Source: Chondrinema litorale (GTDB taxonomy: Bacteria; Bacteroidota; Bacteroidia; Cytophagales; Flammeovirgaceae). Taken from it: a stretch of 64,000 nt of DNA. Positions 1 to 64,000 of the stretch are shown here, one piece after another (the stretch's first letter is position 1; the number at the start of each line of letters is the position of its first letter). Position numbers and translations under genes: made by a program. The stretch is from assembly GCF_026250525.1 (NCBI RefSeq), contig NZ_CP111043.1, positions 1,289,421 to 1,353,420 on the forward strand, read 5' to 3'. Under the pieces are notes generated by a model, which did not search any database, was not told the DNA's origin, and saw only the letters and a program-made list of their open reading frames with translations.

Positions 1-108
1 CCCAACTAGAAAATATTGCATAAAAAAAGCGGGATGAGTTAGGGTTCATTCCGCTTTTTAGAAATCTTAATTATAGTACTTTTGCCTTGATGCAAAAGTA
101 CCAAAAAC

Positions 109-237
109 TCAAGACTGTGGACAAATTCGCTAAATTTTCTCCATGATCACTAAAAAATCTGAAACTCACTTCGTTCAAACACCAGATTTTTTTTACGTAA
201 TCATTTCAAAAATTCTTGACGCAATTTGACCAAGGTC
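109..237. repeat. Copy A of a ~130-nt repeated element (copy B at 13796..13938)
   Basis: Near-identical stretch TCAAGACTGTGGACAAATTCGCTAAATTTTCTCCATGATCACTAAAAAATCTGAAAC...TCACTTCGTTCAAACACCAGA...ACGTAATCATTTCAAAAATTCTTGACGCAATTTGACCAAGGTC, read directly in both places. The ends form an imperfect inverted repeat (TGGACAAATTCGC vs RC TGGTCAAATTGCG). Confidence 0.8.
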
Positions 238-298
238 GGTAAAATAATTATAATATTTTCTTAAATAAGAAATATTTTATCTAACCACCTCACGTAAA

Positions 299-1219
299 TC
301 ATTTACAAAAACTATATTCTGGAGGGCTAGCGGCAGCATTTTCTGTTGCATAAATAGTATGTGTTTGAAAGTGAATGCCATTTCTTACTTTTTCTAAAAA
401 CTCATAAACCGGTTCTTGTAACTGAAAAAAGTGTTTGCCGGCAATTTCGTGTTTACCTCCACAATAACTAATCAGATCAACATCTCCATTTAAATCTACA
501 TGTCTTTTGTAAACAGAATAAGAACCAAAAAGCATAAGCCAGCCAGAAGCATTAGTTTCGCAGTAGTGGTGAGCAGCAGTACCATAAGGCACTACCGGAT
601 CGCTATTGCCATGAAAAAACAAACTCGGTATTTGGCTTTCTTCGGTAATCAGGTTAATGTCCATCATAGCACCTGCACCAGAAATTAAACCTGCATATTT
701 AAAATTTTCTGGCAAAGGTTTATCGTACATTTTCATTGTATTATAATCCCAGTAGTTTGCATGGAGCACCGTTTCAGCCCCAGCACTACTACCCGCAATA
801 AATACGTCTTCCGGATTAATTTTATATTTCTCTGCATTATCTAAGAAAAAACCTGTAGCCAACCAAAGCTGGTTAGCTGCAATTTGTATCGCTTTTACTT
901 TCTCTGTGAGAATGCCCCCACAACTAAAGTTTTTGCCCTTCATATATAATGTATAAGTGATTGATGCCACTGCATAACCTTTAGGCGCTAAAAATTTACC
1001 TAAACTGTGGCCACCACCTCTGTTGCCACCAGAAAAACCACCACCATGCACAAAAATTACCAGTGGAATTTTTTCTGCTGTTGAATTTTCTGGGAGAAAT
1101 AAATCGAGTTCGAGTTTGGTGCTATCGTCTTGATAATAGGTAAGTGTTTCGAAAGACTGGGCTTGAGTAATAAGTACAAATAAGTGAATAATAAAACTGG
1201 TAAGAATAACTCTTTTCAT
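299..1219 (-). CDS. alpha/beta-hydrolase fold esterase/lipase (secreted)
   Basis: N-terminal signal peptide, HGGGF oxyanion motif (FVHGGGFSGG) and GxSxG (AGSSAGA), 306 aa. Confidence 0.7.
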   Translation of the reverse strand: MKRVILTSFIIHLFVLITQAQSFETLTYYQDDSTKLELDLFLPENSTAEKIPLVIFVHGGGFSGGNRGGGHSLGKFLAPKGYAVASITYTLYMKGKNFSCGGILTEKVKAIQIAANQLWLATGFFLDNAEKYKINPEDVFIAGSSAGAETVLHANYWDYNTMKMYDKPLPENFKYAGLISGAGAMMDINLITEESQIPSLFFHGNSDPVVPYGTAAHHYCETNASGWLMLFGSYSVYKRHVDLNGDVDLISYCGGKHEIAGKHFFQLQEPVYEFLEKVRNGIHFQTHTIYATENAAASPPEYSFCK

Positions 1220-1339
1220 ATTTATAGTTTCTAGCTAATAGTGAAATAGCAATTTAATGGCTAGAAGTCAAAATCGCACAATTTCTTCCCTCAAAGCAGT
1301 ACAGCGTATACCAGAAAAAGCTTTAAAAGCTTCAAAAAA

Positions 1340-1717
1340 TTAGTTGATACGCCAAGGCGGATTTTTTCTATTATCGCCACCATAAAAAAGAATAATCTGA
1401 TTTTTATCTGGATCTTTTAGCCTTGCCTCTCTCCATAACCATCTCTGGTCAGTTGGTAAGCTCTCAAATTCAATACCTTGGGCTTTTAGCTTGTCTACTG
1501 TCTCATCTAGGTTTTCGCATTCAAAATAAACATAAATGCCCTCGCCTTGTGGCAATTTTTCTACCTGATGAATAGAGAATGTAGCCTCACCATCCAGACA
1601 CTCAAATCGGGCGTAATGCGGGAGTGCTTCTACTATCAGTTTTAAACCCAGCTTCTCGTAAAAAGGCACAGAAACCGTTAAATCTAGCGATGGTACAGTA
1701 ATTTGGTTGAGGTTCAT
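1340..1717 (-). CDS. VOC/glyoxalase-bleomycin resistance family protein
   Basis: 125 aa. Sequence is typical of the glyoxalase-fold small proteins (LGLKLIVE..., paired beta-alpha-beta-beta-beta modules). Confidence 0.55.
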   Translation of the reverse strand: MNLNQITVPSLDLTVSVPFYEKLGLKLIVEALPHYARFECLDGEATFSIHQVEKLPQGEGIYVYFECENLDETVDKLKAQGIEFESLPTDQRWLWREARLKDPDKNQIILFYGGDNRKNPPWRIN

Positions 1718-1843
1718 ACTAATAAATTTTATACCTTAAAAGGGTAAAGTTATTAACCGACTTATAAAATTTTTACTATTAATTCTAAGTTTATTGATAA
1801 AAGACTAAAGCATCTATCTTTAAAATAAACAACAAAAATTAAA

Positions 1844-3322
1844 ATGGCATTCGGCGTTTCACCTAAACATATAGAAGAATTTAATTTAAAAGGATTACCA
1901 ATACATCACTTTTTGGTTCTCGCAACTGAAACAGCCAAGAACCTTGAATGGGATATTAGCCATATAAGTGAAAAAGGTTTTATAGCTTATACAAGTAATT
2001 CTCTTAGCTCTTGGGAAGAAGAAATCGCAATAAAGATAGAAGATGAAGCAATAAAGATTAAGAGCGAATGTACTGGTAATCAGTTTACAGATTGGGGCAG
2101 AAACAAAAAAAATATAGAAGATTTTTTTGCAGCTTTTGAAGAAATAGAATTAAACTTTACAGAAGAAGAATTTGAAGAAAGATACCTAGAACTAAGCCAA
2201 AACTTTGCAACAACAGAAGAAGATCTTCTTAGAGAATCTCCTTTGAGTAATAAAGAAAAGGTATCTGGTTTCATTTCCATTTTTAAACCCACCGAAGGTT
2301 ATTACGTCACGCCAATTTTAATAATCCTCAATGTATCAATTTTCATTCTGATGCTACTTGCAGGCGTTCACATATTAACGCCTGAAAGCCAAGATTTAAT
2401 TAACTGGGGAGCTAACTTTAAGCCATATACACTAGATGGAGGTTGGTTAAGATTACTTACCTCATGTTTTTTACATGCAGGTATACTTCACCTTTTATTA
2501 AATATGTATGCACTATTATATATAGGAGTCCTTTTAGAACCTCTATTGGGGAAAAGTAGGTTTTTATCTGCTTATCTCATTTCTGGTATTGCAGCAAGTT
2601 TGGCAAGTCTATGGTGGAATGATTTAACAGTAAGCGTAGGAGCATCAGGGGCAATTTTTGGCATGTATGGAGTTTTGCTCGCTTTATTATTAAATAATAT
2701 TATTGGCAGCGCCGTAAAAAAAGCCATGCTAACTAGTATTTCTTTTTTTATAGGCTACAACATCCTTTATGGAATAAGAACAGACAGTGGGATAGATAAT
2801 GCAGCTCACATTGGTGGACTCTTAAGCGGAGTAGTTATTGGATATGCTTTAATTCCAAGTCTAAAAAATTATAACAATACCTCTTATAAATATTCGACTA
2901 TTGGTGGATTGTCTGCCTTGCTACTAGGCATTTCATTTGTTATGTATAGTACTCTGCCCAACGACATTGGTAAATACAACAAAGAAATGCAAAGATTCGC
3001 TTCAATGGAAGCAATGGCTATTGAAGTACTTCAACTACCTCAAAATATAGCAAAAGAAGAAGCTTTAAAAGAAATAAAAGACAAAGGCATTTACTACTGG
3101 AACGAGAACCTCAAACTTATAAACAACCTCATAGAATTAGATTTGCCTGAAGTAATTCAAGAACGAAACAAGATTCTGAGAGAGTATTGTGAAATTAGAA
3201 TCAAGAGCTATCAATTAATTTATAAAGGCCTTGAAGAAGAAACAGATATTTATCAGAATGAAATTTTACAGTATAATGCTCAAATTGAAAATATCATAAA
3301 CAGTCTAAATAGCCCACAATAG
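1844..3322 (+). CDS. rhomboid family intramembrane serine protease with N-terminal soluble domain and C-terminal helical extension
   Basis: Multiple TM helices. Rhomboid catalytic GASGAIFG serine motif and downstream AHIGGLLSG histidine motif. Confidence 0.75.
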   Translation: MAFGVSPKHIEEFNLKGLPIHHFLVLATETAKNLEWDISHISEKGFIAYTSNSLSSWEEEIAIKIEDEAIKIKSECTGNQFTDWGRNKKNIEDFFAAFEEIELNFTEEEFEERYLELSQNFATTEEDLLRESPLSNKEKVSGFISIFKPTEGYYVTPILIILNVSIFILMLLAGVHILTPESQDLINWGANFKPYTLDGGWLRLLTSCFLHAGILHLLLNMYALLYIGVLLEPLLGKSRFLSAYLISGIAASLASLWWNDLTVSVGASGAIFGMYGVLLALLLNNIIGSAVKKAMLTSISFFIGYNILYGIRTDSGIDNAAHIGGLLSGVVIGYALIPSLKNYNNTSYKYSTIGGLSALLLGISFVMYSTLPNDIGKYNKEMQRFASMEAMAIEVLQLPQNIAKEEALKEIKDKGIYYWNENLKLINNLIELDLPEVIQERNKILREYCEIRIKSYQLIYKGLEEETDIYQNEILQYNAQIENIINSLNSPQ

Positions 3323-3791
3323 AATATCTGCATTCTTTCTAATCAAAACAAACTTACAATACTAAATATAAGATCATATGGATAATTTTATGATTGCATT
3401 TGTGGCAATGTTAGCCACTGTGTTTTTCTCTAGACTAATAAATGAAAAGGCAAATAAAAAGCTCGATCCGGATAAAAAACTTCTTCTAATCGACTTATTT
3501 TCAGATAGTAGAAGCTGGTCTAAGGTGCAATTTTCGCAATTGTAATACTCTTTTTTTTAAGCTTAAAATTTAAGCTCTTACCTAATGTTTGGATTAACAT
3601 CATCTATTTCACATCATTATTAATTTACTTCGTGATTATGACCAGACATACTCACAAAAAACTTAAGCGAAATGACTTCCCTGATGATTATATAAAGTCA
3701 TATATCTTTTCGATTTCTGTGCGACTAATTGGACTCGTTATCTTTGTTTCTCGAATCAATTTTTAAGTTGTTAATACTATCAACATAACCA

Positions 3792-4247
3792 ATGAAAACA
3801 CAAAAATTCGGACAAGATAGAATAAATGATGTTCGTAAGAGACTCTCAACTTTGAGTGATGAAGATTACGATTATGAGATTTTTGATTTCTTAAGTGACA
3901 AAGAAAATCTTGATGAAAAGTTGAGTGTACTACAATTGGAAATAATGGCTACCTACATACTTGAATATGAAGTTAACAATGGAGGTTTCGATCAGTTTTT
4001 TCTAAACAATGAAGATAAATATATTGATGCTGCTATAAATGGTTTGAAGAAAATTGAAGCTGTTGAATTTACTAGCCTTGCAGAAAAAGCTAAGGAAATA
4101 TATCTAAGTAATATTAATCAAGCTATAATTGGTAGAAACCATGAATTTGATGTATTAGATGATAGTTTTTACGATTTACCATCTTACCGTACTCAAAGAA
4201 TCGCATTCACTAAAAAGCATTTAGATGAAATTCTGATCGATAATTAG
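3792..4247 (+). CDS. hypothetical protein (DUF4375/DMP19-like NGGFDQF motif)
   Basis: ORF of 151 aa packed tightly with the two downstream ORFs. Family assignment is from memory of the motif only. Confidence 0.35.
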   Translation: MKTQKFGQDRINDVRKRLSTLSDEDYDYEIFDFLSDKENLDEKLSVLQLEIMATYILEYEVNNGGFDQFFLNNEDKYIDAAINGLKKIEAVEFTSLAEKAKEIYLSNINQAIIGRNHEFDVLDDSFYDLPSYRTQRIAFTKKHLDEILIDN

Positions 4248-4249
4248 AC

Positions 4250-5857
4250 TTGCCCTCCTCCCTATTCAAAACTAACTTAGCTGCTGCAAAATTAAAGACC
4301 TATACCAAAACCAGCAGCATGAATTACCAATCGATACTGGCACAAAATATTGAGCTAATCAAGCAAGCAGCTCCTGACCATAAATCGACCAAAGACAAAG
4401 TACATAGAGAATGGGCAAGCATTATCAGAAATGATATTTCTTTTATGGCTTTGACTTATCAATACTTGGTAGCCAATCTGGCAAACTTCGAAAAAAAATC
4501 TACCACTGAGCAAATAGACCTGTACAAGTACTTACTGGTTTTGGCGAGCTTCTCTCCACAATACAACCTGCTTTCTAAAATCGACCATATTCTCAGCCAA
4601 TACAATGAGCCGATTTGTAAGTCTATCGAGCGCTTATTAGATGTGGCTGATTTTCAGATTATTGAAAGCAACAAAATTATTCATACTGGAACACTTGGCG
4701 ATTTTATCTCATTAATCTTCGAGTTGTACTATACACACACTTCGAGTGAAAGTATTTGCAGGGAAAAAATAGCTCCATACATTCTACCTCTTTGTAAAAA
4801 CTTCAATACAAATAATACCTATCTGGCTCATTTACTTCCGTATCATCCAGAAGCTATTTACACGACAACTCAACTTTTACTGCTTTACATTGAGCAAAAA
4901 AATGACAGTATTTTGTTCCAAAGTATTTGCTACGATATGCTGGGAGAATATGCTAAAAGAGAAGATTTTATACATAAAAATGCTCCAAAAATCTTTACTG
5001 AGTTATTTAAGCTTAAACAAGATTGGTCGAGTGAAGACATCAGTTTTTTAATTGATAAAGGTATTTTAGCTGCTTTCGGAATCAACCTTGCCAGTAAAGA
5101 AGCGCAACTCGAAGCACTCACCGAAAGAATTGCAATTCTTAAAGCCAAAGAATTACATAAAGGAGTAAAACACTATAAAGAACAAAAGCAGAAAATTGAA
5201 GCAAACTACGAAGGCATCCAACAAAAAAAATGGAATGGTGCTGTTCGCTCCATTGCTGTAAAAAAGCCAATTACCAAAGCTTTAGAAGTAGCAATTAAAG
5301 CCTTTGCTCAACATCAACAAATAAGTGTTTTAAGTGCATTATTCAATGATAGCATCGAGTTTAAAAACAAGCCAAAACTCTATAGTTTCCATAAAAACCC
5401 AAAAGTTATTTTTAAAGATTTTGCATTTAAACTATGGGTGATAGAAGAGCTGATGTACAAGCAAGAATTACTCAAACCAAAGTTTGATGTGCGGGAGTTT
5501 GCCAAAGAATACGACAAAAGGCAAATAGACGTCGAGCACGATGGTTATAGCATTATTCCAGAGGTACAGAAGTATTTTAAGCAATTAGATATTCCTCTGG
5601 AGTTACTCAACCAAGTGAAAGAACTCGGCATAGATGATGGTATTTTTGGAGGTTCAGATGTATACAATCAGTTATGGCCTTACTACGATCCCGGTTGTGG
5701 TGATGAGCTTTTACCGATCTCCAACAAAGCAGTGGATGATCTTGCATTGTTACCCAATTTAAAAAAGATTATAGGCTTGGAACTATCCAACCCCGGAAAA
5801 AAACTGGTAAAAGTCCTTAAAGAAAAAGGTATTGAACTAGAAGAAGTTGATAAATAG
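4250..5857 (+). CDS. hypothetical protein, 535 aa (true start possibly the Met at 4319)
   Basis: Long ORF, 2 nt after the upstream gene. No recognisable motifs. Confidence 0.4.
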   Translation: MPSSLFKTNLAAAKLKTYTKTSSMNYQSILAQNIELIKQAAPDHKSTKDKVHREWASIIRNDISFMALTYQYLVANLANFEKKSTTEQIDLYKYLLVLASFSPQYNLLSKIDHILSQYNEPICKSIERLLDVADFQIIESNKIIHTGTLGDFISLIFELYYTHTSSESICREKIAPYILPLCKNFNTNNTYLAHLLPYHPEAIYTTTQLLLLYIEQKNDSILFQSICYDMLGEYAKREDFIHKNAPKIFTELFKLKQDWSSEDISFLIDKGILAAFGINLASKEAQLEALTERIAILKAKELHKGVKHYKEQKQKIEANYEGIQQKKWNGAVRSIAVKKPITKALEVAIKAFAQHQQISVLSALFNDSIEFKNKPKLYSFHKNPKVIFKDFAFKLWVIEELMYKQELLKPKFDVREFAKEYDKRQIDVEHDGYSIIPEVQKYFKQLDIPLELLNQVKELGIDDGIFGGSDVYNQLWPYYDPGCGDELLPISNKAVDDLALLPNLKKIIGLELSNPGKKLVKVLKEKGIELEEVDK

Positions 5858-5865
5858 AAATCAAA

Positions 5866-6195
5866 ATGAATAATCAACTCAAAGAAAGGCTTTTTAAGTT
5901 TTTACAAACCTGTGATAACTACAGAGGCAGAAAGATTATTATTAAAGAATTTATTACGACCAATAAAGATAATTACAACAGACATTTTACTACCTTTTCT
6001 GAATTGGAGTTTACGTTGCAAAGTTGTGGTGCGAGAATAAGTGGTGGAAGAGCCATGTTTTTAGGTGATAAATTGTCTTATGAAATCGCCATTGACATAA
6101 TTGTTGATTTAATAGAAATAGATGAGCTCAATTTTGAGTTGGTCGAAAAATATAGCGAATCGGTTTATAGAAAATCTGAACTCAGGTTTGAGTAA
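5866..6195 (+). CDS. hypothetical protein
   Basis: 109-aa ORF 8 nt after the previous gene, same strand, operon-like. Confidence 0.35.
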   Translation: MNNQLKERLFKFLQTCDNYRGRKIIIKEFITTNKDNYNRHFTTFSELEFTLQSCGARISGGRAMFLGDKLSYEIAIDIIVDLIEIDELNFELVEKYSESVYRKSELRFE

Positions 6196-6282
6196 ACATT
6201 AAAAAGCCTAAAAAACAGTAATTTCGAGACATAATAAACTTTACAAAATTCACTTCTGTTAATTATTACACACTTTCGCTAC

Positions 6283-6298
6283 ATTTGAATTTTGCAAA
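6283..6298. promoter_or_regulatory. 16-mer ATTTGAATTTTGCAAA, copy 1 (upstream of or overlapping the AraC start)
   Basis: Identical 16-mer recurs at 7258..7273 between the AraC gene and the SDR gene. Confidence 0.45.
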
Positions 6299-7250
6299 TC
6301 GTATCTCTCTGATGAAAAACATTAAAGTAACCTCACTCGAAGAATTTTACAAAGAAGCTGTCAACTTCACTGGTAAAGATTTAGAACAAATTCTACCTCC
6401 GGGAATCAATAAAGAAATTGGGCACTTTAATATATTCGACATTGCAGAAACCATACAATCTGTAAAGCAAAAGGCAGAGATGCCATACAACCGCAGAGCT
6501 TATTATAAAATCAGTTTGATCAGAGGGAAAAACAGGGCAGAATATGCCGATAAGGTAATGCAAGTGCAAAAAAACGCTTTGCTTTTTGCTACGCCCAAAG
6601 TACCTTACCACTGGGTTGCTGAAGATGAAAACCAAGCTGGCTGCTTTTGTGTATTCACAGAAGAGTTTATGATAAAGAATAAAAGTGGCGTGGTGCTAGA
6701 TGAGTTACCAATCTTTAAATCAGGCAGTTACCCCGTATTTGAGATTAGTAATGAGCTGGCAGAAGAGCTGAATCACATCTTCAAAAAAATAAAAAAAGAG
6801 ATAGCATCTGACTATGAATTTAAATATGATATGCTGCGAAATTATGTAGTAGAACTCATCCATTACGGACAAAAGCTACAGCCAGTTACCGCTGCTCATG
6901 CAAGCCAAAATGCTTCTTCGCGCATCTTATCACTGTTTATAGAATTGCTAGAAAGACAGTTTCCGATAGAATCTCCCGCACAAAAACTAAAACTAAGATC
7001 GGCAAAAGAGTATGCAGAGCGCCTTGCCATCCATGTAAACCATCTGAATAAAGTCTTAAAAGAAAGCACTGGCAAAACCACTACAGAGATTATTACCAGT
7101 AGAATAGTACAAGAAGCTAAAATACTTCTAAGGCAAACCGACTGGAATATCTCAGAGATTGCTTTTAGTCTGGGCTTCGAAGAAGTTGCCCATTTCTCTA
7201 ACTTCTTTAAAAAGCAGACTACTTTTACTCCTATAACATTCCGCGCATAA
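6285..7250 (+). CDS. AraC family transcriptional regulator (start may be 6312)
   Basis: C-terminal AraC-type double HTH (ISEIAFSLGFEEVAHFSNFFKKQTTFTP). N-terminal ligand-binding-like domain. Confidence 0.75.
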   Translation: MNFANRISLMKNIKVTSLEEFYKEAVNFTGKDLEQILPPGINKEIGHFNIFDIAETIQSVKQKAEMPYNRRAYYKISLIRGKNRAEYADKVMQVQKNALLFATPKVPYHWVAEDENQAGCFCVFTEEFMIKNKSGVVLDELPIFKSGSYPVFEISNELAEELNHIFKKIKKEIASDYEFKYDMLRNYVVELIHYGQKLQPVTAAHASQNASSRILSLFIELLERQFPIESPAQKLKLRSAKEYAERLAIHVNHLNKVLKESTGKTTTEIITSRIVQEAKILLRQTDWNISEIAFSLGFEEVAHFSNFFKKQTTFTPITFRA

Positions 7251-7257
7251 GCCACTT

Positions 7258-7273
7258 ATTTGAATTTTGCAAA
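7258..7273. promoter_or_regulatory. 16-mer ATTTGAATTTTGCAAA, copy 2 (upstream of the SDR gene)
   Basis: Exact repeat of 6283..6298. Confidence 0.45.
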
Positions 7274-7356
7274 GCATGGATTGATGTTCGCAAACAGCTA
7301 GGCTAATTTTAGCTCATCTTTGTTGTATCAAATTTTAAAACCAAACAAATTAAAAG

Positions 7357-8124
7357 ATGGCAACAACAGAAAATAAAATAGCTTTAGTAACTGGCGGCAG
7401 TCGTGGTTTAGGTAGAGATATGGCAATTAACCTTGCTAAAAAAGGAATTGACGTAGTGTTGACTTACAACAGCAACCAGCAAAAAGCAGAAGAAGTAGTA
7501 GCAGAAATTAAAGCTTTAAGGCAAAATGCAATTGCATTTCAATTGAACACTGGTGATGTAAAAGCTTTCGATGAGTTTATTAGTAATGTAACTACACACT
7601 TAAAAGAGAATACTGGCAGCCCTAATTTCGATTTCTTGATTAATAATGCGGGTACTGCGCTTTACGCACCTTTTGCAGAAACTACAGAAGAGCAATTAGA
7701 TAACATTGTGAATATCCACTACAAAGGTGTGTTTTTCTTAACACAAAAAGCTTTGCCTTATATGAATGAAGGTGGTAGAATAATCAATATATCTTCTGGT
7801 TTAGCAAGGTTCTCTTTACCGGGTTCATCAGCTTATGGAGCAATGAAAGGCGCTATTGAAGTACTTACCAGATACCTCGCCAAGGAATTAGGTTCACGCG
7901 GAATTGCTGCCAATGTAGTAGCTCCGGGAGCAATCGAAACAGATTTTGGAAACGGAAATATAAGAGATAATAAAGAAGCCAACGCCATGGTAGCTAACAT
8001 GACAGCACTTGGCCGTGCTGGTTTGCCAGAAGATATTGGTGGCGTAGTAGCATTCTTATGTAGCGAAGAAGCCCGCTGGATAAACGGACAAAGAATTGAA
8101 GTTTCTGGTGGAATGAATTTATAA
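7357..8124 (+). CDS. SDR family NAD(P)-dependent oxidoreductase
   Basis: TGGSRGLGR Rossmann motif, NNAG motif, catalytic YxxxK (YGAMK), 255 aa. Confidence 0.85.
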   Translation: MATTENKIALVTGGSRGLGRDMAINLAKKGIDVVLTYNSNQQKAEEVVAEIKALRQNAIAFQLNTGDVKAFDEFISNVTTHLKENTGSPNFDFLINNAGTALYAPFAETTEEQLDNIVNIHYKGVFFLTQKALPYMNEGGRIINISSGLARFSLPGSSAYGAMKGAIEVLTRYLAKELGSRGIAANVVAPGAIETDFGNGNIRDNKEANAMVANMTALGRAGLPEDIGGVVAFLCSEEARWINGQRIEVSGGMNL

Positions 8125-8150
8125 TTATCCACTCAACAAAGATTTACCAT

Positions 8151-8184
8151 AACGGTTTGGGCATTGCTCGAACCGTTTTTTTGT
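8151..8184 (+). terminator. rho-independent terminator after the SDR gene
   Basis: AACGGTT-TGGGCATTGCTCG-AACCGTT hairpin followed by TTTTTTTG. Confidence 0.65.
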
Positions 8185-8305
8185 TTTATTCGAACATGAA
8201 TAACAAACCACCCTACAGCCTTTCCCTAAAGAGAAGTTACATCAACAAACCAAAAGCTAAAAAGTTTATTAACATCTTCATTTTAACATTAAAAAGTGGT
8301 AACTT

Positions 8306-8539
8306 TTGATGAAATTAATTTACCGCTATTTTGACACTATTAACATGAAACATTTGAAGGAAAATATACTCTTAATTTTAACCTCAGGAATACTTTTTAT
8401 TGGATTACTTTTTCTATTTAACAAGTATGTTTTTGATAAAGAACTAACTACAATAGATATGGCATTTCAAGCTGCTTTTTATGCAATAATGTTCCCTATT
8501 GTATTATACTTCTTTACAGATAAGAAAGAAAATGCTTGA
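8306..8539 (+). CDS. small membrane protein
   Basis: 77 aa with two hydrophobic helices. Confidence 0.3.
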   Translation: MMKLIYRYFDTINMKHLKENILLILTSGILFIGLLFLFNKYVFDKELTTIDMAFQAAFYAIMFPIVLYFFTDKKENA

Positions 8540-8563
8540 TTGGTAGGAGCTTTCTACCTCTAG

Positions 8564-9319
8564 CTAATCAATTTGAAAGATTAATCCGCCACCAAGGTAA
8601 GCACCTTGCATATCGCCATTTATTTGAATAAAACCAGTTAATTTTCTTCTGGTATAGTATAAGCATTTGCCTAATACAAAAGTTTTGTCTCTACCTCCAT
8701 AGCTTTCCCAATAACCAATTGCACCATTTTTCAGCTTATATACAACTTCCCACGTCAAACTAAAATTAACATATAGCTTTCTTGGATTGAAATTTATCAC
8801 ATTAAAATCTTCTTTGCTATAGCTAGTTCCATACTTTTTATAAACATCTTTTCTAAAGTAATAATAGTCGCCACCTTCATACATCATACTAAACTTTCCA
8901 CCTATTATCCGCCAATCTACCCTGTTGAATGGAATATTTAAATTAAGCTCTCCTGTTACTCCTCCACCAAAAAAGTTTTTAGATCCACCATTAAACTCAC
9001 CAACCGCATTGGCATCATACACTCCACCATGCACAATTGCACTGTAAGCAGCATTTATATTTTTACCTGTATAACTCTTGATATACGATAACTCTCCCAA
9101 CTGTATACTGCTAAATTCAATAGGATTTACCTCCGTAGGTTCATCTTCTAAAGTATGGTAATAGCTACCTTGCAAATAAGTACCTTTTGCTCTTTCACCT
9201 CGATACACTGGCTTGGGTAATACACTAGACTCTGTCACAAAATTACCCGCTCCATAATAGTAAGTTCTAGTACAACTTACTAAAACTAATAGCATAAAAA
9301 ATGGTATAAGATATTTCAT
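8564..9319 (-). CDS. outer-membrane lipoprotein/beta-barrel-like hypothetical protein
   Basis: Signal peptide with lipobox-like LVSC. Gly/Tyr-rich beta-strand-like composition. Confidence 0.45.
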   Translation of the reverse strand: MKYLIPFFMLLVLVSCTRTYYYGAGNFVTESSVLPKPVYRGERAKGTYLQGSYYHTLEDEPTEVNPIEFSSIQLGELSYIKSYTGKNINAAYSAIVHGGVYDANAVGEFNGGSKNFFGGGVTGELNLNIPFNRVDWRIIGGKFSMMYEGGDYYYFRKDVYKKYGTSYSKEDFNVINFNPRKLYVNFSLTWEVVYKLKNGAIGYWESYGGRDKTFVLGKCLYYTRRKLTGFIQINGDMQGAYLGGGLIFQID

Positions 9320-9349
9320 AGCTGATAATTAAATATTCATCCTACTGCA

Positions 9350-10303
9350 TTAGGTTTTAATTAGCGCTACTTCACCTGTTCGATTGTTAAATACCATTTG
9401 CTGCACGGTAATACCCATTTTTATATTCTCATCACTTAAAACCTGAATGCATTCTCTAAAACTCAGGTCCTGCTCACTGCTTAGTAGCAAAGTAGCTCTA
9501 TCGAACCTACCACAAGAAGTACTTTGCAGAATACTATCGTCTGTTTCGTTGTTTTGCAGCTTTTTATAATCGTTGGTAACTACTATATAGCCTTTGCCCG
9601 ACTCAGGTACTCTGGTTGCAAACCGGCTTGGCGTTCTTTCGATTACTGCCATTTCTCCTACATTAACTCCAGAAAGTAAGAGCAGACAGTCACTCACAAT
9701 TATGGTTGCTTCTAGCTGCCTTTTTGCTTCATTAAAAGACTCAGCACTATCTAAAACATCTCGCAGTAAAAATGAGATTGGCATTGCTACTTCTGGTGAA
9801 TCGTTGCTCAATACCGCATTTAATGTTACCGAAAACTTACCGGGTTTTGTACCAGACAGAGCACCTACAAAGCCTGCCCAGCCTACCGTCTTGTAAACTG
9901 TTTTACCACCTCGCTGAAAGTTAAAAATTTTAGAATGGGTAGATAATAAATTGTTTTCGGTATGCCAGTCTAAATTTCTAGCATGCACAACCGTATCTGC
10001 ATTGTTAAAAGCAAAAGCGGTACAGCCAAAATAAAACTTAAGTACATCGTAATACAAATTGGCAATTAGTATCTGGTCTGCGGAGTATTTAGAAATTGAA
10101 GCAATAAAATCAATTTCTTCTAGGTAAGATGTGGGGATTAATTGCTGTTTGTACAAACCGATAATGTCGAAAATGCTTGTTTCACCAGCAAGATCACTCA
10201 AATAACATTCGATTAGCTCATCAATCTCAGCGGCGTGATTCTTTAAAAAAGCCCATCTTTCGCTAGCAGGTAAATCGAGATTTACAATATATTCTTTTTC
10301 CAT
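9350..10303 (-). CDS. Ntn-hydrolase of the acid ceramidase/NAAA/choloylglycine hydrolase family
   Basis: Cys-Thr nucleophile context (FGCTAFAF), RNLDW motif, about 317 aa, no signal peptide. Confidence 0.55.
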   Translation of the reverse strand: MEKEYIVNLDLPASERWAFLKNHAAEIDELIECYLSDLAGETSIFDIIGLYKQQLIPTSYLEEIDFIASISKYSADQILIANLYYDVLKFYFGCTAFAFNNADTVVHARNLDWHTENNLLSTHSKIFNFQRGGKTVYKTVGWAGFVGALSGTKPGKFSVTLNAVLSNDSPEVAMPISFLLRDVLDSAESFNEAKRQLEATIIVSDCLLLLSGVNVGEMAVIERTPSRFATRVPESGKGYIVVTNDYKKLQNNETDDSILQSTSCGRFDRATLLLSSEQDLSFRECIQVLSDENIKMGITVQQMVFNNRTGEVALIKT

Positions 10304-10473
10304 ATTCGATAGCTGATTAATGTATCAAGAGTTTTATGAAATAAATTCCACAAACCCTTAAACACCCTAAATATGGTTAAAAATAAGCTTTTTTGATAAT
10401 TTTATAACCTTCTATTTCCTGATTTAATAAGTGAAATCTGCGATTAAAGCTTTTAAAAGGCATTTTATTAACC

Positions 10474-11298
10474 TCAGCTCTTTTTATGCTTATCCATTAA
10501 GTTGATATTATGCATCACACCCAACCATAAAACATTATAGCTATTGTAGTTTGATACATTACTTGTACTCACCAACTGATGCATATAAGTAAAATACACC
10601 GATAGATTTTTAGAAAAACTCATAGATGGCCCCACTATAATTCTATTCTTATCAAACACATTGGTTACCACTTCTTTGCCTGCATTGAGAAAAATCTCGT
10701 CTCCGATCTTAAGCGAAAGCCTTTTACTAGGATTATCCTCAGAAAAATTTACCAAGGGAATTTTAAACATAATTCTGTATCGGAAGCGGAAATTAAAACT
10801 GGTTTCATCATCTAACAACTCTGTTTGATTCACCAACTTTCGAAAGCGATGCTCTAACCTAAACCGATGGACTGTTCCTACTTTGCCATAAGCAATTTTA
10901 GCACTCACTTCTTGATATGGCCGCAATTCAATTTTATTCATGCACTCAGAATTATAGAAACCCAAATTGGCTACACCTAAAACAAATTTCACCTGTGGAT
11001 TAAGGTTATAACCGATACCTGTTCTGAGAATATACATGGATTTTGATTGCAGGCGATCTTCTAAAAACAAACCACCATCTGACAACCAACTCCATCTTTC
11101 TGAAAACCTGATATTGTTAAAATATTGGAACCACTGCTGATGATAAGTTTCTATAGTTTTAACCTGAGCCAAACTAGAAAAGCTAAGAAACAGCAACATA
11201 AAAGCTATAGGTAGTTTTATGTAAGCCTGATGTTTCGGTGTATTTTCTGGTGGTAAATTGATGAGTGTCATTGTCATAATTTTGGAGCTGAGTTGCAT
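10474..11298 (-). CDS. outer membrane protein (DUF2490-like)
   Basis: Signal peptide. Alternating aromatic beta-strand pattern ending in aromatic residues. Confidence 0.4.
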   Translation of the reverse strand: MQLSSKIMTMTLINLPPENTPKHQAYIKLPIAFMLLFLSFSSLAQVKTIETYHQQWFQYFNNIRFSERWSWLSDGGLFLEDRLQSKSMYILRTGIGYNLNPQVKFVLGVANLGFYNSECMNKIELRPYQEVSAKIAYGKVGTVHRFRLEHRFRKLVNQTELLDDETSFNFRFRYRIMFKIPLVNFSEDNPSKRLSLKIGDEIFLNAGKEVVTNVFDKNRIIVGPSMSFSKNLSVYFTYMHQLVSTSNVSNYNSYNVLWLGVMHNINLMDKHKKS

Positions 11299-11583
11299 CG
11301 ATTAACCAAATCGCATCATTATGACGAAAAATAGAATACACCTATTCTTTTATAGATAGTCTGGGGTAATTGAGGTGAGTTAATTCTACTCAAAGATTTT
11401 TTAAAGAAATGCCCACCTTTAACAAGCAGGCATTTCCATATTAATAGTATATTCTTTTTCCAAATGTGATAGCTGATTTGATATGGAAAAAGTAACTGTG
11501 GAAATAAGATTTTTAAATGATTTATGATGTTAAAATAACTGTTTAATATCAGGTTTTGAAAACATCACTATCATTAAATCTCA

Positions 11584-12741
11584 TCAAAAATGTTGGTTTT
11601 CATCTGGTCCTGGATCGGCGTACGCAGGGTCTATTGCCCGAATGTAAATTTCTCCATTTTCCAGCACCTTCACATCAAGCGGCACTATGGTAGTTCCTCT
11701 TTGGTTAATGGTTTGAGCAGTTTCAGATAAATCTTTGCTTTCTACTCCATCCCTATCCACAGGAGGAATATCGCCATTAAAAAATGCTGTACACCACCAT
11801 TTACCATCACGTGTTTGGAATGGCGTTCCATGTCCCAAGAAGCGACCAACAAATTTTCTTGGTCCATATTTACCTGTAATTTCATCAGCCACACAATAGT
11901 ACAAATTGTAAGAACCTTTGCGCATTTTATCTGTAGACCAAGCGGTTCCAAATGAAACATACTTGCCACCTATTTTGCGCATAGTTGCTCCTTCGTGACC
12001 AATTCGGGTAATGGTTTCTCCTTGCTTTTGCGGGTTTTGTCTTTCGCTAGCAGGCTCGATATAGTAAGGCTCTGTAGCCAATCCACTAAAATCGTCTTTA
12101 ATCTTAGCAATATAGGTATTGCCCCAAAGTGCATACCAAGTGCCATCGTCGTCTTTAAACAAAGAAGGATCGTGTTTTTCGTCGAAAGCCTCGCCCATAG
12201 GGTGTTTCCAAGGGCCTTTTACTTTAGCTCCTTTTGTAAAAGCCAAACTGCTCACCGCTGCCGGGCAATGTACCAAAGCCCATTTGTCTTTTACCCAGTG
12301 AATTTCGGGAGCCCAAATCACCTCTTCTTTAATCTCGTTCTTATCTTTTTTGTACTGATAAGAATCTTTTATTGTGAATGGCGTGCCCAGATATTCCCAA
12401 TCGATTAAGTCTTTGCTTCGCCAAAGCTGAACTTTTGAACCAACGATGCTTCCTTTAAAAAGCCCTTTGTTGTAAGGATCAGTTTTTTCTTTTGGATCAC
12501 CGGGGTTGGGTGTGGTACCAGTTAAATAGTAATAATCATCTGGCCCTAAGATAATGTAAGGGTCTCGTATCCAATGATCTTTAAGAAACAGTGCCTTGTC
12601 GTGAGACTTGAGACCTGCTTCAATTTCGGCTCGGGTGTTTACCGAAGCCACCGCTGCAAAAGCAACTTTTGCGGTTTGTTCTTGTGCATACGCTCCCTGT
12701 AAACACAAGGCAATAAGCACAGTGAAAATAATTGTTTTCAT
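11584..12741 (-). CDS. glycoside hydrolase family 43 (five-bladed beta-propeller), secreted
   Basis: Signal peptide, RDPYII Asp-base motif, WAPE motif, HEGA acid motif. Confidence 0.7.
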   Translation of the reverse strand: MKTIIFTVLIALCLQGAYAQEQTAKVAFAAVASVNTRAEIEAGLKSHDKALFLKDHWIRDPYIILGPDDYYYLTGTTPNPGDPKEKTDPYNKGLFKGSIVGSKVQLWRSKDLIDWEYLGTPFTIKDSYQYKKDKNEIKEEVIWAPEIHWVKDKWALVHCPAAVSSLAFTKGAKVKGPWKHPMGEAFDEKHDPSLFKDDDGTWYALWGNTYIAKIKDDFSGLATEPYYIEPASERQNPQKQGETITRIGHEGATMRKIGGKYVSFGTAWSTDKMRKGSYNLYYCVADEITGKYGPRKFVGRFLGHGTPFQTRDGKWWCTAFFNGDIPPVDRDGVESKDLSETAQTINQRGTTIVPLDVKVLENGEIYIRAIDPAYADPGPDENQHF

Positions 12742-12863
12742 TTTTCTAGTAAATTAAGCTGTTAAAAATTTGTCTATTCAGACTGCGATTAAGTTAGCAA
12801 AATTTCGAACTTTTTAAAAATGTAGCCACTTTACACCAAATTCGTACAGCTCAATTACTAGCA

Positions 12864-13655
12864 TCAGTTTTTTACTGGTAAACCCAATAAGTACAATTTT
12901 TTAGACTTGCCTTTTATTACACCTTTTTCCCAAGTATAGTCCTCAGAATGAAGCCCTTCTAGCAAAACATCCATATCTTCTAATGTGTAAGTGCGACTGT
13001 TAGAAACAGCTCCATCCCAAGCAATAAAAATAGGCAGAAGTGGAATGAGGTAGGTAAAAACGATTTGCTTCCAATTCATCGGGCGAACCATGGGAGTTAT
13101 AAACAAAGTAGTAATAATATTTATCGGGATGGGTAACCACCACAGCCAAACCGGCGGAAAACTATTGTCGCTAATCTCAAACACACATATTGGTTGTCGG
13201 GCATCTTTGGCATCTTTTAAAATGCTTTTTGCCAGATCGGGTTTCATATGGTGCATGCTACAAATCATGGTTCTAATACCTTTATATTTTTCAGGTAAGT
13301 TTGTAGCATCGATGGGTTCTGTGAGGTAGGTAATGTCACTATCTCTTTGGCTGTTTATTTCTGTTGCAACATCTGTATTGGGGTACAAATCACTCAAATT
13401 CAGGCTAAGATCAGTTACTCCATGTTTCTCTTTTAGAATTTGAACTACCTCAGGCATTGGCCCGCCACCGCCAGAACACATATCTATTATTTTAGGAGAT
13501 TCACTATAGGGCAGTGTTTTGGCAATAAGTGAAGCCAATTCATCTGCCGAACCTAAAAGTTTATGAATGGCTACAATGTAGCGGGTCATGAGCATTCTGA
13601 GCCAATTGGGGAACCAAGACTGATCTTCAAATTCAAAAAGGTGTATTCTTTTCAT
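12864..13655 (-). CDS. putative SAM-dependent methyltransferase with C-terminal membrane segment
   Basis: Gly-rich motif I-like DMCSGGGGP. Hydrophobic C-terminus. Assignment is weak. Confidence 0.35.
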   Translation of the reverse strand: MKRIHLFEFEDQSWFPNWLRMLMTRYIVAIHKLLGSADELASLIAKTLPYSESPKIIDMCSGGGGPMPEVVQILKEKHGVTDLSLNLSDLYPNTDVATEINSQRDSDITYLTEPIDATNLPEKYKGIRTMICSMHHMKPDLAKSILKDAKDARQPICVFEISDNSFPPVWLWWLPIPINIITTLFITPMVRPMNWKQIVFTYLIPLLPIFIAWDGAVSNSRTYTLEDMDVLLEGLHSEDYTWEKGVIKGKSKKLYLLGLPVKN

Positions 13656-13795
13656 TTCCAGAGAGGTAAAAAAATATATTAGCTAATGAGAGGTTTGATA
13701 CAATCAATAAAAAACACTTTCTAGTAAGAATCTGATTTCTTAGAAATTGAAGTATTCTTTTTGTCCTTTTGACTTGATTCAAAAGAACGAAAAAA

Positions 13796-13938
13796 TCAAG
13801 ACTGTGGACAAATTCGCTAAATTTCCTCCATGATCACTAAAAAATCTGAAACAGCAGCGGCTGACGCTCACTTCGTTCAAACACCAGAATTTTTCACGTA
13901 ATCATTTCAAAAATTCTTAACGCAATTTGACCAAGGTC
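13796..13938. repeat. Copy B of the ~130-nt repeated element (copy A at 109..237), with a 15-16 nt insertion (AGCAGCGGCTGACGC)
   Basis: Direct alignment with 109..237. Degenerate similarity extends about 35 nt further left in both copies. Confidence 0.8.
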
Positions 13939-14019
13939 ACCCATTTAAGAAAATCATTTAGTGATATCAATTTATATCTAAAACATCACACTAAATATAA
14001 AAAATCCGGAAGTTTAATT

Positions 14020-14934
14020 TTAGAATTTTGACTTTATCTTAATTAACTCTCCTAACATTTTTGTGCGTGTTACATGCGATTGTAAGCCTAGTTTTTCTGC
14101 AATGCTCACAATTGCTAGATTTAAAGAATCAATCTCTGTTTCGCGATGATTGTTGATGTCTTGTAAGGTAGAAATTAACTGACCATCAGAACTTTTACTG
14201 ATAAATAACAAGCGTTCTTCTATTTTTTCTTGCGACAAGTTTATATTAGATGCTTTGGCTATTTGCAGACACTCTACTATAACTTCTTTAGCCAGCTGCA
14301 AAACATCATTATCTCGCTGAAAAATACCATTATCCACATTTAACAATGGACATATAGAATTAAAAACACAGTTAATAATTGTTTTTTGCCATGCTATTTT
14401 TTGAATGTTATCTACATCAGTAAAAGCAAAATTAGTTGTAGAAATCGCCTGTACAAGTTGTTGTAAATCTGTTTTTTTACTTTTTACACTACCTACTGTA
14501 GAAGCTGCTACTGGTTTATAACTGATTTCTGTTTCACTCAAACTCTCACTGGTAGCAAACAAAACACATCGATACAATTCTGGAAAGTCAGCATCAATAA
14601 AAGCTGCTTCAACCCCTAAGCCATTTTGCAAAATTACAAGTGGCGAACTACCAGTTTTGCCTTTTAATTTTTGAGCCATTGCCTCATTGCCATAGGCTTT
14701 TGTAGCCACTAAAATAATTCCGTCTAGCGCATCTACAAGGCTTAATGAGATAGACTTCACTTTTACTGGAGGAAGTTCTTCGCCTTTATAGCGGCAATTT
14801 ATAAGCGTGGTGGTTTCCGGAATATCGTCTTGGCTTGCTCTAAGCAAAACCACGTTTTTTTCTGCTAAAATGAGATTTACTGCAAGAGCCTTCCCGATTG
14901 CTCCAGCACCAAGAATGTAAATTGGGGTATTCAT
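14020..14934 (-). CDS. panE: 2-dehydropantoate 2-reductase (ketopantoate reductase, ApbA/PanE family)
   Basis: N-terminal Rossmann motif YILGAGAIGKALA. Size is about 304 aa and two-domain architecture is typical of PanE. Confidence 0.7.
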   Translation of the reverse strand: MNTPIYILGAGAIGKALAVNLILAEKNVVLLRASQDDIPETTTLINCRYKGEELPPVKVKSISLSLVDALDGIILVATKAYGNEAMAQKLKGKTGSSPLVILQNGLGVEAAFIDADFPELYRCVLFATSESLSETEISYKPVAASTVGSVKSKKTDLQQLVQAISTTNFAFTDVDNIQKIAWQKTIINCVFNSICPLLNVDNGIFQRDNDVLQLAKEVIVECLQIAKASNINLSQEKIEERLLFISKSSDGQLISTLQDINNHRETEIDSLNLAIVSIAEKLGLQSHVTRTKMLGELIKIKSKF

Positions 14935-15133
14935 GCCGGTAAGTAGTTAAATTTATCTTAAAAAATGATAGTCGAAATAGTCACTATATTAATGACACGC
15001 TATAGGAAGTTTTGGTTCGGTAGTTTTAAAATGAAGTCATTAATGAATTAAACATCCTAATTTTAAGCATAAAAAAGTTGACTTTATGTAAATTATACTT
15101 TACATTTAGTATTGTATACTTAACTTTTTTAAC

Positions 15134-15529
15134 ATGAAATATCAATTCCCCCTTACTTGGTTTAGAGGAAGCTTCTATTTAGGAATAGTTTTCTCAGTTT
15201 TTGCAATTTCTGCTATGATCTACGAATATTTTAATAATGATGAATGGAATATTCAAAGCCTTAATGGTCATCTAGCTTATGGTTTGCTATTTATATATTT
15301 TTCGGGTAAACCCATGGTAGATGAGCGTATCCGTTATTTAAAATTTAAAGGACTCACTACCGGATTTGTGATCTCATTTATTCTGGTAAATATCTTTAAC
15401 TACTTATATACCTACCCTGATGGTAACCAGCAAAATGCTATTTCTTCCTATCTTTTTGCCTTAATTTGCCTCATTATCTCATTTGTGTGTTTTTATGTAT
15501 TGAAACTGAAGGATGAAAAACCTGATTAA
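15134..15529 (+). CDS. membrane protein paired with an XRE regulator
   Basis: Four hydrophobic helices. Overlaps the downstream HTH gene by 17 nt. Confidence 0.5.
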   Translation: MKYQFPLTWFRGSFYLGIVFSVFAISAMIYEYFNNDEWNIQSLNGHLAYGLLFIYFSGKPMVDERIRYLKFKGLTTGFVISFILVNIFNYLYTYPDGNQQNAISSYLFALICLIISFVCFYVLKLKDEKPD

Positions 15530-15719
15530 AGTAGAGAGAGCTAGAAATAATTTATCACAAGCAAGTCTTGCCGAAAAAGTAAACGTAACACGACAAACAA
15601 TTCACGCTATTGAAAAAGGTAGATTTGTCCCTTCAACCATGCTAGCATTAAAAATATCAGTAGTCTTAAATATTAAAGTAGATGAACTTTTCGAGTTAGA
15701 AGAGTCTGATTGGGAATGA
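15513..15719 (+). CDS. XRE-family helix-turn-helix transcriptional regulator
   Basis: LSQASLAEKVNVTRQTIHAIEKG HTH_3 motif, 68 aa. Confidence 0.8.
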   Translation: MKNLIKVERARNNLSQASLAEKVNVTRQTIHAIEKGRFVPSTMLALKISVVLNIKVDELFELEESDWE

Positions 15720-15741
15720 GTACTTTCAATAAAAGTTAGAG

Positions 15742-16260
15742 TTAATATTCCAATTCCTCATCAGTAAGCTTAATCCCTAGAAAGTATTTCTTGAGCCATT
15801 CTTTCTCGCTGCCAAGGTAAAAGTTTTCTTCGTCGTTGTATATTGCTATAAAACCACCAGAGTTCATACTAAAATCGTAAGACTTGCCGCTCTTCATTTC
15901 TAGCTCGCCTTTAATATCACATGGGTAGTAATCGAATCGGTAGTGTATGTCTGAGGGATGTTGCCACTTCATGGCATCTAACACTTTGGAGAAGGTAAGT
16001 TCATCGGGATAATGCCAATCTATACAACCAGTAAAACCCTCATTATCAAATATGTAATCGTCTACATCTACATCTGTAACTGAGTCGGCAAGAAAATCTA
16101 TTGCCCAGAGGCTGTCTTGGCTAACGTATACTTCTTCTGGTATAGAATCGGACTGAGTGCCATTTAGATTCTCCAAATCGGCAAAATTGTCTGGAGATTT
16201 TTTGATTTCTGAACAAGCAAAAGCTGCAATTAGTAAAAAGGGGAAAATAAATTTATTCAT
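15742..16260 (-). CDS. lipoprotein, hypothetical
   Basis: Signal peptide with Cys lipobox (FACSE). Confidence 0.45.
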   Translation of the reverse strand: MNKFIFPFLLIAAFACSEIKKSPDNFADLENLNGTQSDSIPEEVYVSQDSLWAIDFLADSVTDVDVDDYIFDNEGFTGCIDWHYPDELTFSKVLDAMKWQHPSDIHYRFDYYPCDIKGELEMKSGKSYDFSMNSGGFIAIYNDEENFYLGSEKEWLKKYFLGIKLTDEELEY

Positions 16261-16274
16261 TTGTCTGGTAATAA

Positions 16275-16751
16275 CTAAGCTGGTATTTCTGCATCTGATT
16301 TTTTCAACTTAGGCCATAATTGGATAGTTCCAATGAGGTAAAGTGAACCAAATACGATGCAAATTAAAGAGCTAACGATCATAAATACCATTTTATCTGC
16401 CAGTTCCTGAAAGTATACATGGTCTGCAAAGAGCACAAGGGGGATTCCAGCCAAACCACGCAAAAGGTAAATAGCCGAAATTGTGAGCAAACCGACCTTT
16501 AATAGTGGTAAAGGTTTTATTAAACCTGCTCCAGAAAAACCATACATTGCCCAAATGGCAAATACTATTGTAATAAATGAGGTAACTATTACCGGATACC
16601 ATGCATTTTGCTCAGAAAGTTGCGCCATCTCCTCACCTGCCCCAAAAAATCGATACCAGTCTGCACCACCAATAATAATGGCAATATGCATAATTGAAAC
16701 AAGCGCACTACAAACTCCTCCTAAAAACAAAAAGCTATCTCTAATCTTCAT
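16275..16751 (-). CDS. integral membrane protein, hypothetical
   Basis: Four or five TM helices. Ends 10 nt inside the upstream HxlR gene. Confidence 0.45.
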   Translation of the reverse strand: MKIRDSFLFLGGVCSALVSIMHIAIIIGGADWYRFFGAGEEMAQLSEQNAWYPVIVTSFITIVFAIWAMYGFSGAGLIKPLPLLKVGLLTISAIYLLRGLAGIPLVLFADHVYFQELADKMVFMIVSSLICIVFGSLYLIGTIQLWPKLKKSDAEIPA

Positions 16752-17124
16752 AACTGTTTACTTTTCCCATAACAACTTGCCGGTGTGATTTACCCCATTC
16801 GGCTAACTCTCCAATCACTTTTTCAATCGTTTTGCCATGTTCGGTGATGTTGTATTCTACAGTTGGAGGAAAAGTATCTTTTACTGTTCGCTTAATCAAC
16901 TTATTTTCTTCGAGCTGTTTGAGCTCTTTAGAGAGAATTTTGTCGGTTATGGTCTGTAAGTCTCTGGATATTTGTTTAAACCGCTTTGTTTCGTTTAGAA
17001 GTGATATTAGAATTAATATTTTCCACTTGCCACTCAATACCTCTAAGGCATCGCGTACAGGCATTAAAACCACTTGGCAAGTTGCAAAATTACGCTCTTT
17101 GGGAAAATCTTTTTGTTCACACAT
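16741..17124 (-). CDS. HxlR-family winged-helix transcriptional regulator
   Basis: CPV...LEVLSGKWKILIL signature. Divergent from a DoxX gene. Confidence 0.75.
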   Translation of the reverse strand: MCEQKDFPKERNFATCQVVLMPVRDALEVLSGKWKILILISLLNETKRFKQISRDLQTITDKILSKELKQLEENKLIKRTVKDTFPPTVEYNITEHGKTIEKVIGELAEWGKSHRQVVMGKVNSYED

Positions 17125-17235
17125 AATGAATTCGCTTGTATACTTTCCTAAAGGATAGCACTATCCTTTAGGATATTAATATCTTTTGAATAGTAAATAT
17201 GCATAGGTTTGCATTGAATAAAAAATGATTCTGAC

Positions 17236-17604
17236 ATGAACGCAAAAAAAATTACCTACTGGATAAGTACCGGCATAGTAACACTAATGATGCTTTTTAG
17301 TGCATTTATGTACTTAAGCAGTGAAGAGATGGTAGCGAACTTTCAACACCTTGGTTTTCCACAATATTTTAGAGTAGAGCTGGCAATTGCCAAGTTTATT
17401 GGTGCTGCCATACTTATAATCCCGATGATTCCAGCAAAGTTTAAAGAATGGGCTTATGCAGGTTTCGCAATCGTTTTTATCTCAGCAGCTACAGCGCATA
17501 TTGCTAGCGGAGATGGCATTGCCGGAGGAATTGCACCAATTATTTTTCTAATAATACTAATTGTTTCTTATTCTACTAAACAAGAGGCTGTATCAGCTAG
17601 TTAA
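17236..17604 (+). CDS. DoxX family membrane protein
   Basis: 122 aa with four TM helices. Classic HxlR-DoxX divergent pair. Confidence 0.65.
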   Translation: MNAKKITYWISTGIVTLMMLFSAFMYLSSEEMVANFQHLGFPQYFRVELAIAKFIGAAILIIPMIPAKFKEWAYAGFAIVFISAATAHIASGDGIAGGIAPIIFLIILIVSYSTKQEAVSAS

Positions 17605-17682
17605 TATTATATTGGGGTGGCATTGTTTTAATAGATATTGTACTCTATCACAATTAGTCCCGGACAGTGTTGCCCTAATTTT

Positions 17683-18207
17683 TTATTTTTTCTGTTGATA
17701 CTCCTCCAAAGTAATCTCATAGTAAGCCTGTATACATCCGTATTGGAAACAATGGTGAATGTAGGTCATCCCGATTTTTTCCATTACTCTGCGAGAAGCC
17801 ATGTTTTCTGGATGCGCCGATGAAACCAGTTTTTTTAATCCCATAATTTCAAACCCGTATTTCAATAAACCAAAAGAAGCTTCGGTAGCATAACCTTTAT
17901 TCCAATGCTCTTTTAGCATTCGGTAGCCTATTTCTATCTCGGGAGTATCGTCGTAATAAACCAGACCACTGGCACCAATAAAAGTATTCGTTTCTTTGAG
18001 TACAGTTGCCCAAATACCCAAACCGGGTTTTCTGGTATAGTGAGAAATTAGCATTTCCAGTTCTTGTTTCATTTGCTCCTTGTTTCTCACTGAGCCATCT
18101 CCCACGTATTTCATAATTTCTGGGTCACTGTTCATTCTGAAAAGGTCATCAAAATCAGCAGGTACAATATGGCGAAGCTGTAATCTATCGGTTTCTAACA
18201 CTAGCAT
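17683..18207 (-). CDS. GNAT family N-acetyltransferase (RimJ/RimL-like)
   Basis: GNAT motif A region (IGYRMLKEHWNKGYATEA). Confidence 0.75.
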   Translation of the reverse strand: MLVLETDRLQLRHIVPADFDDLFRMNSDPEIMKYVGDGSVRNKEQMKQELEMLISHYTRKPGLGIWATVLKETNTFIGASGLVYYDDTPEIEIGYRMLKEHWNKGYATEASFGLLKYGFEIMGLKKLVSSAHPENMASRRVMEKIGMTYIHHCFQYGCIQAYYEITLEEYQQKK

Positions 18208-18279
18208 AATTACTCTATTTCTATTCTCAACTAAGCTAGTAAACTTGCCAAAAAACCACTATTAATCCATTAGTAAAAA

Positions 18280-19005
18280 TTAAATTTTCTCTGCAATTAC
18301 TGTCTGAAATCTACTTACAGGCTCGTTATAGCTAATTTTAAAGCCATGTTTTTGTAGCAAAGCAGCAACTTCTGTAGGAACAATTTTCACTTTTTGGTAG
18401 GTACTTACTTTTTGCTGCCAACCTTCTGGTGTTTTTTCGTAAAGTAAATCTGTTACTTGTACTTTATCTGGCAAATACTCCAAAATACAAGTGAGAATTC
18501 TATGCGCATCACTTTTTACTGGAATAAACCTTTGCACACCTTGCAGCTCAAAAGTATAATCTCTAAAAGAAAGTAAGAGTTTTCCTCCACTAGCTAATAT
18601 TTTTGCACAATCTGCTATCAAGGTTTCAATTTCGCTTTTATTAGCTAAATGCATAAGAGTATCTCCCCAGCATACAATGAGTGCGGGTTGTAAATCGGCA
18701 AAATTATTTACTGCTTTTATATCTCCTTCAACAATGTTTACTGGTAATTCTTTGGTGTGTTCTTTAAGCTCTTTCAGCAACTGGCTGTTAAAGTCTATAG
18801 CTGTTACCTTGTAACCTAGCTTTGCCAGTGCCACTGTTTGTATTCCATGCCCTGCACCCAAATCAATTGCTTTGTTATTTTGGCTTGGCAACAATGTATG
18901 GGCTTTAAGAAACTCTTTAAAAGCTTCCTTTTGTGCATTAAAATCGCCAGCCATCCACGAATAAAAATTTCCCAGATGTTTATCGTAATGTTCTTTTGCT
19001 GTCAT
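18280..19005 (-). CDS. class I SAM-dependent methyltransferase
   Basis: Motif I DLGAGHGIQTVALAKLGYKVTAIDFN. Confidence 0.75.
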   Translation of the reverse strand: MTAKEHYDKHLGNFYSWMAGDFNAQKEAFKEFLKAHTLLPSQNNKAIDLGAGHGIQTVALAKLGYKVTAIDFNSQLLKELKEHTKELPVNIVEGDIKAVNNFADLQPALIVCWGDTLMHLANKSEIETLIADCAKILASGGKLLLSFRDYTFELQGVQRFIPVKSDAHRILTCILEYLPDKVQVTDLLYEKTPEGWQQKVSTYQKVKIVPTEVAALLQKHGFKISYNEPVSRFQTVIAEKI

Positions 19006-19074
19006 AAAAATGAAATATTAAAAAATCATATTCTTAATATACAGTAATTCACAACAGTAAAAATATAAATCTTT

Positions 19075-19536
19075 TCAATTGCAGATTTCCTTTTCTATTC
19101 TTCTGGCCTCGAGCTCTAAAGGCCCATAGGGATAGCCAACTTCTATGCATTCTTTTAAATAGTATTTTAGAAAGCGCATTACATTTCCATAGCGCTCATA
19201 TTGCATGGTATGGGTAAGCTCATGCACTACCAAATTTCTTCTAAGCCAAAAATCTGACCTAATGTAAATACCATACCTAAAGGTAACTCCAATAGTATTG
19301 GGAGTTAGTAAACCTGTAGCGCTTACAGCTTCTCTTAATACAGGTATATTGGGTGTCGGAATTGTGTCTACTTCTAGCAGCCTTACTTTTTCTATTTGAT
19401 CAACTCCAATGAGATAAGCATCTATTTTAAGGTCGTCGGTAAGTGGTATACCATTTTGGATAATAAAGTCTTCTTGATTTCTTGCCCACTCGCTAGCCAT
19501 GGGCAAAAGACTGTCTAGTTCTTTTTTAGAGATCAT
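19075..19536 (-). CDS. small zincin-like protein with HExxH motif
   Basis: VVHELTHTMQYE motif. No signal peptide. Confidence 0.4.
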   Translation of the reverse strand: MISKKELDSLLPMASEWARNQEDFIIQNGIPLTDDLKIDAYLIGVDQIEKVRLLEVDTIPTPNIPVLREAVSATGLLTPNTIGVTFRYGIYIRSDFWLRRNLVVHELTHTMQYERYGNVMRFLKYYLKECIEVGYPYGPLELEARRIEKEICN

Positions 19537-20003
19537 GCCTTTTCTGTGCTAAAAAAATTAAGTTTCAGTTATGTTACTCTTCTAGGTAACACGATTATTT
19601 GGAGGTAGGTGTTGAAGGCAAGGTATTGATGAGTGTAGTTGTTGTTAGAAAAAAAATTCTATGTCTTTAACTGGATTTTTTGCAAACTTGTTTTCAGAGT
19701 TCTTTCAATTAAGAGAAGGGCTGCGAGGTAGCTTGTTCCTGTATTAATAATTAAGTTTTTAACCAGATTGCACCTATATTTCAGGTTGCGCACTCGCTTT
19801 TTCCCCTGCAAATGCAAGGTGAGTAATTTATCTTCTTCAGGCATTGTATGAAGTTTTGAAAGTTGAAATTGTGAATTTGCATATAATTTAAAATTCAAAA
19901 AGCAATGAAACAAATTTAGCCCTACTCAAAAAGTAAAAATTAATGCACATTTCGAAAAATTCACTAATTAGAAATAATTATCTCCAATAACAAAGCAAAT
20001 ACA

Positions 20004-20666
20004 TCAATTAAATGCTTCAAGTTCTGTTTGTAAAACCTTTTTAGTTTCTTCACAATCTTCTATTCCTTTTTCGGCTGTTTTCATTGCAATTAAATAAGTG
20101 CCATACAAACTCTGGATAATATTTTTTAGCATCAACTTATCCATAAAGTCGTAATTACCATTTCGTATTTGCCGAGTGTCTACTTCATATATTAAAAAAT
20201 CGCTAAAGTATTTTTCCATAATATTATGCTGCCTGTAATAGTCTTGTTTAATTAACTCGTGTTGAGCGTAGTGTTTCTCTAGCATGAGTTTGAAATCGAA
20301 ATCATCAAACAGTTTTAGGTCTCCCGAATTAATTAAAGCTTTGTAAGTAGCATCATGAGGTCTAAAATTTACTATAAGCGCCATGTTAAATACTTTTCTC
20401 ATAATTGTATCTCGCCCAACTTTCTTACCATCTAAAAAGGGTGAAATTACATGGATGGTGTTCATCTTTCTATCAAAGTAATCTATATTATCGTGTAAGC
20501 CCTCAATCTCACTATCTAAATCCACGATTAGGCTTTGCAAATACTGTTTTTTCACTTTGTTATTTTTACTGTTTTCTGCCCACTGGTTTATGGCAAAAGC
20601 GATGGTAATACCAATAGTTACAATAATAATTTCTCCAACAGCATATTTCCAGTTAATCTTTTTCAT
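20004..20666 (-). CDS. membrane-anchored hypothetical protein
   Basis: Single N-terminal TM segment. 220 aa. Confidence 0.4.
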   Translation of the reverse strand: MKKINWKYAVGEIIIVTIGITIAFAINQWAENSKNNKVKKQYLQSLIVDLDSEIEGLHDNIDYFDRKMNTIHVISPFLDGKKVGRDTIMRKVFNMALIVNFRPHDATYKALINSGDLKLFDDFDFKLMLEKHYAQHELIKQDYYRQHNIMEKYFSDFLIYEVDTRQIRNGNYDFMDKLMLKNIIQSLYGTYLIAMKTAEKGIEDCEETKKVLQTELEAFN

Positions 20667-20957
20667 GCTTTCAGTTTTATTATTTGTAGACCTGCATATT
20701 GAATACTTACAAAAAGTAAATACTTATTTTAATAAATTTTGGAAACATTTTCCTCTTCAGGTGTGTATTGTTATGGGCTTTGGCATTTAGCCTCTCACAG
20801 GAAGAAATAGTACAGGTTTCCTTATTTATTTTCTTTCCCCAAAATTCTTTTCTGGAAATACTGAAAGATCAATACTTTCCCAGAAAGTTTTCATGGTATA
20901 ATGCTACTTTATATTAATAAAATTTTATTTTTAAAAGGACTAAAATAACATAAACTT

Positions 20958-22001
20958 ATGCGTATAGAGAGTGATTTAAAACTTGGTTTTAAAGATGTGA
21001 TGATAAGACCCAAGCGATCTACGCTAAAAAGTAGAAAACAAGTTTCTTTAGAAAGAGAATTTAAATTTCTACATAGTGGGCAAATTTGGAAGGGCATTCC
21101 TATTATAGCTGCTAATATGGATACTGTTGGCACTTTTGAAATGGCAAAAGCACTTGCCGAAAAAAAGCTTTTTACAGCTATACATAAGCATTATGAATTA
21201 AATGAATGGGAAAGTTTTTTTAAGGAAACTGTAAATGAAACAAGCAATTTTATAGCTGCAAGTATTGGCACCGTACAAAGAGACTCCGAAAAACTAGCCG
21301 CAATTGTAAAACTCAACCCAGCACTAAAGTTTATTTGTATTGATGTTGCCAACGGATACTCAGAACATTTTGTAGAATTTGTAAAGAAAACCAGAGAGCA
21401 ATATCCAGATAAGGTAATAATTGCAGGCAATGTAGTAACTGGCGAAATGGTAGAAGAGCTTTTACTCGCTGGAGCAGATATTATAAAAGTAGGTATTGGC
21501 CCGGGTTCGGTCTGTACTACCAGAGTAAAAACAGGTGTAGGTTACCCGCAACTTTCTGCCATTATCGAATGTGCCGATGCAGCACATGGTTTAGGCGGAC
21601 AAATTATTAGCGATGGTGGCTGTACTACTCCCGGAGATATTGCCAAAGCTTTTGGGGCCGGAGCCGATTTTGTAATGATTGGCGGTATGCTTGCCGGACA
21701 CACCGAAAGTGGTGGAGAGTTAATTGAAGAAGATGGCAAAAAATATAAGCAATTTTACGGGATGAGTTCTTCAACAGCTATGGAGAAACATTTTGGGGGT
21801 GTAGCTGAGTATCGTGCTAGTGAAGGCAAAACTGTAAAAGTGCCTTTTAAAGGAGATGTTGAGTATACCTTGCAAGATATTTTAGGTGGTATTCGCAGTA
21901 CTTGTACTTATGTTGGTGCTCCTCGCCTAAAAGAGCTTACCAAACGTACTACTTTTATAAGAGTGGTGGAGCAAGAAAACCGAGTATATAACAATAAGTA
22001 A
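20958..22001 (+). CDS. guaC: GMP reductase (IMPDH/GMPR family, no CBS insert)
   Basis: 347 aa. Catalytic loop [14 protein letters not shown]-barrel family signature. The length fits GMP reductase rather than IMPDH. Confidence 0.75.
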
Positions 22002-22008
22002 TTTTATA

Positions 22009-22040
22009 AGCACTGAGTTATTCAGTGCTTTTCTTTTTCT
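22009..22040. terminator. bidirectional hairpin terminator between convergent guaC and the SRPBCC gene
   Basis: AGCACTGA-gttat-TCAGTGCT hairpin followed by TTTCTTTTT. Confidence 0.55.
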
Positions 22041-22462
22041 TCTAACAATGTTTTGAGGTTATTGAGAATCTTATTCCAAACCTGTTCTGTATAACCTTTA
22101 TCTTCTAAGTCTTGATTGTTATCTTCTTTCACATTTACCAAAATTCCGTTTAGCTCTTTAGTAAGCTCAATGGTAATTGTTTTAAAGTTATCTGAGGTAT
22201 CATTAGGTTTAGAAGAGAGACTATAGCGATTATACTGCAACATGTTTTCAGGAATCATTAAAAGTATCAATCCGTTTTCTTCAAAAGGTTTTCCGTCTAA
22301 CTCACCTACCCATTCTATTTTGCTACCTTCTTTCCAATTAGAGGTAATCTCAGTACCAAACATATATTTCTTAATTATTTTCGGGTTTATTAGAGCATCC
22401 CAAATTACTTCTACTGGTACATTTATTATTTTATTAATTTCTGCAATATGTTCTTTGTACAT
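22022..22462 (-). CDS. SRPBCC superfamily (AHSA1/Aha1-like) protein
   Basis: 146 aa. Sequence is typical of the activator-of-Hsp90-ATPase-homolog domain family. Confidence 0.5.
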   Translation of the reverse strand: MYKEHIAEINKIINVPVEVIWDALINPKIIKKYMFGTEITSNWKEGSKIEWVGELDGKPFEENGLILLMIPENMLQYNRYSLSSKPNDTSDNFKTITIELTKELNGILVNVKEDNNQDLEDKGYTEQVWNKILNNLKTLLEEKEKH

Positions 22463-22776
22463 GATAGTTGGTTCGATTTAGCTACAGCCTGAGTTAATAT
22501 ATTCTATGTTTTGAAAAACCAGATACAACAGCTTTTGTTCTGTACACTCTTATGGTTATCTAAAAAATCTTATTTTTTTTCTAAAATTTTAGATTTACAG
22601 CATAAATACGAATAAAAACCTCCAATTTTGAGCCTGATTCAGACATAATCGATTTATTAGATCATAATGCGAACTATTAAAATAATGCAATTATATTCTA
22701 AAAAACATTACATTATTCAATTCACTCGTTAAGTTCACAGAGCCATATTTAGGTATAACCTATCACCATACATGCT

Positions 22777-23157
22777 ATGAAACTATTTGTATTGTTTTTA
22801 CTGATTTCACTTTTCAACCTCCAAACAGAACCAGTTTGTACAGATATAAAAACAGGAACTTTCAAAATTAGCAATCAAGAAACGGGTACCCACATTATTA
22901 CAAGAACTAAGAATAAACAAGTTGAAGAACATCTAGAACGAAATGTAAAAGTGCGCTATAAAGTAAATTGGTTAGATAACTGTACTTATCAACTTTACGA
23001 CCGCAAAGTGCTTAAAGGGGATAAATATGGAGATAGTAAAAATGATACATTAACCGTGAACATCACAAACATTACTACTGAATTCTACGAAGTATTTATC
23101 TCGTCTAACTTCAGCGATTTTACAGTTAAAGCAAGGCTGGATATTGTGGAGCTTTAG
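22777..23157 (+). CDS. secreted hypothetical protein
   Basis: Signal peptide. 126 aa. Confidence 0.35.
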   Translation: MKLFVLFLLISLFNLQTEPVCTDIKTGTFKISNQETGTHIITRTKNKQVEEHLERNVKVRYKVNWLDNCTYQLYDRKVLKGDKYGDSKNDTLTVNITNITTEFYEVFISSNFSDFTVKARLDIVEL

Positions 23158-23206
23158 CATAAATGAGCATGTAACCAATACGAAATTACAGAACTCATAT
23201 TCCTCC

Positions 23207-23968
23207 TTAAACTGGTTCTAATATCCCTTTTATAAATTCACTGTAGGCATCACCCATTGGTAATTGATCATCCACTTTAATCTCTTTCCTAAAAGTGGTT
23301 TCCTCCTGCTGTTTTACTGGATTCCAACCTGGTTTTTCTACCGAATGCCAATAAAGCCCTATGCCTCTTTTTTGCCAAAGTGGAAGATTGTTAAAGTTAA
23401 TTCCATTTTGAAAAAGTAATTCATTTTTAAATGCAGTGGATTTGCCTTCTATGGTTTTGGTAGCTTCCTTCACAGATTTACCCTGCTCTCTCAACAACCA
23501 ATAGCAGTGTGCATTTAATGCATTTCTATGTGCATCTTCATTTCTCCATCTAAAATAATCGACAACTAATTTATCGCTAGGCAATTGAGAAAGTCGGCAA
23601 TCAAACACGCCCATATCATTTAGCAACAAAGAAAACTTAGCACTTGCCTCACCCGCCAAAATCGAATTTATTTTTCTGGTTTTACGGGCAAAAGCAGTTT
23701 CGTTAAGATCGAATAAGAGAGAAATCTCATCGCTTTGTGTGTATCCATAAATTACTTTAAAGCCACAATTCATTAAATGGCTAACAGTCTCCACCATTAT
23801 ATCTCTAAATCGCTCGTCGAATGGACGCTTAAAATTATGTTTCTCTTTAGTAAGGTGCGTAAAACCTCTTCCATCAATTCTTGCCACAATATACATATTC
23901 GGTGGCACACAAAAATCGTGGGCAGTTTCGTAAATGCGTAATTGCTTATCAAGCTCGTTAAACTTCAT
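23207..23968 (-). CDS. Thg1-like protein (tRNA-His guanylyltransferase family, 3'-5' nucleotidyltransferase)
   Basis: Aligns over its full length with remembered eukaryotic Thg1. Matches are VARIDGRGFTHL...KHNFKRPFD (Thg1 VVRLDGRNFHRF...KHNFAKPND), YGYTQSDEISLLF (YGQSDEYSFVF) and AFKNELLFQNGINFNNLPLWQKRGIGL ([28 protein letters not shown]). Confidence 0.8.
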   Translation of the reverse strand: MKFNELDKQLRIYETAHDFCVPPNMYIVARIDGRGFTHLTKEKHNFKRPFDERFRDIMVETVSHLMNCGFKVIYGYTQSDEISLLFDLNETAFARKTRKINSILAGEASAKFSLLLNDMGVFDCRLSQLPSDKLVVDYFRWRNEDAHRNALNAHCYWLLREQGKSVKEATKTIEGKSTAFKNELLFQNGINFNNLPLWQKRGIGLYWHSVEKPGWNPVKQQEETTFRKEIKVDDQLPMGDAYSEFIKGILEPV

Positions 23969-24404
23969 TTTGCCAGTTGCTAATTATAAATTTATTGTCT
24001 TTAATTTCTACAGAATACAGTTCATCAAAGCCTTCTTGGTAGGTGGGTAAAACTATTTTTTTATAGCAAGCTTTAACACCCACTTCCGGAATTCTTTGTT
24101 TTCCTGTACGCTGGTTATTTCTTTCTAGCGCATCATCTAAAGTACTCTTAAAATAATAACCTATTATTTTATACTTGCGAGCCCGAGCCTGATCGATAAA
24201 AAGCTTGCGATCTTCAATGGTTGGGCTAGTATTATCCACCACAAATTTTGAATGCGTCGCAAAACAGGTTTCTAAGAATAGATTTTGCTTATTGCGGGTA
24301 TTTAGCAAGTCGAGACTAATGCGAATATGAGTATTAAAGAAATACTCTTTGTAAAAGGTTGATTTGCCGCTTCCTTGAATTCCTGTGAAAATAATCGCTT
24401 CCAA
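23958..24404 (-). CDS. P-loop polynucleotide-kinase-like kinase (PNK/Clp1-type)
   Basis: Walker A GIQGSGKST. VVDNTSP motif resembles the PNKP kinase VIDNTNP. 148 aa. 11-nt overlap with the downstream Thg1-like gene. Confidence 0.6.
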   Translation of the reverse strand: MEAIIFTGIQGSGKSTFYKEYFFNTHIRISLDLLNTRNKQNLFLETCFATHSKFVVDNTSPTIEDRKLFIDQARARKYKIIGYYFKSTLDDALERNNQRTGKQRIPEVGVKACYKKIVLPTYQEGFDELYSVEIKDNKFIISNWQNEV

Positions 24405-24524
24405 TACTTAAATATTTACTTTTTTCTACTGCAACCAAATATAATTTTTAAGTGGCTATAATAAATAGAAGAAGTGCAGGTATAATAATTATTCACAAGT
24501 TTTTATTTAAAACAAATTGCACAT

Positions 24525-25232
24525 ATGAAAATATCTGTATCTCTCATCGCTTTATTGCTAGTGAGTTTGTATTCGCAGGCTCAATTTTTTGTTCAACAAT
24601 TACCACAAGACCAGATCTTAAATAACGATAAGGCCTATGTAGTTACCAATCAAGGTGACACAGTGAAAGGGGTAATTATTAATGGCTCTATTCTTAGAGA
24701 CTCTGTAAATGGCGATCTTCTTGAGGCTTTTACAATTAAAACAGATCAAGGAAAAATTAAATACAAGATGTTAGAAATTCAAACACTGGGTGTTATACCG
24801 GGTGTAGGAGCCAAACATAAAGACATGCCTCTATTAACTACTTTAAAAAAAGCTTCTGATACTACTTTTTTAAAAGCGGTAGAAACAGAATGGGTAATTT
24901 TTGAGCGTATATTATTACCAGGAAAAAGAGAAGTATACGACTTGGCTCAATTAGTGAACCCAGGATTCGACTCTAAAATTAAGGTATACACACGCCGTGA
25001 AGCTAACGACTCAGGAAATTTAAGTTTCGCTTCTATTAGCTTAACTGGTGGTGAAGACCTATCACACCTTGTATCTATAAATAATGAAAGACCTATACTA
25101 GTTACAAAAAGAAAATACCAGAAAGATGGTTATAATATGGTTTTTAAAGACTGCGACATGCTTAGCCAAGGCAAGTTAATGTGGAAAGAGTTTGCTAAGC
25201 ATATTTATGTATATGATACAAAATGTGAGTAG
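24525..25232 (+). CDS. secreted hypothetical protein
   Basis: Signal peptide. 235 aa. Confidence 0.4.
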   Translation: MKISVSLIALLLVSLYSQAQFFVQQLPQDQILNNDKAYVVTNQGDTVKGVIINGSILRDSVNGDLLEAFTIKTDQGKIKYKMLEIQTLGVIPGVGAKHKDMPLLTTLKKASDTTFLKAVETEWVIFERILLPGKREVYDLAQLVNPGFDSKIKVYTRREANDSGNLSFASISLTGGEDLSHLVSINNERPILVTKRKYQKDGYNMVFKDCDMLSQGKLMWKEFAKHIYVYDTKCE

Positions 25233-25234
25233 GC

Positions 25235-25870
25235 TTAGTCTTTTTTATTCTTGAGATAAGTATTAGCTAATCCACACAGCGCAGTAACTATTTTGCCATC
25301 TTCCCATTTGTGGAGATTAGAGCCTTGCCTAAATCCACATTGGGTTGTTTTTATATCTTCCAACCCATCTATTTCCATAAATACAATACCTTGCTTGCCC
25401 ATTGATCCATAAGTCATACAGCCATACTTACTACCATCACACATTTCTATACTTTTGATTTTTCCACTTCGCAAGTAGTTTTCTATAAAATCTCTCACAC
25501 AAGCAGCATCAACAATATCCAATTTATATCGCTGTTCAAGATTGTTGATAATAAATAAAGGACTATACGAATTTACATTTGTCAAAGTAGAAGAATATAA
25601 CATCACATCATCCGGATTAAACTTTACAGTATCTCTATAAAGATCTTTTATAAGTGTCTCTATTTTTTCTTCTAATGGTAGTTGATTAAAAAGCGCTGCT
25701 GCTTCAGCTCGGGCATCAATGGGTTTTGCGCTAGTAGAATCTGTATCTGCGTATTGTGCATAAGCAGATTGTAAAAAGATTAGATACGAAATGCTTAAAG
25801 TTAGTAAGATGCTAAAAAATGCCTTTTTCATTATTTCACAGTTAATTGGTAGAAAACCACAATTTAGCAT
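25235..25870 (-). CDS. secreted hypothetical protein
   Basis: Signal peptide (ISYLIFLQSAYAQ). 211 aa. Confidence 0.4.
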   Translation of the reverse strand: MLNCGFLPINCEIMKKAFFSILLTLSISYLIFLQSAYAQYADTDSTSAKPIDARAEAAALFNQLPLEEKIETLIKDLYRDTVKFNPDDVMLYSSTLTNVNSYSPLFIINNLEQRYKLDIVDAACVRDFIENYLRSGKIKSIEMCDGSKYGCMTYGSMGKQGIVFMEIDGLEDIKTTQCGFRQGSNLHKWEDGKIVTALCGLANTYLKNKKD

Positions 25871-25934
25871 CTAAAACAAAAAAAGCAAGAACAAATAAAA
25901 TGTTCTTGCCTTTAAACTTTTATACGTATTCAAT

Positions 25935-28900
25935 TTATTTCTTTTCTATTGCTTCTTTTATGCCTTTGAGGTTTTCTGTAAAGTATTCGAGTTGTTCCAA
26001 CAAAGCAGCCATTTGATTATTGCTACCATAGCCTTTTTGTTTCTGGTTTTTCATGAATACTTTTTTGATCTCTTCCCAACGGTTATGGGCAACTTCATCT
26101 AGCCAGTTCATCATGCCTTTAAATATTAGCATGTTGGCTTCTGCTCCAGAGGTAAGCGTTTGAGACTCATTTTCGTAATGAGAAAGCACCAATGTTTGCA
26201 ATTCTTTTTCATTCATTACCGGCATTACTTTCTCAGCCAATTTGTTCATGTTACGGTAAGAACCTTGCAATTTAAAGGCTGGCTCAGTACGGTATTCATC
26301 CGCCTGTGCTGCCGACTCAATGTATTTCAAGTTTACTTTAAGAATTGCATCACGTATTTTCAACAATTTAGAAAGTACGCTCACATACTCGTTGAGTTCG
26401 TCAGAGTCCATATTGGCTTCAAAGTCGAGACCTTCTCTATTGCCCGTTTCCGCATAGCGAATAACCGTGTGAATATCTTTACGGCTTCTTACTGCTAGTT
26501 TGGTTAATACCGGATTAGAAGTAAGCGCATTCTCGATATAACTCAATCTGAATTGCGATTCTGTATCGCCAATAATATCACCTAGATTGTAAGTATCGGC
26601 TCTGTTTGCCAACATATCTGGAATTCTAAACTTCTCGCCACTTTCTGTATAAGGGTTACCTGCCATTACCACACACACCCTTTTTCCTCTTAGATCATAA
26701 GTTTGCGGGACGCCTTTGTACACACCTTCAATCTTTCTTTGACCATCGCAAAGTGAGATAAATTTTTGTAAAAACTCTGGGTTACAGTGCTGTATATCAT
26801 CTAGATACACCATTACATTGTCGCCCATCTCAAATGCAAGGTTGAGCTTTTTTAGTTCTTCTCTGGCACTGGCATTTCCAGCATCGTCGGGATCGAGAGA
26901 AGTTACTTGGTGCCCAATTGCAGGCCCGTTTATCTTCATAAAAATCAAACCGATTCTGTTGGCGATGTACTCCATGAGTGTAGTTTTACCATAACCCGGA
27001 GGCGAAATTAAGAGCAACATACCCATTAAATCTGTCCGTTTGTTATGTCCCACTACACCAATTTGTTTGGCAAGGTTATCACCGATTAAAGGCAAATACA
27101 CTTGGTCTACCAACTGGTTTCTCACAAAAGAGCTCAACACCCTTGGCTTAAACTCATCTAACCTAATCTGCTGGCGGAATTTATCCACCATCGATTTTTT
27201 TAGCTCTTGAAATTTTGTATAAGCAGGCACAACTTTATTCTCGAACTTGCTGAGCCTTTGCATAAAGTTGTGGTAGTTAAGTGTATAACTTCCCTTCTCT
27301 ATAGAATTATGCTCACCACTTAAACCTTCAATTGCCTGTTCTACTTCCACATTCAAAACATTCGCATTATCGAATGAATTGGTGAAGAGTAACACTGCAG
27401 CTTCATTAATACTTGTAGCTACATTACTAATACCATCAAAAGTTTGGCCTTGCAACCAAGCTTTCAGCCAATCACAAATGAGTGTAAAGGCATCTTCTGG
27501 AATATCTTTTAATGAGGCAACAGAATGCTTATAAGTAGCCTCAGCATCTTTATCCTTTAGGTCTTTAGTGAAACCTTCACAAATAAATGCAGCTTCTCTA
27601 CTGATAGTAAATATATCATTTTCAGCTAGTTCTAAAGTAAGATAACTTGCTGCTTGTTTAGCAATACTAGCAGTAAACAATCCTGAACTTTCTACAAATG
27701 CAGTGATTTCAGTTGCTAAATCATCAATCAATTGTTGCTGATCTTCGCTATTCGGGAAAAGCTTTCTAATAACCGCTTGCCCACGAATTCGATGCAGAAG
27801 TAAAGCTTTGCTGTTATCGCCTTCTTTTAAATCTTCTGCAAACATCTGCCACCATAATGCAGCGCAAGCACGTACATCGGGCATAAACCTCAACAAATCA
27901 ATTCTACTTTCCAGATCGATGAGCTTTTGCAGTAAAATGGCTGCGTCGGCATCATGTACACCTTTTTGGTAACCCTCTTGATAGCGAGGTGCCATATAGG
28001 TTTGAATCTTTGAAGCCAGTTCTTTTACTGGTAAACCTGCTTGCTCGCTTAGTGCTTTATCTCGCTTAATTTGTTTTAAGTATTGATAAGCCAAGTACTC
28101 AGCCCTATACACATCACTGTTCTCAGAAACAATATCTTGAACCATAATAGCTGGCTGGAAATGGTTTCCAGACAAATCTGCTTTTTCAAAGAAATTAGTT
28201 CCCGAAAGATGGTAATACAAATCGCCATCGCGTTGTACCAAACTCACATCCAGCGACTGCACATTTACAGAGAATTTGTGTTTACCCAAGGTGATCACAT
28301 TTTCTCCATCAGCAAATAAATCTTGCCTATCTTTTAACTGTCTTACCGCCTCTTCTTTGGTTGAATTCAGTTTGCTTTGCAGGTCATCTGCCTTCACGTT
28401 ATCATCCAAAGATTGCAACTGCGTAATCATTTCTTGCACTTTGTGCACCATGATATCAGCCGCGAAATAGGCATTAATCTCGCTTACTTCTTTAAAAGAC
28501 TTTACCTTATGCTCAATGCTTTTGAGTATTCTATCAGCAGCACTTTGCAGTGAGGTTGCCTTCTTATTTCTCTGCTCAGTAAGACTCAGTTTTTTGCTTT
28601 CAAAAGCTTGATAAACTTCGTCTCGCTTGTCTGCAAGTTGTGGAATAAACTCATCGAAATCGGCAAATTTGCCTTCCAGTTCTTCGAGCTGTACCATCAA
28701 CCTAGTCATGTATTCTTCGCAGCGCTGAGGAGTGTCGCTTACATCCAGATAGTTAACTACCGATTGACTAATTAAACGCAATTGCGCAGCAAATTCGGCT
28801 TTTGCCTCAGTGCCTAACAGGTTTTTACGTACCTGTTTTAACTTGGCTTTTACTTGGTTAAGCGAAGCATAAATATCTGAAATATTATCGATGATGGCTG

Positions 28901-30854
28901 TTGTTTGTGTGGCATCATCAATCTTAAGATTACTTACAATCTCGATCAACATCTCTAACTCCTGCCCAATCTGATCGTTTTCTTGTTGTACTTGATCAGC
29001 TTCCGCCACTTTGCTTACTGCATCAATCTTATCTTTTTGCCCAGCAACTTTTTGCTCGTAAGGCAACAAGGAGTTTTCTTCTAAGAGAAAAGCCACACAC
29101 TTTTGCGAAACCTCTTCGTTTCTCTCTGCTAGCTGTTTTTCTAGCTCTTCTATAGCCGGAATATCTGCATAGCGAAGCTCTTTGAGAGAAATCGTTTCAC
29201 CACGAATGCTACGAATATTGGCAAGGGTTTCAACAAAATCGTTGATCTCTTTGTATTGCCTTCTTCTTACTTTATCTACTAACTCTTTGGCTTCTTTAGA
29301 AACCTTGCCAACTGCTTCGAGTGTAGCTTTCTTAATCCTTCTTACCTTCTCAAACTCCTCAATTGCTACCACCGAGTTTTGGTGGATTTCCTGCAAAACA
29401 GTATCTATCTGGAAAGCCTCTTCGTGGCCAATCCAGTAATAACTGTCTCCAATCTCACTTGATTTCTTCGCTACATCTTGATAAAGCGTTGTATAAGCCT
29501 CCTCCTTCTGAATGAGCTTTAGCAACTCGTTACACTCTGCCATTGCCCGCACAATATCTTTGTTACCTACTTTGTATAGATAACTTTCATTTTGAGTAGG
29601 CACCTCATAATCTGGATGCACATAAGGAGTTTGCCAAAGTTGGAGCGCATGGTGCTTTTTAGGCTCATGATCTGCCTTAAAATACACCAACTCACCATTT
29701 CTAAAAAAAGAATAACCGCTACATATTACCGGACTTTCTACTGTTTGTTCTATCCTGTTATAAGAAAGCAATACATAATCGCCCTCAGCAGGATTGTAGA
29801 ACACATATTGAAAATCTTCTCCATTGGGAGAAATATTCTTTTTCTCGAAGCGCATTCCAGTTAGGCTCTCATCGTAAATTTTAAGCTCACCGGTTTGCAA
29901 ATAATATCCTTGCGAATAAATAATACCTTGCTCATCTGGTAAAAGCACACAAGCATCTTTAATACTATCGATTCTGTGTACCTCGCCCAGTTTATAATTG
30001 AATACGAAAAAGCGAAAATGCTCTTCCATATAAGGTTTAATCTTGAGCAGAATTAGGTTGCCTAAATCTGCAAAGTAAATCTCTGCATCATCCAGTGTTT
30101 GTTCTGGTTGGCTTACTTCTTCTGCATAAATCCCTTCTCCTGAATCTGTATTATCTTCAATTTTGATGGTAAGATCACCACCAATGGTTTCCACAAACAC
30201 TTTATCCATAATGGAAATGTGTGGGTGTTGCCCTTCTCTATGGTGATCGCGGCTTGCTCTCTTCCACTCAAACTCATGCTGTGCCGGATATTTTATTTCG
30301 TGATCGCTGCGATTATCAAGGTATGTGAGCTTTTCTCCTTCAACCAAAAACTTAAAAGCTTTTACACTGCTTGTGTCTTTGGATGTTTGAAATTTGAGGA
30401 AAAGGTGCGGCCCAATAACCACAAACTTAGAAAAAGTTGTATGCTTGTAATATTTGTAAAGTTGACGGAAATCCTCAGCAAAACGCTCATCTGAAAGCAA
30501 TGAAAGGTCTTTTGCATGAAAGCTGTCATCGTCTGATCTGAACTGATAAACACTGAAAACATCAGATATTTCCACCTCAGACTTTAAACCTATATGCACA
30601 TTGTAACCAAAAATAAAATGGTCGCCTACCGCTATCATGTCGCGGGGAACACAATTATTCTCTGTGCTAATTCGCTCGGTTTTTAACAAGGTAGTCGGAA
30701 TATTACCAAAGGTATCTTTCCTTACCTCGTTTAGCTGGTTTAATTTTTCTTGTAGTGTATTGCCACTTTGCTTCAGCCTCTGCTTTAATATCTCATAGGT
30801 ACCAGCATCTATTTGCGGTGATTCTGTAGCTTGTGGTGTTGTATTTTGTTCCAT
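25935..30854 (-). CDS. giant (1639 aa) protein with C-terminal MoxR/midasin-class AAA+ ATPase module. N-terminal beta-rich region and central coiled coil
   Basis: Walker A LISPPGYGKTT, Walker B VMVYLDDIQH, sensor-1 VVMAGNP (compare ATxNP of MoxR/dynein), Arg-finger region MLANRADTY. A long heptad-like central region. No TM segments. Confidence 0.6.
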   Translation of the reverse strand: MEQNTTPQATESPQIDAGTYEILKQRLKQSGNTLQEKLNQLNEVRKDTFGNIPTTLLKTERISTENNCVPRDMIAVGDHFIFGYNVHIGLKSEVEISDVFSVYQFRSDDDSFHAKDLSLLSDERFAEDFRQLYKYYKHTTFSKFVVIGPHLFLKFQTSKDTSSVKAFKFLVEGEKLTYLDNRSDHEIKYPAQHEFEWKRASRDHHREGQHPHISIMDKVFVETIGGDLTIKIEDNTDSGEGIYAEEVSQPEQTLDDAEIYFADLGNLILLKIKPYMEEHFRFFVFNYKLGEVHRIDSIKDACVLLPDEQGIIYSQGYYLQTGELKIYDESLTGMRFEKKNISPNGEDFQYVFYNPAEGDYVLLSYNRIEQTVESPVICSGYSFFRNGELVYFKADHEPKKHHALQLWQTPYVHPDYEVPTQNESYLYKVGNKDIVRAMAECNELLKLIQKEEAYTTLYQDVAKKSSEIGDSYYWIGHEEAFQIDTVLQEIHQNSVVAIEEFEKVRRIKKATLEAVGKVSKEAKELVDKVRRRQYKEINDFVETLANIRSIRGETISLKELRYADIPAIEELEKQLAERNEEVSQKCVAFLLEENSLLPYEQKVAGQKDKIDAVSKVAEADQVQQENDQIGQELEMLIEIVSNLKIDDATQTTAIIDNISDIYASLNQVKAKLKQVRKNLLGTEAKAEFAAQLRLISQSVVNYLDVSDTPQRCEEYMTRLMVQLEELEGKFADFDEFIPQLADKRDEVYQAFESKKLSLTEQRNKKATSLQSAADRILKSIEHKVKSFKEVSEINAYFAADIMVHKVQEMITQLQSLDDNVKADDLQSKLNSTKEEAVRQLKDRQDLFADGENVITLGKHKFSVNVQSLDVSLVQRDGDLYYHLSGTNFFEKADLSGNHFQPAIMVQDIVSENSDVYRAEYLAYQYLKQIKRDKALSEQAGLPVKELASKIQTYMAPRYQEGYQKGVHDADAAILLQKLIDLESRIDLLRFMPDVRACAALWWQMFAEDLKEGDNSKALLLHRIRGQAVIRKLFPNSEDQQQLIDDLATEITAFVESSGLFTASIAKQAASYLTLELAENDIFTISREAAFICEGFTKDLKDKDAEATYKHSVASLKDIPEDAFTLICDWLKAWLQGQTFDGISNVATSINEAAVLLFTNSFDNANVLNVEVEQAIEGLSGEHNSIEKGSYTLNYHNFMQRLSKFENKVVPAYTKFQELKKSMVDKFRQQIRLDEFKPRVLSSFVRNQLVDQVYLPLIGDNLAKQIGVVGHNKRTDLMGMLLLISPPGYGKTTLMEYIANRIGLIFMKINGPAIGHQVTSLDPDDAGNASAREELKKLNLAFEMGDNVMVYLDDIQHCNPEFLQKFISLCDGQRKIEGVYKGVPQTYDLRGKRVCVVMAGNPYTESGEKFRIPDMLANRADTYNLGDIIGDTESQFRLSYIENALTSNPVLTKLAVRSRKDIHTVIRYAETGNREGLDFEANMDSDELNEYVSVLSKLLKIRDAILKVNLKYIESAAQADEYRTEPAFKLQGSYRNMNKLAEKVMPVMNEKELQTLVLSHYENESQTLTSGAEANMLIFKGMMNWLDEVAHNRWEEIKKVFMKNQKQKGYGSNNQMAALLEQLEYFTENLKGIKEAIEKK

Positions 30855-30971
30855 TTTTTTCAGTTAACAGGTGGTTACAGTTAGCAGTATTTCATTTACT
30901 GTTACTAGAGAGCAATTATCAGTCATCGTATTCTGACAACTGATAACTGTTGACTGTTCTCTGAATATTGA

Positions 30972-33029
30972 TTACAAACCAAGTGCTTTCACTGGCATTT
31001 CGGCAATGCCTGATTTTCTGGCGTGGTCTATCAAACTACTGATAAAGCTCTGCTCTTTCGAGTCGTTGCTGTAGCTTGAAAGTTTGAACAACAAGGCTGA
31101 TACACTCAAGTTTTTGATATCTTCTGTGGTTAATCCGAATCTGGAAATCATGTCTCTTACTTTCTCAATCATGTTACCATTTTCAGAATCAAGCAAGTTG
31201 CTTTTGATCTCCTGTATAGTACTACTGCTTTCTACAAAGCGGTCTACTGATTTACCAGTGGTAATAGACTGAATAATTTTCTCGAAGAACATGCTGTCTC
31301 CACCTACGATATCAATCTTAGCAGATTTTAATCCATCACTCATTACTTGAGCTTGTGCCATTGCAATGTCTTTTTGCACATTTACACGCGCCATTTCAAT
31401 ATCCTTCTCAATCTGCAATTTCAAGCGGAATTCTTCCAAACCTCTACCAGCTTCGTCTAACAATTTGTTAGCCTCAGCTTCTGCTCTAATTCTCTGTGCT
31501 TCTACCAATGCTTTCTCATTAGCTACTTTAGCCTCAGCCATACCTTGTTTCTCAATGGCAATTGCCTTCGCTTCCATACCTTTTGCCTCTGCTTTGGCTG
31601 TTTCTTCGATAGTTTTAGCATCTGCAGCAGCTTGCAACTCTTGAGCTTGCGCTTTAAATTCAATTACTTTCGCTTCTGCAATACCTCTAGCAGCTTCGTC
31701 TTCTATTTTCGCTTTAGCCAACACTTTGGTAGCTTCTGCATCTTTTTCTGCGATCATAAATTCAGTATCTGCATCAATGCGTTTTTGTTTCGCTCTAATT
31801 TCAGCAGCCTGTCTTTGTGCTTCAGCAGCTTTTACTTCTTTCAATAATTGCTCTTCTGCATCTTGCTCAGCTTTGGTAATCGATACTTTTTTCAAACGAT
31901 CAGCCTCTGCATAAGCCTGAGTATCTTTAATCTTCTCTTGCTCTTCTACCACAGATTTTTCAAGAATGATACGCTCTTTAATTACATCTTGAATATCGCG
32001 TTTCTCTTGCTCAAGGGCTTTTTCTTTAGCAATATTTGCCAACGAAACAATTTTCTCTCTTTCTGTAGCTTCTAGCATTCTTTCTTTTTCTAGGCGCTCT
32101 GTCTCTACTGCATCTACTTTCTCTTTGTTTTTCTGAGCAATAATTACTTGTCTCTCTTTATTTTGAGTAGCAATCTCCAATTCTTCATCTACACGGATGC
32201 GTGCATTTTCTGCTTTCAATCTTTCTTCGTGCTCTACCATTGAGGCAGCAGCTTCTTCTCTTGAGCGAATTGTTGAAATTTCTCTGCGTTGTTTTTCTTC
32301 TGCTTCAGCTTGTTGTTTTTCAAGCTCAAGAACTGCTTCTTGTCTTTCAACATCTTGCTTTTTGATGGTTTTCTCTTCGTCGTTTCTAATCTTGTTAGCA
32401 AGTATCTTTTGAGCAGCAGTTTTCTCAGTAATTTTCTTGATACCTTCAGAATCTAAGATATTATCTGGATCGAGTGAAGCAAGTGGTGTTTGCTCTAAGT
32501 AGTCAATCGCACAGTCTTCTAGTATATAACCATTAAGGTCTGTACCAATCGCCTTTCTTACCATGTTGTTCAACTCATCTCTCGAATTGTATAAATCGAT
32601 AAAGTCGAATTGCTTACCTACGGTTTTTAAAGCTTCTGAGAATTTTGCTTCAAACAAAGCAACAAGCAAACTCGTATCCGATGCTCTATCGCAACCAATC
32701 GCTTGAGCAACATCCATCACACTATCGCGATTCACTCTCACAAAGAATGCAACCCTAATATCAGCACGAAGGTTATCCTTACAAATCAATCCATTTTTAC
32801 CTTCTCTGCTAATTTCGAAGCTCTGAACAGAAATATCCATAATATCCATTCTTTGCAAAACAGGTATTACCGTACCTCCATTAAAGAACACTTTTGCACC
32901 TCCAATGCCTGTTCTTACTATTACTTTACCTTGTTGTATTTTTTTAAAAAAGCTGGCAATTATAGCAACTGTACCAAAAACGATCACGGCAGTAGCTACC
33001 AGAAAAATTATCACTGTTTGTCCAATCAT
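30972..33029 (-). CDS. flotillin family SPFH-domain protein (YqiK/FloT-like)
   Basis: N-terminal TM helix, SPFH domain, then a very long E/A/K/Q-rich coiled coil and flotillin C-terminal region. 685 aa. Confidence 0.85.
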   Translation of the reverse strand: MIGQTVIIFLVATAVIVFGTVAIIASFFKKIQQGKVIVRTGIGGAKVFFNGGTVIPVLQRMDIMDISVQSFEISREGKNGLICKDNLRADIRVAFFVRVNRDSVMDVAQAIGCDRASDTSLLVALFEAKFSEALKTVGKQFDFIDLYNSRDELNNMVRKAIGTDLNGYILEDCAIDYLEQTPLASLDPDNILDSEGIKKITEKTAAQKILANKIRNDEEKTIKKQDVERQEAVLELEKQQAEAEEKQRREISTIRSREEAAASMVEHEERLKAENARIRVDEELEIATQNKERQVIIAQKNKEKVDAVETERLEKERMLEATEREKIVSLANIAKEKALEQEKRDIQDVIKERIILEKSVVEEQEKIKDTQAYAEADRLKKVSITKAEQDAEEQLLKEVKAAEAQRQAAEIRAKQKRIDADTEFMIAEKDAEATKVLAKAKIEDEAARGIAEAKVIEFKAQAQELQAAADAKTIEETAKAEAKGMEAKAIAIEKQGMAEAKVANEKALVEAQRIRAEAEANKLLDEAGRGLEEFRLKLQIEKDIEMARVNVQKDIAMAQAQVMSDGLKSAKIDIVGGDSMFFEKIIQSITTGKSVDRFVESSSTIQEIKSNLLDSENGNMIEKVRDMISRFGLTTEDIKNLSVSALLFKLSSYSNDSKEQSFISSLIDHARKSGIAEMPVKALGL

Positions 33030-33081
33030 ATCTTTTAGAAATTAAATTGTAATTCAGTTTTATATAAATGTGTTTTTAAAT

Positions 33082-33735
33082 TCAATTTGATGTGTGATAG
33101 GCTTCTACCACATAGCAGTTTTTATCTTCTTTGCGCATCAGTACCAATGCCTGATCACCTTTATTAAGCGGAGTACCGTCGTGTGTTACCACATAAACTG
33201 TTTGGGCTATGCCATCTAGTTTTACTTCTGCCAATCCCATATTTTCACCATCAGCCGTACTTCTCAAAGTACAAACTTTGCCAACTACCTTTACATCATC
33301 TGGTTTGTTGATGTGCTTAAACATTTGCACAAAAGGCATACAAGCAACTTTGGTTAACAACAAACTCACTATAATGAGTGGGATAAATAATATTGCAGCT
33401 ACGCCCCAAGAGCTGTTTGCTAGGTAATAATTACTTAAAACAGAACCTACCCAAAGAAACAGTGCAAAAAAGCTTATCAGAATCATGATAGGGATTTCAC
33501 CTATATTGAAAAAGTAAAGCAGATTGTTGACTGCACTTCCTCCTTCTGCTGATACATCTGCGTCTGTGTCTACGTCTGCATCCATATCTATATCGGCATC
33601 CAAGTCTACGTCAACATCAAAACTGCTTAGATCAAGTACACCTACAAATGTGCCCAACCAGTAAAATGAAACCAATATCATTAAAAATGTATAAGGCAAG
33701 TTTACAGGCTCCAAAGCATAACTTAGAAATTCCAT
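33082..33735 (-). CDS. NfeD/YqiJ-like membrane protein (flotillin operon partner)
   Basis: TM helices, an acidic DVDVDLDADIDMDADVDTDADV linker, more TM helices, and a C-terminal OB-fold-like beta segment. 217 aa. Directly upstream of the flotillin gene. Confidence 0.6.
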   Translation of the reverse strand: MEFLSYALEPVNLPYTFLMILVSFYWLGTFVGVLDLSSFDVDVDLDADIDMDADVDTDADVSAEGGSAVNNLLYFFNIGEIPIMILISFFALFLWVGSVLSNYYLANSSWGVAAILFIPLIIVSLLLTKVACMPFVQMFKHINKPDDVKVVGKVCTLRSTADGENMGLAEVKLDGIAQTVYVVTHDGTPLNKGDQALVLMRKEDKNCYVVEAYHTSN

Positions 33736-34799
33736 AGTAGTATAGTTTAAAGTCTTAGCAGCTTTGGCAAAGCGATGCCAACAGAGAAATAAAATTGTAT
33801 TTCTCCTGCTTTATGTAAGACGAATTGTGATTTAAGATTTTTAATAGTTTGGTGTGAATCTGATTCCTACGCTACTTTATCAATCTCTTATTTTTCAGAA
33901 AATTTATTAGTACAAAAAACTCCTCCATTATTTACATTTAGTTAAAATTTTCTAACGTAATAAACCAAATATTTTGGTATATTTTGATAGTATTTTCTTC
34001 CTCTTTTTTGATAATTAGACAAAGTAATTCCTGCTGAGCTTTTTAAACCCAGATGCTTAAATGTTCGAAAATTACAATGAATTATTGCTCGATAAGGAAA
34101 AAGCCTTTCCAGCCAATTCTCTGATTTGCTTATTTTTTCTTGTAACAGATTAGTAGCAAGCAAAAGATTTTTATTACAAAATTTTATTAAAAAGAATTAA
34201 AATAATTCTGTTAATTAATACTCAGGCAAGAGAGCTTATCAGAGGAGAAGTGGATATGTATTTGCCTGTAGTACTTTCATTTTTTTGTAACTTAATTGAT
34301 AATATATTTTACTAAAAATTGAATATCAAGGTTACATAAAAATATAAATATTTACAGATTTAACATTCTGTTAATTTTTATATATCTCCAGCGATTCCAG
34401 AAGAGGCATACTTTATATATTTAAATATAAATTAGCCATATAACTCATATACCTATACAAAAAGATATATAATACAAAATTATAAGCCAGCGTATATACT
34501 TTGATTAAAATTGAATTATATGGGTATTGAGTAGATAAAAAACATCTGATCTAAGAAAATACTCAATATAAATTCATGTTAAAATAGCCTCCAACTTTCA
34601 TTTACCAATACCTGGTTTATTCGTGTAAGAATTTAGTAACAAAAAAACAATACAAATTCACCTAAAAAGGTTATTCATGTATACTTTTACGCAAATATTT
34701 TAAGGGTATCGTAACATGAGTTTTTTCATTTAATAAGTAAAAAATTATCATAAACACCCCTAGCAATTTTTTAAGACCATATGATATAATTACCAGCTA

Positions 34800-35549
34800 A
34801 TGTTTAAAAATAATTACCAATTAAATAAAGTACTATTCAAATCTTTTCCTACAAATAGTTTACACCTTTTACTTTTCATAAGCTTCTTTACTCTAACTCA
34901 TTGTAGTTTTGCACAAGAAAATAGTGAGCAGAAATTCTGGAATCGGTTCTATATTTCACCAACTATATCTTACATCTTTAGCAGTGCAGAATCTGGAAAC
35001 GAATTGATAGGAACTAATGGACTCTTTAAAGGTATAGCTTCGGGACTCAATTTTAATTATCAAATTAATCAGACATTTGGGTTTAGACTTTCTACAAATT
35101 ATCTCAAAGGACAAGAACAAGTAGCCAATAAAGTCTCTTTTCCCATTTATGAGGTTAGAGCTTGGGGCAGAGGAGTTTTCATATCACCTTCAGTAGTATT
35201 TCTTTCTAATAAAAGCTTTTTTAATGTAACACCATTCTTAACATTTGGAGCTCTTACAGGCTTTCCAGAAGTAGTTTATACTTACCAAAATGAAAAAGCC
35301 ATTTTTACTGGAAATACATTTATAGGTATAAATAGTGCCTTAGGAGGAAAAATTAAATTGAACAAATCATTGTCTTTTAATATAGAAGTTCAAGCTCAAA
35401 AAGCTAATTATACACCTAGTAGAGTCGTCTACCAAAGTAATGATTCTGTTATTATTGATGAGTCTGAAGATGAGCTAAATACTTCATTTAAACTCGACAA
35501 TTTTAATCTCTCATTAAGTCTTAGTTATAAATTCAAAAACAGCAAATAA
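34800..35549 (+). CDS. outer-membrane beta-barrel protein, hypothetical
   Basis: Signal peptide. Alternating beta-strand pattern. C-terminal aromatic residue. Confidence 0.45.
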   Translation: MFKNNYQLNKVLFKSFPTNSLHLLLFISFFTLTHCSFAQENSEQKFWNRFYISPTISYIFSSAESGNELIGTNGLFKGIASGLNFNYQINQTFGFRLSTNYLKGQEQVANKVSFPIYEVRAWGRGVFISPSVVFLSNKSFFNVTPFLTFGALTGFPEVVYTYQNEKAIFTGNTFIGINSALGGKIKLNKSLSFNIEVQAQKANYTPSRVVYQSNDSVIIDESEDELNTSFKLDNFNLSLSLSYKFKNSK

Positions 35550-36160
35550 TGCGTCTCAAAAATATACTTATAGTAGCATTACTATTGGGCGTATTACAAG
35601 CAAAAGCCCAACAGCACCTTTTCGATTTAAGTCTTGCTCCGCGTTTACATCTGGAAGAAAAACCAGAGTATATAGACCATAAAGTAAGAGCTATTTCAAA
35701 TTTATCAATAGGATATTGTTACCTCCCAGATTCTTTAAACTTGGGTATTGGCCTAACTTATGAATATTTTTCTGAACCTTATAAAGCTAGTAACTATTTT
35801 GGTTATAAGATCAGATATCATGCAGTTAAAGTACCTATACTTTTAAAAACTCCTTTAAGTGAAAAGATTAATTTAATGCTTAAATCTGGGCCTTCTTTCT
35901 ACTTTCCATTTATTCATGACACAGATATAAGCACATTATATAACCCTACTCTAAAGGGAGGGCTTAAAATCGGTTATTATAATAGCCTATCTTTTATTAT
36001 GCATACAAAAGGAATGGTACAATATGGAATCTCTGTTTTTTCAAATTCCATTATTTCAGAATTTAATATGATTAATTCTGATGAAGATATTTTGGCAAAT
36101 CAGGATAGCTACTCTCATGTGGGACTTTCTTTTTCTTTAATGATAAACTTTACCAAATAA
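35549..36160 (+). CDS. outer-membrane beta-barrel protein, hypothetical
   Basis: Signal peptide. Start overlaps the stop of the previous gene. Confidence 0.45.
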   Translation: MRLKNILIVALLLGVLQAKAQQHLFDLSLAPRLHLEEKPEYIDHKVRAISNLSIGYCYLPDSLNLGIGLTYEYFSEPYKASNYFGYKIRYHAVKVPILLKTPLSEKINLMLKSGPSFYFPFIHDTDISTLYNPTLKGGLKIGYYNSLSFIMHTKGMVQYGISVFSNSIISEFNMINSDEDILANQDSYSHVGLSFSLMINFTK

Positions 36161-36162
36161 CC

Positions 36163-36696
36163 ATGCGCACTTATCAGTACATATACATTTTTATTTCATG
36201 TTTATTTTTGACTAGTTGTTACGAAGAAAATATAACCGAAGAGAATCCTGCACCATTTATTGAATTACTTGGCTTCTCACCCAACGAATCCATAACAAAT
36301 GCCTTTAACGAAGAACAACAAGCATTTAGCTTTTTAATTAAATTTTCTGATGAGCAAGGTGATATTGGAATAATCTATGAAAACATAAACGAAACAGAAA
36401 GAAATTTAATAATTGAAATGTATGACCAAAATGGTAAAATAGACGAATCAGATGGAGGTAATTATAGCATGATTTTCTTCGATGAAGCTACTACTCCAAA
36501 TAGTCTTAATAGTGAAGGAGGTTATCAGCTTTACAAATTCAGCCCTTTTAGTGGCGAAATTGCGGCTATCTTTCAATTTCCATATAATGGCTATAAAAAC
36601 TATGTTTCCCCATATTACTTCCAAATCTATCTCCTTGATAGAGAAAACAATAAAAGTAATGTAATAACAACCCCTTCATTTGAGATAACCGAATAG
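36163..36696 (+). CDS. lipoprotein, hypothetical
   Basis: Signal peptide with lipobox LTSC. Confidence 0.4.
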   Translation: MRTYQYIYIFISCLFLTSCYEENITEENPAPFIELLGFSPNESITNAFNEEQQAFSFLIKFSDEQGDIGIIYENINETERNLIIEMYDQNGKIDESDGGNYSMIFFDEATTPNSLNSEGGYQLYKFSPFSGEIAAIFQFPYNGYKNYVSPYYFQIYLLDRENNKSNVITTPSFEITE

Positions 36697-36954
36697 CACT
36701 TATTCAAATAAAAAAATAATCCAGAACTTGTTAAATAAACAATGTATTAATTCTTATTTAATATCTCTCAACAATTCGGTAATTTAAGTAGTTGAAATGC
36801 TGATTAAGACCAATTAAATTCTTTCTTGGTCTTTATTTCGGGCATAACTGTGCATTTACTTTTCTACTTGTGACTATCTGTGTGTATATTCAGGATGCAT
36901 TAATTTACTATCTACCAGAAAATACCACCTTAATAAGTAAACACAAAAAGCTAA

Positions 36955-37560
36955 ATGGTTGACAAAAAACAACACATAATCGACGATAAAGAGCTAATAA
37001 ACGGACTTAGCCGAGACGATTATGCCAGTTTTGAATGTATTTATAATAAATACTATCAACCTCTGTATAACTACTCTTGCCAGTTTAGTGGAATTAAAGC
37101 CTACAACCACGATTGCATTCAAGACTTATTTATAGACCTCTGGAATAACCGTAGTAAAACCACCATTACTTACTCTTTGCAAGCTTATCTTTATAAGAGT
37201 TTGCGGTATAAAATCCAGCATCAGATAAGAAAAGACCAAACAAGAGCTAAGAACATACAAGGCTATTTTGAAGATTCGTTTGAGATATTTTTTCATGAGC
37301 AAGAATACTTGGAGAAGATTGAGTTAGAAAAACACCATATCTCAAAACTAAAGGATAGCATACAACAACTTGCCCCCAAACAGAGAGAGTTAATCTACCT
37401 CATCTATTTTAATAACCTCTCTTATGATGATGTTTCTCAGATTATGGGCATCAGTAAAAAAACGGCATACAATCAGGTGCATAGTGCGATTAAAAATCTG
37501 AGAACTTCTCTAGGCGATTTAATATTTACCCTACTTTTTATATACCCGAATTTACCTTAA
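36955..37560 (+). CDS. ECF-type RNA polymerase sigma-70 factor
   Basis: Region 2 and region 4 HTH (LSYDDVSQIMGISKKTAYNQVHSAIKNLR). Followed by a FecR-like gene and SusC. Confidence 0.75.
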   Translation: MVDKKQHIIDDKELINGLSRDDYASFECIYNKYYQPLYNYSCQFSGIKAYNHDCIQDLFIDLWNNRSKTTITYSLQAYLYKSLRYKIQHQIRKDQTRAKNIQGYFEDSFEIFFHEQEYLEKIELEKHHISKLKDSIQQLAPKQRELIYLIYFNNLSYDDVSQIMGISKKTAYNQVHSAIKNLRTSLGDLIFTLLFIYPNLP

Positions 37561-37731
37561 CCAAGAGTTTATACACGAAACTCGCAACAAAAAAGCCAAT
37601 TACTTGCCATGCCACATCTAAACAAGTCATTTATTTACGATTATCATAAAATTGAAAAATATTTAAAATCTGACTAGGAAAAAGTTTGGGTACTTACACA
37701 TATAAGAAAAGCTCTCTTATCAAGTACAAAT

Positions 37732-38736
37732 ATGAACCAGACTGAAGCATTTTTAAACGATCCAAAATTTTGGCTATGGGTTAAATCACCAGATAAAGAA
37801 CTCGACGATTACTGGCAATCTTGGTGCGAGCAACATCCTGATAAGATAAAAGAACTACAAGAAGCAAGAGCATTTTTAAGCACCATCGAGTTTAAACAAT
37901 TCACCGCCAGCGAAACTGAGAAGCAAAGCGATTGGGCAAAGATTAAAGCTGGCACTCAGAGCCAAACAACAACATTCTATCGCTTTACAAATTTCTATCG
38001 TATTGCGGCCATCATCACTCTAATTTTAATCTCTATTGTATCAGCCTACTTATTCTTCGAGCAACTTAATGTTGAAAAAGCACCAGTGGTTACCATGGAA
38101 CAACGAGCTACTAATGCTGGACAAAAAATCTCACTTAAATTGACCGATGGCACTTATATAAAACTGAACTCAGGCAGTAAACTCATTTATCCGTCACAAT
38201 TTTCAGATACAGCCAGAATAGTAAAACTTATTGGAGAGGCATATTTCGAAGTAGCCAAAGACGCTAAAAGACCTTTTTTAGTGGAAGCCGGAAATATTAC
38301 TACCAAAGTACTTGGCACCCGATTTAATGTGAATGGTTACAGCGAAAACGTATCAGTTTCTTTGATTGAAGGCTCAGTAGAAGTAAGTAATGAAACCGAT
38401 GGAAAGACTACTCGACAGTTGATTGTTCCTGGTGAAAAAGCCCGATGGACTAACAATGAGTTTACCATAGAAAAACTAAATAAACTGGAAATCGGCTGGA
38501 AAGATAACATCCTGTACTTCCAAAAAAGCAGCATTTCCGAAATTAAAAATGTATTGGAAAAGTGGTACGGAGTTACCATTCATATAGATCAACCAGAAAA
38601 GATAATGAAATCCTTTAATGGTGAATTTCAAGACGAAAGCCTCGACAATGTGCTGGAAAGTATGGGCTTCGCCATGAAGTTTAACTACCGAATAGAAGAT
38701 AAACATGTATACATAAACCCTAACGAAAATGAATAA
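37732..38736 (+). CDS. FecR-family anti-sigma factor
   Basis: N-terminal cytoplasmic region, single TM segment, periplasmic FecR domain. Position between the ECF sigma and SusC. Confidence 0.75.
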   Translation: MNQTEAFLNDPKFWLWVKSPDKELDDYWQSWCEQHPDKIKELQEARAFLSTIEFKQFTASETEKQSDWAKIKAGTQSQTTTFYRFTNFYRIAAIITLILISIVSAYLFFEQLNVEKAPVVTMEQRATNAGQKISLKLTDGTYIKLNSGSKLIYPSQFSDTARIVKLIGEAYFEVAKDAKRPFLVEAGNITTKVLGTRFNVNGYSENVSVSLIEGSVEVSNETDGKTTRQLIVPGEKARWTNNEFTIEKLNKLEIGWKDNILYFQKSSISEIKNVLEKWYGVTIHIDQPEKIMKSFNGEFQDESLDNVLESMGFAMKFNYRIEDKHVYINPNENE

Positions 38737-38886
38737 TTCGAGCTAAAAAAAACCAGTACATCTCCATCTACCGAAGATATACTGGCTAAAATTCTGCAAC
38801 TCTGCCAACATTACTCAAGCGACCAAACCATACATAATGTACAGGCAGAGCCACTAACTATTTATTAATTTTAATTATCTAAAAAT

Positions 38887-41800
38887 ATGAAAAATGAAAT
38901 ATTATACCTAACGAAAATGCTATCTAAACTTTTTTTGTATGGCTTGCTACTTCAGACAGTTTTTTACTCTGTAATACTGGCTTCTGAAGGCACCGCTCAG
39001 GTAAAAAATGTGAAAGAGGTAGATGTAATTGTAAATGCAGATATCTCCACACTTAATGCTTTTTTTAAAGATATAGAGCGACAAACACTTTACAAGTTTG
39101 CTTATTCTGATCAAAATCTACGACACGATAAGATTAAAGGAAAGCTACAAAGCGGTGAAAGAAACTTTTACGAAGTACTGCGCGAGCTTTCTAAAATCAA
39201 TAAACTAAAATTTAAACAGGTAAATAATTCTATTTCGGTAGATGCAGAAAAACCTGATGAAAAGGAAGATGATTTTTATGAACTGTTACAAGAGATTGAT
39301 ATCAGCGGCACCATTACCTCTAGCGAAGATGGAGAAGGGTTACCCGGTGTAAATGTGATTTTAAAAGGAACTTCGCAAGGCGCAGTAAGTGACATTAATG
39401 GCAATTATAAAATAAAAGTACCTTCTACTAACAGTGTATTGGTTTTCAGTTTTGTTGGATTCAATTCGCAAGAAATTACTGTTGGTAACCAATCTGTAAT
39501 TGATGTTGCACTTTCGCCAGATATTCGATCGCTAGAAGAAATTGTGGTGGTTGGTTATGGTGTACAAGACAAATCTGACTTAACAGGCTCTGTCGCTTCT
39601 ATTAACTCAGAAGATTTTGAACAACAACCTTTAATTCGTACCGAAAATGCATTAAAAGGCAGAACGGCCGGAGTTACTGTCCAAACGCCAAGTGGTGCTC
39701 CGGGTGCAAGCATGAAAATAAGAATTAGAGGTTTTAACTCTATTAATGGTAATAATAATCCTCTTTATGTAATAGACGGATTTATTGGAGCAGATATTTC
39801 TACGCTTAACCCTAATGATATTGCTTCGATGGATGTGTTGAAAGATGCTTCTGCCACAGCGATTTATGGTTCTAGAGGTTCTAATGGTGTAGTAATTATC
39901 ACAACTAAATCGGGTAAAAAAGGACAGCTTAAGATAGACTTTGACGCTTTTTATAGTGCTGATAAAATTAGCCGTAAACTAGATTTACTCAATGCAGAAG
40001 AATACATGAATGTGGTAAATGCAAGAAACCGAGATTTAAACCTCAACGATGTTTTTACTCAAAGTGAAATTGATTCTGTTGCCAGTACTGGTGGTACCAA
40101 TTGGCTCGACGAAATTTTAAGAACTGGAGCCACTCAAAATTACCAGCTTGCACTTAGTGGCGGTACCGATAAAACCAGATTCTATATTTCAGGTTCAATG
40201 TCAGATCAAGAAGGCATTATCAAAAATTCGTACTATAAAAGATATGGCATAAGAGCTAACCTTAGTTCAGAACTTACTAAAAAAATTGATGTAGATTTTA
40301 ACATCTATGCAAACCACACTTTTGCCAGAAACAACTATACGTACGATGGTAGAGGTACAGCATTAGGTGCAGCTCATGTTTTTCCGCCAAACATCGCAGT
40401 AATAGACGAAGCAACACAAGGCTATACGGTCTCACCCGGTTCTTATGGGCCAATAGCCGGCAACCCAGTGTATCAGGTTACAGAAAGGTTGTTTGACGAA
40501 AAAAAATGGAATACTTGGTCTAAACTTCAATTAAATTATGAAATTATTGAAGGTTTAAAATTCTCTGTAATGGGTGGTGTAAATGGCGTTTTTACGCATA
40601 GCCCAACCTTTAAGCGTTTCCAACCCGGCGCAGATGAATCTACCAGCGAGGCCATCCAGACAGATAATTTTTATTACAGGTTGCAAAATACCAACATCTT
40701 AAATTATGCAAAAAAACTGGGTAGCAATCACAAGTTTGATATTTCGGCTATTTACGAACAACAGATCACCAAATCGGAAGGCAATTATGCTTATGCTACT
40801 GGTTTAACCACCAATGCATTAACCTATTACCGATTGCAATTAGGTGCGAATCAGCAAGTATCTTCAGGTTATTCTGATGAAACCCTACAATCATTTCTTG
40901 GTCGGGTAAATTATACTTTTAAAGATAGATACCTTTTTACGGCTTCTTTTAGGGCTGATGGTTCTTCTAAATTTGGTGAAGGCAACAAATACGGATATTT
41001 CCCTTCTGCCGCCCTTGCTTGGCGACTTTCAGATGAGCCATTTTTAAATACAGTTGATTTTATCAGCGATTTAAAAATAAGAACCAGTGTTGGTAAAGTA
41101 GGTAGTCAGGCGATTTCACCATATCAAACACTTACCACATTAGCACTCAACCAGAATTATCCATTTAACAACACTTCTATGAGTGTGGGTGTTGGTCCGG
41201 GAACTCCTTCTAACCCCGATTTAAAGTGGGAAACTACCACGCAATACAATGTAGGTATTGACTATGGAATTTTAGGTGGAAAAGTAAATGGTACTATAGA
41301 TTATTACCACAAAGAAACCAACGATCTGTTGCTAAATGTACCAGTTCCAAGATATGCAGGTGGTGGAAGTGTGCTTAAAAATATAGGCTCTGTTGAGAAT
41401 AAAGGATTTGAGTTTTTGGTAAACTGGTCTACCATCGATCATGCTAATTTCAAATTAAACACTTCTTTCAACCTCAGTATTAACCGAAATAAAATTCTTT
41501 CACTAGGAGAAGATAGTGTGCTATACATTGGCAACTTTATACTAAAACCGGGTGAGCCAATTTCTCAGTTTTACGGACTCACTTACGAAGGAACTTGGAA
41601 AGAAAACGAAGCTGATGAAGCCGCAGAGTTTTATCAAGTTCCGGGCGATCCGCGATACAGAGATGTAAATGGAGATAAAGTAATTGGTAATGAAGACATG
41701 AGTATTTTGGGAAGCCCACTTCCAGATTTTAACTGGGGATGGAATACCAGCATCGAATACAAAAACTTCGATTTAAATGTACTCATCAATGGCACACAAG

Positions 41801-42216
41801 GAAATCAGGTTTGGAACCATACTCGATTCTTAATTCTTGGCAGTGGTGATGCCATTCCTACATCTAAGGAAATACTCAACCGATGGACGCCAGAGAATAA
41901 CCAGTCAGACATTCCGGGCTTTAGTGCAACGAGTAACTCAAGAGCCAACTCAAATCAATGGATAGAAGATGGTAGTTTTATCAGAATTGCCAATGTTACT
42001 TTAGGCTATACCATTCCTGAAACGGTATTAAAAAACACGTTGAATAGAGCTAGGTTTTACATCAGTGTTCAAAACTTAGGTTTAATTACCAATTATTCTA
42101 GTTACGACCCAGAGCTTTCTACTACGCCACTTGGTTCAGACACGCAACAAGGTATTGACAACAGCACTTACCCAGCAGTTAGAACCTTTACTGTAGGCAC
42201 TAAAATCTCTCTTTAA
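38887..42216 (+). CDS. susC: SusC/RagA-family TonB-dependent outer membrane transporter with N-terminal STN signalling domain
   Basis: 1109 aa. CarbopepD-like region (GTITSSEDGEGLPGVNVILKGT), TonB box (EEIVVVGYGVQDK), C-terminal beta-barrel ending in Leu. Adjacent SusD. Confidence 0.9.
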   Translation: MKNEILYLTKMLSKLFLYGLLLQTVFYSVILASEGTAQVKNVKEVDVIVNADISTLNAFFKDIERQTLYKFAYSDQNLRHDKIKGKLQSGERNFYEVLRELSKINKLKFKQVNNSISVDAEKPDEKEDDFYELLQEIDISGTITSSEDGEGLPGVNVILKGTSQGAVSDINGNYKIKVPSTNSVLVFSFVGFNSQEITVGNQSVIDVALSPDIRSLEEIVVVGYGVQDKSDLTGSVASINSEDFEQQPLIRTENALKGRTAGVTVQTPSGAPGASMKIRIRGFNSINGNNNPLYVIDGFIGADISTLNPNDIASMDVLKDASATAIYGSRGSNGVVIITTKSGKKGQLKIDFDAFYSADKISRKLDLLNAEEYMNVVNARNRDLNLNDVFTQSEIDSVASTGGTNWLDEILRTGATQNYQLALSGGTDKTRFYISGSMSDQEGIIKNSYYKRYGIRANLSSELTKKIDVDFNIYANHTFARNNYTYDGRGTALGAAHVFPPNIAVIDEATQGYTVSPGSYGPIAGNPVYQVTERLFDEKKWNTWSKLQLNYEIIEGLKFSVMGGVNGVFTHSPTFKRFQPGADESTSEAIQTDNFYYRLQNTNILNYAKKLGSNHKFDISAIYEQQITKSEGNYAYATGLTTNALTYYRLQLGANQQVSSGYSDETLQSFLGRVNYTFKDRYLFTASFRADGSSKFGEGNKYGYFPSAALAWRLSDEPFLNTVDFISDLKIRTSVGKVGSQAISPYQTLTTLALNQNYPFNNTSMSVGVGPGTPSNPDLKWETTTQYNVGIDYGILGGKVNGTIDYYHKETNDLLLNVPVPRYAGGGSVLKNIGSVENKGFEFLVNWSTIDHANFKLNTSFNLSINRNKILSLGEDSVLYIGNFILKPGEPISQFYGLTYEGTWKENEADEAAEFYQVPGDPRYRDVNGDKVIGNEDMSILGSPLPDFNWGWNTSIEYKNFDLNVLINGTQGNQVWNHTRFLILGSGDAIPTSKEILNRWTPENNQSDIPGFSATSNSRANSNQWIEDGSFIRIANVTLGYTIPETVLKNTLNRARFYISVQNLGLITNYSSYDPELSTTPLGSDTQQGIDNSTYPAVRTFTVGTKISL

Positions 42217-42236
42217 ATGATTTAACCGAAATTATC

Positions 42237-43742
42237 ATGCTTTATAAAAATATGAAAATAACTTCCATTACAACGATTTTGCTCATTCTGGCAATGGTTT
42301 TTTCTTGTCAAGATTTGGAAGAAGAGGCCAAAGGAACATTAATTAGCGATTCATTTTTTTCATCCTTATCCGATTTAGATGCAGGTGTAACCGCCACTTA
42401 CTCCGAAGTAATCTCTGGAGCATGGGGAGGTATTGCATCCAGAGATATTTGGGCACCATTAATGGGTGCTGATGATCTTACCACTTTACCCACGCAATCT
42501 GGTTGGTCGCAATACGATCGATTTGCAGTAGAACCACTCAGTGGTATTGTTTCCATTTTCTGGGGGCAACATTATAAGGTTATCTACTCAGCCAACAATG
42601 TAATTGAAAACTATGAGAAAGTAGTTGCCGAAGAAGATGCCATTCTATCTAGAGTTGCTCAGGTGAGGTTTTTACGAGCATTTTCTTACTTCTGGTTGGT
42701 AAGACTTTTTGGCGATGTACCCATCACAACCACCACATTAGATATGGAAATTACCAGAGCGCCCAAAGAAGAAGTTTATGCTTTAATAGAAGAAGACCTT
42801 TTGTTTGCCGAACAACATTTACCAGAAGCATGGCCCGGCGAGCCCGGTCGTGTTACAGTTTGGGCAGCAAAATCTTTACTTTCTCAAGTGTATTTAACGA
42901 TGGCAGGCTGGCCACTAAAAGATGAATCTAAATATGCATTGGCAGCTCAAAAAGCAGAAGAAGTAATAAACAATTCTTCGCATTATCTACTACCCAACTT
43001 CGAAGATGTATGGCTTATGTCTAATGAATTGAATGATGAGATTGTTTGGGGGCTACAGTTTTGTCGTCTGGTAGATTGTGGCACCAATGCCAGAACTAGT
43101 ATCACCGCCACCACTATGGGCCCAAGTGAAGAAGGTGGTTGGGATCAAATCTTTTTCGAAGTTGGGTTCTTTAACGATTTTCCTGAAGGACCAAGAAAAG
43201 ATGTTACTTTCCACACCACATTTACAGATGGTACCGAATGGCAAAACAGCAATGCCAAACATCCTTTTGTGGGCAAATTTAGAGATGGGTCTGTACCAAG
43301 AGAAGACAACTATGAAAGTATGTACCTAACTGGTAGAAACTTGCAAATATTGAGATATTCAGAAGTATTGCTCACTTATGCTGAGGCAGCGGCCATGTCT
43401 TCTGGACCTAGTGAAAAAGCTTATGAGGCCGTAAACATGGTAAAAAGAAGGGCGAAAGGTTTGCCTATTGACACACCAGACCCATCTGTTGACTTGGAGC
43501 CGGGCTTGTCTAACACTGAGTTTAGAGATGCCGTATTGCAAGAAAAAGCTTGGGAGCTAGCTGCTGAATACACCAGATGGTTTGATCTTGTAAGAACCGA
43601 AAAAGTAAAAGAAGCTAACCAGAATAAAGCCAATGGCGATCTAGCACCACTTGGCGATATTACCGAAGAAGATTATCTAATGCCGATTCCAGCTGTGGAG
43701 TTACAACTCAACCCCAATTTGACACAAAATATCGGTTATTAG
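42237..43742 (+). CDS. susD: SusD/RagB-family nutrient-binding outer membrane lipoprotein
   Basis: Lipoprotein signal (VFSCQD). TPR-like SusD signature. 501 aa. Directly after SusC. Confidence 0.85.
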   Translation: MLYKNMKITSITTILLILAMVFSCQDLEEEAKGTLISDSFFSSLSDLDAGVTATYSEVISGAWGGIASRDIWAPLMGADDLTTLPTQSGWSQYDRFAVEPLSGIVSIFWGQHYKVIYSANNVIENYEKVVAEEDAILSRVAQVRFLRAFSYFWLVRLFGDVPITTTTLDMEITRAPKEEVYALIEEDLLFAEQHLPEAWPGEPGRVTVWAAKSLLSQVYLTMAGWPLKDESKYALAAQKAEEVINNSSHYLLPNFEDVWLMSNELNDEIVWGLQFCRLVDCGTNARTSITATTMGPSEEGGWDQIFFEVGFFNDFPEGPRKDVTFHTTFTDGTEWQNSNAKHPFVGKFRDGSVPREDNYESMYLTGRNLQILRYSEVLLTYAEAAAMSSGPSEKAYEAVNMVKRRAKGLPIDTPDPSVDLEPGLSNTEFRDAVLQEKAWELAAEYTRWFDLVRTEKVKEANQNKANGDLAPLGDITEEDYLMPIPAVELQLNPNLTQNIGY

Positions 43743-43750
43743 TTGCTCAA

Positions 43751-43779
43751 TGGGGCAGGTAAACGCTTGCCCCAATTTT
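43751..43779 (+). terminator. possible hairpin terminator after SusD
   Basis: TGGGGCA...TGCCCCA stem followed by ATTTT. Modest T-run. Confidence 0.4.
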
Positions 43780-43938
43780 CAAACTTTCGGTTATGTTTTC
43801 ATCACAGTCCATCACAGAAAGTAGCATAACATTTCATAAATTGATATAGCCATACTTGCATTTTTTTAAAAGTGCATCGCGCTAATTTTTTCTAAAGCTT
43901 AAAAATCATTCAATATAATTTTTTGATAAACTATACTC

Positions 43939-45078
43939 ATGCGACTCAGATTAATTTTCGTTTTCAGCCTTATCCTTAGTTCAGCATCACTTTATGCCCA
44001 AGAGTTTAATGGTTTAAATGTGAATATGAATAACCTTTACCAACTGTCAGATGCTAAAACTAGATCGATTAGCCCAGAAAACTTTACTGGTGAAAAAGGC
44101 GGTGGAGGCAGAACAACCGTAGAAGATGGAAGTGCCGGAGCGGCTGCCAGAGATTTAGGTCTTGGTTGGAAAACAAATCCTTTTATTGTCATTCCTGCTG
44201 ATTCAGTTTTTGAACTGGCAAATATTGATGGCTCCGGAGCTATTCAACACATCTGGATGACTCCAACAGGTAACTGGCGATATTCGGTAATTAGAATCTA
44301 TTGGGATGATGAAAAAGAACCGTCTGTAGAAGTACCTGTAGGTGATTTTTTTGCAGCCGCTTACGAATACAAACAGATTAATTCTCTAGCAGTTTGTGTA
44401 AATCCCGGTAGTGCTTTTAATAGTTATTGGGTGATGCCTTTCAGAAAAAAGTGTCGCATTACAATGGAAAACATCGATACCAAACCCATGCGTTTGTATT
44501 ACCAAATCGATTATACCTTAACCGAAGTGCCAGAAGATGCCGCCTATTTCCACGCACAGTTCAGAAGAGTAAATCCTGTTAAATACAAAGATGTCTACAC
44601 CATTGTGGATAACATAAAAGGCAAAGGGCAGTATGTGGGAACTTACATGGCTTGGCAAAGCAACAACAATGGCTGGTGGGGCGAAGGTGAAATTAAATTT
44701 TTTATGGATGGTGATAAGCAATTCCCGACCATTTGCGGCACTGGTACCGAAGATTATTTTTGTGGCTCCTACGGATTTGCCATAAAAGGAAAATACATAG
44801 ATTATACAACTCCTTATGCCGGCTTCCATGTAATTAGACCTGAGGGAGATTTTACCTATAAATCGCAAACCAGATTTGGCATGTATCGCTGGCATGTAAC
44901 CGACCCTATCCGTTTTAACAAAGACCTAAAAGTAACCATGCAAGCATTGGGTTGGAGAAGCGATGGAAGATATTTGCCTTTAAAAGACGACATTGCTTCT
45001 GTGGCTTTTTGGTATCAGGCAGAGCCACATAATGCTTTCCCAGATTTTCCATCGAAAGATGAGCTAGAAATTAACTAG
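43939..45078 (+). CDS. DUF2961-family protein (glycoside hydrolase family 172-like), secreted
   Basis: Signal peptide. 379 aa. Family assignment is from memory of DUF2961 proteins commonly found in PULs. Confidence 0.45.
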   Translation: MRLRLIFVFSLILSSASLYAQEFNGLNVNMNNLYQLSDAKTRSISPENFTGEKGGGGRTTVEDGSAGAAARDLGLGWKTNPFIVIPADSVFELANIDGSGAIQHIWMTPTGNWRYSVIRIYWDDEKEPSVEVPVGDFFAAAYEYKQINSLAVCVNPGSAFNSYWVMPFRKKCRITMENIDTKPMRLYYQIDYTLTEVPEDAAYFHAQFRRVNPVKYKDVYTIVDNIKGKGQYVGTYMAWQSNNNGWWGEGEIKFFMDGDKQFPTICGTGTEDYFCGSYGFAIKGKYIDYTTPYAGFHVIRPEGDFTYKSQTRFGMYRWHVTDPIRFNKDLKVTMQALGWRSDGRYLPLKDDIASVAFWYQAEPHNAFPDFPSKDELEIN

Positions 45079-45162
45079 TAAAAATTTAAGCAATTTTTCG
45101 AAGAGAATTTTTAAGGAGTGAGAGGCAATTAACACCTCATTTCTTCTTAACTGAGATTCTTT

Positions 45163-47205
45163 TTGCCTTTACATTCTAATCAAATGAAAAAAAAGCATCA
45201 ATCAGTGATAAAAACGATATTTAAATCAACCTTTCTATTATTCCTTTTTGCCCTTAATAGCTGCAAAGAACAAACAGCTAGCATTATTCCAATCACCAAA
45301 GACATGGTGATTAACGAAACTGGTTATGGAAAACACATGGCTTGGTTTGACGAGCAAGAAGCAAATGAAACCCCTACTACCCGATGGGAAACTTATGGGG
45401 TAAAAACTTACTGGCCTGCCGGAATTATTATCGACTTTGGCAGCAAATATAAAATTAGAGAGATATTAATTTTTGATGGAGAAAAAGAGAGAAATATAAG
45501 TGGAGGTGAACTGCAAGTTTCTACTGGAGCTCCATTTAATTGGCAAGATTCTATAAAAGTACAGATGGATAATGCCAACTCATGGATAACATTAAACTGC
45601 AACTACGAAACCCGATATCTGCACTTAGAAAAACTAGCAACCAATTTCTATAATCAATCGGCAGAGTTTCCAGAAAACTGCGATTTGGCTATAAAAGAGG
45701 TAATTATTAAAGGATATCCATTGGAAGACACTTCACCAAAAGTCACTCAAACTACACCTGAAAATTTTGGAATTACAATGGATGAATTTATTGGGATGAA
45801 CTCTTATATCACCATTCCTGATAAACTACACGAAGCTATCGGACTGGTTAGAGAATACAGGCCTTGGGGATGGAATGGTGTAACCGATTTAGAAACGCCA
45901 ATTAATTGGGGAGACTTAAACGAAGTTGCCGGAAAAGAAAAATACCCTCAAGCAGATATGAATAACAGTGATTTGTATTATCAAAAAATGAAAGATATGG
46001 GAATTGAAGCTGTTCCTTGTATTCATCGACATGTAGATCAAGCAAATGAACATGAAAATATACCCAACTTTGGAGGCAACCCTAACGATCCGCTTTCATA
46101 TAAAATCATGGCTGATTATTCTTTCCAATACGTGGCTAGATATGGAAATCAAAAAGTATCAGAAAACCTACTTCGAACTACTGAAGCGAGCCCAAAGAAA
46201 AGCGGAATGGGATTCATCAATTATTTCGAAAACTGGAATGAGCCAAACAGATGGTGGGGAGATCCTGCCGGACATTTTACACCTTATCAGTTTGCAGCAT
46301 TTTGCAGTGCTTCTTACGATGGACACCTCAACCAAATGGGAGATGGTTTTGGAGTAAAAAATGCAGACCCAAATACCAAATATGTTTTTGGTGGATTGGC
46401 TGAACTTTCACTCAGCTATGTACAAGCGATGAAATTATGGGCAGATCATCATCGAGATGGCTCCTTCCCTGCTGATGTAATTAACCTACATCATTACTGC
46501 AATACAAGAGGCAAGCAACATTCTGGTGAAGAAGCACATGGCATAAGCCCAGAAGCAGATGGACTAAAAGAAAAACTCGAAAAGATAGTAGCATGGCGAG
46601 ATAAACACTTACCAGATAAAGAACTCTGGTTAAGCGAATTTGGCTGGGATACAGACGAAGGCAGCTATCAATCAGCAGCTTTTGGCCATGCACTTTACCC
46701 AGATAAAATCAGCATGTTTGAGATACAAGGGCAATGGTTAGTAAGAGAATATTTGATTGGTGCCGGTGCGGGAATTGATAGAATGATGATGTACCTCGCC
46801 AATGATCTAAAAAATTACCAACACGATGTTTTTGGTGAATGTGGCTTTGTTACAGTAGATGATGAACTCAAGCCTTCTTGGTATTATGTAAAAACATTAA
46901 AAGACGCGCTAAGTGGAATGACTTTTCAAGCTGAACAAAACTCAGACAATGAAAATGTATGGATTTATAAGTTTAGTAATCCTGAAACAAAAGAAGGAGC
47001 TTATGTGCTTTGGTGTCCAACTTCTGATGGAACAACTGTGAATAACTTTTCTCTTCCACTTAGTGATACAAGCCAAACAGCCACTGAGATCAAACTGGAA
47101 CATCAACAAGAAGCAGGTATCTCCACCGAATTAAACATTGAAAATAATACTGTAACAGTGAATGTAACTGAAAGACCTTTAATAATTTTAGTAGATCAAC
47201 TTTAA
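45163..47205 (+). CDS. lipoprotein with N-terminal discoidin (F5/8 type C)-like domain and clan GH-A TIM-barrel glycoside hydrolase domain
   Basis: Lipobox (ALNSCKE). ENWNEPN acid/base motif. SEFGWDTDEG nucleophile-like motif. 680 aa. Confidence 0.5.
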   Translation: MPLHSNQMKKKHQSVIKTIFKSTFLLFLFALNSCKEQTASIIPITKDMVINETGYGKHMAWFDEQEANETPTTRWETYGVKTYWPAGIIIDFGSKYKIREILIFDGEKERNISGGELQVSTGAPFNWQDSIKVQMDNANSWITLNCNYETRYLHLEKLATNFYNQSAEFPENCDLAIKEVIIKGYPLEDTSPKVTQTTPENFGITMDEFIGMNSYITIPDKLHEAIGLVREYRPWGWNGVTDLETPINWGDLNEVAGKEKYPQADMNNSDLYYQKMKDMGIEAVPCIHRHVDQANEHENIPNFGGNPNDPLSYKIMADYSFQYVARYGNQKVSENLLRTTEASPKKSGMGFINYFENWNEPNRWWGDPAGHFTPYQFAAFCSASYDGHLNQMGDGFGVKNADPNTKYVFGGLAELSLSYVQAMKLWADHHRDGSFPADVINLHHYCNTRGKQHSGEEAHGISPEADGLKEKLEKIVAWRDKHLPDKELWLSEFGWDTDEGSYQSAAFGHALYPDKISMFEIQGQWLVREYLIGAGAGIDRMMMYLANDLKNYQHDVFGECGFVTVDDELKPSWYYVKTLKDALSGMTFQAEQNSDNENVWIYKFSNPETKEGAYVLWCPTSDGTTVNNFSLPLSDTSQTATEIKLEHQQEAGISTELNIENNTVTVNVTERPLIILVDQL

Positions 47206-47214
47206 TCGTAAAAT

Positions 47215-48651
47215 ATGAAATATGGAAAATTAATCTTGCTATTTATCTCTGCTTGGTTAGCAGCCTGTTCGCCTCAGAGAGAGAAAATACCACAACCCAA
47301 TATTTTGTTTATCGCGGTGGATGATTTGAGGCCGGAACTGGGTTGCTATGGACAAAGTCACATTATTTCGCCCAATATCGACAAATTGGCCAACTCAGGA
47401 ATGGCATTTACAAATGCCTATTGCAACATTCCTGTATGTGGTGCTTCAAGGGCAAGTTTACTAACTGGGATTCGCCCCACAGCAAACCGCTTTGTAGATT
47501 ACAATACTTGGGCTAACGAAGATGTTCCCGGAGCGATTAGTTTGCCGGCACTTTTCAAGCAAAATGGTTATCACACAATTTCCAACGGAAAGGTATTTCA
47601 TCATAAAGATGATTTAAAAGACAGTTGGACAGAGGCACCTTGGAATCCGGCAGAAACGAGTAGTTATATGAACTACCAGACACAGCTTAACCAAGATATT
47701 TTTAGTGATGGCACACAAAGAGGTTTTCCTTACGAAGCAGGTGATGTGGCTGACACAGCCTATTTTGACGGAAAAATTGCATCAAAAACCATTGCTGATC
47801 TTAAAAGACTCAAAGAAGAAGGCAAGCCATTTTTTGTGGCTACGGGTTTCTTAAAACCACATTTGCCATTTAATGCTCCTAAAAAATATTGGGATTTATA
47901 TCCTGAGGAGAATATTCAATTACCAGACAATTATTATCCGCCACAAAATGCACCTAAAGCGGCTATTCATAATTTTGGGGAATTGAGATCGTATTACAGC
48001 ATTCCTAAAAAGGGACCTGTGGCAGATAGTACAGCATTAAACTTAATTAGGGGTTATTATGCTTGTGTGAGTTATGTGGATGTTCAAATTGGTCTCGTGT
48101 TGGATGCTTTAGATGAATTAGGCTTAGCCGAAAATACCATTGTGGTACTTTGGGGCGACCACGGTTGGCAATTGGGCGAACATAGTATTTGGTGTAAACA
48201 TGCCAATTTTAAAACCTCACTCAATGCACCTTTAATAATAAGAGCACCTGGTTATAATGATGAACACAGATCAAAAGCTTTGGTGGAGTTTATAGACATT
48301 TACCCAACTTTATGTGAACTATCTGGACTTGAAAAGCCTACACAGCTACATGGTAAAAGTTTTGTGCCATTGCTCGAAAATCCAGATCAAGCATGGAAAG
48401 AGAAAGTGTATTCCAGATTTATAAAAGGTGAATCTATTATTACAGATAGGTATTTGTATACAGAATGGATTAACCAGCAAGATTCTATTTATGCGAGTAT
48501 GTTGTATGATCACCAAACTGACCCAGATGAAAACAAGAATATTGTTGGTGCTGATGGCATAAAAGACACTGTACAAAGCTTGCATAATCAATTACACCAA
48601 CACATCGAAACTGATAGAACCTATATAAATGAAAGCCAGCAAGGTGGTTAG
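47215..48651 (+). CDS. sulfatase (S1 formylglycine-dependent family), lipoprotein
   Basis: Lipobox (LAACSP). Sulfatase signature CGASRASLLTG, with Ala in place of the usual Pro. Metal-binding Asp residues. GDHGW motif. Confidence 0.85.
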   Translation: MKYGKLILLFISAWLAACSPQREKIPQPNILFIAVDDLRPELGCYGQSHIISPNIDKLANSGMAFTNAYCNIPVCGASRASLLTGIRPTANRFVDYNTWANEDVPGAISLPALFKQNGYHTISNGKVFHHKDDLKDSWTEAPWNPAETSSYMNYQTQLNQDIFSDGTQRGFPYEAGDVADTAYFDGKIASKTIADLKRLKEEGKPFFVATGFLKPHLPFNAPKKYWDLYPEENIQLPDNYYPPQNAPKAAIHNFGELRSYYSIPKKGPVADSTALNLIRGYYACVSYVDVQIGLVLDALDELGLAENTIVVLWGDHGWQLGEHSIWCKHANFKTSLNAPLIIRAPGYNDEHRSKALVEFIDIYPTLCELSGLEKPTQLHGKSFVPLLENPDQAWKEKVYSRFIKGESIITDRYLYTEWINQQDSIYASMLYDHQTDPDENKNIVGADGIKDTVQSLHNQLHQHIETDRTYINESQQGG

Positions 48652-48714
48652 GATTTAAGCACTTTGCATATATTCCCCCAAGCTGTAATGAGTGATTTAT
48701 GGTTTGGGGTTTGT

Positions 48715-49191
48715 CTAACACGCATTTATCACAATACCATCTTTAAACCTCTTTGCTGTTTGAAATGCAGCTTTTAATTTATTTATGTAAAGAAGAAAAT
48801 AATTTTTCCAGAGATCATCATTTAATTCACTACTCTTCATTTTCGAAATATTATAAGCTTCCCTTAAATCTTCTTCTACAATTAATTGTAAAGCATCGCA
48901 TATTTCAGCCGCTAATTCTGATTTTATGTAGAAGGGATCATCAAAATACCTAAAGCTTATTCCATTTATCTCTTTTACTATATTATTTTCAGAATTATCA
49001 CATTTTATCAATAATGGAATAATTTCATCCCAAGATTTATCTAAATAAAAATGTCTTTCTGGGTTATCATGATATTTACCACCCATAAAACAATAATTAT
49101 TATCAAAGTAATCGCTAGCTTCTTCAGGATTCTGAACAAAATAATCGATCATCTTATCTTCTACTCTATAATACTCTTTTACGATACCCAT
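48715..49191 (-). CDS. hypothetical protein
   Basis: 158-aa ORF with no recognisable motif. Confidence 0.35.
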   Translation of the reverse strand: MGIVKEYYRVEDKMIDYFVQNPEEASDYFDNNYCFMGGKYHDNPERHFYLDKSWDEIIPLLIKCDNSENNIVKEINGISFRYFDDPFYIKSELAAEICDALQLIVEEDLREAYNISKMKSSELNDDLWKNYFLLYINKLKAAFQTAKRFKDGIVINAC

Positions 49192-49207
49192 AATTATCCC
49201 ATCTAAT

Positions 49208-49756
49208 TTACATCTTTCTCTCCTCGTATTCTTTTCTGGTAAGTCTGTATTGCACCACGGTTAGGTATTTTTCATCTTTTCTAAAATGCTCTACTAACTC
49301 GGCTTCTTTAATCATTCCATTTTTTTTCATCACTTTGCCTGATGCAGGGTTATCTATTAAATGTGTTGCAAAGATTTTATTCAAGTTTAACACTTCAAAC
49401 CCAAAACTTAACACTGCTCCGGCGGCTTCTGTGGCATAGCCATTACCCCAATATGGTTCACCAATCCAATAACCTAGTTCGGCTTTGTTAAATCGGTTAT
49501 CTATTTTGAGCCCCATACCTCCAATAAACTTGTTGCTTTCTTTTATTGCGACTCTAAAAGTAAATTGAGTTCTTCTTTTAAAACCTTCGTTTGCTGAGTT
49601 AATCCAGTATATGGCATCTTCCTCTTTATAAGGATGTGGGATATTCATAGTCATGTCTGCAACTTTCTTATTACTAGCATATGATACTATGTTAGGAATG
49701 TCTGCTGCTTGCAACTGACTTAACCTTAGCCTTTCAGTTTTTATATCAGAAAACAT
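49208..49756 (-). CDS. GNAT family N-acetyltransferase (RimJ/RimL-like)
   Basis: GNAT motif A (LGYWIGEPYWGNGYATEAA). Confidence 0.7.
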   Translation of the reverse strand: MFSDIKTERLRLSQLQAADIPNIVSYASNKKVADMTMNIPHPYKEEDAIYWINSANEGFKRRTQFTFRVAIKESNKFIGGMGLKIDNRFNKAELGYWIGEPYWGNGYATEAAGAVLSFGFEVLNLNKIFATHLIDNPASGKVMKKNGMIKEAELVEHFRKDEKYLTVVQYRLTRKEYEERKM

Positions 49757-49947
49757 AATTTATTTTTTAAACTTCTAATATATCAGGTTTTGTAATTTAT
49801 TTAATAAATACGAACAAAAGCATTTCTGAGCACCGAAGAAGCCTCACCCTAAAATATGTTATAAAAAATTAACATTATACCTCAAAAAAGTGAAATTTCG
49901 TGTATTTCATAAGCATTTTCTTCGTTACTATGCCAGATTAGATAAAC

Positions 49948-50505
49948 TTGATTAACCTAAATTTCATTGACAAAATGCAAAAAACTACCATTAAAACATT
50001 AGGAATTAAACTGTGCTTTATTGCAGCTTCTACATGGCTATTATTTTCATGCTCTGAAGAAGACGAAGTAACTCCTGTAACTAATCTTTCTTTGGAGGCT
50101 ACAGCTTCAGCGAGTTCTACATACTATGGTTATTCGGCAGATAATATAAACGATGGCGATACTAATACAGAAGTAGGTCCGAAAAGCAGTTGGACCAATT
50201 CTAACAGTAGTACTGATAGTGGAAAACTACCTCAATGGGTGATGTTGGATTTTGGAACAGAGAAATCATTTTCAAGGATAGAATTATATACTTCAGAAGA
50301 TTACTTAATTCAAGATTACCAGTTACAGTATTTTGATGGAGTGGCTTGGCAAACAATTGAGGATGTAACCGACAATACTTTTCTTATTCGATCTCACACT
50401 TTTGACAAAATAATAAGCTCAAAAGTAAGACTATACGGCACCAAAGGACCAGACAACCAGAGTGTTTATGTAAGAGTAAATGAGCTGGAAGTTTGGACTG
50501 AGTAG
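49948..50505 (+). CDS. F5/8 type C (discoidin/galactose-binding-like) domain lipoprotein
   Basis: Lipobox (LFSCSEE). Single discoidin-like domain. 185 aa. Confidence 0.5.
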   Translation: MINLNFIDKMQKTTIKTLGIKLCFIAASTWLLFSCSEEDEVTPVTNLSLEATASASSTYYGYSADNINDGDTNTEVGPKSSWTNSNSSTDSGKLPQWVMLDFGTEKSFSRIELYTSEDYLIQDYQLQYFDGVAWQTIEDVTDNTFLIRSHTFDKIISSKVRLYGTKGPDNQSVYVRVNELEVWTE

Positions 50506-50537
50506 GTAATTCAACCATAATTGTAATTGATGTGCTA

Positions 50538-50578
50538 ACCGAAGCGGGCTACCTGCTTCGGTTTTTGATTTTTTTTAC
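50538..50578. terminator. bidirectional rho-independent terminator between convergent genes
   Basis: ACCGAAGC-GGGCTACCT-GCTTCGGT hairpin followed by TTTTTGATTTTTTTT. Confidence 0.7.
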
Positions 50579-51462
50579 TCCATCCGTTCTCTTTTCTCCA
50601 TATTGTATTTATCACCTTCTTTAAGGAAGTAAAAAAGCTGATTTCTTTCGGGCAGATTTTTTAGGGCGAATCCTTCGCGAGACCAAAAAGTAGTATCGTA
50701 AATCAATACATAGCTTTTACCTATCACCTCAAACTCATTTCCCTGCACCACAACCGCTGTGCTCTCGTCAATACCGATGCCTAATAGCTCAGGCTTGTTC
50801 TTTAAAATATCGAACATATCAAACTGCCTGTTGCGCACCAACACGTGCTGATCTATGGCAATGTTTTTCACAAAACCAAAACCCTCTTCATGGTCACCCA
50901 TCATAATCTGATTGTTTTTTGTGTCGCCTCTCGCCAAATAAGAACCTTGTATGGTCGCTCCTGCCGAAGAGCCACCAATTACGCCTCCTTTATCCAGAAT
51001 TTGCCAAAACATGCCCTCTGTTTTAGTGTCTTTGTAAGCATCTACCAGTCGCCATTGCCTACCTCCACCAAACCAAACTGCTTTGGCATTTTTTAATGGT
51101 TCAATAAAAGCATCAGTATCGGCTGTTTCTCTATCATACGTATGTAGTAAAGTTACATTTGTGGCACCAGCTTCTTTTAATGCAGGTATGGCACTATAAG
51201 TCTCATCATAACTTTCTCCACCTCCTGCTGTTGGAATCACAACAATAGGGGCATCTTTTCCTCCAGCTAATTCTATAAAACGTTTCCAGATTTCGTTGCC
51301 AACTTTACCACCTCCTACAATTACCAAAGAGCCCTTTTGGGGTCCAGTAGTTACAAGTTCTTCTGGTTCACTTTGAGAAAAAGCTATAGTAAAAGTGAAT
51401 AATAAATTTAATAAAAGGAAAGCTGATTTTTTCATGAAATACTTTGTTACGTTTAGGCCCAA
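50575..51462 (-). CDS. peptidase S51 family (cyanophycinase/dipeptidase E-like), secreted
   Basis: Signal peptide. GGSAGA serine nucleophile motif. Class I glutamine-amidotransferase-like fold family. Confidence 0.55.
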   Translation of the reverse strand: MGLNVTKYFMKKSAFLLLNLLFTFTIAFSQSEPEELVTTGPQKGSLVIVGGGKVGNEIWKRFIELAGGKDAPIVVIPTAGGGESYDETYSAIPALKEAGATNVTLLHTYDRETADTDAFIEPLKNAKAVWFGGGRQWRLVDAYKDTKTEGMFWQILDKGGVIGGSSAGATIQGSYLARGDTKNNQIMMGDHEEGFGFVKNIAIDQHVLVRNRQFDMFDILKNKPELLGIGIDESTAVVVQGNEFEVIGKSYVLIYDTTFWSREGFALKNLPERNQLFYFLKEGDKYNMEKRERME

Positions 51463-51760
51463 GACTTAATATTTACAAAATCCACATTGTGTCTTTTTAA
51501 TATTTTCGCTTTTGGTAATACATTTATGTAAAAACTAAAATTAGTAAATTGAAACTGATTTAATTAAGAGGTGAGACGATTAAGCAAAAAAATAAATTCC
51601 CAAAAAAAGCTAGACTTCTTCTATATCAATCTCGTCTAATAAAATGTAATGGACTTAAAACTCTAATAAAGTGCAGTAAATAAAAATTGAGCTTATAAAT
51701 TAGCCGGTAAATACTCGAAAGGGCTTAAGCCTTAACAACAAGTTTAACTAACAAAGAATC

Positions 51761-52246
51761 ATGCGTTTCAACTTCATTTTGCTATTCATTCTACTAACTT
51801 TCAATTTAAAAGCGCAATCTGGCTTTGACTCCAACAACCTTGAGAGTTATTTAAGGCTAGAAAACTACCTTACAAAATCTGATGATATCGATAACACGAT
51901 TAATTATACCTGTGCAGTTTTTATTTCTCCTTCTGAAATTAAAATCAATGAAATAAAGAATGAATGTACACAGGAAGACGATTTTTTTGTAATAGCAGAT
52001 GATAATATCTATTATGCATATAATGCCTCGGAGTTAGTCAATTCTTTAAAAATAAAAACTGTAGATCTAACTTCTGGAACGGTAAAGTTCACCAACCCAA
52101 AAAACAAAGAAAGCTGGATTCTTAATACAGAAAAAGCCGGTGCACCTGGCTGGAACATTATCCTCTATAAGCCAGGTAGAAAACCTGCTTTTAAATCTTC
52201 TATTGACCTAAGCGAAGCAGAAATTAAAACTTATTTTGGTTTGTAA
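51761..52246 (+). CDS. secreted hypothetical protein
   Basis: Signal peptide. 161 aa. Confidence 0.35.
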   Translation: MRFNFILLFILLTFNLKAQSGFDSNNLESYLRLENYLTKSDDIDNTINYTCAVFISPSEIKINEIKNECTQEDDFFVIADDNIYYAYNASELVNSLKIKTVDLTSGTVKFTNPKNKESWILNTEKAGAPGWNIILYKPGRKPAFKSSIDLSEAEIKTYFGL

Positions 52247-52265
52247 GTAAGATAAATCACATACT

Positions 52266-52994
52266 TTGGATCAAACGAACCTCGCCACATACCTCAGTAT
52301 AGCATTACCCATTTTGGTTATGCTACTCGTTTCCATTATTCAAAAACCAATAAGGTTTAAACTAGTTATCCCCTTTGTAATAATAGTAGTTGCTTGGTTT
52401 TTCGGAATAAGAGTATTAAATAAATTTATTGAGTTTTTAATTCTGTATTCCTCAATAACAATTGTTTTAGTCTATTTGATTAAGCGACCTGTAGATAGCC
52501 ATAAAATAGCTAAACTGTCTACAGTTTTAGTAATGTGGGCGATAGTAATTATAGTATTTTTAGGGATATTTAGTATCAAACCCATCCGGCTTATTATAGT
52601 TGTACTAGCCTACCCCGGATTTATAGGAGCTCTTATTTTTTTCTATAAAAGAATTCCAAAATTAAAAAATGCCATCATTGCGATAGTTATTCTTGCTCAT
52701 ACATCCCTCTCAATCTTTATAGGAATTGGCAGTTGGAGCGGATACTTTTCTGAACAAACAATAAAGCCGTTAAGCAAAAATAACTTTATCATTTTTAAGA
52801 CAAATGGCGCATTTCTCCACTCTTATCTAAGCTGTACATTGGCTAAGAATTTTTTCGGTAAGTATATCTATTTTGAAGTTGATACAATTGCATTTAATAG
52901 TGGCAAAATTGAAGATGCGATAATTAAAGAAGATGATGAAAACCAACAGATACGAGTAACAGTAGATGAAAAAACAGAAGTGCTTCAATGGTAG
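52266..52994 (+). CDS. integral membrane hypothetical protein
   Basis: Six predicted TM helices. Confidence 0.4.
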   Translation: MDQTNLATYLSIALPILVMLLVSIIQKPIRFKLVIPFVIIVVAWFFGIRVLNKFIEFLILYSSITIVLVYLIKRPVDSHKIAKLSTVLVMWAIVIIVFLGIFSIKPIRLIIVVLAYPGFIGALIFFYKRIPKLKNAIIAIVILAHTSLSIFIGIGSWSGYFSEQTIKPLSKNNFIIFKTNGAFLHSYLSCTLAKNFFGKYIYFEVDTIAFNSGKIEDAIIKEDDENQQIRVTVDEKTEVLQW

Positions 52995-53014
52995 ATTTAT
53001 TGAGTATAGATAAA

Positions 53015-53581
53015 TCACTTCCTCTTTTTTCTTTTCTTTTGAGCGCTTAATTGTTTCTTTAATTTTGGAGACTTTATCCAACTTTCGCCAAATCGATGAT
53101 TTAGCCCAAATTCAATATCATTTATCATTTGTGAGTCAGATTGTTTCTCAATTTCTTCATTAAGGTAAGCTCTAACTTCTATCACTAATTCTTCATCCCA
53201 ATTTACCATACCACTGGCTTTTGCGCTATCAAAACTACACCTAGAATAATGAAGATACTCTAACACATATGTTGTTTTACTCTTCTCGATTAATGCTTGA
53301 CCGATTTCACCTAAATATCTATAACACCCAAAAGCTTTAACAGAAGTTTCGCAATGAGCAACAAATAAGTCCCTTAGTAATTCAACTGAAACTTCATATT
53401 TTAGGTGTCTTATTTTTTTACTGACATCGGTTCTAAATACATCATTAAGATCATAATATCCTCCCTGCTCATCCTCAAAACAGTTAAAGCGAATTTGATC
53501 TAAATCTACTTTAGAAATATAGTTTAATATAAAATTTTCAAGCTCTTGAGACATCGATGAACTGTGGGTTAATTTTAACAT
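53015..53581 (-). CDS. hypothetical protein with basic C-terminal tail
   Basis: 188-aa ORF ending in KKRKKRK. Confidence 0.35.
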   Translation of the reverse strand: MLKLTHSSSMSQELENFILNYISKVDLDQIRFNCFEDEQGGYYDLNDVFRTDVSKKIRHLKYEVSVELLRDLFVAHCETSVKAFGCYRYLGEIGQALIEKSKTTYVLEYLHYSRCSFDSAKASGMVNWDEELVIEVRAYLNEEIEKQSDSQMINDIEFGLNHRFGESWIKSPKLKKQLSAQKKRKKRK

Positions 53582-53901
53582 AAAAAGGTTAAAAACCTTT
53601 AAATTTTAGTAAAATCGAAGTATTACAACCTATATTTAGGCATAAAAAAAGTATTAGCAATCTGATTTTCAAATCTATATTTTGAATATCTATTTCAACC
53701 TTCAGCATGGAAAATAAAAATTACTTCTTGATAAAATCGAGCTTGTACTCCCTTTCATTTATTTTTTATTACTCTCAATCTCACTTCCAACTTCTAACAT
53801 AAAACACAAAATTAAAGTGCTTCATTATCTACAAATGCAAGCTATAATAGTGCTACCTACTATAACTAATAGTAATTAAAAGTAATACTTTATATAACCT
53901 A

Positions 53902-54600
53902 GTGAATAATATTTTCAATCTTATAAATTTTCATAAAAACATGAAATACCTTTATAGCACATTATTATTAATTATCATTTCTTTCTCTGCCAATGCACAA
54001 CTCAGCAAAGGGCTAAAACAAATTGGAGGATCGATTAATGCATCTCATTCAAAAACAAACTCAGAAAACCCTGGATATATATCATCCGATATTTATGATG
54101 ATAGCAGGACTAGCTTTAGTTTTTCACCTTCTTTTGGGTTCTTCATAAAAGATAATATTAGTTTAAGTGCAGGATTGGGCTATAATTATTTAAAAAATAT
54201 ATCAGAATACCCTGATGATGAAGGAACAACTAAGGAAACTTTCAAAAACAAAAGTTTTACGTTCACAATCAATAGCCGCTTTCACAAATCAGTTACAGAC
54301 AACTTTTATCTTTTTTTGCAACCATCTGCAAGCGTAAGTATCGGTAACAGACAATACGAACAACATGAAGATGAAGGCACAAAATACTACACATTTTCAT
54401 TAGGAATTAGTCCAGGTTTGCTATTTATGATTAATGAAAAATTTGGCATTGAAAGCACTTTTGGTTTTTTAGGTTATACCAAATCTAAAAATAAGCCTTA
54501 TGATGATTCTCAAACCCTCCCAAATTCAGAAAATAATAATCTAAATTTTAACTTATCTCCAAGTACATTACAGTTTGGCTTTCGATATTATTTCGAGTAA
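53902..54600 (+). CDS. outer-membrane beta-barrel (porin-family) protein, paralog 1
   Basis: Signal peptide ending ANAQL, then KGLKQIGGS. C-terminal YYFE. Clearly paralogous to the next gene. Confidence 0.5.
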   Translation: MNNIFNLINFHKNMKYLYSTLLLIIISFSANAQLSKGLKQIGGSINASHSKTNSENPGYISSDIYDDSRTSFSFSPSFGFFIKDNISLSAGLGYNYLKNISEYPDDEGTTKETFKNKSFTFTINSRFHKSVTDNFYLFLQPSASVSIGNRQYEQHEDEGTKYYTFSLGISPGLLFMINEKFGIESTFGFLGYTKSKNKPYDDSQTLPNSENNNLNFNLSPSTLQFGFRYYFE

Positions 54601-54661
54601 GACCTTAATTATCTAAGCATAATTAATTTAAAACAGCTCCTACCATAAATAATCGAATACC

Positions 54662-55309
54662 ATGAAATACATATATAGTACATTTTTACTAATCATCATC
54701 TCCATATCAGCACATGCACAATTAGATAAGGGATTGAAACAAATTGGTAGTTCATTCTCATTCAATTCAAGAGATTTTACCAATGAAAATGTGAACACCG
54801 CTTACGACGACAATGATTTTACATTAAATATATCTCCTAGATTCGGGTATTTCATAAATGATAATGTGAGTATAGGTTTTGGATTAGGATATACCAGTAT
54901 TAATAACAAAACTGAGGTTCTAAGAAACAACTCCTCTATACCCATAAATTACAAGACAACAACAAACACTTTTGATTTTTCAATTTTTAGTAGATTTCAT
55001 AAACCTATTACAGATAAGTTTTATGTTTTTTTACAACCATTTGCCTCAGCAAGTTTCGGTAAAACGCATAGTGATGAATATACTGATAATCAACAGGTAA
55101 GAAGCTTAGACATTGGTATGTCGCCAGGCCTATTATATATGATCAATAAAAACTTTGGACTTGAAAGCACTTTTGGATTTATTGGTTATAACCACTATAG
55201 TACAAAAGCTGTAGACAATCCTAGAACAGCTACAGAAACCTCACGGAATAACATTGGCTTAGATTTATCTACCTACACTTTAGAGTTAGGGTTGTATTAT
55301 TATTTTTAA
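54662..55309 (+). CDS. outer-membrane beta-barrel (porin-family) protein, paralog 2
   Basis: MKYIYSTFLLIIISISAHAQLDKGLKQIGSS. Conserved blocks shared with paralog 1 (RFHK.ITD.FY.FLQP, ESTFGF.GY). Confidence 0.5.
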   Translation: MKYIYSTFLLIIISISAHAQLDKGLKQIGSSFSFNSRDFTNENVNTAYDDNDFTLNISPRFGYFINDNVSIGFGLGYTSINNKTEVLRNNSSIPINYKTTTNTFDFSIFSRFHKPITDKFYVFLQPFASASFGKTHSDEYTDNQQVRSLDIGMSPGLLYMINKNFGLESTFGFIGYNHYSTKAVDNPRTATETSRNNIGLDLSTYTLELGLYYYF

Positions 55310-55403
55310 GAAATGATTTTAGCTAAAAAGCTGTTGAATCATCTAGCTTCAACAGCTTTTTTATTGCAAAATTCGTAATACACAAAATAATATGTGGCCC
55401 CGA

Positions 55404-55450
55404 CAGGATTCAAACCTATGAGGTCACATGTTTGATTACCAGAACGTTAC
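55404..55450 (-). other. 3' fragment of a tRNA gene (T-arm plus acceptor 3' strand), probable att site at the boundary of an integrated island
   Basis: Minus-strand reading ...CATAGGTTTGAATCCTGTCGGGGCCA gives a T-stem/loop (GGTTTGAATCC) plus a 7-nt acceptor strand and discriminator. No matching 5' acceptor strand or D-arm can be found upstream, so it is not a complete tRNA. Confidence 0.45.
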
Positions 55451-55511
55451 ATTACTTTGTAACATTGGTGTACACAAAGTAGAAACAATTTTTTTCATGC
55501 TTTTACCCTGG

Positions 55512-55919
55512 TTATGCATACACCCTAATCTTTCCCAACTGAATACTTGCCATACTCTTAACCTCTTGAAAACCTGCTATTATAGCTGTTACCTGCTTTT
55601 CAAGAACAGTAATCTTTTTCTGGAGTATTTTATTTTCTTTTTCACTTGTCTCTATATTGGGTTTTGTAACTTTTTTACTTGAAGAAATCGACACTTCATC
55701 TAAAAATGGATCACCTTGGTCTGCTATAAACCAATTTAGATTGATGTTAGGATGTAGCTCTTTCATTTTAATTACAAAATCCATTGGTACTTCATGTTTT
55801 CCATCCCAATATCTTTTGAGCATATTAGTAGTTTTTTGAAAATGGTTAACTAGCTGATATTTATCAACCTCCTTCCATTCACCAAAAATTAAACTAAGTT
55901 TATCTGATTGGTTTTTCAT
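55512..55919 (-). CDS. hypothetical protein (first gene inside the putative island)
   Basis: 135-aa ORF. Confidence 0.35.
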   Translation of the reverse strand: MKNQSDKLSLIFGEWKEVDKYQLVNHFQKTTNMLKRYWDGKHEVPMDFVIKMKELHPNINLNWFIADQGDPFLDEVSISSSKKVTKPNIETSEKENKILQKKITVLEKQVTAIIAGFQEVKSMASIQLGKIRVYA

Positions 55920-56665
55920 GAAAATTTACTTTTATTTAGGAAATAAATTTGGAAAATATATTTTGCATAAATACTTTTGAAAAACAAATTTACGAAATGA
56001 TTATACAAAATTCATTTACAAAATAACGTAAATTATTTTTAAATGATTACTTTTTATGTAAAAAAGTACCAACCAAAACTCAATTATCTATGTTTAAAAC
56101 GATTTATAAAGCTTTAAATGAGAATAGAGTTGATGATGCAAAAAGAATATGTATTCAACAACTTCATTTACAGAATAAAAGAGTTAAAAAGTCGAACGAA
56201 AAAAGATTATTGAAGGTAAATAAATAAAAAAAGCCAAGTGCTACCAACACCTGGCTTCAAGTTCAACTGTGAAATCAAACTTTTTTATAGACATGACAAA
56301 TAACGTAAAAAAAGATGAAAATTCTATCTGGCAACACAGAAGAAATTTCAACAAGCAGTGTGAAATCGAGAATCGGCAGAAGAATCGAGTAAAAAAGCGA
56401 GATACAGAAAAGCCTTTGATTCTTAAATATTTATAATTTTTCACACTCAAGAAATTCAAATAATGTTAACAACAGCTTATATAATATTAGGGATAGTTAT
56501 CCCCTGCTTGCTCATTTTACAGTATGTTATCTCCAGAAAGATTAAAAGGGAGAATGATGAACTTTTTGATAATGGGTGAAGCTTTGACTTGCCAAAGGTT
56601 AAGCCTTCACTCAATTAAGGGCTAAAAACTTGATTAAGTTTTCTAGTCTTTCCTTATAAAAGATA

Positions 56666-56694
56666 CCATGAAAGCTTAATAAGCTTTCATGGTG
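56666..56694. promoter_or_regulatory. perfect 13-bp inverted repeat ACCATGAAAGCTT-aat-AAGCTTTCATGGT
   Basis: Read directly, about 75 nt upstream of the 56770 gene. Confidence 0.5.
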
Positions 56695-56769
56695 TTCACC
56701 AAAAGTCAAGGGCAGCCAATCCCAACCACAGTCCCGGCTACCCTAATGAAATAGAAACTGCCTAAAATT

Positions 56770-58074
56770 ATGGAAAATATTAAGGATATTAATGTTTTGA
56801 AAAACTTTTTTTTGAAAATATTTACCCGAAATTACGTAGAAAAAAAGGACTATTATAGTAGGTTCTTTGGTGTATTTGCCGTTTTTACTCTTATCAGTAT
56901 TGCAGCGCAATGTTATTCTGGTTATTCAGAATTAAGCTTTTTTGAAGCTAATTTGGCATTTTTAAAGCTCCCTCATCCTTTTTACTTTGCTCTACTAACT
57001 ACAGTTCTATTTGAAATATTCAAGTCCATAGTAACCTTAAAGTTTTTTCACGAATTTTTGGGATATCCTAAATCATTTAATCTCTTTTTTTTATTATTAT
57101 CTATTACATGTATAGGTGGCTCTATCTGGTTTAGTATGCATGGTATTGAAAGAAAAACAGTAAAGAATTTCTCTCCTCCCCCAATAGATGAAAAAACGAA
57201 CAATACAGATCAAATATTCAAAAACAATTTAGCTCAAATTGATAATACCATTAAAGATATTCAATCCCGCTACACCTATCAAGGAACAGTTTATATACCA
57301 AAGTCTGGCAATAAATGGCATTCAACTGATCAAGTATCTATTGATCGAGAAAAACTAAATAAACTGGAAACTCAAAAGTCAGAACTCATTAGTGAACATA
57401 CCAAACAAAGAGCTACTCTTATAAAAGAGTTTGAATCCAGTTTAAACTCTTATAATAATAAGCTTTTAGGAGCTTTACAAGAAAACAGATATAATGTGAT
57501 ATTCTCGGAAAGTATCTACATCATATGTATGATATTTAATTGTATTTTTTCCTTTAAATCAGCATTGGAATATAGTAGTCAATCAAGTAACAACAATCAA
57601 GCACCACCTCCCAATCTTAAAGAAAAAACAAAGCAAAAAGGAGTTAATCTCAATCAAAACACCCTTGAAAAACATCAAATGAATGGCAGTCCATTCAATG
57701 ATAGCAATCTAAAGATTTTTAGGAATGAGGTTGAAAGCCAAAACAATGAAAATATGCCTTTAGGTAATGTTACTGAGACAGTAACACAGTTCGAGAAATA
57801 TACAGAATTAGGACTTACTAAAGCCCCAGAAGGATACGAACCACGAAAATGTAAATGTTGTGGTCAACCTTTTTTTGCCAATGTAGTTAATGAATCCTCT
57901 AATAAAAAAATATACTGTTCAAAAGAATGTGCAGACAAGAAAAGAAAGGAACATACCTATAAAAAAAGAGAGGAAAGAAAATTGGATAAATTAAAGCTTG
58001 TGGAAAGCAGTTTAGACTCTGCTCAGCAATGTATTTTATGGAAAAAAACTGGCACTGACAATGAAGAAAATTAA
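56770..58074 (+). CDS. membrane protein with four TM helices, coiled coil and C-terminal CxxC...CxxxC zinc-ribbon
   Basis: Hydrophobic segments. C-terminal PRKCKCCGQPF...CSKECADKKRKEH. Confidence 0.4.
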   Translation: MENIKDINVLKNFFLKIFTRNYVEKKDYYSRFFGVFAVFTLISIAAQCYSGYSELSFFEANLAFLKLPHPFYFALLTTVLFEIFKSIVTLKFFHEFLGYPKSFNLFFLLLSITCIGGSIWFSMHGIERKTVKNFSPPPIDEKTNNTDQIFKNNLAQIDNTIKDIQSRYTYQGTVYIPKSGNKWHSTDQVSIDREKLNKLETQKSELISEHTKQRATLIKEFESSLNSYNNKLLGALQENRYNVIFSESIYIICMIFNCIFSFKSALEYSSQSSNNNQAPPPNLKEKTKQKGVNLNQNTLEKHQMNGSPFNDSNLKIFRNEVESQNNENMPLGNVTETVTQFEKYTELGLTKAPEGYEPRKCKCCGQPFFANVVNESSNKKIYCSKECADKKRKEHTYKKREERKLDKLKLVESSLDSAQQCILWKKTGTDNEEN

Positions 58075-58102
58075 ACCAAATAGCAACTAGACAATTACCA
58101 TT

Positions 58103-58537
58103 ATGGAAAAAGTAATACATAAAGTCATTGAGTCTGAAAAACCGATAAGGCTCTTACATAAGCATATTAAAGCCTACAATAAAGATAAGTCACTTGGTCT
58201 TCAAATTAGAGAACAACACACAAAAACTGCTGAGACTATTTTTAAAATTGCCATCAAGAAAAATGTGAACTTTTCTAACCCATTACACACCAGTTTAGTG
58301 GAACTGGGGCAGGAAAGATATGTATGTGGGTATTTTAAAGACAATGGTGCATCTATCGCTTCACAATTAAATATCCATGTAAAAAGCTTAGATAGTCATA
58401 TAGAACGGCTTGCAATAGCAGGTATATTAACCGCTTATAAAGTAACTCTAAACGGTGGAAATATCAGAAGAAAAGGGAATCATAAAGAAACCCTTTTTGC
58501 CATCAACAGTCAATTTTTTAACCTAAGCAATCAATAG
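58103..58537 (+). CDS. hypothetical protein
   Basis: 144-aa ORF. Confidence 0.35.
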   Translation: MEKVIHKVIESEKPIRLLHKHIKAYNKDKSLGLQIREQHTKTAETIFKIAIKKNVNFSNPLHTSLVELGQERYVCGYFKDNGASIASQLNIHVKSLDSHIERLAIAGILTAYKVTLNGGNIRRKGNHKETLFAINSQFFNLSNQ

Positions 58538-58738
58538 AATGATATCTGAATTTCATAATCTGCCACCACCGTAAATTAATCTTTCATATTCGAGAAAGTG
58601 AAAAATTGTGCGCACAATTTAGAGACTTTAAATAATGTCTATAACAACGTAAAAACAGGCAAGTGAAATTTCTTTGCCTTTACTTTCCGAAGTACTTGGA
58701 ATACTTTTCCACCTTCTGGAAGTAAGGCCTTACTGTGT

Positions 58739-58806
58739 CAGAAAGACTTACCTAAAAACTTTCTGAAATTACTTACAGAAAATACTTTCAGAAAGCTTTC
58801 AGAAAG
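58739..58806. repeat. array of four CTTTC(A/T)GAAAG palindromic iterons (two perfect tandem copies at 58785..58806)
   Basis: Read directly: TCAGAAAGA, CTTTCTGAAA, CTTTCAGAAAG and CTTTCAGAAAG within 70 nt. Confidence 0.6.
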
Positions 58807-58807
58807 T

Positions 58808-59089
58808 GTGAGAAGTAGGAAGAGTTTTGAGCATAAAAGAAAAATTTCAAAAATGATGAATGGTTCAAATTTGATGAATAGTGCAGAAAAAGAGCGAAAG
58901 TACAGGTGCATTGTAAAAGTATCAGGTGAAAAGTTTGTAAAATATAATACCAGTAACCTGCTTGATTTTACTGATTTTTTAGATAAAAAGTATCCAAATT
59001 GGCGCTGGTTCAATGTCTACAACAAAAAAAACAGAAAGCAAATAGGCAGTTTTACAAAAAAGCGAAGACCTAATCAAAAAAATATTTAA
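58808..59089 (+). CDS. small basic protein, hypothetical
   Basis: 93-aa Lys/Arg-rich ORF starting immediately after the iteron array. Confidence 0.25.
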   Translation: MRSRKSFEHKRKISKMMNGSNLMNSAEKERKYRCIVKVSGEKFVKYNTSNLLDFTDFLDKKYPNWRWFNVYNKKNRKQIGSFTKKRRPNQKNI

Positions 59090-59214
59090 GACGCAGGAAA
59101 AGAGTATCATAACTCTTTATTGCTTGGCAACTGCAACTAAAAATAAGTTGCAACAATTCAAAAGGGGGGACATTTATTAGTCCTCCCATCATTTAAACCA
59201 ATTCAGTAATTACC

Positions 59215-59805
59215 ATGCAATTAAAATACACAAATAGAGAAGTATCAGAAATGAGTATTTCTGATTTAATGAAAGTTATTAATAACCCATCAGTGGTTGA
59301 AATCTCTAGAAAGAATGCTAGAGATAGTTTGGATGCATTGATCAAAGAGCACTATATCAAACAAAATGCTTTTTCACCAATAAATACTCTTTCGAAGTGT
59401 CAAAAGAACTCTTTGATAAAACTGTGGGTAGTATTTAAAAATTCAAAAAAAACTGAGGGTTGGGTAGAAAGGTATTACAGCATAGATTATCCTCATGAAA
59501 GAGAGCTATTTAAAGACCAAGAACTCATTGAAACCCGACTAAAAAATGAAAACATTCATTTTGTAAAAAACTTCTATGGTTATAATAAACCTCTTACTGG
59601 CTATAAAAAGTTATATGATTTAGCAATGAATTACTACAGACAAGGCAGAGTTTTGCACATGAAATTCTACTTAAATACAGTGTATGAACAACAGGAAAAT
59701 GGAGAGTTCATGCCTAAAGAATTATATGGTTGGTCGATTGACAATTCATATAAACAGTATAATCAAAATAATGACTCAACTGGAAAAATTATTACAATGA
59801 TTTAA
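59215..59805 (+). CDS. hypothetical protein
   Basis: 196-aa ORF. Confidence 0.35.
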   Translation: MQLKYTNREVSEMSISDLMKVINNPSVVEISRKNARDSLDALIKEHYIKQNAFSPINTLSKCQKNSLIKLWVVFKNSKKTEGWVERYYSIDYPHERELFKDQELIETRLKNENIHFVKNFYGYNKPLTGYKKLYDLAMNYYRQGRVLHMKFYLNTVYEQQENGEFMPKELYGWSIDNSYKQYNQNNDSTGKIITMI

Positions 59806-59970
59806 TTATGATTTTATAAAACTTATTCTTTTCACTCAGAATAAACACCTTAAATTAGGCATCTATATATCATTTACTTGATATTATAATTGAATGATCT
59901 TAATATATTCGAATTGCAAATTATGTATTTTTAATTTAATGATTTTATCTACAATTATTTGTATAATTGA

Positions 59971-60444
59971 GTGTTGATTTTAAAAAAAAAGAAGCTGAAA
60001 ATGAAGTTAGATAACTTTAAGCGATATCAAAATGGACTAACTTTAGATACTTTATTTCCAAAATTAATGGGTGTTTGCGCATGTGGTTGTGCAAATAAAC
60101 TAGAAGGAAGGCGAAAAAAATGGTATAGTGATGAATGTAGAAAAAAAGCACTTTTTGAATTTTATATTATAAAAGGAGATCCTACTTTTATAAGAAAACT
60201 ACTTTTTGAAATTGATAAAGGATTTTGTAGAAGTTGTGGCTCTTCCGATGAAGAATGGGAAGCAGATCATATTATACCAGTAACATTGGGAGGTGGAGCC
60301 TGTGGACTAGACAACTACCAAACATTGTGTAAACATTGCCATATTGAAAAATCAAAATTAGATACTATCCCAAATAGCTCTTATGTTTTTACATCCAGAT
60401 TTAATATCATTTGTAATTCTTATTATCGAATTAGGGCAGATTGA
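59971..60444 (+). CDS. HNH endonuclease domain protein
   Basis: CRSCGSSDEEWEADHIIPVTLGGGACGLDNYQTLCKHCHIEKSKLD HNH motif with paired Cys ligands. The C-terminal tail probably over-extends into the convergent gene. Confidence 0.65.
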   Translation: MLILKKKKLKMKLDNFKRYQNGLTLDTLFPKLMGVCACGCANKLEGRRKKWYSDECRKKALFEFYIIKGDPTFIRKLLFEIDKGFCRSCGSSDEEWEADHIIPVTLGGGACGLDNYQTLCKHCHIEKSKLDTIPNSSYVFTSRFNIICNSYYRIRAD

Positions 60445-61041
60445 AGTAAAATCTCTAAAAACATCATAAGATATACAAAGCTTGTTATCTAGCTGTTCAT
60501 TATCAAATACAATATTTTCAATTGCATACATGTATAGAATTGCAGAAATATATTTAGATGTATCTTCTGGTAATTCTGTACTTTGACTAATATGAACTTT
60601 ACCTATTCCGAATTTATTTATTCCTTTATTGTTTACTTTCCTTATTATGATATCTGGATTAACACTTACATCAACTCCTTCAATTATTATATTCTTTTTA
60701 TGAATATCTAAAGCAGAATAAATTAAGTTTTTATTTATTGCATTCGTGTTCAACACAAATTCTAAGGCCTCAATTGAATTCCTTTTTTCATTTTCTAAGA
60801 AATCATTATTAATACCTTTATTTCTTAGATAATCTAAACATTTTAAAATAATCTCAGCATTAAAGTTACTTTGTAGATAAGCATTAATTGCTTTTCTTGC
60901 ATCAGAATAATAAGTATAAGTAAAACGGTTTTCATCTGGATTTTTGAATGTTTCAAGAATTTTACGTTGACGTGTAGAATTGGCCGTCAAAAATTCGCCT
61001 AGCTTATTTATAGAAATTTTTGGTGTGTTCTTATTAGTCAT
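60358..61041 (-). CDS. hypothetical protein
   Basis: 227-aa ORF convergent with the HNH gene. Confidence 0.4.
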   Translation of the reverse strand: MTNKNTPKISINKLGEFLTANSTRQRKILETFKNPDENRFTYTYYSDARKAINAYLQSNFNAEIILKCLDYLRNKGINNDFLENEKRNSIEALEFVLNTNAINKNLIYSALDIHKKNIIIEGVDVSVNPDIIIRKVNNKGINKFGIGKVHISQSTELPEDTSKYISAILYMYAIENIVFDNEQLDNKLCISYDVFRDFTSICPNSIIRITNDIKSGCKNIRAIWDSI

Positions 61042-61261
61042 GATAATAAATTATTATAAATCAGAAAAAACTACTATTATTTGATCAAAGTCATAAATTA
61101 ATCAAATAATAGTAAATATATTAATTATTCAAATAATTGACTCCTAATAAATTATTGATTCAAAACATCAAATATTAGATGATTCTCTTAATAAAATCTA
61201 TAGAAAGTAGTAGGGTAAATTATATATATTTAGTCAACCAATTAAATAACAAACTAATCAG

Positions 61262-61771
61262 ATGAAGGATCTGCTAAATAAGATATCGTCATATAACATT
61301 TTCAATTATCTGTTCCCTGGTGTCTTATATGCAGTCATTATAAGTAAAATAACAAAAATTAATATCTTACAAGAAGATATACTTGTTGGAGCTTTTCTTT
61401 ATTATTTCATAGGTCTTGTCATAAGCCGTATTGGTTCTTTGTTAATTGAACCATTTTTAAAGAAAATCAAATTCATAAAGTTTGCTGAATATTCTGACTT
61501 TATTCAAGCATCTAAAGATGATCCAAAAATTGAGGTTTTATCAGAATCAAATAACACTTATAGAACTCTGACTTCATTATTTTTTTTGATTATTATTTCC
61601 AAAGTCTTTTTATTGTTATCAAATAAATACCAATGGCTTATAGACTATAAATGGTATTTTATCTCCAGTAGCCTTTTAATAATGTTTGCTTTTTCTTATA
61701 GAAAACAGACTATTTATATCACAAAAAGAATTAAAAATTCATTGAAAAGTAAAAACAGAATTATATCATGA
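61262..61771 (+). CDS. integral membrane protein (four TM helices), hypothetical
   Basis: Hydrophobic helices. 4-nt overlap (ATGA) with the downstream MBL gene. Confidence 0.4.
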   Translation: MKDLLNKISSYNIFNYLFPGVLYAVIISKITKINILQEDILVGAFLYYFIGLVISRIGSLLIEPFLKKIKFIKFAEYSDFIQASKDDPKIEVLSESNNTYRTLTSLFFLIIISKVFLLLSNKYQWLIDYKWYFISSSLLIMFAFSYRKQTIYITKRIKNSLKSKNRIIS

Positions 61772-62643
61772 GCAATCATTGTGAAGTTGTCTTTTGGGAT
61801 GTGCAACATGGTCATATGACATATATTAAAACTCCTAATAACAGACATATTGTAATAGATTTGGGAACTGGGGATTATTCAAAAGGAATTGAGAATTTTA
61901 GCCCATTACTTCATCTAAAAAATAAATACAAAGTAAATCAGCTTGATTACGTTATCATTACTCATCCCCACCTAGATCATATTGACGACATTCTCAATTT
62001 TGATGCTTTGAAACCAAGAGTATTACTTAGGCCAAATCATTTAAGTAATGATGAAGTAATGGAGAGAGTACTTGAAAGAGACAGAGCAAAATTTGAAAAA
62101 TATTGTGAAATAAATAATAGATACAACCAACCAATTGATCCAAGTTCAATTGATGATAAATCAAATCCTAGTAATTGGGGTGGGCTTGAAATAAAAACCT
62201 TTATTCCAAAATCTTGTAATCATAACAATTTTAATAATCATAGTATAATAAGTGTTTTTGAATTTGCAAATATAAAAGTTGTAATACCTGGAGATAATGA
62301 AAAATGCTCTTTTGACGAGCTTATGTCTAAAAATGATTTTGTTGAAGCTATATCAAATGCTGATATTTTACTAGCTCCTCATCATGGACGTATGTCAGGA
62401 TTTAATAACGACTTTGTTAAGGCTGTAAATCCTAGAATAACTGTTGTATCAGACTCCAAGTTTTGTGACACAAGTGCTAATGCAAATTATACTGCAAAAA
62501 GTAGAGGATGGACTGTACACAATAAAAGTAATTTCACTTCAAAACAAAGAAAATGTTTAACAACAGCTTCTGATGGAGAAGTGGTAGCACATTTTGGATA
62601 TCAACCAAGTGGCAGGAGTTATCTAAAGGTAATGATTAAATAA
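61768..62643 (+). CDS. metallo-beta-lactamase-fold hydrolase (ComEC C-terminal-domain-like)
   Basis: HPHLDHIDD (HxHxDH) motif. N-terminal VVFWDVQHGHMTYIKTP..IVIDLG resembles the ComEC MBL domain. Downstream His and Asp ligands (LAPHHGR). Confidence 0.55.
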   Translation: MSNHCEVVFWDVQHGHMTYIKTPNNRHIVIDLGTGDYSKGIENFSPLLHLKNKYKVNQLDYVIITHPHLDHIDDILNFDALKPRVLLRPNHLSNDEVMERVLERDRAKFEKYCEINNRYNQPIDPSSIDDKSNPSNWGGLEIKTFIPKSCNHNNFNNHSIISVFEFANIKVVIPGDNEKCSFDELMSKNDFVEAISNADILLAPHHGRMSGFNNDFVKAVNPRITVVSDSKFCDTSANANYTAKSRGWTVHNKSNFTSKQRKCLTTASDGEVVAHFGYQPSGRSYLKVMIK

Positions 62644-62892
62644 GAAAATTGAACTTGCTGTTATATGATAATCATAATTTTTGATTTCCCCTTTTTGTGA
62701 ATGGATCAAAAAGTATTTTTGAAATTCTTTTACATTAAAAAAGTAAATAATGATAATTTCACCAAATTAAATATATCGTTTAATTTTAACAGGGTATTAG
62801 CATTACGTCTATTATATTCATTATTTGAATATTAAGCTATTCTGATGCTTAATAAATTTTTTTCTTTTTTAGATATTTAATAGAAATATATA

Positions 62893-64000
62893 TGCATGTT
62901 AAAAAACTAAAAATAGTAAAGTTATATGGTTATATTGATAAAGTAATTGACTTCAATCATGACTTAACTATACTTGTCGGAATTAATGGGGCAGGAAAGA
63001 CTAGTATATTAAATATTGTTAATTGGATTCTTAGGCCATCTCTACCAAATTTATGTGTGACCGACTTTAAGTCACTCACACTATTTTTTGAATACCAAAA
63101 AGAAAATTACGAAATAAATTGCATCCATTATAAATCAACTTTTCGCTATAAATTGAAGGTAGGGAGCAGTCAAATGCATCCTCTTATAGTGAAATTGAGA
63201 GAACATCCCTCAAATATTGAAAATAATGAAAATCTTAAACAACAAGTACTTCAAAGTTATTTGCATCTAGGTCCAGATGATAAGGAGAAAAAAACTTGGC
63301 AAGTTATTTCTAAATTCCCAAAACCAACAGTTGTAGGTTTAGATAGACATTTATATGCAGAAGAGTCTGAACAAGTATTTGTTGAAGACAGCTTGAAAGG
63401 AGATGTCATTAGAAGAAAACAAAAAGTGTCTATTTCTCCACTTGATCGTGTAAAGGAAATAATAAATAAAGAATATAGAAAACAAAAAAACTCAATTCTT
63501 AACCTTACAAATTCTCTTAAAAATCACTTAATGCTTTCGGCTTTTAATGGAAGTATTACTGAAGAATCCTTTTCAAGTGGAATTAGATACAAACTCACAT
63601 ATCAACAAATAGAAAATGCTGAAAATCGAGTACATGACTATTTTGAGAATTTTGAAGAGACAATCTTTGGAGATTCGGAAAAGGAAACAGTAAAAAAATA
63701 TTTTTCTGATTTAAAAGCTATTACTACAGAATATCAAAATAACCCTGAAAAAGACATTGTAAAACTCCTATACGGATTAAATGCAAACCAATTTATAAAA
63801 GTCAGAAAACTACTTCGTGAATTCGAAAAATTTGAAGAAAAAGTTTCAAAAACAACTGCACAAATTCAAAACTATTTACAAACTTTAAATTATTTTTTTA
63901 AAGATTCTGGTAAGGAAATAGCGTTTAAAGAAGATACTTTTGAATTAACTTTTAATACAATTAATAGAAAAGGAGAGATAGAAATCAAATATAAAGATAT
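62893..64000 (+). CDS. SMC/RecF/OLD-like ABC ATPase, 5' partial (runs off the window)
   Basis: N-terminal KLKIVKLYGYIDKVIDFNHDLTILVGINGAGKTSILN P-loop of the RecF/SMC/OLD ABC class. Long alpha-helical region follows. No stop before the window end. Confidence 0.6.

What the first reader, a model, noticed from the sequence alone, without database searches (positions are those of the whole stretch)
109..13938. ~130-nt element present twice in direct orientation (109-237 and 13796-13938), with TIR-like ends and a 15-nt indel
Seen: the two copies are nearly identical apart from a few substitutions and a 15-nt insertion in copy B.

Both lie in intergenic DNA just downstream of a minus-strand gene. 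Copy B is also about 140-280 nt upstream of the next minus-strand gene.

The element ends resemble each other in inverted orientation (TGGACAAATTCGC ... GCAATTTGACCA). That suggests a MITE-like miniature element.

Alternatively it is a conserved cis-regulatory leader or sRNA. On the minus strand it contains TTGACGCAATTTGACC-like promoter-ish elements.

A high-identity repeat 13.7 kb apart could also mediate recombination or inversion of the intervening segment.
Basis: seen in the sequence. Interest (0 to 1): 0.5.

Follow-up and report, generated by a model that had tools for sequence, protein, structure and literature searches.

The report
Dispersed hairpin repeat in Chondrinema
The two look-alike stretches are copies of a small non-coding hairpin repeat that has spread between genes in the marine bacterium Chondrinema litorale and its close relatives; this is a previously undescribed but fairly ordinary kind of bacterial "junk/mobile" repeat.

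Summary
Aligned bases are 94% identical, with a 15-nt indel (E about 1e-56).

Each copy has a ~125-nt imperfect palindrome (one long hairpin), a U-rich linker and a 9-10-bp A/U-rich hairpin. Copy B also has a loose ~40-nt tail.

The window comes from Chondrinema litorale (Cytophagales). Seven more copies lie at unrelated loci in two related genomes. None turned up in the metagenome, viral, phage or plasmid collections searched, and Rfam gives no match.

Both window copies are absent from the orthologous loci of sister species. Copy A sits between an esterase stop codon and its conserved terminator.

The stems are kept by compensatory changes. All seven full-length copies tested fold better in the minus sense.

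Best reading: a non-autonomous, MITE/REPIN/ERIC-like dispersed repeat that is co-transcribed with neighbouring genes. No target-site duplication, terminal inverted repeats in the strict sense, or partner transposase could be shown.

One oddity: 14-16-nt GC-rich mini-hairpins come and go at three fixed positions inside the element.

It is a new member of a known kind, of modest interest.

The parts
76..237 (-). Copy A of the repeat (core, 162 nt). It lacks the apex GC-rich insert and the 3' tail.
   Evidence: Alignments; nhmmer E 1.2e-49; covariance model 182 bits.
113..237 (-). Copy A long imperfect palindrome (hairpin of ~125 nt). The base is GAC..GUC, and the arms are GACCUUGGUCAAAUUGCG / CGAAUUUGUCCACAGUC.
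   Evidence: Minus-sense fold -52 kcal/mol (z -5.6) against -36.6 for the plus sense. Consensus structure and pair counts.
102..112 (-). Copy A U-rich linker (UUGAGUUUUUG) directly after the long hairpin.
   Evidence: The T-run columns are invariant in alignment A4.
76..101 (-). Copy A small hairpin, GUACUUUUGC-AUCAAG-GCAAAAGUAC.
   Evidence: Helix 9 is 100% paired, and 3 of its 9 pairs change on both sides across copies.
13763..13938 (-). Copy B of the repeat (core, 176 nt).
   Evidence: nhmmer E 4.7e-57; covariance model 206 bits.
13800..13938 (-). Copy B long hairpin.
   Evidence: Minus-sense fold -55.8 kcal/mol against -35.8 for the plus sense.
13853..13867 (-). 15-nt GC-rich apex module (minus sense GCGTCAGCCGCTGCT), absent from copy A. 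It forms a small GC stem-loop capping the long hairpin.
   Evidence: The same module is in L003-L006, and it is absent in copy A and the L032 copy; L001 has no insert at this site either. Its motif GTCNGCCGCTGC recurs at the linker site in L006 and L007.
13763..13788 (-). Copy B small hairpin, GUUCUUUUGA-AUCAAG-UCAAAAGGAC. Relative to copy A, one pair differs by a compensatory change (C-G to A-U) and another changes from A-U to U-G.
   Evidence: pairs 190-211 and 196-205.
13789..13799 (-). Copy B U-rich linker (UUGAUUUUUUC).
13721..13762 (-). Loosely conserved 3' tail of copy B (..AATTTCTAAGAAATCAGATTCTTA..). It resembles the tails of L003, L005, L006, L007 and L001 (consensus ..TTGGTAATCAGTTATTTA) and is missing in copy A and L004.
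   Evidence: Flank alignment. The conservation is weak, so membership of the element is uncertain.
13680..13989 (-). Block present in this window but not in the orthologous intergenic region of the sister species. It is about 310 nt here against about 10 nt in L015, and it contains copy B.
   Evidence: The intergenic region between the ketopantoate-reductase-family (PanE/ApbA) gene and the 263-aa gene is 364 nt here, 62 nt in L015 and 39 nt in L021. blastn homology breakpoints are.
22..59 (-). Intrinsic terminator of the esterase gene: an A-run, a 10-bp stem and a T-run. It is orthologous to the terminator that follows the esterase stop codon after 24 nt in L025, and copy A lies between the stop codon and this terminator.
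   Evidence: Sequence comparison. The consensus scanner did not call it because the minus-sense stem has A.C mismatches.
299..1219 (-). Esterase (BD-FAE / alpha-beta hydrolase) gene. Copy A lies in its 3' untranslated region.
   Evidence: Pfam hit; 100% match to a Chondrinema litorale protein.
14020..14934 (-). Ketopantoate reductase family gene (PanE/ApbA), upstream of copy B and co-oriented with it.
   Evidence: Pfam hit; 100% match to a Chondrinema litorale protein.
12864..13655 (-). 263-aa gene with no family match, downstream of copy B and co-oriented with it.
   Evidence: It is syntenic in L015 and L021 without the repeat.

Best explanation
The two stretches are copies of a small (about 165-220 nt), non-coding, non-autonomous dispersed repeat. 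It is specific to Chondrinema litorale and its close relatives.

Anatomy, read on the window's minus strand:
- a ~125-nt imperfect palindrome that folds into one long, A/U-rich hairpin;
- a conserved U-rich linker;
- a 9-10-bp hairpin with loop AUCAAG;
- in most copies, a loosely conserved ~40-nt tail.

Shown: copies sit in intergenic DNA at unrelated loci. They are present or absent between closely related genomes. The hairpins are maintained by compensatory substitutions, with a consistent preference for one strand.

Inferred:
- The element spreads, or once spread, by trans-mobilisation by an enzyme encoded elsewhere in the genome. That enzyme may act on single-stranded hairpin DNA, because there is no target-site duplication, the inverted repeats are not terminal and the folding is strand-asymmetric.
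- Once inserted, it is co-transcribed with the neighbouring gene. Copy A lies inside the esterase 3'UTR, upstream of the native terminator. Copy B lies between the co-oriented PanE/ApbA-family gene and the 263-aa gene.
- In the transcript, the long hairpin followed by UUGAUUUUUU would act as a 3'-end stabiliser or partial terminator.

In kind it is comparable to MITEs, REPINs, and the ERIC and Correia elements.
For: 1. The repeat is real. The two window copies match at E 1.8e-56, with 94% identity over aligned bases.

2. It is a dispersed family.
- An exact 21-mer scan of one genome per species found full-length copies on four contigs of a MAG labelled 'Thalassovita sp. NP30'. These contigs have ~35% GC and carry Chondrinema-like genes.
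- It also found copies on two contigs of a Flammeovirgaceae MAG.
- A ninth copy appeared in a TARA contig.
- Only the element is shared between these loci; the flanks are unrelated.
- Two metagenome contigs end inside the element (L033, L036), and one is a hybrid joined inside it (L032).

3. Both window sites are empty in relatives.
- The intergenic region between the PanE/ApbA-family gene and the 263-aa gene is 364 nt here. It is 62 nt in the 86%-identical ortholog locus L015 and 39 nt in a third species, L021.
- In L025 the esterase stop codon is followed after 24 nt by the same terminator that here lies 244 nt away, beyond copy A.

4. The structure is maintained.
- 96.4% of cells are paired.
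- 10 pairs change on both sides, against 4.3 +/- 1.3 in shuffles (0 of 500 shuffles reach 10) and 0-4 in the slid controls.
- All 7 full copies fold 7-22 kcal/mol better in the minus sense, with invariant G.U pairs.

5. It is not a regulon leader and not a known RNA.
- Flanking genes are functionally unrelated.
- Rfam gives no match at the gathering threshold or in E-value mode.

6. Copies cluster by genome.
- The NP30 copies are ~90% identical to one another, and L001 and L007 are nearly identical apart from indels.
- Identity between genomes is 72-89%.
- This fits lineage-specific amplification or homogenisation.
Against: - No target-site duplication is supported. Direct repeats between the two flanks of the same copy (mean score 8.0) are no better than between flanks of different copies (7.67 +/- 1.27).
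- The inverted repeats are not at both termini.
- No transposase or full-length parent element was seen, and none of the window ORFs scanned is a transposase.
- Only nine copies in three genomes were seen. The genome-wide copy number in C. litorale could not be counted.
- The empty sites come from other species (86% and 70% protein identity). Precise ends cannot be read from them, and deletion in those lineages is not formally excluded.
- Compensatory changes in a palindrome can also arise from intra-hairpin repair or gene conversion, without selection on RNA.
- No expression data are available.
Confidence: 0.65

Rival explanations
1. It is primarily a functional structured RNA module (a 3'UTR stabiliser or terminator, or a family of sRNAs). 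On this view the host keeps it for its RNA function, and duplication is incidental rather than driven by a transposase.
For: - The strand-specific fold advantage holds in 7 of 7 copies, and some G.U pairs are invariant.
- Covariation exceeds the shuffles and slid controls.
- A conserved U-tract directly follows the long stem.
- Five of nine copies lie 50-125 nt downstream of a co-oriented gene's stop codon.
- Copy B is 89% identical to L003, a non-orthologous copy in another species. That is higher than the 70% identity at 4-fold sites of the adjacent PanE/ApbA-family gene.
Against: - The flanks upstream of the sharp 5' boundary are not conserved, so no external promoter is carried with the element.
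- There is no canonical terminator: the stem base is weak, and the scanner finds none.
- One copy is antisense to both neighbours (L004), and two lie between divergent genes.
- Neighbouring genes are unrelated.
- Orthologous loci in sister species do without it.
- There is no Rfam match.
Confidence: 0.2
2. This is a specific version of the mobile reading. The element would be a hairpin element that transposes as single-stranded DNA, mobilised by a Y1 (IS200/IS605 or RAYT-type) or similar enzyme, like REPINs or PATEs.
For: - It is a long imperfect palindrome with a strand-specific folding advantage; G.T pairs also stabilise ssDNA.
- No target-site duplication is detectable.
- The inverted repeats are not terminal.
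- REPINs are described as inverted REP doublets that form hairpins and are mobilised by RAYTs (PMC3116915).
Against: - The 3 nt immediately 5' of the element differ between copies (ACC, GGT, AAT, AAT, TTT, TTC, TTC), so there is no conserved 4-5-nt target.
- No Y1 transposase gene was seen in the scanned ORFs of the window.
- The arms are not themselves REP-like palindromes.
- Genome-wide association with such a gene could not be tested.
Confidence: 0.2
3. The two copies are the remains of a segmental duplication, or the attL/attR ends of a 13.7-kb integrated island.
For: The two copies are direct repeats that bracket 13.7 kb.
Against: - Nothing beyond the ~165-180 nt is shared between the two sites.
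- Gene order on both sides of copy B is conserved in the sister species, which lacks the repeat.
- The copies are only 94% identical and differ by a 15-nt indel.
- Copies occur singly at other loci.
- None of the ORFs scanned between the copies matches an integrase or transposase family; three small ORFs there were not scanned.
Confidence: 0.02
4. The element encodes a small protein on the plus strand (MITKKSETAAADAHF..., 23-39 aa). The 15-nt indel would be in frame.
For: An ATG-initiated ORF is open in copy A (28 aa), copy B (23 aa), L003 (39 aa; called as a gene in L031), L005 and L006. The apex indel is a multiple of three. This comes from reading alignments A2 and A4.
Against: - The start codon is lost in L004, L007 and L001.
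- The stop position and the C-terminal frame differ between copies because of 1-nt indels in the T-run.
- Substitutions are mostly non-synonymous, and they are the compensatory partners of stem changes.
Confidence: 0.03

Closest known systems
REPINs (REP doublets forming hairpins) mobilised by RAYT transposases (Bertels & Rainey 2011, PMC3116915)
   Same: Both are non-coding and extragenic, roughly 100 nt long, and are imperfect palindromes predicted to form a hairpin in ssDNA or mRNA. Both are dispersed in multiple copies and non-autonomous. Neither has an obvious target-site duplication.
   Different: The arms here are not recognisable REP units. The element carries an extra linker, a second hairpin and a tail. 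No RAYT association could be tested. The copy number seen is small (nine copies in three genomes).
ERIC/IRU elements of enterobacteria and Correia elements of Neisseria (from my own knowledge, not tested here)
   Same: These are 100-160-nt imperfect palindromes in transcribed intergenic regions. They are inserted in either orientation and co-transcribed with neighbouring genes, where they affect mRNA processing, stability or termination. Some ERIC copies carry internal insertions at fixed sites.
   Different: The host phylum is different (Bacteroidota). No sequence relationship was tested or is expected. Correia elements have clear TIRs and a TA duplication, which are not seen here. The internal insertions here are tiny GC-rich hairpins of 14-16 nt.
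Classical bacterial MITEs (deletion derivatives of IS elements)
   Same: Both are small, non-coding and multi-copy. Both are polymorphic for insertion between relatives, and both have inverted repeats able to pair.
   Different: The inverted repeats are not at both ends of the repeat unit. No target-site duplication is supported. No parent IS with matching ends was found.
GTAG/CGTC-tagged REPs (Di Nocera et al. 2013, PMC3733652), as a comparison for the GC-rich mini-inserts only
   Same: Both are short GC-rich palindromic units found inside or next to other repeats. One insert contains CGTC.
   Different: The paper describes stems of 8-9 bp (CGTC) or 5-13 bp (GTAG) with defined tags and tails. 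The inserts here are 14-16 nt with predicted stems of 3-5 bp. In the DNA available they occur only inside this element.

Membership tests
MITE | Short (under ~600 bp) and non-coding | tested here: met
   The core is 162-207 nt. The only ORF is a non-conserved plus-sense ORF of 23-39 aa whose start is lost in 3 copies.
MITE | Multiple copies at non-homologous loci, with presence/absence between relatives | tested here: met
   Nine copies in three genomes, with unrelated flanks. Both window sites are empty in sister species.
MITE | Terminal inverted repeats at both ends of the unit | tested here: not met
   The inverted repeats (GACCTTGGTCAAATTGCG / CGAATTTGTCCACAGTC) bound only the long hairpin. 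A conserved linker, a second hairpin and, in most copies, a tail lie outside one arm.
MITE | Target-site duplication of fixed length | tested here: inconclusive
   Same-copy flank repeats are no better than cross-copy controls. Copy A alone has a perfect TATAATTA, but at unequal offsets. No precise empty allele was available.
MITE | Autonomous IS with matching ends in the same genome | not testable with these tools
   The C. litorale genome could not be fetched. No transposase was found among the window ORFs scanned.
REPIN / REP-RAYT system | Hairpin made of two inverted REP units plus a spacer | tested here: inconclusive
   The long imperfect palindrome is confirmed, but the arms are not recognisable REP palindromes.
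REPIN / REP-RAYT system | RAYT (Y1 transposase) gene flanked by the same repeats | not testable with these tools
IS200/IS605-derived PATE | Conserved 4-5-nt target immediately 5' of the left end | tested here: not met
   The 3 nt immediately 5' of the element differ between copies: ACC, GGT, AAT, AAT, TTT, TTC, TTC.
Any Rfam RNA family (including 6S, HEARO/omega-RNA-like and Bacteroidota motifs) | Covariance-model match at or near the gathering score | tested here: not met
   There are 0 matches at the gathering threshold in the whole window. In E-value mode only chance-level hits appear (at most 21 bits, against cut-offs of 48 to 122 bits).
Free-standing sRNA gene | Own promoter and terminator carried with the conserved unit, at a syntenic position | tested here: not met
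   Conservation starts abruptly at GACC, with unrelated upstream flanks. No canonical terminator is found. The loci are not syntenic and are polymorphic for the insertion.
Segmental duplication / island att sites | Shared flanking genes, or an island-specific gene set bounded by the repeats | tested here: not met
   Only the element is shared. Synteny continues across copy B in L015.
CGTC/GTAG REPs (for the GC-rich mini-inserts) | Stem of 8-9 bp (CGTC) or 5-13 bp (GTAG) with a terminal tag and a 3-nt tail | tested here: not met
   The inserts are 14-16 nt with predicted stems of 3-5 bp. Family features were taken from PMC3733652.

The most novel reading that the evidence does not exclude
The 14-16-nt GC-rich hairpin modules may themselves be a tiny mobile or templated insertion system.

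They appear and disappear at three fixed, mostly unpaired positions of the element: the apex of the long hairpin, just 3' of GTCCA, and the U-rich linker. One motif, GTCNGCCGCTGC, occurs at two different positions and in three genomes.

On this reading the system targets loops of this AT-rich repeat. The only comparison I know of is the GC clusters of yeast mitochondrial genomes.

In a related version, the whole element is an RNA-level parasite whose structure is being actively 'clamped' by such additions.
Probability: 0.1. Interest if true: 0.65.

Novelty: new member of a known kind. Interest (0 to 1): 0.3.

Why it matters
If the reading is right, this is the first described intergenic hairpin repeat family for the Chondrinema / Flammeovirgaceae group of marine Cytophagales.

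Practical consequences:
- It breaks and chimerises metagenome contigs of these organisms (L032, L033, L036).
- It changes the 3'UTR or intercistronic RNA of the genes it lands next to.
- It offers a strain-typing marker.

It does not open a new biological principle, because bacteria of many phyla carry comparable elements.

The nested GC-rich mini-hairpins are the one feature that could repay closer study. They would bear on how palindromic repeats gain and lose modules.

Tried and rejected
1. Known RNA family: rejected. Rfam gives nothing at the gathering threshold for the whole window. E-value mode on both a window copy and L003 gives only chance-level hits.

2. More copies elsewhere: none found.
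- The metagenome scan with an invariant 20-mer returned only chance or coding hits in 44-57% GC contigs. Three of these are one homologous gene.
- Two viral-contig scans found nothing real.
- The plasmid and phage collections gave no match.
- nhmmer over about 300 kb of held sequence and the covariance model over 164 kb found no further full copies. The model's only new hit is a solo 3' module in L004.

3. Fetching the C. litorale genome around the window or its 268-kb replicon: not on record or not in the collections.

4. Target-site duplication: rejected. The flank-repeat test is no better than cross-copy controls.

5. Cis-regulatory leader of a regulon: rejected. The neighbouring genes are unrelated: an esterase, a PanE/ApbA-family gene, a PLP decarboxylase, a PadR regulator, a cysteine desulfurase, a CdsZ-like protein and a photolyase-related protein.

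6. Small protein on the plus strand: rejected. The start codon is lost in 3 copies, and the stop position and frame vary.

7. Pseudoknot or alternative pairing between linker CUUGA and loop UCAAG: rejected. The two changes in the Flammeovirgaceae MAG copies (CUAGA / UCAUG) are not compensatory (from alignment A2).

8. GC-rich motif as a genome-wide mini-repeat: rejected for the DNA available. GCCGCTGC and other GC-rich 14-mers occur otherwise only in coding DNA.

9. Island att sites or segmental duplication: rejected.

10. Outward sigma-70-like hybrid promoter (TTGACC-17-TATAAT, 226-254, plus strand): given little weight. It is present at copy A only. From my own knowledge, Bacteroidota do not use that consensus.

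Full report
**Observation.** The two stretches are genuinely related. A blastn search of copy A against the 64-kb window finds copy B at E 1.8e-56 and nothing else. The repeat finder reports the same pair in three collinear pieces.

A global alignment of 76-237 against 13763-13938 has 151 matches, 10 mismatches and 16 gap columns. That is 94% identity over aligned bases, and the longest exact run is 29 nt.

The extra part is a 10-bp hairpin at 76-101 and 13763-13788. The gene context is as described.

**Anatomy.** Read on the minus strand, each copy has three parts:
- a ~125-nt imperfect palindrome that folds as one long, A/U-rich hairpin (A 237-113; B 13938-13800);
- a conserved U-rich linker (UUGAKUUUUUYG);
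- a 9-10-bp hairpin with loop AUCAAG.

The minus sense folds at -52 and -55.8 kcal/mol (z -5.6 and -3.6). The plus sense folds at -36.6 and -35.8 kcal/mol. The 15-nt indel (13853-13867) sits exactly at its apex.

**Source and relatives.** Flanking proteins are 100% identical to Chondrinema litorale proteins on a 4.94-Mb contig. This is a marine member of the Cytophagales.

An exact 21-mer scan of one genome per species found full-length copies in two places:
- four contigs of a MAG labelled 'Thalassovita sp. NP30', which have ~35% GC and carry Chondrinema-like genes;
- two contigs of a Flammeovirgaceae MAG.

A further copy surfaced in a TARA contig. Only the element is shared between these loci; the flanks are unrelated.

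Other searches found nothing real:
- The metagenome scan gave only chance 20-21-mer hits.
- Two viral-contig scans, the plasmid collection and the phage collection gave no true copy.
- A profile HMM run over about 300 kb of held sequence, and a covariance model run over 164 kb of it, found no further full copy. The model did find a solo 3' module (U-tract plus small hairpin) at L004:1918-1997.

**Insertion polymorphism.**

*Copy B.* In a sister species (86% protein identity, L015) the ketopantoate-reductase-family (PanE/ApbA) gene and the 263-aa gene are 62 nt apart. In a third species (L021) they are 39 nt apart. In the window they are 364 nt apart. blastn places the extra block at about 13680-13989. 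The species that gives L015 is the NP30 one, which carries the family at other loci. The difference therefore reflects gain or loss after the lineages split.

*Copy A.* In L025 the esterase stop codon is followed after 24 nt by an intrinsic terminator and the motif TTTTTTTATGCA. The same terminator and motif are in the window at 59-22. There they are separated from the stop codon by 61 nt, the element, and a further 18 nt. Copy A therefore lies inside the esterase 3'UTR.

**Structure conservation.** On seven full copies the consensus structure has 60 pairs, and 96.4% of cells are paired. Ten pairs show changes on both sides. Shuffles give 4.3 +/- 1.3 (0 of 500 reach ten), and controls with the partner column slid give 0-4.

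All seven copies fold 7-22 kcal/mol better in the minus sense, and several G.U pairs are invariant. This points to a single-strand-specific structure, either RNA from the minus strand or that strand as ssDNA. One caveat applies: palindromes can also be kept symmetrical by intra-hairpin repair or gene conversion.

**What it is not.**
- It is not in Rfam.
- It is not a leader of a regulon. Neighbouring genes are unrelated. The copies lie downstream of co-oriented genes (five), between divergent genes (two), antisense to both neighbours (one), or at a contig end (one).
- It is not a free-standing sRNA gene. Conservation begins abruptly at GACC, with unrelated upstream DNA.
- It is not a segmental duplication or island boundary. 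Nothing else is shared between the two sites, and synteny runs across copy B in the relative.
- It is not coding. The plus-sense small ORF loses its start codon in three copies and has variable ends.

**Mechanism.** The best-supported reading is a non-autonomous dispersed repeat of the MITE/REPIN/ERIC kind. Copies are spread by an enzyme encoded elsewhere and are then co-transcribed with neighbouring genes. In the transcript, the long hairpin followed directly by UUGAUUUUUU would be expected to protect or define mRNA 3' ends.

The mobility mechanism is inferred, not shown:
- No target-site duplication is supported.
- The inverted repeats are not terminal.
- The bases immediately 5' of the element are not conserved between copies.
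- No transposase was seen in the scanned ORFs.

The absence of a duplication and the strand asymmetry fit a transposase that acts on single-stranded hairpin DNA, as proposed for REPINs (PMC3116915). I give that sub-hypothesis only about 0.2.

Copies are more alike within a genome than between genomes, except that copy B is closer to the NP30 copies (84-89%) than to copy A. This suggests at least two subfamilies older than the split between C. litorale and the NP30 species.

**An unusual detail.** Very GC-rich modules of 14-16 nt are present or absent at three fixed positions in otherwise near-identical copies.
- L007 has three such modules that its sister copy L001 lacks.
- L006 shares the linker module with L007.
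- The apex module of copy B and L003-L006 is missing from copy A and from the NP30-type copy in L032.
- The apex and linker modules share GTCNGCCGCTGC (3 of 2000 shuffles reach that score). The other two L007 modules are merely GC-rich.
- In the available DNA, GC-rich 14-mers of this kind otherwise occur only in coding sequence.
- They do not meet the published features of GTAG/CGTC REPs.

Whether they are inherited optional modules lost by slippage, or recurrent insertions, cannot be decided with nine copies.

**Verdict.** This is a real, previously undescribed family, but of a familiar kind. The genome-wide copy number, the exact ends and the mobilising enzyme remain open, because the complete C. 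litorale genome could not be searched.

Noticed in passing
L007:804-1020 vs L001:2090-2224; L006:6419-6437; window 13853-13867: GC-rich mini-hairpin modules of 14-16 nt are present or absent at three fixed positions of the repeat. The motif GTCNGCCGCTGC occurs at both the apex and the linker sites, in three genomes. GC-rich 14-mers of this kind are otherwise found only in coding DNA of these AT-rich genomes.
   Followed up: partly
window 9349-13679 vs L015:10954-15286: A 4.3-kb tract is 95.4% identical between C. litorale and the sister species. It covers the 263-aa gene, a GH43 gene, a DUF2490 gene and an acyltransferase-like gene. It begins right at copy B, whereas DNA on the other side is 85-92% identical. 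This mosaic suggests recent recombination between lineages, with one boundary at or near the repeat.
   Followed up: partly
L032:9271-9440; L033:1-58; L036:2-123: One TARA contig is a hybrid joined inside the element: the left half is from a different locus and the right half is identical to the L003 locus. Two other contigs end inside the element. The cause is either repeat-induced assembly artefacts or real recombination between copies.
   Followed up: partly
L004:1918-1997 (minus strand): A solo copy of the element's 3' module (U-tract plus small hairpin with loop CAUCAAGG) is preceded by an unrelated GC-rich hairpin. It lies ~50 nt upstream of a gene start. This suggests the element is modular, or that this is a remnant.
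   Followed up: partly
L003-L006 (PBYL01 contigs); P0002, P0362: Contigs and proteins labelled 'Thalassovita/Thalassobius sp. NP30' (a Rhodobacterales name) have ~35% GC. They carry genes 86-92% identical to Chondrinema litorale (Cytophagales). The MAG appears to be mislabelled or mixed.
   Followed up: partly
window 10247-10318 and 11407-11478: A 72-nt segment covering the upstream region and first codons of the acyltransferase-like gene (9350-10303) is duplicated at 78% identity in the intergenic region upstream of the DUF2490 gene, where the reading frame is broken. The same relationship shows up against L015.
   Followed up: no
window 226-254 (plus strand): The end of copy A supplies a TTGACC hexamer that sits 17 nt from a TATAAT in the flank. 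This 11/12 match to the sigma-70 consensus reads antisense into the esterase gene. Copy B has only a 9/12 equivalent. Its relevance in Bacteroidota is doubtful.
   Followed up: no
window 25935-33029 (minus strand): A 1639-aa protein with DUF3686 ('ATPase involved in DNA repair'), DUF7902 and AAA domains lies next to a 685-aa protein with no family match. This large ATPase gene pair of unknown role could be a defence-type locus.
   Followed up: no
window 53902-55309: Two adjacent plus-strand genes (232 and 215 aa) share a 76-nt stretch at 78% identity, so they are probably tandem paralogues.
   Followed up: no

Follow-up and report, generated by a model that had tools for sequence, protein, structure and literature searches.

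An overlapping kinase and Thg1-like protein gene pair of Chondrinema litorale as a probable RNA 5'-end repair module of the PNK-Thg1 type

In the 64-kb stretch of DNA analyzed here (hereafter the window), a gene for a small kinase-like protein overlaps a downstream gene for a Thg1-like protein (TLP), and this arrangement raised the question of whether the two products act in succession on damaged RNA 5' ends. Records identical to both proteins exist from Chondrinema litorale (Bacteroidota; 4.94-Mb chromosome), where the kinase is named 'ATP-binding protein' and the TLP 'tRNA(His) guanylyltransferase Thg1 family protein' (NCBI). A preliminary description of this DNA had reported two ORFs sharing 11 nt; both were confirmed, on the minus strand (Table 1), and all of the motifs that it had quoted were found, i.e. 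RIDGRGF, KHNFKRPFD, YGYTQSDE and NELLFQNGINFNNLP in the TLP, and GSGKST and VVDNTSP in the kinase. With the TTG start the kinase has a length of 148 aa, which is common to most of its homologs. The shared stretch is read in one frame as the C terminus of the kinase (...W-Q-N-E-V-stop) and in the other as the N terminus of the TLP (M-K-F-N), a geometry that suggests translational coupling of the two genes.

Table 1. Features of the kinase-TLP locus (nucleotide positions refer to the window, residues to the respective protein)
Feature	Position	Strand	Remarks
Kinase-like gene	23958..24404	minus	148 aa, TTG start
TLP gene	23207..23968	minus	253 aa, ATG start; putative 3'-5' nucleotidyltransferase/polymerase
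Dual-coding overlap, ATGAAGTTTAA	23958..23968	minus	11 nt, both reading frames
Candidate Bacteroidetes-type -7 promoter box, TATATTTG	24436..24443	minus	fits TAnnTTTG; 39 nt upstream of kinase start; weak call
Kinase P-loop GIQGSGKS	24360-24383 (residues 8-15)	minus	Walker A, GxxxxGK[ST]
Kinase putative catalytic Asp32, in SLDLL	24309-24311	minus	aligned to Asp of PNKP 'VNRDTL'
Kinase DNT	residues 57-59	minus	invariant in homologs
Kinase lid RNNQR	residues 95-99	minus	RxxxR pattern; R95 and R99 invariant
TLP catalytic carboxylate D32	23873-23875	minus	aligned to human THG1 D29
TLP catalytic carboxylates D80-E81, in SDE	23726-23734	minus	aligned to human THG1 D76 and E77

The promoter box of Table 1 lies in a 120-nt spacer, where a chance match is possible at the density of about 0.57 TAnnTTTG motifs per kb per strand in the window, and a scan for sigma-70 promoters and terminators gave nothing above the shuffled background. 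The neighbors of the pair in the window are genes for a GMP reductase, an AHSA1-like protein, unknown secreted proteins and a large DUF3686-AAA protein. The GC content of the pair (36.1%) is near that of the window (34.5%), and there is therefore no sign of recent transfer into the Chondrinema genome.

Judged by sequence, both ORFs match their families far beyond chance. The Pfam search that the preliminary description had proposed placed AAA_33 in the 148-aa ORF, and Thg1 (PF04446; E=5e-33, 114.1 bits, gathering cut-off 29.2) and Thg1C (PF14413; E=3e-16, 60.1 bits, gathering cut-off 26.3) in the 253-aa ORF. The best solved-structure match of the TLP was the TLP of the archaeon Methanosarcina acetivorans (MaTLP; 5axk, E=5e-31, ~35% identity), followed by human THG1 (3otb, E=7e-25, ~34% identity over residues 14-223 only) and the B. 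thuringiensis TLP (BtTLP; 4kgk, E=7e-22, 28% identity by tblastn). A whole-length alignment with eukaryotic Thg1 had been claimed for this ORF; a small correction is that the archaeal 5axk scores higher. The scores are mixed as to subtype (archaeal, then human, then bacterial); the name TLP follows here the definition in PMC3061083, which covers any bacterial homolog. The absence of the catalytic carboxylates had been named as an argument against such a function, but D32, D80 and E81 were all found on proper alignment, and they were invariant in the 15 homologs aligned.

The chemistry to be expected of such a protein is established for BtTLP and MaTLP, which repair 5'-monophosphorylated, 5'-truncated tRNAs of several identities by Watson-Crick-templated addition, 5- to 160-fold better than they add G-1 (PMC3061083); in the opening step of the reaction, ATP or GTP activates the 5' end (PMC4820378). 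The NCBI name of the TLP, together with the 34% identity of its residues 14-223 to human THG1, could nevertheless be taken to mean that the task of the TLP, like that of eukaryotic Thg1, is to add or maintain G-1 for tRNA-His identity, the kinase being a helper or unrelated, and bacterial and archaeal TLPs are indeed able to add G-1 in vitro (PMC3061083). We regard this as hardly probable, because TLPs favor truncated tRNAs of any identity to the extent just given, because the tRNA-His gene of a related locus (L011) encodes G at -1 opposite C73, and because the RNase P product bears a 5'-phosphate, so that a coupled 5'-OH kinase would have no role there.

The 148-aa protein is a single-domain kinase for which Pfam offers only the generic AAA_33 family (E=6e-9). 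Its single-sequence match was the mouse PNKP kinase domain (9e-7), in an alignment that spans the P-loop, 'SLD'/'NRD', 'VVDNTSP'/'VIDNTNP' and the lid. The best partial matches in NCBIfam were the kinase part of PNK-3'Pase (2e-9), PSTK (5e-9) and bacterial Pnkp (2e-5), all three far under the equivalog cut-offs. The PDB matches of a profile of the kinase family were confined to polynucleotide and tRNA kinases, i.e. PNKP (1e-11), CthPnk, the kinase of C. thermocellum Pnkp (6e-6), and PSTK (3e-5), and more weakly the stand-alone RNA 5'-OH kinase of Mucorales (2e-4) and T4 Pnk (0.05). The top three matches of the predicted fold were proven 5'-OH polynucleotide kinases, and with the N-terminal kinase module of a Pnkp from a cyanobacterium as query, the window kinase was found directly at 28% identity (8e-6). 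By predicted fold and sequence profile, the kinase is closer to proven polynucleotide kinases than to nucleotide or small-molecule kinases; both lines point to the former instead of the small-molecule enzyme that the preliminary description had named as the contrary case. Two more specific identities were tried and rejected. PSTK (TIGR03574) scored 35.9 bits against a cut-off of 290.5, with a match to residues 37-137 only, and the window protein ends at residue 148 (PSTK, ~250 aa) with no C-terminal tRNA-binding domain; trifunctional Pnkp (TIGR04075) scored 23 bits against a cut-off of 750, and no Hen1 gene is adjacent.

The residues expected of a polynucleotide kinase are conserved, G8, G13, K14, D32, D57-N58-T59, R95, N96 and R99 being invariant in 30 homologs, and R99 is aligned with an Arg of PNKP. 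The PNKP Asp that aligns with D32 is presumably the catalytic one, and the RxxxR lid arginines are a functional motif in T4 Pnk and CthPnk. The catalytic Asp is important in CthPnk (D38) and MciKIN (D36), at ~17-19 residues past the P-loop Lys, and the Mucorales RNA 5'-OH kinase 9drz represents a family that phosphorylates 5'-OH RNA and DNA and in which the Asp is essential. It is very unlikely that the protein is not a 5'-OH polynucleotide kinase and acts instead as a PSTK-like, 2'/3'-OH RNA, zeta-toxin-like or small-molecule kinase whose link to the TLP is regulatory or concerns other chemistry. The top fold and profile matches, the invariant Asp and lid Arg positions, the lack of the PSTK C-terminal domain and the direct detection by the Pnkp kinase module all stand against that reading, as does the fact that the product of a 5'-OH kinase is exactly the substrate end required by the TLP. 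From context only, we infer that the kinase is specific for RNA rather than for DNA.

A survey of TLP genes for kinase neighbors had been proposed. A scan with the TLP alignment, taking one genome per species, gave at least 595 confirmed relatives, and the neighbors were surveyed at the best 80 of these loci (63-77% identity to the window TLP), which represent at least nine phyla and come from Bacteroidota, Cyanobacteria, Bacillota, Gamma- and Alphaproteobacteria, Planctomycetota, Chloroflexota, Acidobacteriota, Synergistaceae and Treponema. Of the 80 best loci, 69 encoded a kinase (32-66% identity) upstream of the TLP and in the same orientation, directly adjacent in 67 and with a gene in between in the other two (L038 and L051), and 11 had none. 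When the neighboring ORFs of the 80 loci were clustered, the kinase cluster was found in 66 loci and every other cluster in at most 6. The kinase is the only widely conserved TLP neighbor among the 80 best loci. On the other hand, these 11 loci and the BtTLP gene, which have no kinase neighbor, indicate that the TLP is not strictly dependent on the kinase.

The junction is conserved as well. The exact 11-nt overlap, with the junction reading TGGnnnrATGArnTTTrA, was present in 55 of the 66 loci with an upstream kinase ORF, and a GAGGAG-like stretch lies within the kinase 3' end of the Bacillota and cyanobacterial versions and is absent from those of Bacteroidota, including the window. The pairwise identities of the kinases are correlated with those of the TLPs (r=0.61; Mantel test, 0/999 permutations), as would be expected of a unit inherited together. 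A dedicated tRNA substrate gene next to the pair was considered and discarded, since the window holds no tRNA gene and there was no consistent tRNA neighbor across the 60 related loci examined; a search of positions 21000-27000 against Rfam at a permissive threshold gave zero matches. Similarly, a phage origin or a counter-defence link of the pair was unsupported, since only one of nine TLP relatives on viral contigs had a kinase next door. Neither protein matched the PADLOC defence models.

Further links came from fused proteins and from the wider gene neighborhoods. A profile search of 1.84 billion representatives gave 237 clusters at E<=1e-30, and it also yielded a kinase-Thg1-Thg1C fusion of 418 aa (P0330) with a real linker and two 90%-cluster members, whose contig counts were 1 and 2. 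A second candidate fusion of 397 aa (P0266) was dismissed, being a singleton whose size and junction are those expected from a frameshift error in the overlap. Other multi-domain forms in the same search were RlaP-kinase, kinase-DUF2797, WYL-kinase and LRR-kinase. Hen1 was adjacent to the pair in 5 of the 80 best loci. In four of these, including three from cyanobacteria, it immediately precedes the kinase gene, and in L043 it immediately follows the TLP gene. Three of the five also had a Pnkp-sized, kinase-containing ORF (850-900 aa) in the same cluster, in the orders Hen1-KIN-TLP-Pnkp (L031 and L070; KIN, kinase) and KIN-TLP-Hen1-Pnkp (L043). Downstream of the pair there was an RNA ligase gene at three loci and an RlaP nucleotidyltransferase gene at Synergistaceae loci, and a Deinococcus plasmid carried the order KIN-TLP...Hen1-NTase-NTase. 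The loci with the pair beside Hen1, Pnkp, RNA ligase or RlaP belong to cyanobacteria, Bacillota, Synergistaceae and Deinococcus. At two Anaerolineae loci a MazF-type toxin gene was followed by a kinase-less TLP gene and two RlaP genes; no MazF homolog was found within the 64-kb window. Taken together, the linkage, the fusions and the repair-gene neighbors speak for a functional link between the two enzymes and for a role in RNA repair.

The same neighborhoods bear on the question of whether the pair works without a ligase. It could be one arm of a larger heal-and-seal pathway, in which it prepares or fills 5' ends that a ligase encoded elsewhere (Pnkp, Rnl or RtcB) then joins, and the Hen1-Pnkp arrangements, KIN-TLP-RNA ligase and KIN-TLP...RlaP in several phyla agree with this, as do the RtcR and RNA-ligase links in the supplement of Anantharaman et al. 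2010 (Biol Direct 5:43). However, each extra repair gene occurs in at most 5 of the 80 best loci, tblastn queries with Hen1, Pnkp, RNA ligase and RlaP found nothing beyond the pair in the window, and a recessed acceptor stem is repaired by TLP in vitro without a ligase (PMC3061083). We consider such a pathway, in which the pair would not be a ligase-independent repair system, unlikely.

The reading that we favor, and that we hold to be probable, is that the two genes, which are probably coupled in translation, make up a module for RNA 5'-end repair that belongs to the published PNK-Thg1 type. As a first step, an RNA, most plausibly a tRNA, would lose one or a few 5'-terminal nucleotides, which would leave an acceptor stem with an intact 3' strand and, paired to it, a recessed 5'-OH end. 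By homology, the 148-aa kinase would then move the gamma-phosphate of an NTP onto this recessed 5'-OH, with P-loop residues K14 and S15 binding NTP and Mg, Asp32 acting as general base, and lid residues R95 and R99 stabilizing the transition state. Finally, the TLP would activate the resulting 5'-monophosphate with ATP or GTP and replace the lost nucleotides in the 3'-5' direction, with the 3' strand as Watson-Crick template, until the stem is complete; no ligase would be required. Of these steps, the phosphorylation by the kinase and the kind of RNA damage are those that we infer. TLP chemistry requires a 5'-phosphate, and therefore a 5'-OH end could not be activated, which makes a 5'-OH kinase the logical upstream partner. 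Among the points that count against this reading are that PNKP, the best match of the kinase, is a DNA kinase, that PSTK, a tRNA-Ser kinase, is its close second relative, that some TLP loci have no kinase, and that the window contains neither a further RNA repair gene nor a tRNA gene or Rfam match.

With regard to the substrate, the preliminary description had given an anticodon-loop cut as an example. This is a poor choice, since templated addition in the 3'-5' direction takes place only opposite a paired 3' strand; a cut in the loop provides no such template, and its repair would call for a ligase. The recessed 5' end of an acceptor stem is the better candidate.

In addition, production of kinase and TLP in a fixed ratio, and possibly a complex between them, is suggested by the conserved overlap together with the natural fusions, which are rare. 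An extended version of this idea, in which such a fixed-ratio complex would be a self-contained, horizontally spreading immunity module against 5'-OH-generating ribotoxins or defence nucleases and would rebuild the 5' ends of tRNA acceptor stems that these had cut, is tentative and in our view rather doubtful. The retention of the 11-nt overlap across phyla and the occurrence of natural fusions, rare as they are, are hints toward the complex. If this version were true, it would provide the first in vivo role for bacterial TLPs, whereas the simpler hand-off from kinase to TLP, if true, would mean ligase-independent rebuilding of RNA 5' ends and would hint at a new class of RNA damage. In the literature searched, no experiment dealt with this kinase family or with a kinase-TLP pair. 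The in vivo role of bacterial TLPs is a matter for experiment rather than for genomics. The window offers a clean, minimal two-gene example for that purpose, and the overlap, the fusions and the co-location ease the design of experiments.

The hand-off itself, which the preliminary description had put forward as 5'-end repair, was supported by the computational checks but is not a new idea, since PNK-Thg1 operons were predicted to repair RNA 5' ends by Anantharaman, Iyer and Aravind in 2010 (Biol Direct 5:43). Their supplement lists "Poly-Nucleotide-kinase->Thg1" operons, two of them in Bacteroidetes, from Chitinophaga pinensis (Cpin_5797), Microscilla marina, Verrucomicrobium, Herpetosiphon, Acaryochloris, Planctomyces, Sorangium, Plesiocystis, Cardiobacterium and Myxococcus xanthus (MXAN_5968). 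The M. marina operon listed there contains a DinB insertion, which was also observed in L051, and an in vitro assay of an M. xanthus TLP has been published (2019 TLP review). In the window the kinase and Thg1 genes are likewise adjacent and co-directional, with a linkage that is kept in distant lineages, and gene order, protein families and the proposed 5'-OH to 5'-P hand-off are the same as in the 2010 paper. The Chondrinema pair is thus an ordinary further instance of an already predicted operon type and brings no new concept. The increments of this work are modest and consist of the scale of the association, the 11-nt overlap, the kinase-TLP and RlaP-kinase fusions, the co-location with Pnkp/Hen1 and RlaP, and the structure-based placement of the kinase; apart from the scale, these go beyond the accessible parts of the 2010 paper and its supplement, whose architecture list contains no kinase-Thg1 fusion. 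The 2019 TLP review never mentions a kinase, and it calls for further functional characterization of TLPs.

Thg1 and Thg1C domains as well as the catalytic carboxylates are common to MaTLP, BtTLP and the window TLP, of which templated 3'-5' repair of truncated tRNA 5' ends would be expected by homology. The gene settings differ, the MaTLP gene being linked to a PRC-barrel gene and the plasmid-borne BtTLP gene lying beside SLOG and GIY-YIG genes, in both cases with no kinase neighbor. With the polynucleotide 5'-OH kinases, i.e. mammalian PNKP, CthPnk, LcoKIN and RazKIN of Mucorales and T4 Pnk, the window kinase shares the P-loop, the Asp and the lid Arg. As for Pnkp/Hen1, of which the pair had been called the mirror image, the description is a loose one, since several genomes have the pair inside Pnkp/Hen1 clusters, and the two systems are physical neighbors in some cyanobacterial, Bacillota and Deinococcus loci. 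Phosphorylation of the 5'-OH of broken RNA may, by analogy, be a first step common to both. Pnkp/Hen1 heals both ends, ligates them and 2'-O-methylates the junction, whereas the window pair, which has no phosphatase, ligase or methyltransferase, would rebuild the lost 5' nucleotides rather than seal a break.

At the junction between the polynucleotide-kinase-like gene and the gene of the Thg1-like 3'-5' polymerase (TLP), the Bacillota and cyanobacterial loci carry a Shine-Dalgarno-like GAGGAG within the sequence coding for the kinase C terminus (E-E-W), and AAAGATTGG-type sequences take its place in the Bacteroidota loci. This split would be consistent with coupling signals specific to lineage.

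TLP relatives, with 44-61% identity, were also encoded on nine IMG/VR viral contigs (L081-L089), several of which are 150-394 kb long. The kinase adjoins the TLP in only one of them (L087, 26 kb); no adjacent kinase was found in the other eight, in which the TLP is preceded by genes that Pfam does not match or by unrelated ones, namely those for Aldolase_II, Bax1-I-like membrane proteins, and an ATP-dependent DNA ligase. The TLP likewise occurs without the kinase in two Anaerolineae loci (L021 and L042), in which the gene order is a MazF/PemK endoribonuclease toxin, the TLP, and two RlaP nucleotidyltransferases. A further TLP homolog is carried by the Bacillus thuringiensis HD-789 plasmid pBTHD789-2; this protein is only 28% identical to the TLP of the window, and its gene follows SLOG-family and GIY-YIG nuclease genes with the kinase absent, a genomic setting that differs from that of the kinase-linked TLP clade.

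Eight tRNA genes (Leu, Asn, Met, Thr, Lys, Arg, Tyr, and Gln) form an array directly upstream of the kinase and TLP genes in an Arenicella MAG; the pair is followed there by two further genes and a 537-aa RNA ligase, an arrangement that looks like a tRNA-supply and tRNA-repair island. In a Roseivirgaceae MAG, a tRNA-His gene is located 3.3 kb downstream of the pair; its G at -1 is genomically encoded, opposite C73, and by inspection its acceptor stem contains two U-U mismatches (5-68 and 6-67).

Elsewhere in the window, DUF3686 ("ATPase involved in DNA repair"), DUF7902, and an AAA domain are combined in a protein of 1639 aa, whose gene is preceded by those of a 685-aa protein without Pfam match and of a YqiJ_N membrane protein; the three genes may constitute a putative three-gene system. 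PADLOC matched these genes to mad8 only, and weakly.

Coordinates of the features (window or locus numbering)
Feature	Locus	Position
GAGGAG inside kinase gene	L014, L023, L026, L028, L043, and other loci	about 9-15 nt upstream of TLP start
Toxin-TLP-RlaP-RlaP	L021	1766-4844
Toxin-TLP-RlaP-RlaP	L042	68-3140
Plasmid TLP stretch	L090	2842-5738
tRNA array to RNA ligase	L064	284-6433
tRNA-His gene	L011	10055-10130
DUF3686 protein gene with the two genes preceding it	window	25935-33735 (-)

In the representative library, the kinase domain was found fused to Thg1 plus Thg1C (P0330), RlaP, DUF2797, a WYL domain, or BspA-type LRRs; the fusion entries are P0330, P0266, P0325, P0267, P0303, P0290, P0284, and P0285, of which P0266 may be a frameshift artefact. 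The kinase-Thg1 fusion is not among the architectures listed by Anantharaman et al. (2010).

Follow-up and report, generated by a model that had tools for sequence, protein, structure and literature searches.

The window, by which we mean the whole 64,000-nt stretch of Chondrinema litorale DNA that was analysed, carries three minus-strand ORFs at 33082-33735, 30972-33029 and 25935-30854, separated by gaps of 52 nt and 117 nt. A first-pass annotation, made from the sequence alone, had described three co-directional minus-strand genes with short gaps, and the ORF coordinates match it exactly. On the same strand, a terminator-like hairpin (25881..25913; 13-bp stem and T-run) starts 22 nt past the stop codon of the last gene, and no terminator-like site was found in either of the two internal gaps. 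The 117-nt gap (30855..30971, minus strand) was scanned for terminators, sigma-70 sites and the Bacteroidota motif TAnnTTTG. The first-pass annotation had held that an independent promoter and terminator here would speak against its operon; neither a terminator-like nor a sigma-70-like site was found, nor a minus-strand TAnnTTTG. Upstream of the first gene lies an AT-rich 5' region of 1,064 nt (33736..34799, minus strand), presumably promoter and leader, which contains no ORF of at least 80 aa and has no Rfam match, as is the case for the whole window in the Rfam scan. Several sigma-70-like sites and one minus-strand TAATTTTG (34475-34482) were found in this region. Across the scans, sigma-70-like sites were rarer than in shuffled sequences and TAnnTTTG was not enriched (73 observed, 101 expected), so the promoter is not placeable by either. 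Taken together, the three genes appear to form one operon, for which co-transcription is predicted. The genes flanking it within the window are ordinary housekeeping and nutrient-uptake genes.

The first gene (33082..33735, minus strand) encodes a short membrane protein of 217 aa that is, by sequence comparison, a YqiJ homolog of the NfeD type. It matches Pfam YqiJ_N (E 1.1e-5, above the gathering score) and, in BLASTP, Escherichia coli YqiJ (22% identity over 201 aa, E 2e-5); the alignment with YqiJ reaches aa 201, and no Pfam NfeD match was seen. Hydropathy analysis revealed three hydrophobic segments with peaks near aa 16, 83 and 112 and a soluble C-terminal part. The second gene (30972..33029, minus strand) encodes a 685-aa protein with an N-terminal membrane anchor, an SPFH domain, a long Ala/Glu-rich helical region and, at about aa 570-685, a conserved C-terminal domain. 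Its only hydrophobic peak is N-terminal (aa 6-24, KD19 2.97) and is followed by KK. Pfam and NCBIfam gave no match at any threshold for this protein, and Pfam Band_7 (PF01145) found nothing even at E <= 10; none of 16 family members matched Band_7, and precomputed PF01145 matches exist in just 4 of 120 homologs. A search of the family profile against the PDB obtained a flotillin-2 match that was weak and compositionally biased (E 0.007). The identity was settled by direct comparison with the E. coli yqiJK sequences: BLASTP aligned the protein with YqiK along 415 aa that take in the SPFH region (29% identity, E 2e-40), and the hhalign probability was 99.9%. On these alignments gene 2 is a flotillin of the YqiK type, and the Band_7 miss can be read as a sensitivity gap of the model because of the strong YqiK match. 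The Pfam YqiJ_N, BLASTP and hhalign results thus agree with the earlier claim of an NfeD-SPFH (YqiJ-YqiK-like) pair. Compared with E. coli yqiJ-yqiK, genes 1 and 2 are homologous, in the same order and with the same membrane-anchor pattern. However, E. coli has no downstream ATPase gene, the flotillin found here exceeds YqiK by 132 aa and is alignable over its first ~415 residues only, and Band_7 misses its clade.

The third gene (25935..30854, minus strand) encodes a soluble beta-propeller/coiled-coil/AAA+ ATPase of 1,639 aa. This giant ORF is not a chance reading frame: its homologs number more than 4,600, and an NCBI protein from Chondrinema litorale matches it at 100% identity. Pfam matches were obtained for DUF3686 (E 3e-187), DUF7902 (E 8e-29) and AAA (E 3e-7). 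No membrane segment was found by hydropathy (highest 19-residue Kyte-Doolittle mean 1.05), in line with its first description as a soluble protein. The DUF3686 region (aa 34-473; 29436..30755, minus strand) comprises a long helix and then a beta-propeller-like domain: the AF2 model of the N-terminal part predicts a single long helix leading into a beta-propeller-like array (pLDDT 84, pTM 0.83), in keeping with the beta-rich N-terminal ~450 aa that had been proposed. A helical, Pro/Gly-poor region follows at about aa 430-860 (28275..29567, minus strand), with DUF7902 inside it (aa 595-677; 28824-29072, minus strand). Its composition and the near absence of Pro and Gly suggest a coiled coil. The first-pass annotation had put the coiled-coil middle at ~600 aa; its helical character is supported by composition, whereas its length comes to roughly 430 aa. 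The middle domain (about aa 861-1240; 27135..28274, minus strand) is the least conserved part of the ATPase (27-57% identity across phyla), and it matched nothing in Pfam or among PDB sequences. The AAA+ core (aa 1265-1445; 26520..27062, minus strand) comes next, and the helical lid and C-terminal extension (aa 1446-1639; 25938..26519, minus strand), helical in the AF2 model, complete the protein. At the C-terminus of a Sumerlaeia homolog a possible CesT/Tir-like domain was seen (Pfam E 5e-4, below the cut-off), which hhalign did not confirm.

All four motifs claimed for the AAA+ core were located on the minus strand: Walker A GYGKTT (aa 1287-1292; 26979-26996), Walker B YLDDI (aa 1350-1354; 26793-26807), sensor 1 VVMAGNP (aa 1395-1401; 26652-26672) and the Arg finger R1418 within MLANRAD (aa 1414-1420; 26595-26615). 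They are invariant across 10 cross-phylum homologs. The Walker B motif reads DD, not DE, so the rate of ATP hydrolysis is uncertain. In the C-terminal helical extension, GSYRNM (26247-26264, minus strand) is a candidate sensor-2 motif by analogy with MoxR-type G-x-S-x-R motifs; Q1530, G1531, S1532, Y1533 and R1534 are invariant in the cross-phylum homologs. Comparison of the ATPase with PDB sequences, both as a single sequence and as a profile, obtained matches to p97 and RuvB, which are useless for assigning a clade because they are restricted to ~40-50 residues around Walker A. The best structural matches of the AAA+ module were NorQ and CbbQ, with a sequence identity of just 12-15%. The AF2 model of the module, of moderate confidence (pLDDT 75), places two strands (model residues 175-180 and 183-188, within aa 1374-1387; block pLDDT ~75-81) before the sensor-1 strand, which would form a pre-sensor-1 beta-hairpin (26682-26735, minus strand). 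On this modelling the module is placed nearest the MoxR ATPases NorQ and CbbQ and may be called MoxR-like, as had been claimed. With the CbbQ/NorQ group it shares the predicted hairpin, the NP sensor-1 motif and an Arg finger in an xxLxxRxD context. In contrast to that group, the module takes up the C-terminal quarter of a protein of 1,639 aa, its Walker B reads DD, and a helix-2 insert is not evident, the single moderate-confidence model having a loop of ~15 residues that joins strand 2 to helix 2 and no helix-2-insert hairpin. MoxR ATPases are normally paired with a VWA partner. As the first-pass annotation had noticed, the partner is missing here, and we found no VWA (VWA/MIDAS) domain in the three operon proteins, the flanking ORFs or the conserved neighbours.

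The NCBI name of the protein is 'DNA repair ATPase', and Pfam PF12458 is likewise named 'ATPase involved in DNA repair'. Apart from these inherited names, this reading can draw on weak RuvB_N matches over the P-loop, but the RuvB and p97 matches cover no more than the short stretch around Walker A mentioned above. The protein is an AAA+ ATPase and not an ABC ATPase of the SMC/RecN/SbcC type, Pfam gave no SMC or ABC match and no sign of a nuclease or DNA-binding domain, its conserved partners are membrane proteins, and no paper mentioning DUF3686 was found. A role in DNA repair is therefore very improbable; the first reading of the locus had likewise set the protein apart from DNA-repair ABC ATPases. 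The name is probably a misnomer, and it probably derives from the long coiled coil.

To describe the conservation of the locus, a synteny census was made of 61 related loci whose upstream sequence extends for at least 3.2 kb, covering at least seven phyla (Bacteroidota, Planctomycetota, Verrucomicrobiota, Desulfobacterota, Clostridia, Kiritimatiellota and Omnitrophota). A same-strand flotillin gene lies just upstream of the ATPase gene in 58 of the 61 loci, the three others being L005, L015 and L036, and a YqiJ homolog lies upstream of the flotillin in 51 of the 61 (tblastn). ATPase homologs routinely found apart from flotillin, which by the first-pass annotation would count against the association, were not seen in this census. 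Look-ups that took homologs of the flotillin or the ATPase as their starting point found the order NfeD, flotillin, ATPase also in Kaistella, in Carboxylicivirga, in a close relative and in a genome of Acidobacteriota. The three proteins co-vary in pairwise identity (Pearson 0.74-0.82), and the ATPase is about 50% identical across phyla, rising to 80-90% in the AAA+ core, with a stable architecture. Among 80 loci, the recurrent neighbours were NfeD, flotillin, PspA, CesT/Tir, an HTH regulator and occasionally PLD, with no others. One could suppose that an independent ATPase gene came to lie beside the yqiJK pair by chance, given the three loci that lack an upstream flotillin, the small non-conserved ORFs between flotillin and ATPase in about 25 of the 58 loci, and E. 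coli yqiJK, which has no such ATPase. However, order and strand are kept in 58 of 61 loci while all other neighbours differ. This contradicts a chance adjacency, which we rejected as having next to no likelihood. NfeD-flotillin-ATPase is a genuine module that many phyla share. Few large proteins without an assigned function are as well conserved as this ATPase in Bacteroidota, Planctomycetota, Verrucomicrobiota, Clostridia and others, and it almost always accompanies the flotillin/NfeD pair, and often PspA as well.

In about 16-21 Bacteroidota loci, CesT_Tir_1 and PspA_IM30 genes are found directly upstream: the trio follows genes for a CesT/Tir-like chaperone and for PspA, the set being under a divergent HTH-S24 regulator. 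Some loci also have an HKD phospholipase D alongside the module. No PspA or CesT homolog was detected by tblastn anywhere in the 64-kb window, nor any remnant of these genes in the 1-kb gap upstream of the operon, so the link to PspA rests on the relatives. An operon of CesT/Tir, PspA, YqiJ/YuaF, flotillin and ATPase was described by comparative genomics (Ravi et al., 2024, mSystems, PMC11237479), with protein layouts of band-7, coiled coil and flotillin for one product and beta-propeller, coiled coil and AAA+ ATPase for another. Its example from Dokdonia donghaensis (ANH61663.1) has the same arrangement as the 16-21 Bacteroidota loci. That study also described abbreviated operons without PspA, assigned the operon to membrane dynamics linked to the PSP system, as a partner of PspA-based envelope-stress handling, and termed the protein a 'novel AAA+ ATPase' without giving a clade. 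The locus here agrees with it in the three core genes, in gene order and in the ATPase domain layout and differs in having neither the CesT/Tir-PspA pair nor the HTH-S24 regulator nor PLD within 64 kb; with no PspA or CesT homolog in the window, it corresponds to the abbreviated form (Ravi et al., 2024). The novelty implied by the first-pass annotation therefore does not hold: the gene set and architecture, short form included, were published in 2024, and the module is not new as a discovery. Added here are the placement of the AAA+ module beside NorQ and CbbQ, the quantified synteny census, and the findings that Pfam Band_7 misses the flotillin clade and that the name 'DNA repair ATPase' used in databases lacks support. 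No experiments on any member of the ATPase family were found in the literature searched, including work on YqiK/YqiJ after 2023.

A defence role had also been suggested, in which the module would act as an anti-phage or conflict system, sensing infection at the membrane, with the ATPase triggering membrane damage or growth arrest. The size of the NTPase, its multi-domain build with repeats and coiled coil, and the HTH-S24 regulator and HKD phospholipase D of some loci are consistent with this, and ternary vWA-MoxR (VMAP) conflict systems exist that resemble the locus in having a MoxR-type ATPase and, in some vWA proteins, Band-7-like domains (Kaur et al., 2020, PMC7159879). In contrast to those systems, no vWA protein, VMAP or effector domain is present here, and the partners are the conserved YqiJ/YqiK pair. 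A search against PADLOC-DB 2.0 gave no match for the flotillin, NfeD or flanking ORFs and a single weak one for the P-loop region of the ATPase (mad8, E 0.0013, 16 bits). The neighbours in the window are the ordinary genes named above, the sequence conservation and stable architecture are very high for a conflict gene, and no paper tying flotillin/NfeD operons to defence was found. The suggestion accordingly fares poorly, and we regard defence as improbable.

The reading we slightly favour is that the operon encodes a membrane-scaffold machine, in which an ATP-driven remodeller docks on a flotillin/NfeD scaffold in envelope-stress handling. Flotillin and NfeD would oligomerise as solved SPFH complexes do, giving a ring or cage at the inner membrane on its cytoplasmic side, and the AAA+ module would bring the ATPase together as a hexamer. 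The propeller and coiled-coil arms of the ATPase could contact the scaffold, or PspA polymers gathered there, and ATP would be spent to assemble, dismantle or reload the scaffold during envelope stress, akin to the action of Vps4 on ESCRT-III or of FtsH held inside HflK/C. What is shared with these two systems is an AAA+ motor combined with a membrane scaffold of PspA/ESCRT-III or SPFH type, and the likeness is a functional analogy only.

Alternatively, the ATPase might be a maturation chaperone in the MoxR style, which matures or repairs another membrane enzyme complex as NorQ, CbbQ and RavA do, with the microdomain merely concentrating the client. The best structural matches, NorQ and CbbQ, remodel specific enzyme clients, and SPFH cages are established holders of clients, e.g., HflK/C with FtsH (discussed in PMC13086221). 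However, a conserved client gene or VWA adaptor is absent from the 80 loci, and the built-in propeller and coiled coil suggest another mode of substrate recognition, which makes this explanation unlikely, if less so than defence.

Within the membrane-scaffold reading, a more specific proposal can be put forward tentatively. According to a 2025 review (PMC7619361), bacteria appear to have no Vps4-like ATPase for PspA, and the role of the band-7 partners is undetermined; the module is for this reason a testable candidate for the energy-consuming step of membrane-scaffold dynamics. The giant ATPase could possibly be the missing Vps4 analogue for PspA (ESCRT-III), for flotillin cages or for both, as a MoxR-type ring whose own propeller and coiled-coil arms replace the VWA adaptor. 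If this is true, MoxR ATPases would have a way of working that is new for them, and the question of how ESCRT-III/SPFH assemblies are recycled in bacteria would be answered.

All three minus-strand ORFs have exactly the coordinates claimed in the first-pass annotation: gene 1 (NfeD/YqiJ-type, 217 aa) at 33082-33735, gene 2 (flotillin, 685 aa) at 30972-33029 and gene 3 (the giant ATPase, 1639 aa) at 25935-30854. An independent promoter and terminator between flotillin and ATPase had been named there as evidence against a single operon. No terminator-like site was found within the internal gaps (52 nt between genes 1 and 2, 117 nt between genes 2 and 3), and a hairpin with a 13-bp stem and T-run lies 3' of the ATPase stop codon (25913-25881). 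Neither of two promoter scans of the window placed a site inside the gaps, and both scans were uninformative (shuffled sequence had more sigma-70-like sites, and no enrichment of the Bacteroidota -7 motif was found). The layout of the sequence makes co-transcription of the three genes likely. Upstream of the NfeD gene is an AT-rich non-coding stretch of 1,064 nt (33736-34799, GC about 0.28), longer than usual for a promoter region, with no ORF of at least 80 aa, no Rfam match and no PspA or CesT remnants; it holds one Bacteroidota -7-like TAATTTTG (minus strand, 34475-34482).

The product of gene 1 has three hydrophobic segments; it is recognised by the Pfam model YqiJ_N (E 1.1e-5), and its BLASTP alignment to E. 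coli YqiJ extends over 201 residues (E 2e-5). For gene 2, no match was obtained in Pfam or NCBIfam; Band_7 (PF01145) matched none of 16 scanned family members, and precomputed PF01145 matches exist for only 4 of 120 homologs (P0121-P0240). Because these models were silent on the family, the E. coli yqiJK locus was fetched as a direct reference. YqiK showed 29% identity to gene 2 over 415 residues (BLASTP, E 2e-40), an alignment that takes in membrane anchor, SPFH domain and the start of the helical region, and hhalign gave a probability of 99.9%. Judged by these alignments, gene 2 encodes a true flotillin of the YqiK type, from a clade that escapes the Pfam Band_7 model, and the NfeD-SPFH (YqiJ-YqiK-like) pair proposed earlier is borne out. 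E. coli YqiK is 132 residues shorter than this flotillin, whose C-terminal domain is kept within the family. The sensitivity gap of Band_7 for this clade is new here, and SPFH censuses built on domain models will overlook the clade. Two flotillin homologs (P0121/P0126), one 99% identical to that of the window and labelled as a Thalassobius/Thalassovita (Alphaproteobacteria) MAG, the other 58% identical and found in a set of eukaryotic transcriptomes (EukProt), probably reflect mis-binning or contamination.

The gene 3 product is 100% identical to a Chondrinema litorale NCBI protein, and its homologs number over 4,600; the ORF is real and no chance reading frame. With a peak 19-residue hydropathy of 1.05, the protein is soluble. 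DUF3686 is placed only at the N-terminus, in proteins of about 1,600-2,000 aa, and shorter matches resemble fragments. A helical, Pro/Gly-poor region with DUF7902 (about aa 430-860; composition and Pfam) probably forms a coiled coil, to judge from its composition. The middle domain (about aa 861-1240) is the least conserved part and found no match in Pfam or PDB sequence searches. The C-terminal part consists of one AAA+ module and a helical tail. Motif search located GYGKTT (aa 1287-1292), YLDDI (1350-1354), VVMAGNP (1395-1401) and MLANRAD (1414-1420), all as previously quoted; these four motifs are invariant among ten aligned homologs from different phyla, and the catalytic residues are intact.

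In sequence searches, p97 and RuvB were the sole matches, both around Walker A, and the AAA+ clade cannot be assigned from them. Walker B is DD, and the predicted model of the module shows no helix-2 insert. The evidence supports the earlier placement on the MoxR/dynein side but not full membership of MoxR, because no VWA partner was found; the nearest relatives are NorQ/CbbQ-type MoxR ATPases, from which gene 3 differs in having no such partner, an assignment that is new here. A MoxR-style maturation chaperone whose client is some other membrane protein or complex is a rather unlikely reading. The protein is named "DNA repair ATPase" at NCBI, and this name is all that favours a role in DNA repair; the label is unsupported, a conclusion that is new here, and such a role is highly improbable.

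To quantify the synteny, which is also new, one genome per species was taken, giving 585 relatives, and the best 80 of the 585 loci were kept (Bacteroidota, Planctomycetota, Verrucomicrobiota, Desulfobacterota, Clostridia, Kiritimatiellota and Omnitrophota). Of these loci, 61 have at least 3.2 kb of upstream sequence; a flotillin homolog lies upstream on the same strand in 58 of the 61 (exceptions L005, L015 and L036), and the more divergent NfeD gene is also present in 51 (tblastn). Flotillin-free ATPase homologs, listed earlier as possible counter-evidence, are thus not routine. The remaining neighbours in the best 80 loci vary from lineage to lineage. Look-ups from flotillin or ATPase homologs repeated the order in Kaistella and Carboxylicivirga, in a close relative and in an Acidobacteriota genome, and pairwise identities of NfeD, flotillin and ATPase correlate; chance adjacency is hardly credible. 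One to four small same-strand ORFs, not conserved between loci, stand between flotillin and ATPase in about 25 of the 58 loci (e.g. L001, L003, L008, L024, L040, L054), with gaps reaching 2.4 kb; the 117-nt gap of the window has none.

ATPase homologs of Planctomycetota, Desulfobacterota, Acidobacteriota and Sumerlaeia (P0099, P0083, P0085, P0113, P0063 set) carry variable C-terminal tails of 130-280 aa. The C-terminus of P0099 (Sumerlaeia bacterium, 1916 aa) gave a sub-threshold CesT_Tir_1 match (E 5e-4, 20 bits, cut-off 27), which hhalign did not confirm; a genuine CesT/Tir fusion, if true, would be a direct link between the ATPase and the PspA pair. A Desulfobacterota tail has a TPR-like match, and P0063 has N-terminal ankyrin repeats. 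In Kaistella carnis (CP034159.1, L082 10172-16013) an inserted DDE transposase gene splits the ATPase gene into 1,240-aa and 393-aa pieces, and the operon is otherwise complete (HTH / CesT-PspA-NfeD-flotillin-ATPase).

About 16-21 Bacteroidota loci (among the best 80 of 585, plus look-ups) have extra upstream genes, which encode CesT_Tir_1 (131 aa), PspA_IM30 and a divergent regulator of the HTH + peptidase S24-like type; certain loci add HKD phospholipase D or yjf-type genes (DUF4178, DUF350). The HKD phospholipase D gene (PLDc_2) recurs near the operon in several loci of Bacteroidota and Verrucomicrobiota: L003, L016, L054, L072, L076 (cluster c11) and L083 (4430-5119). No PspA or CesT homolog was found within the 64-kb window. 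The operon was already described by Ravi et al. (2024, mSystems, PMC11237479), who reported PLD in some versions, including an association in some Proteobacteria, and a wide distribution of abbreviated operons lacking PspA; the Dokdonia donghaensis neighbourhood in their supplementary table has the gene order seen here. The window is an ordinary member of this abbreviated form, and the system is not a new kind, because architecture and linkage are published, contrary to the novelty first implied.

In the literature searched, no experimental work on the ATPase was found. According to a 2025 review (PMC7619361), bacteria appear to have no Vps4-like ATPase serving PspA; the review calls the roles of band-7 partners undetermined. 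We somewhat favour a model in which ATP drives remodelling of the flotillin/NfeD scaffold or of PspA in envelope stress. By analogy with solved SPFH complexes, flotillin and NfeD would form a ring or cage on the cytoplasmic face of the membrane; the ATPase would be a hexamer whose propeller and coiled-coil arms contact the scaffold, or PspA gathered at it, and would spend ATP on assembling, dismantling or reloading the scaffold under stress. The defence or conflict system suggested earlier is improbable, given that PADLOC yielded nothing meaningful, the genes around the operon in the window are ordinary, sequence conservation is very high, and neither vWA nor effector was found.

Five ORFs flank the operon (235, 211, 249, 203 and 177 aa, at 24525-25870 and 34800-36696); Pfam searches with them gave nothing significant, the single match being weak and below threshold, none of three tested matched PADLOC, and none is kept beside the operon in other genomes. 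At 23207-24404 (minus strand), a Thg1-like protein (tRNA-His guanylyltransferase family, PF04446 and PF14413) stands beside a small AAA_33 kinase-like ORF, and the two may act together in RNA repair or editing.

What the first reader, a model, noticed from the sequence alone, without database searches (positions are those of the whole stretch)
55404..64000. tRNA 3'-fragment marks the edge of an AT-rich integrated island carrying HNH, MBL and ABC-ATPase genes
Seen: at 55404-55450 (minus strand) there is a sequence with the T-arm plus acceptor 3' strand of a tRNA (GGTTTGAATCC...CGGGGCCA). No 5' half is present. This is the classic remnant direct repeat left when an integrase-encoding element inserts into a tRNA gene.

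Everything to the right, to the window end, changes character. It has many A/T runs, long intergenic spaces, short hypothetical genes, an HNH endonuclease, an iteron array, a membrane plus MBL-hydrolase pair and an SMC/OLD-like ATPase.

Inference: the intact tRNA and an integrase lie beyond the window. The cargo looks like a defense or mobile-element island.
Basis: partly seen in the sequence, partly recalled or inferred. Interest (0 to 1): 0.6.

Follow-up and report, generated by a model that had tools for sequence, protein, structure and literature searches.

The report
Genomic island inserted in tRNA-Arg gene
A 23-base leftover of a tRNA-Arg gene marks one edge of a foreign DNA island of about 38 genes in the marine bacterium Chondrinema litorale; the island carries anti-phage defence genes, and this is a clear but ordinary example of a well-known kind of insertion.

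Summary
Window 55395-55417 (minus strand) is the last 23 nt of a tRNA-Arg(CCT) gene, not 55404-55450.

Twelve contig types from close relatives carry the intact tRNA at this spot, between the same outer-membrane-protein gene and an inositol monophosphatase (IMPase) gene. Similarity to the relative L001 runs through the left flank and the 23 nt, then stops at 55417/55418.

The window comes from the Chondrinema litorale chromosome. Protein accession numbers there run in gene order. The outer-membrane protein is UZR95299 and the IMPase ortholog (97% identical) is UZR95338. So 38 coding genes, roughly 30-40 kb, sit where relatives have only the tRNA. The window holds the first ten.

The island is AT-rich (28.8% GC against 35.3%). 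It carries:
- an HNH nuclease;
- the untested two-gene defence candidate PDC-M48 (membrane protein plus MBL hydrolase);
- an AriA-like (PARIS-type) ABC ATPase.

It shares a 3.6-kb module and one later gene with a large orphan-rich element in Tara Oceans contigs. That element holds restriction-modification genes at the matching position.

The intact tRNA copy and an integrase were not seen, because the rest of the genome could not be reached. The "iteron array" is not supported.

Verdict: a new member of a known kind.

The parts
54662..55309 (+). Last chromosomal gene before the island: an outer-membrane beta-barrel protein (UZR95299.1). It is the second of two tandem paralogs.
   Evidence: Pfam OMP_b-brl 1.4e-08. 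Exact match to the C. litorale protein. Syntenic in L001 and L027-L032. Tandem paralogs seen as repeats D1/D2.
55326..55360 (.). Terminator-like hairpin after the outer-membrane-protein gene. It is part of the conserved chromosomal flank, which runs to 55394.
   Evidence: The sequence reads AAAAGCTGTTGAA...TTCAACAGCTTTT. It is nearly identical in L001 (alignment A2).
55395..55417 (-). Displaced 3'-terminal 23 nt of tRNA-Arg(CCT), the predicted att remnant. It has two T-loop differences from the intact gene of relatives (C56>T, T59>A).
   Evidence: The intact tRNA-Arg(CCT) is at the syntenic site in relatives. This variant has 0 exact matches in metagenome contigs.
55418..64000 (.). Left 8.6 kb of the inserted island. 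The whole island is 38 coding genes (UZR95300-95337), an estimated 30-40 kb, and continues beyond the window.
   Evidence: Similarity to L001 stops at 55417. Accession arithmetic. GC 28.8% against 35.3%.
55512..55919 (-). 135-aa regulator-like protein (UZR95300.1), transcribed divergently from the conserved module. No family assigned.
   Evidence: No Pfam, PHROG, NCBIfam or PADLOC hit. 25% identical (E 5e-12) to the 151-aa protein in the same position of the Tara element.
56221..59806 (.). Conserved 3.6-kb module shared with the Tara Oceans/MAG element: 96.2% identity over 56221-59152 and 84.5% over 59223-59806.
   Evidence: blastn against L006-L013 and L021.
56221..56769 (-). About 550 nt within the module with no convincing ORF. 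It has two terminator-like hairpins on the minus strand (56258-56230 and 56693-56665). Function unknown.
   Evidence: Fold z-score -3.85. No Rfam match.
56770..58074 (+). 434-aa orphan protein (UZR95301.1): about four transmembrane segments, a coiled middle region and a C-terminal Cys-rich, zinc-ribbon-like motif.
   Evidence: Only two homolog clusters among 5.8 billion proteins: 96% identical in the Tara/MAG element, and a 41% identical C. litorale paralog, UZR95961. Transmembrane segments. Weak NinG-like C-terminus. No PDB relative.
58103..58537 (+). 144-aa protein of the module, with a weak DUF4423-like match.
   Evidence: Pfam 5.8e-4, below the cut-off. Conserved in L006-L012.
58738..58806 (.). 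Cluster of TTTCWGAAA(G) palindromes upstream of a small ORF. At most it is a candidate operator.
   Evidence: Tandem-repeat rows with scores 44-76. Three of the window's six TTTCWGAAA sites lie at 58760-58805. Sequence shown.
58853..59089 (+). 78-aa small ORF of the module.
   Evidence: Called as a 78-aa gene in the Tara contigs.
59215..59805 (+). 196-aa orphan protein, the last gene of the shared module. It is more diverged than the rest (84.5% at the DNA level).
59971..60444 (+). Small HNH endonuclease. The annotated start probably lies downstream of 59971.
   Evidence: Pfam HNH 5e-10. PHROG HNH families down to 3e-13. The ORF from the GTG start is not in the protein collection.
60358..61041 (-). 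227-aa orphan protein, convergent with the HNH gene and overlapping its end.
   Evidence: No significant hit in any library or in the PDB.
61262..61771 (+). PDC-M48A: small membrane protein of an untested two-gene phage-defence candidate.
   Evidence: PADLOC PDLC04670 2.9e-66. Transmembrane segments. PDC systems are untested candidates.
61768..62643 (+). PDC-M48B: MBL-fold hydrolase (UZR95308.1), overlapping the M48A gene by 4 nt.
   Evidence: PADLOC PDLC04675 1.4e-153. Pfam Lactamase_B 1.2e-07. Accession.
62892..64000 (+). AriA-like ABC ATPase (UZR95309.1, 452 aa). The window holds its first 369 codons.
   Evidence: 100% identical to P0001. Best PADLOC match AriA 3.6e-30. Best PDB match AriA of PARIS, 8ux9/8v45, 5e-21.

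Best explanation
**What it is.** Window 55395-55417 is the displaced 3' end of the C. litorale tRNA-Arg(CCT) gene. It marks the far junction (opposite the predicted integrase end) of a horizontally acquired island of about 38 genes. The island lies between the outer-membrane-protein gene and the inositol monophosphatase (IMPase) gene.

**How it most likely arose.**
- The established route is site-specific recombination by a tyrosine integrase carried on the element.
- The crossover would fall inside the last 14-23 nt of the tRNA gene (T-loop to 3' end), against a matching site on the circular element.
- The element's own copy of that segment would regenerate a working tRNA next to the IMPase gene, about 30-40 kb to the right on the minus strand, probably beside the integrase.
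- The original 3' end would be left here as a non-functional direct repeat.

**What it carries.**
- The island has a backbone shared with a large, orphan-rich integrative element found in Tara Oceans populations of a close relative.
- It also has a variable cargo slot. In C. litorale the slot holds an HNH nuclease, the PDC-M48 membrane/MBL pair and a PARIS-like AriA ATPase. In the Tara element it holds an NgoPII-type restriction-modification pair.

**Shown:** the remnant, the break in gene order, the empty sites in relatives, the island's size in genes, its composition, and the identities of the cargo.

**Inferred:** the integrase, the regenerated tRNA and direct repeat, the position of the crossover, and any present-day mobility.
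For: **Remnant and junction.**
- The 23-nt remnant matches the 3' end of the intact tRNA-Arg(CCT) of relatives at 21 of 23 bases. Such a match occurred in 0 of 100 shuffles.
- The left flank is about 97% identical to L001 up to and through the remnant. Similarity ends at 55417/55418.

**Empty sites.** All 12 contig types from two related populations have outer-membrane-protein gene, intact tRNA-Arg(CCT), IMPase gene with nothing between.

**Size and resumption of gene order.**
- The window proteins are C. litorale UZR95290, 95296, 95299, 95300, 95301, 95308 and 95309, in strict positional order.
- The 97%-identical IMPase ortholog is UZR95338.
- So 38 coding genes are inserted and gene order resumes afterwards.

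**Composition.** GC is 28.8% against 35.3%, lower than all 469 equal-sized windows on the left.

**Mobile-element kinship.**
- Window 56221-59806 is 96% / 84.5% identical to Tara contigs.
- Island protein UZR95315 is in the same 90% cluster as a Tara-element protein.
- That element encodes a primase (BT4734-like_N and PriCT_2 domains), a DUF5906 protein, an excisionase-like HTH protein, a ParB-like protein, an ArdC-like anti-restriction protein and several restriction-modification systems.

**Cargo.** PDC-M48A/B, AriA-like ATPase and HNH nuclease.

**Mechanism.** The split-and-regenerate model for islands in tRNA and tmRNA genes is established knowledge (Islander paper, PMC4383910).
Against: - The other end is unseen: no integrase, intact tRNA or second copy of the core lies in the window.
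- The rest of the chromosome could not be fetched.
- The related Tara element sits elsewhere. The tRNA-Arg site is empty in every Tara contig. The fetched parts of that element show no tRNA, no core sequence and no integrase.
- In the Tara element, primase and other genes lie where the window has the remnant. So the C. litorale island may be rearranged, truncated or composite.
- The remnant differs from the relatives' tRNA at two T-loop positions. This fits either decay or an origin on the element side, and the data cannot tell which.
- The size in genes rests on accession order. It is not a measured length.
Confidence: 0.8

Rival explanations
1. The fragment is a decayed tRNA pseudogene left in place, with both flanks still in the ancestral order and no insertion.
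For: The remnant has two T-loop changes, and one of them (C56>T) would cripple a tRNA. No second copy of the core is visible.
Against: The right flank is not syntenic. None of L001 10758-20061 is found in the window. The IMPase ortholog is 39 accession numbers away instead of adjacent. The 5' 50 nt of the tRNA are absent altogether, not merely decayed.
Confidence: 0.02
2. The breakpoint in the tRNA gene comes from an event not driven by an integrase, with no regenerated tRNA. Examples are a rearrangement, or a replacement by homologous or illegitimate recombination.
For: No integrase or second att site has been seen. The related Tara element is not at this site.
Against: The break lies exactly in the T-loop-to-3'-end segment, which is the classic integrase target in tRNA genes. 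Gene order resumes after a discrete block of 38 coding genes. The block has foreign composition and mobile-element genes. The same neighbourhood in relatives holds integrase-bearing elements at the nearby tmRNA gene, so targeting of tRNA-type genes is active in this lineage.
Confidence: 0.08
3. The 38-gene block is a composite of two or more elements integrated one after another at the same tRNA, or a truncated remnant that can no longer move. It would not be one intact element. This is a variant of the best explanation and does not exclude it.
For: The Tara relative has five more genes (286, 104, 222, 525 and 299 aa) and a type I restriction-modification region beyond the regulator, where the window has the att remnant. 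The regulators are only 25% identical although the adjacent module is 96% identical, which indicates a mosaic. The remnant has diverged.
Against: Only one remnant is seen in the 8.6 kb available, and there are no internal copies of the core. A different circular permutation of the same element would also explain the different gene order.
Confidence: 0.3
4. The island is a prophage.
For: The HNH nuclease and several small ORFs have PHROG hits. PARIS systems are often carried by phages or satellites.
Against: No capsid, terminase, portal or tail families were found in the window part or in about 45 kb of the related Tara element. There is no DNA match to 50,697 phage records. Three IMG/VR scans found nothing.
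Confidence: 0.07

Closest known systems
Genomic islands integrated in tRNA or tmRNA genes (the class catalogued by Islander, PMC4383910)
   Same: A displaced 3' fragment of a tRNA gene sits exactly at the break in gene order. Relatives have an empty site with the intact tRNA. The inserted block has foreign composition and accessory cargo.
   Different: The defining partner features (regenerated tRNA, direct repeat, tyrosine integrase) lie outside the window and were not seen. The backbone consists almost entirely of orphan genes.
Defence-cargo hotspots in integrative mobile elements
   Same: A conserved backbone (the 434/144/78/196-aa module on one side, the 141/148-aa genes on the other) brackets a slot with different defence genes in different hosts. 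The slot holds HNH, PDC-M48 and an AriA-like ATPase here, and an NgoPII restriction-modification pair plus an IS4 element in the Tara element.
   Different: The element family is undescribed. No phage, satellite or Bacteroidota conjugation hallmark genes were recognised.
PARIS (AriA ABC ATPase plus AriB TOPRIM nuclease; PMC11464382)
   Same: The 452-aa ATPase matches AriA best, both in PADLOC (3.6e-30) and in the PDB (8ux9/8v45, 5e-21), and is of similar length. A 62%-identical homolog is followed by an AriB-like ORF (1.8e-07).
   Different: The partner gene in C. litorale lies beyond the window. Similarity to AriA is confined mostly to the C-terminal half. Activity is untested.
PDC-M48, a PADLOC phage-defence candidate (bioRxiv 10.1101/2024.01.29.577857)
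   Same: Both genes match the PDC-M48A and PDC-M48B models over their full length. They are adjacent, on the same strand, and overlap by 4 nt.
   Different: PDC systems are computational candidates with no experimental proof of defence.

Membership tests
Genomic island integrated in a tRNA gene (Islander definition) | A displaced fragment of the target tRNA gene at one end of the island | tested here: met
   55395-55417 matches the 3' 23 nt of tRNA-Arg(CCT) at 21 of 23 bases, with 0 of 100 shuffles giving such a match.
Genomic island integrated in a tRNA gene (Islander definition) | A regenerated intact tRNA gene at the other end, sharing a direct repeat with the fragment | not testable with these tools
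   The far end lies about 30 kb beyond the window. The C. litorale chromosome is absent from the DNA collections. There is no second core copy in the window.
Genomic island integrated in a tRNA gene (Islander definition) | An integrase (usually a tyrosine recombinase) encoded in the island | not testable with these tools
   None among the 10 island genes in the window. UZR95310-95337 could not be read.
Genomic island integrated in a tRNA gene (Islander definition) | The same site is unoccupied in related genomes, with both flanks conserved | tested here: met
   12 contig types have outer-membrane-protein gene, tRNA-Arg(CCT) and IMPase gene adjacent. C. litorale has 38 coding genes between the two orthologs.
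Genomic island integrated in a tRNA gene (Islander definition) | Composition unlike the host chromosome (supportive, not required) | tested here: met
   GC 28.8% against 35.3%; 0 of 469 equal-sized windows on the left are as low.
PDC-M48 candidate defence system | Adjacent genes matching the PDC-M48A and PDC-M48B models | tested here: met
   2.9e-66 and 1.4e-153, both full length.
PDC-M48 candidate defence system | Protection against phage | not testable with these tools
   PDC systems are untested candidates.
PARIS (AriA/AriB) | An AriA-type ABC ATPase | tested here: met
   Best PADLOC hit AriA 3.6e-30. Best PDB hit AriA 5e-21.
PARIS (AriA/AriB) | An adjacent AriB TOPRIM (DUF4435) nuclease gene | tested here: inconclusive
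   The partner lies beyond the window end. In the 62%-identical homolog's locus, the ORF after next downstream (205 aa, following an 88-aa ORF) matches AriB at 1.8e-07.
Prophage | Capsid, terminase, portal or tail genes | tested here: not met
   None in the window part or in the related Tara element. No phage DNA or IMG/VR match. The unseen 28 genes remain open.
Bacteroidota-type conjugative element (ICE/CTn) | Tra-type type IV secretion genes, a relaxase and a coupling protein | tested here: inconclusive
   No Tra or relaxase families were found in about 45 kb of the Tara relative. Only primase, ParB-like and ArdC-like proteins were recognised. The ends of that element and the rest of the C. 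litorale island are unseen.
Iteron array (replication-origin repeats) | Several regularly spaced direct repeats of about 17-22 bp | tested here: not met
   Only short palindromes at 58738-58806 and weak 13-nt tandem-repeat rows at 55941-56024.

The most novel reading that the evidence does not exclude
The island and its Tara Oceans relative may belong to an undescribed family of large integrative elements (35 to more than 50 kb) of marine Flammeovirgaceae.
- Their backbone is almost all orphan genes, with no recognisable phage structural, Tra-type conjugation or relaxase genes.
- It includes a 434-aa membrane and zinc-ribbon protein known from only two clusters among 5.8 billion proteins.
- The elements carry at least two exchangeable defence-cargo slots.
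- They may move by a transfer or packaging system not yet described.
Probability: 0.3. Interest if true: 0.45.

Novelty: new member of a known kind. Interest (0 to 1): 0.3.

Why it matters
- It pins one island boundary to within 23 nt. It also gives a clean occupied-versus-empty comparison for tRNA-Arg(CCT) in a little-studied marine lineage of the Cytophagales.
- It places an untested defence candidate (PDC-M48) and a PARIS-like ATPase in an exchangeable cargo slot of a mobile element. That is supporting context for their defence role.
- It points to an orphan-rich family of mobile elements that may be worth describing.
- None of this changes current understanding of how such islands form.

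Tried and rejected
**Extending the contig.**
- Exact-protein look-ups for the MBL protein, the outer-membrane protein and the full ATPase found no indexed contig.
- The one genome-contig scan returned only a relative, not C. litorale itself.
- The far end therefore had to be inferred from accession order.

**Walking further along the Tara contigs.** As a result, about 10 kb of scaffold_558 and about 4 kb of scaffold_610 to the right stayed unread.

**Searches that found nothing.**
- The 434-aa family in JGI metagenomes.
- Three IMG/VR scans, with the ATPase, the 434-aa protein and the ArdC-like protein.
- The island DNA against phage records. Against plasmid records there was only a 173-nt match in Clostridium plasmids.
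- The exact remnant variant in metagenomes.
- Copies of the att core in the Tara element loci.
- Rfam matches for the remnant region and for the 550-nt non-coding stretch.
- NCBIfam and PHROG hits for conjugation or phage structural genes in the Tara backbone.

**Readings considered and rejected.** Pseudogene in place, prophage, and iteron-bearing replicon (see the rival explanations and membership tests).

Full report
**Observation.**

Read on the minus strand, the window contains ...ATAGGTTTGAATCCTGTCGGGGCCA at 55419-55395. This reads as a T-arm, a 7-nt acceptor 3' strand and a discriminator A. ARAGORN finds no tRNA anywhere in the window. Rfam finds nothing at gathering thresholds, and no tRNA match even at E<=10 around the site. 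No trace of a 5' half is present.

**Identity of the fragment.**

One scan of species-representative genomes with the neighbouring outer-membrane protein (54662-55309) returned a single relative, L001. This is contig PBYL01000424.1 of a metagenome-assembled genome (MAG) labelled Thalassovita. That label is evidently wrong: the contig is about 34% GC and 92.7% identical to this window over 8.3 kb.

- In L001 the outer-membrane-protein gene and its terminator are followed directly by an intact tRNA-Arg(CCT) on the minus strand. ARAGORN reports it and Rfam scores it at 69.7 bits.
- L001 1-8282 aligns with window 43964-52247, and L001 8285-10757 aligns with window 52971-55417. Nothing of L001 10758-20061 is in the window.
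- Base by base, the flank is nearly identical. The identity runs through TGGCCCCGACAGGA(T/A)TC(A/G)AACCT and stops (alignment A2).
- The remnant is therefore window 55395-55417, which is 23 nt with two T-loop differences.
- A match within three mismatches occurs once in the window and in none of 100 shuffles.

**Insertion, not decay.**

The window belongs to the Chondrinema litorale chromosome (4,938,441 bp; Cytophagales, Flammeovirgaceae). Exact protein look-ups give these accessions:

| Window gene | Accession |
|---|---|
| Sulfatase | UZR95290 |
| 242-aa ORF | UZR95296 |
| Outer-membrane protein | UZR95299 |
| 135-aa protein | UZR95300 |
| 434-aa protein | UZR95301 |
| MBL hydrolase | UZR95308 |
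| ATPase | UZR95309 |

- The accession numbers follow gene order at all seven check points.
- The gene just beyond the tRNA in L001 encodes an inositol monophosphatase (IMPase). Its C. litorale ortholog is 97% identical and is UZR95338 (WP_284685119, against WP_284685080 for the outer-membrane protein).
- So 38 coding genes lie between two genes that relatives separate only by the tRNA. Gene order then resumes.
- At the window's density of about 0.88 kb per gene, the island is roughly 30-40 kb. This length is an inference.
- The same empty arrangement, with an intact tRNA-Arg(CCT), is seen in seven further Tara and other metagenome contig types of the close relative. It is also seen in four contigs of a more distant relative whose IMPase is 83% identical.
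- The orientation fits the standard model for islands in tRNA genes (PMC4383910). The truncated 5' side of the fragment faces the island, so the regenerated gene and probably the integrase should sit at the far, IMPase-proximal end.

**Composition.**

The island part is 28.8% GC against 35.3% to its left, lower than all 469 equal-sized windows on the left. The adjacent 2.4 kb of flank is already 29.7% GC, so composition supports the boundary but does not define it.

**Contents of the island within the window.**

- **55512-55919 (minus strand):** a 135-aa protein with no family hit. It is a 25%-identical positional counterpart of a 151-aa protein in the related element.
- **56221-59806:** a conserved module holding a 434-aa protein, then 144-aa, 78-aa and 196-aa proteins.
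  - The 434-aa protein has about four transmembrane segments and a C-terminal Cys-rich motif.
  - It has only two homolog clusters among 5.8 billion proteins: the Tara/MAG copy at 96% identity, and a 41%-identical paralog elsewhere in C. litorale, UZR95961.
- **59971-60444:** an HNH nuclease.
- **60358-61041 (minus strand):** an orphan 227-aa protein.
- **61262-62643:** the membrane plus MBL pair. It matches PADLOC PDC-M48A and PDC-M48B over full length, at 2.9e-66 and 1.4e-153. PDC systems are untested candidates predicted by "guilt by embedding" (bioRxiv 10.1101/2024.01.29.577857).
- **62892 onward:** the first 369 codons of a 452-aa ABC ATPase.
  - Its best matches are AriA of the PARIS system, in PADLOC (3.6e-30) and in the PDB (8ux9/8v45, 5e-21).
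  - In a 62%-identical homolog's locus, the ORF after next downstream is AriB-like.
  - The C. litorale partner gene lies beyond the window.
- **"Iteron array":** at most three TTTCWGAAA palindromes at 58760-58805 and weak tandem-repeat rows.

**Relatives of the element.**

Tara Oceans contigs and contigs of the same MAG carry the module at 96.2% identity (56221-59152) and 84.5% identity (59223-59806), but nothing else of the window's island.

- To the right of the module they hold an NgoPII-type restriction enzyme and a C5 methyltransferase, two orphan genes and an IS4 transposase. The window holds HNH, the 227-aa protein, PDC-M48 and the AriA-like ATPase at the matching position.
- Further right comes a long same-strand run of orphan genes (141, 148, 492, 410, 220, 150, 112, 120, 312 and 74 aa). 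After that come a ParB-like protein and an ArdC-like anti-restriction protein.
- The 148-aa protein falls in the same 90% cluster as C. litorale UZR95315, six genes beyond the window. So the two elements share backbone on both sides of a variable defence slot.
- To the left of the regulator, the Tara element continues with 286-aa, 104-aa (excisionase-like HTH) and 222-aa proteins, a 525-aa DUF5906 protein and a 299-aa primase with BT4734-like_N and PriCT_2 domains. Beyond these lie a PLD-family nuclease and a type I restriction-modification system. The window has the tRNA remnant there instead.
- No phage structural, Tra-type or relaxase families were detected.
- No tRNA, att core or integrase lies in the fetched parts.
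- The Tara element is not at tRNA-Arg, since that site is empty in every Tara contig.

The C. litorale island is therefore a mosaic relative of that element. It may be a different circular permutation, a truncated form or a composite.

**Mechanism.**

The best-supported reading is classic site-specific integration into the 3' end of tRNA-Arg(CCT).

- The crossover would fall within the last 14-23 nt of the gene.
- The two T-loop differences in the remnant (C56>T and T59>A) would be harmful in a working tRNA.
- This exact variant has no match in 241 million metagenome records.
- The differences reflect either decay of the displaced piece or sequence from the element side of a crossover lying 3' of position 59. 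The data cannot tell which.
- The integrase, the regenerated tRNA and the direct repeat are inferred, not shown.

**Limits.**

The C. litorale chromosome beyond the window could not be read with the available collections. The island's size rests on accession order.

**Verdict.**

The finding is correct in substance: a genomic island bounded by a tRNA fragment and carrying defence cargo. It is a textbook phenomenon, so interest is modest. The one less ordinary aspect is the orphan-rich backbone shared with an undescribed marine element family.

Noticed in passing
L001 13126-13532 (+) and 13608-14891 (-); L034 4398-5534: In relatives, a tmRNA gene (Rfam 122.5 bits; ARAGORN missed it) lies 2.3 kb from the tRNA-Arg. 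An integrase gene follows it directly. In L001 the integrase comes with RepB_primase and DUF5906 genes. In L034 a different integrase comes with a prophage tape-measure gene. The neighbourhood therefore holds two integration hotspots in tRNA-type genes.
   Followed up: partly
window 52248-52970: A 723-bp stretch that is absent from L001. It holds an orphan 242-aa ORF (UZR95296.1, alone in its protein cluster). This is a small insertion or deletion in otherwise collinear DNA.
   Followed up: no
window 53941-54600 and 54662-55309: Two tandem paralogous outer-membrane beta-barrel genes, 74-78% identical at the DNA level. They are only 72% identical in protein to the relative's copies, although the downstream intergenic DNA is about 97% identical.
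   Followed up: no
window 56221-56769: A stretch of about 550 nt with no convincing ORF, 96% conserved with the Tara element. It has two terminator-like hairpins on the minus strand and folds better than shuffled sequence (z = -3.85). There is no Rfam match. It could be a non-coding RNA or a regulatory region.
   Followed up: partly
C. litorale UZR95961.1 (outside the window): A 41%-identical paralog of the 434-aa module protein lies about 660 genes away in the same chromosome. This suggests a second related element in the genome.
   Followed up: no
L006 13907-15031: The IS4 transposase in the Tara element's cargo slot is in the same 90% cluster as C. litorale transposases UZR97855.1 and UZR98900.1. 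One of those is on a 267,758-bp replicon. This points to recent exchange of mobile DNA between these lineages.
   Followed up: no
L001 (PBYL01000424.1) and other contigs of MAG GCA_002729595.1: The MAG is labelled Thalassovita/Thalassobius, which are Alphaproteobacteria. These contigs are about 34% GC and about 93% identical to C. litorale (Bacteroidota). The label, or the binning, looks wrong.
   Followed up: partly
window 38887-48651: A SusC/SusD-sized gene pair (1109 and 501 aa; these two were not scanned) lies upstream of a confirmed sulfatase gene. This looks like a polysaccharide-utilisation locus in the chromosomal part left of the island.
   Followed up: no
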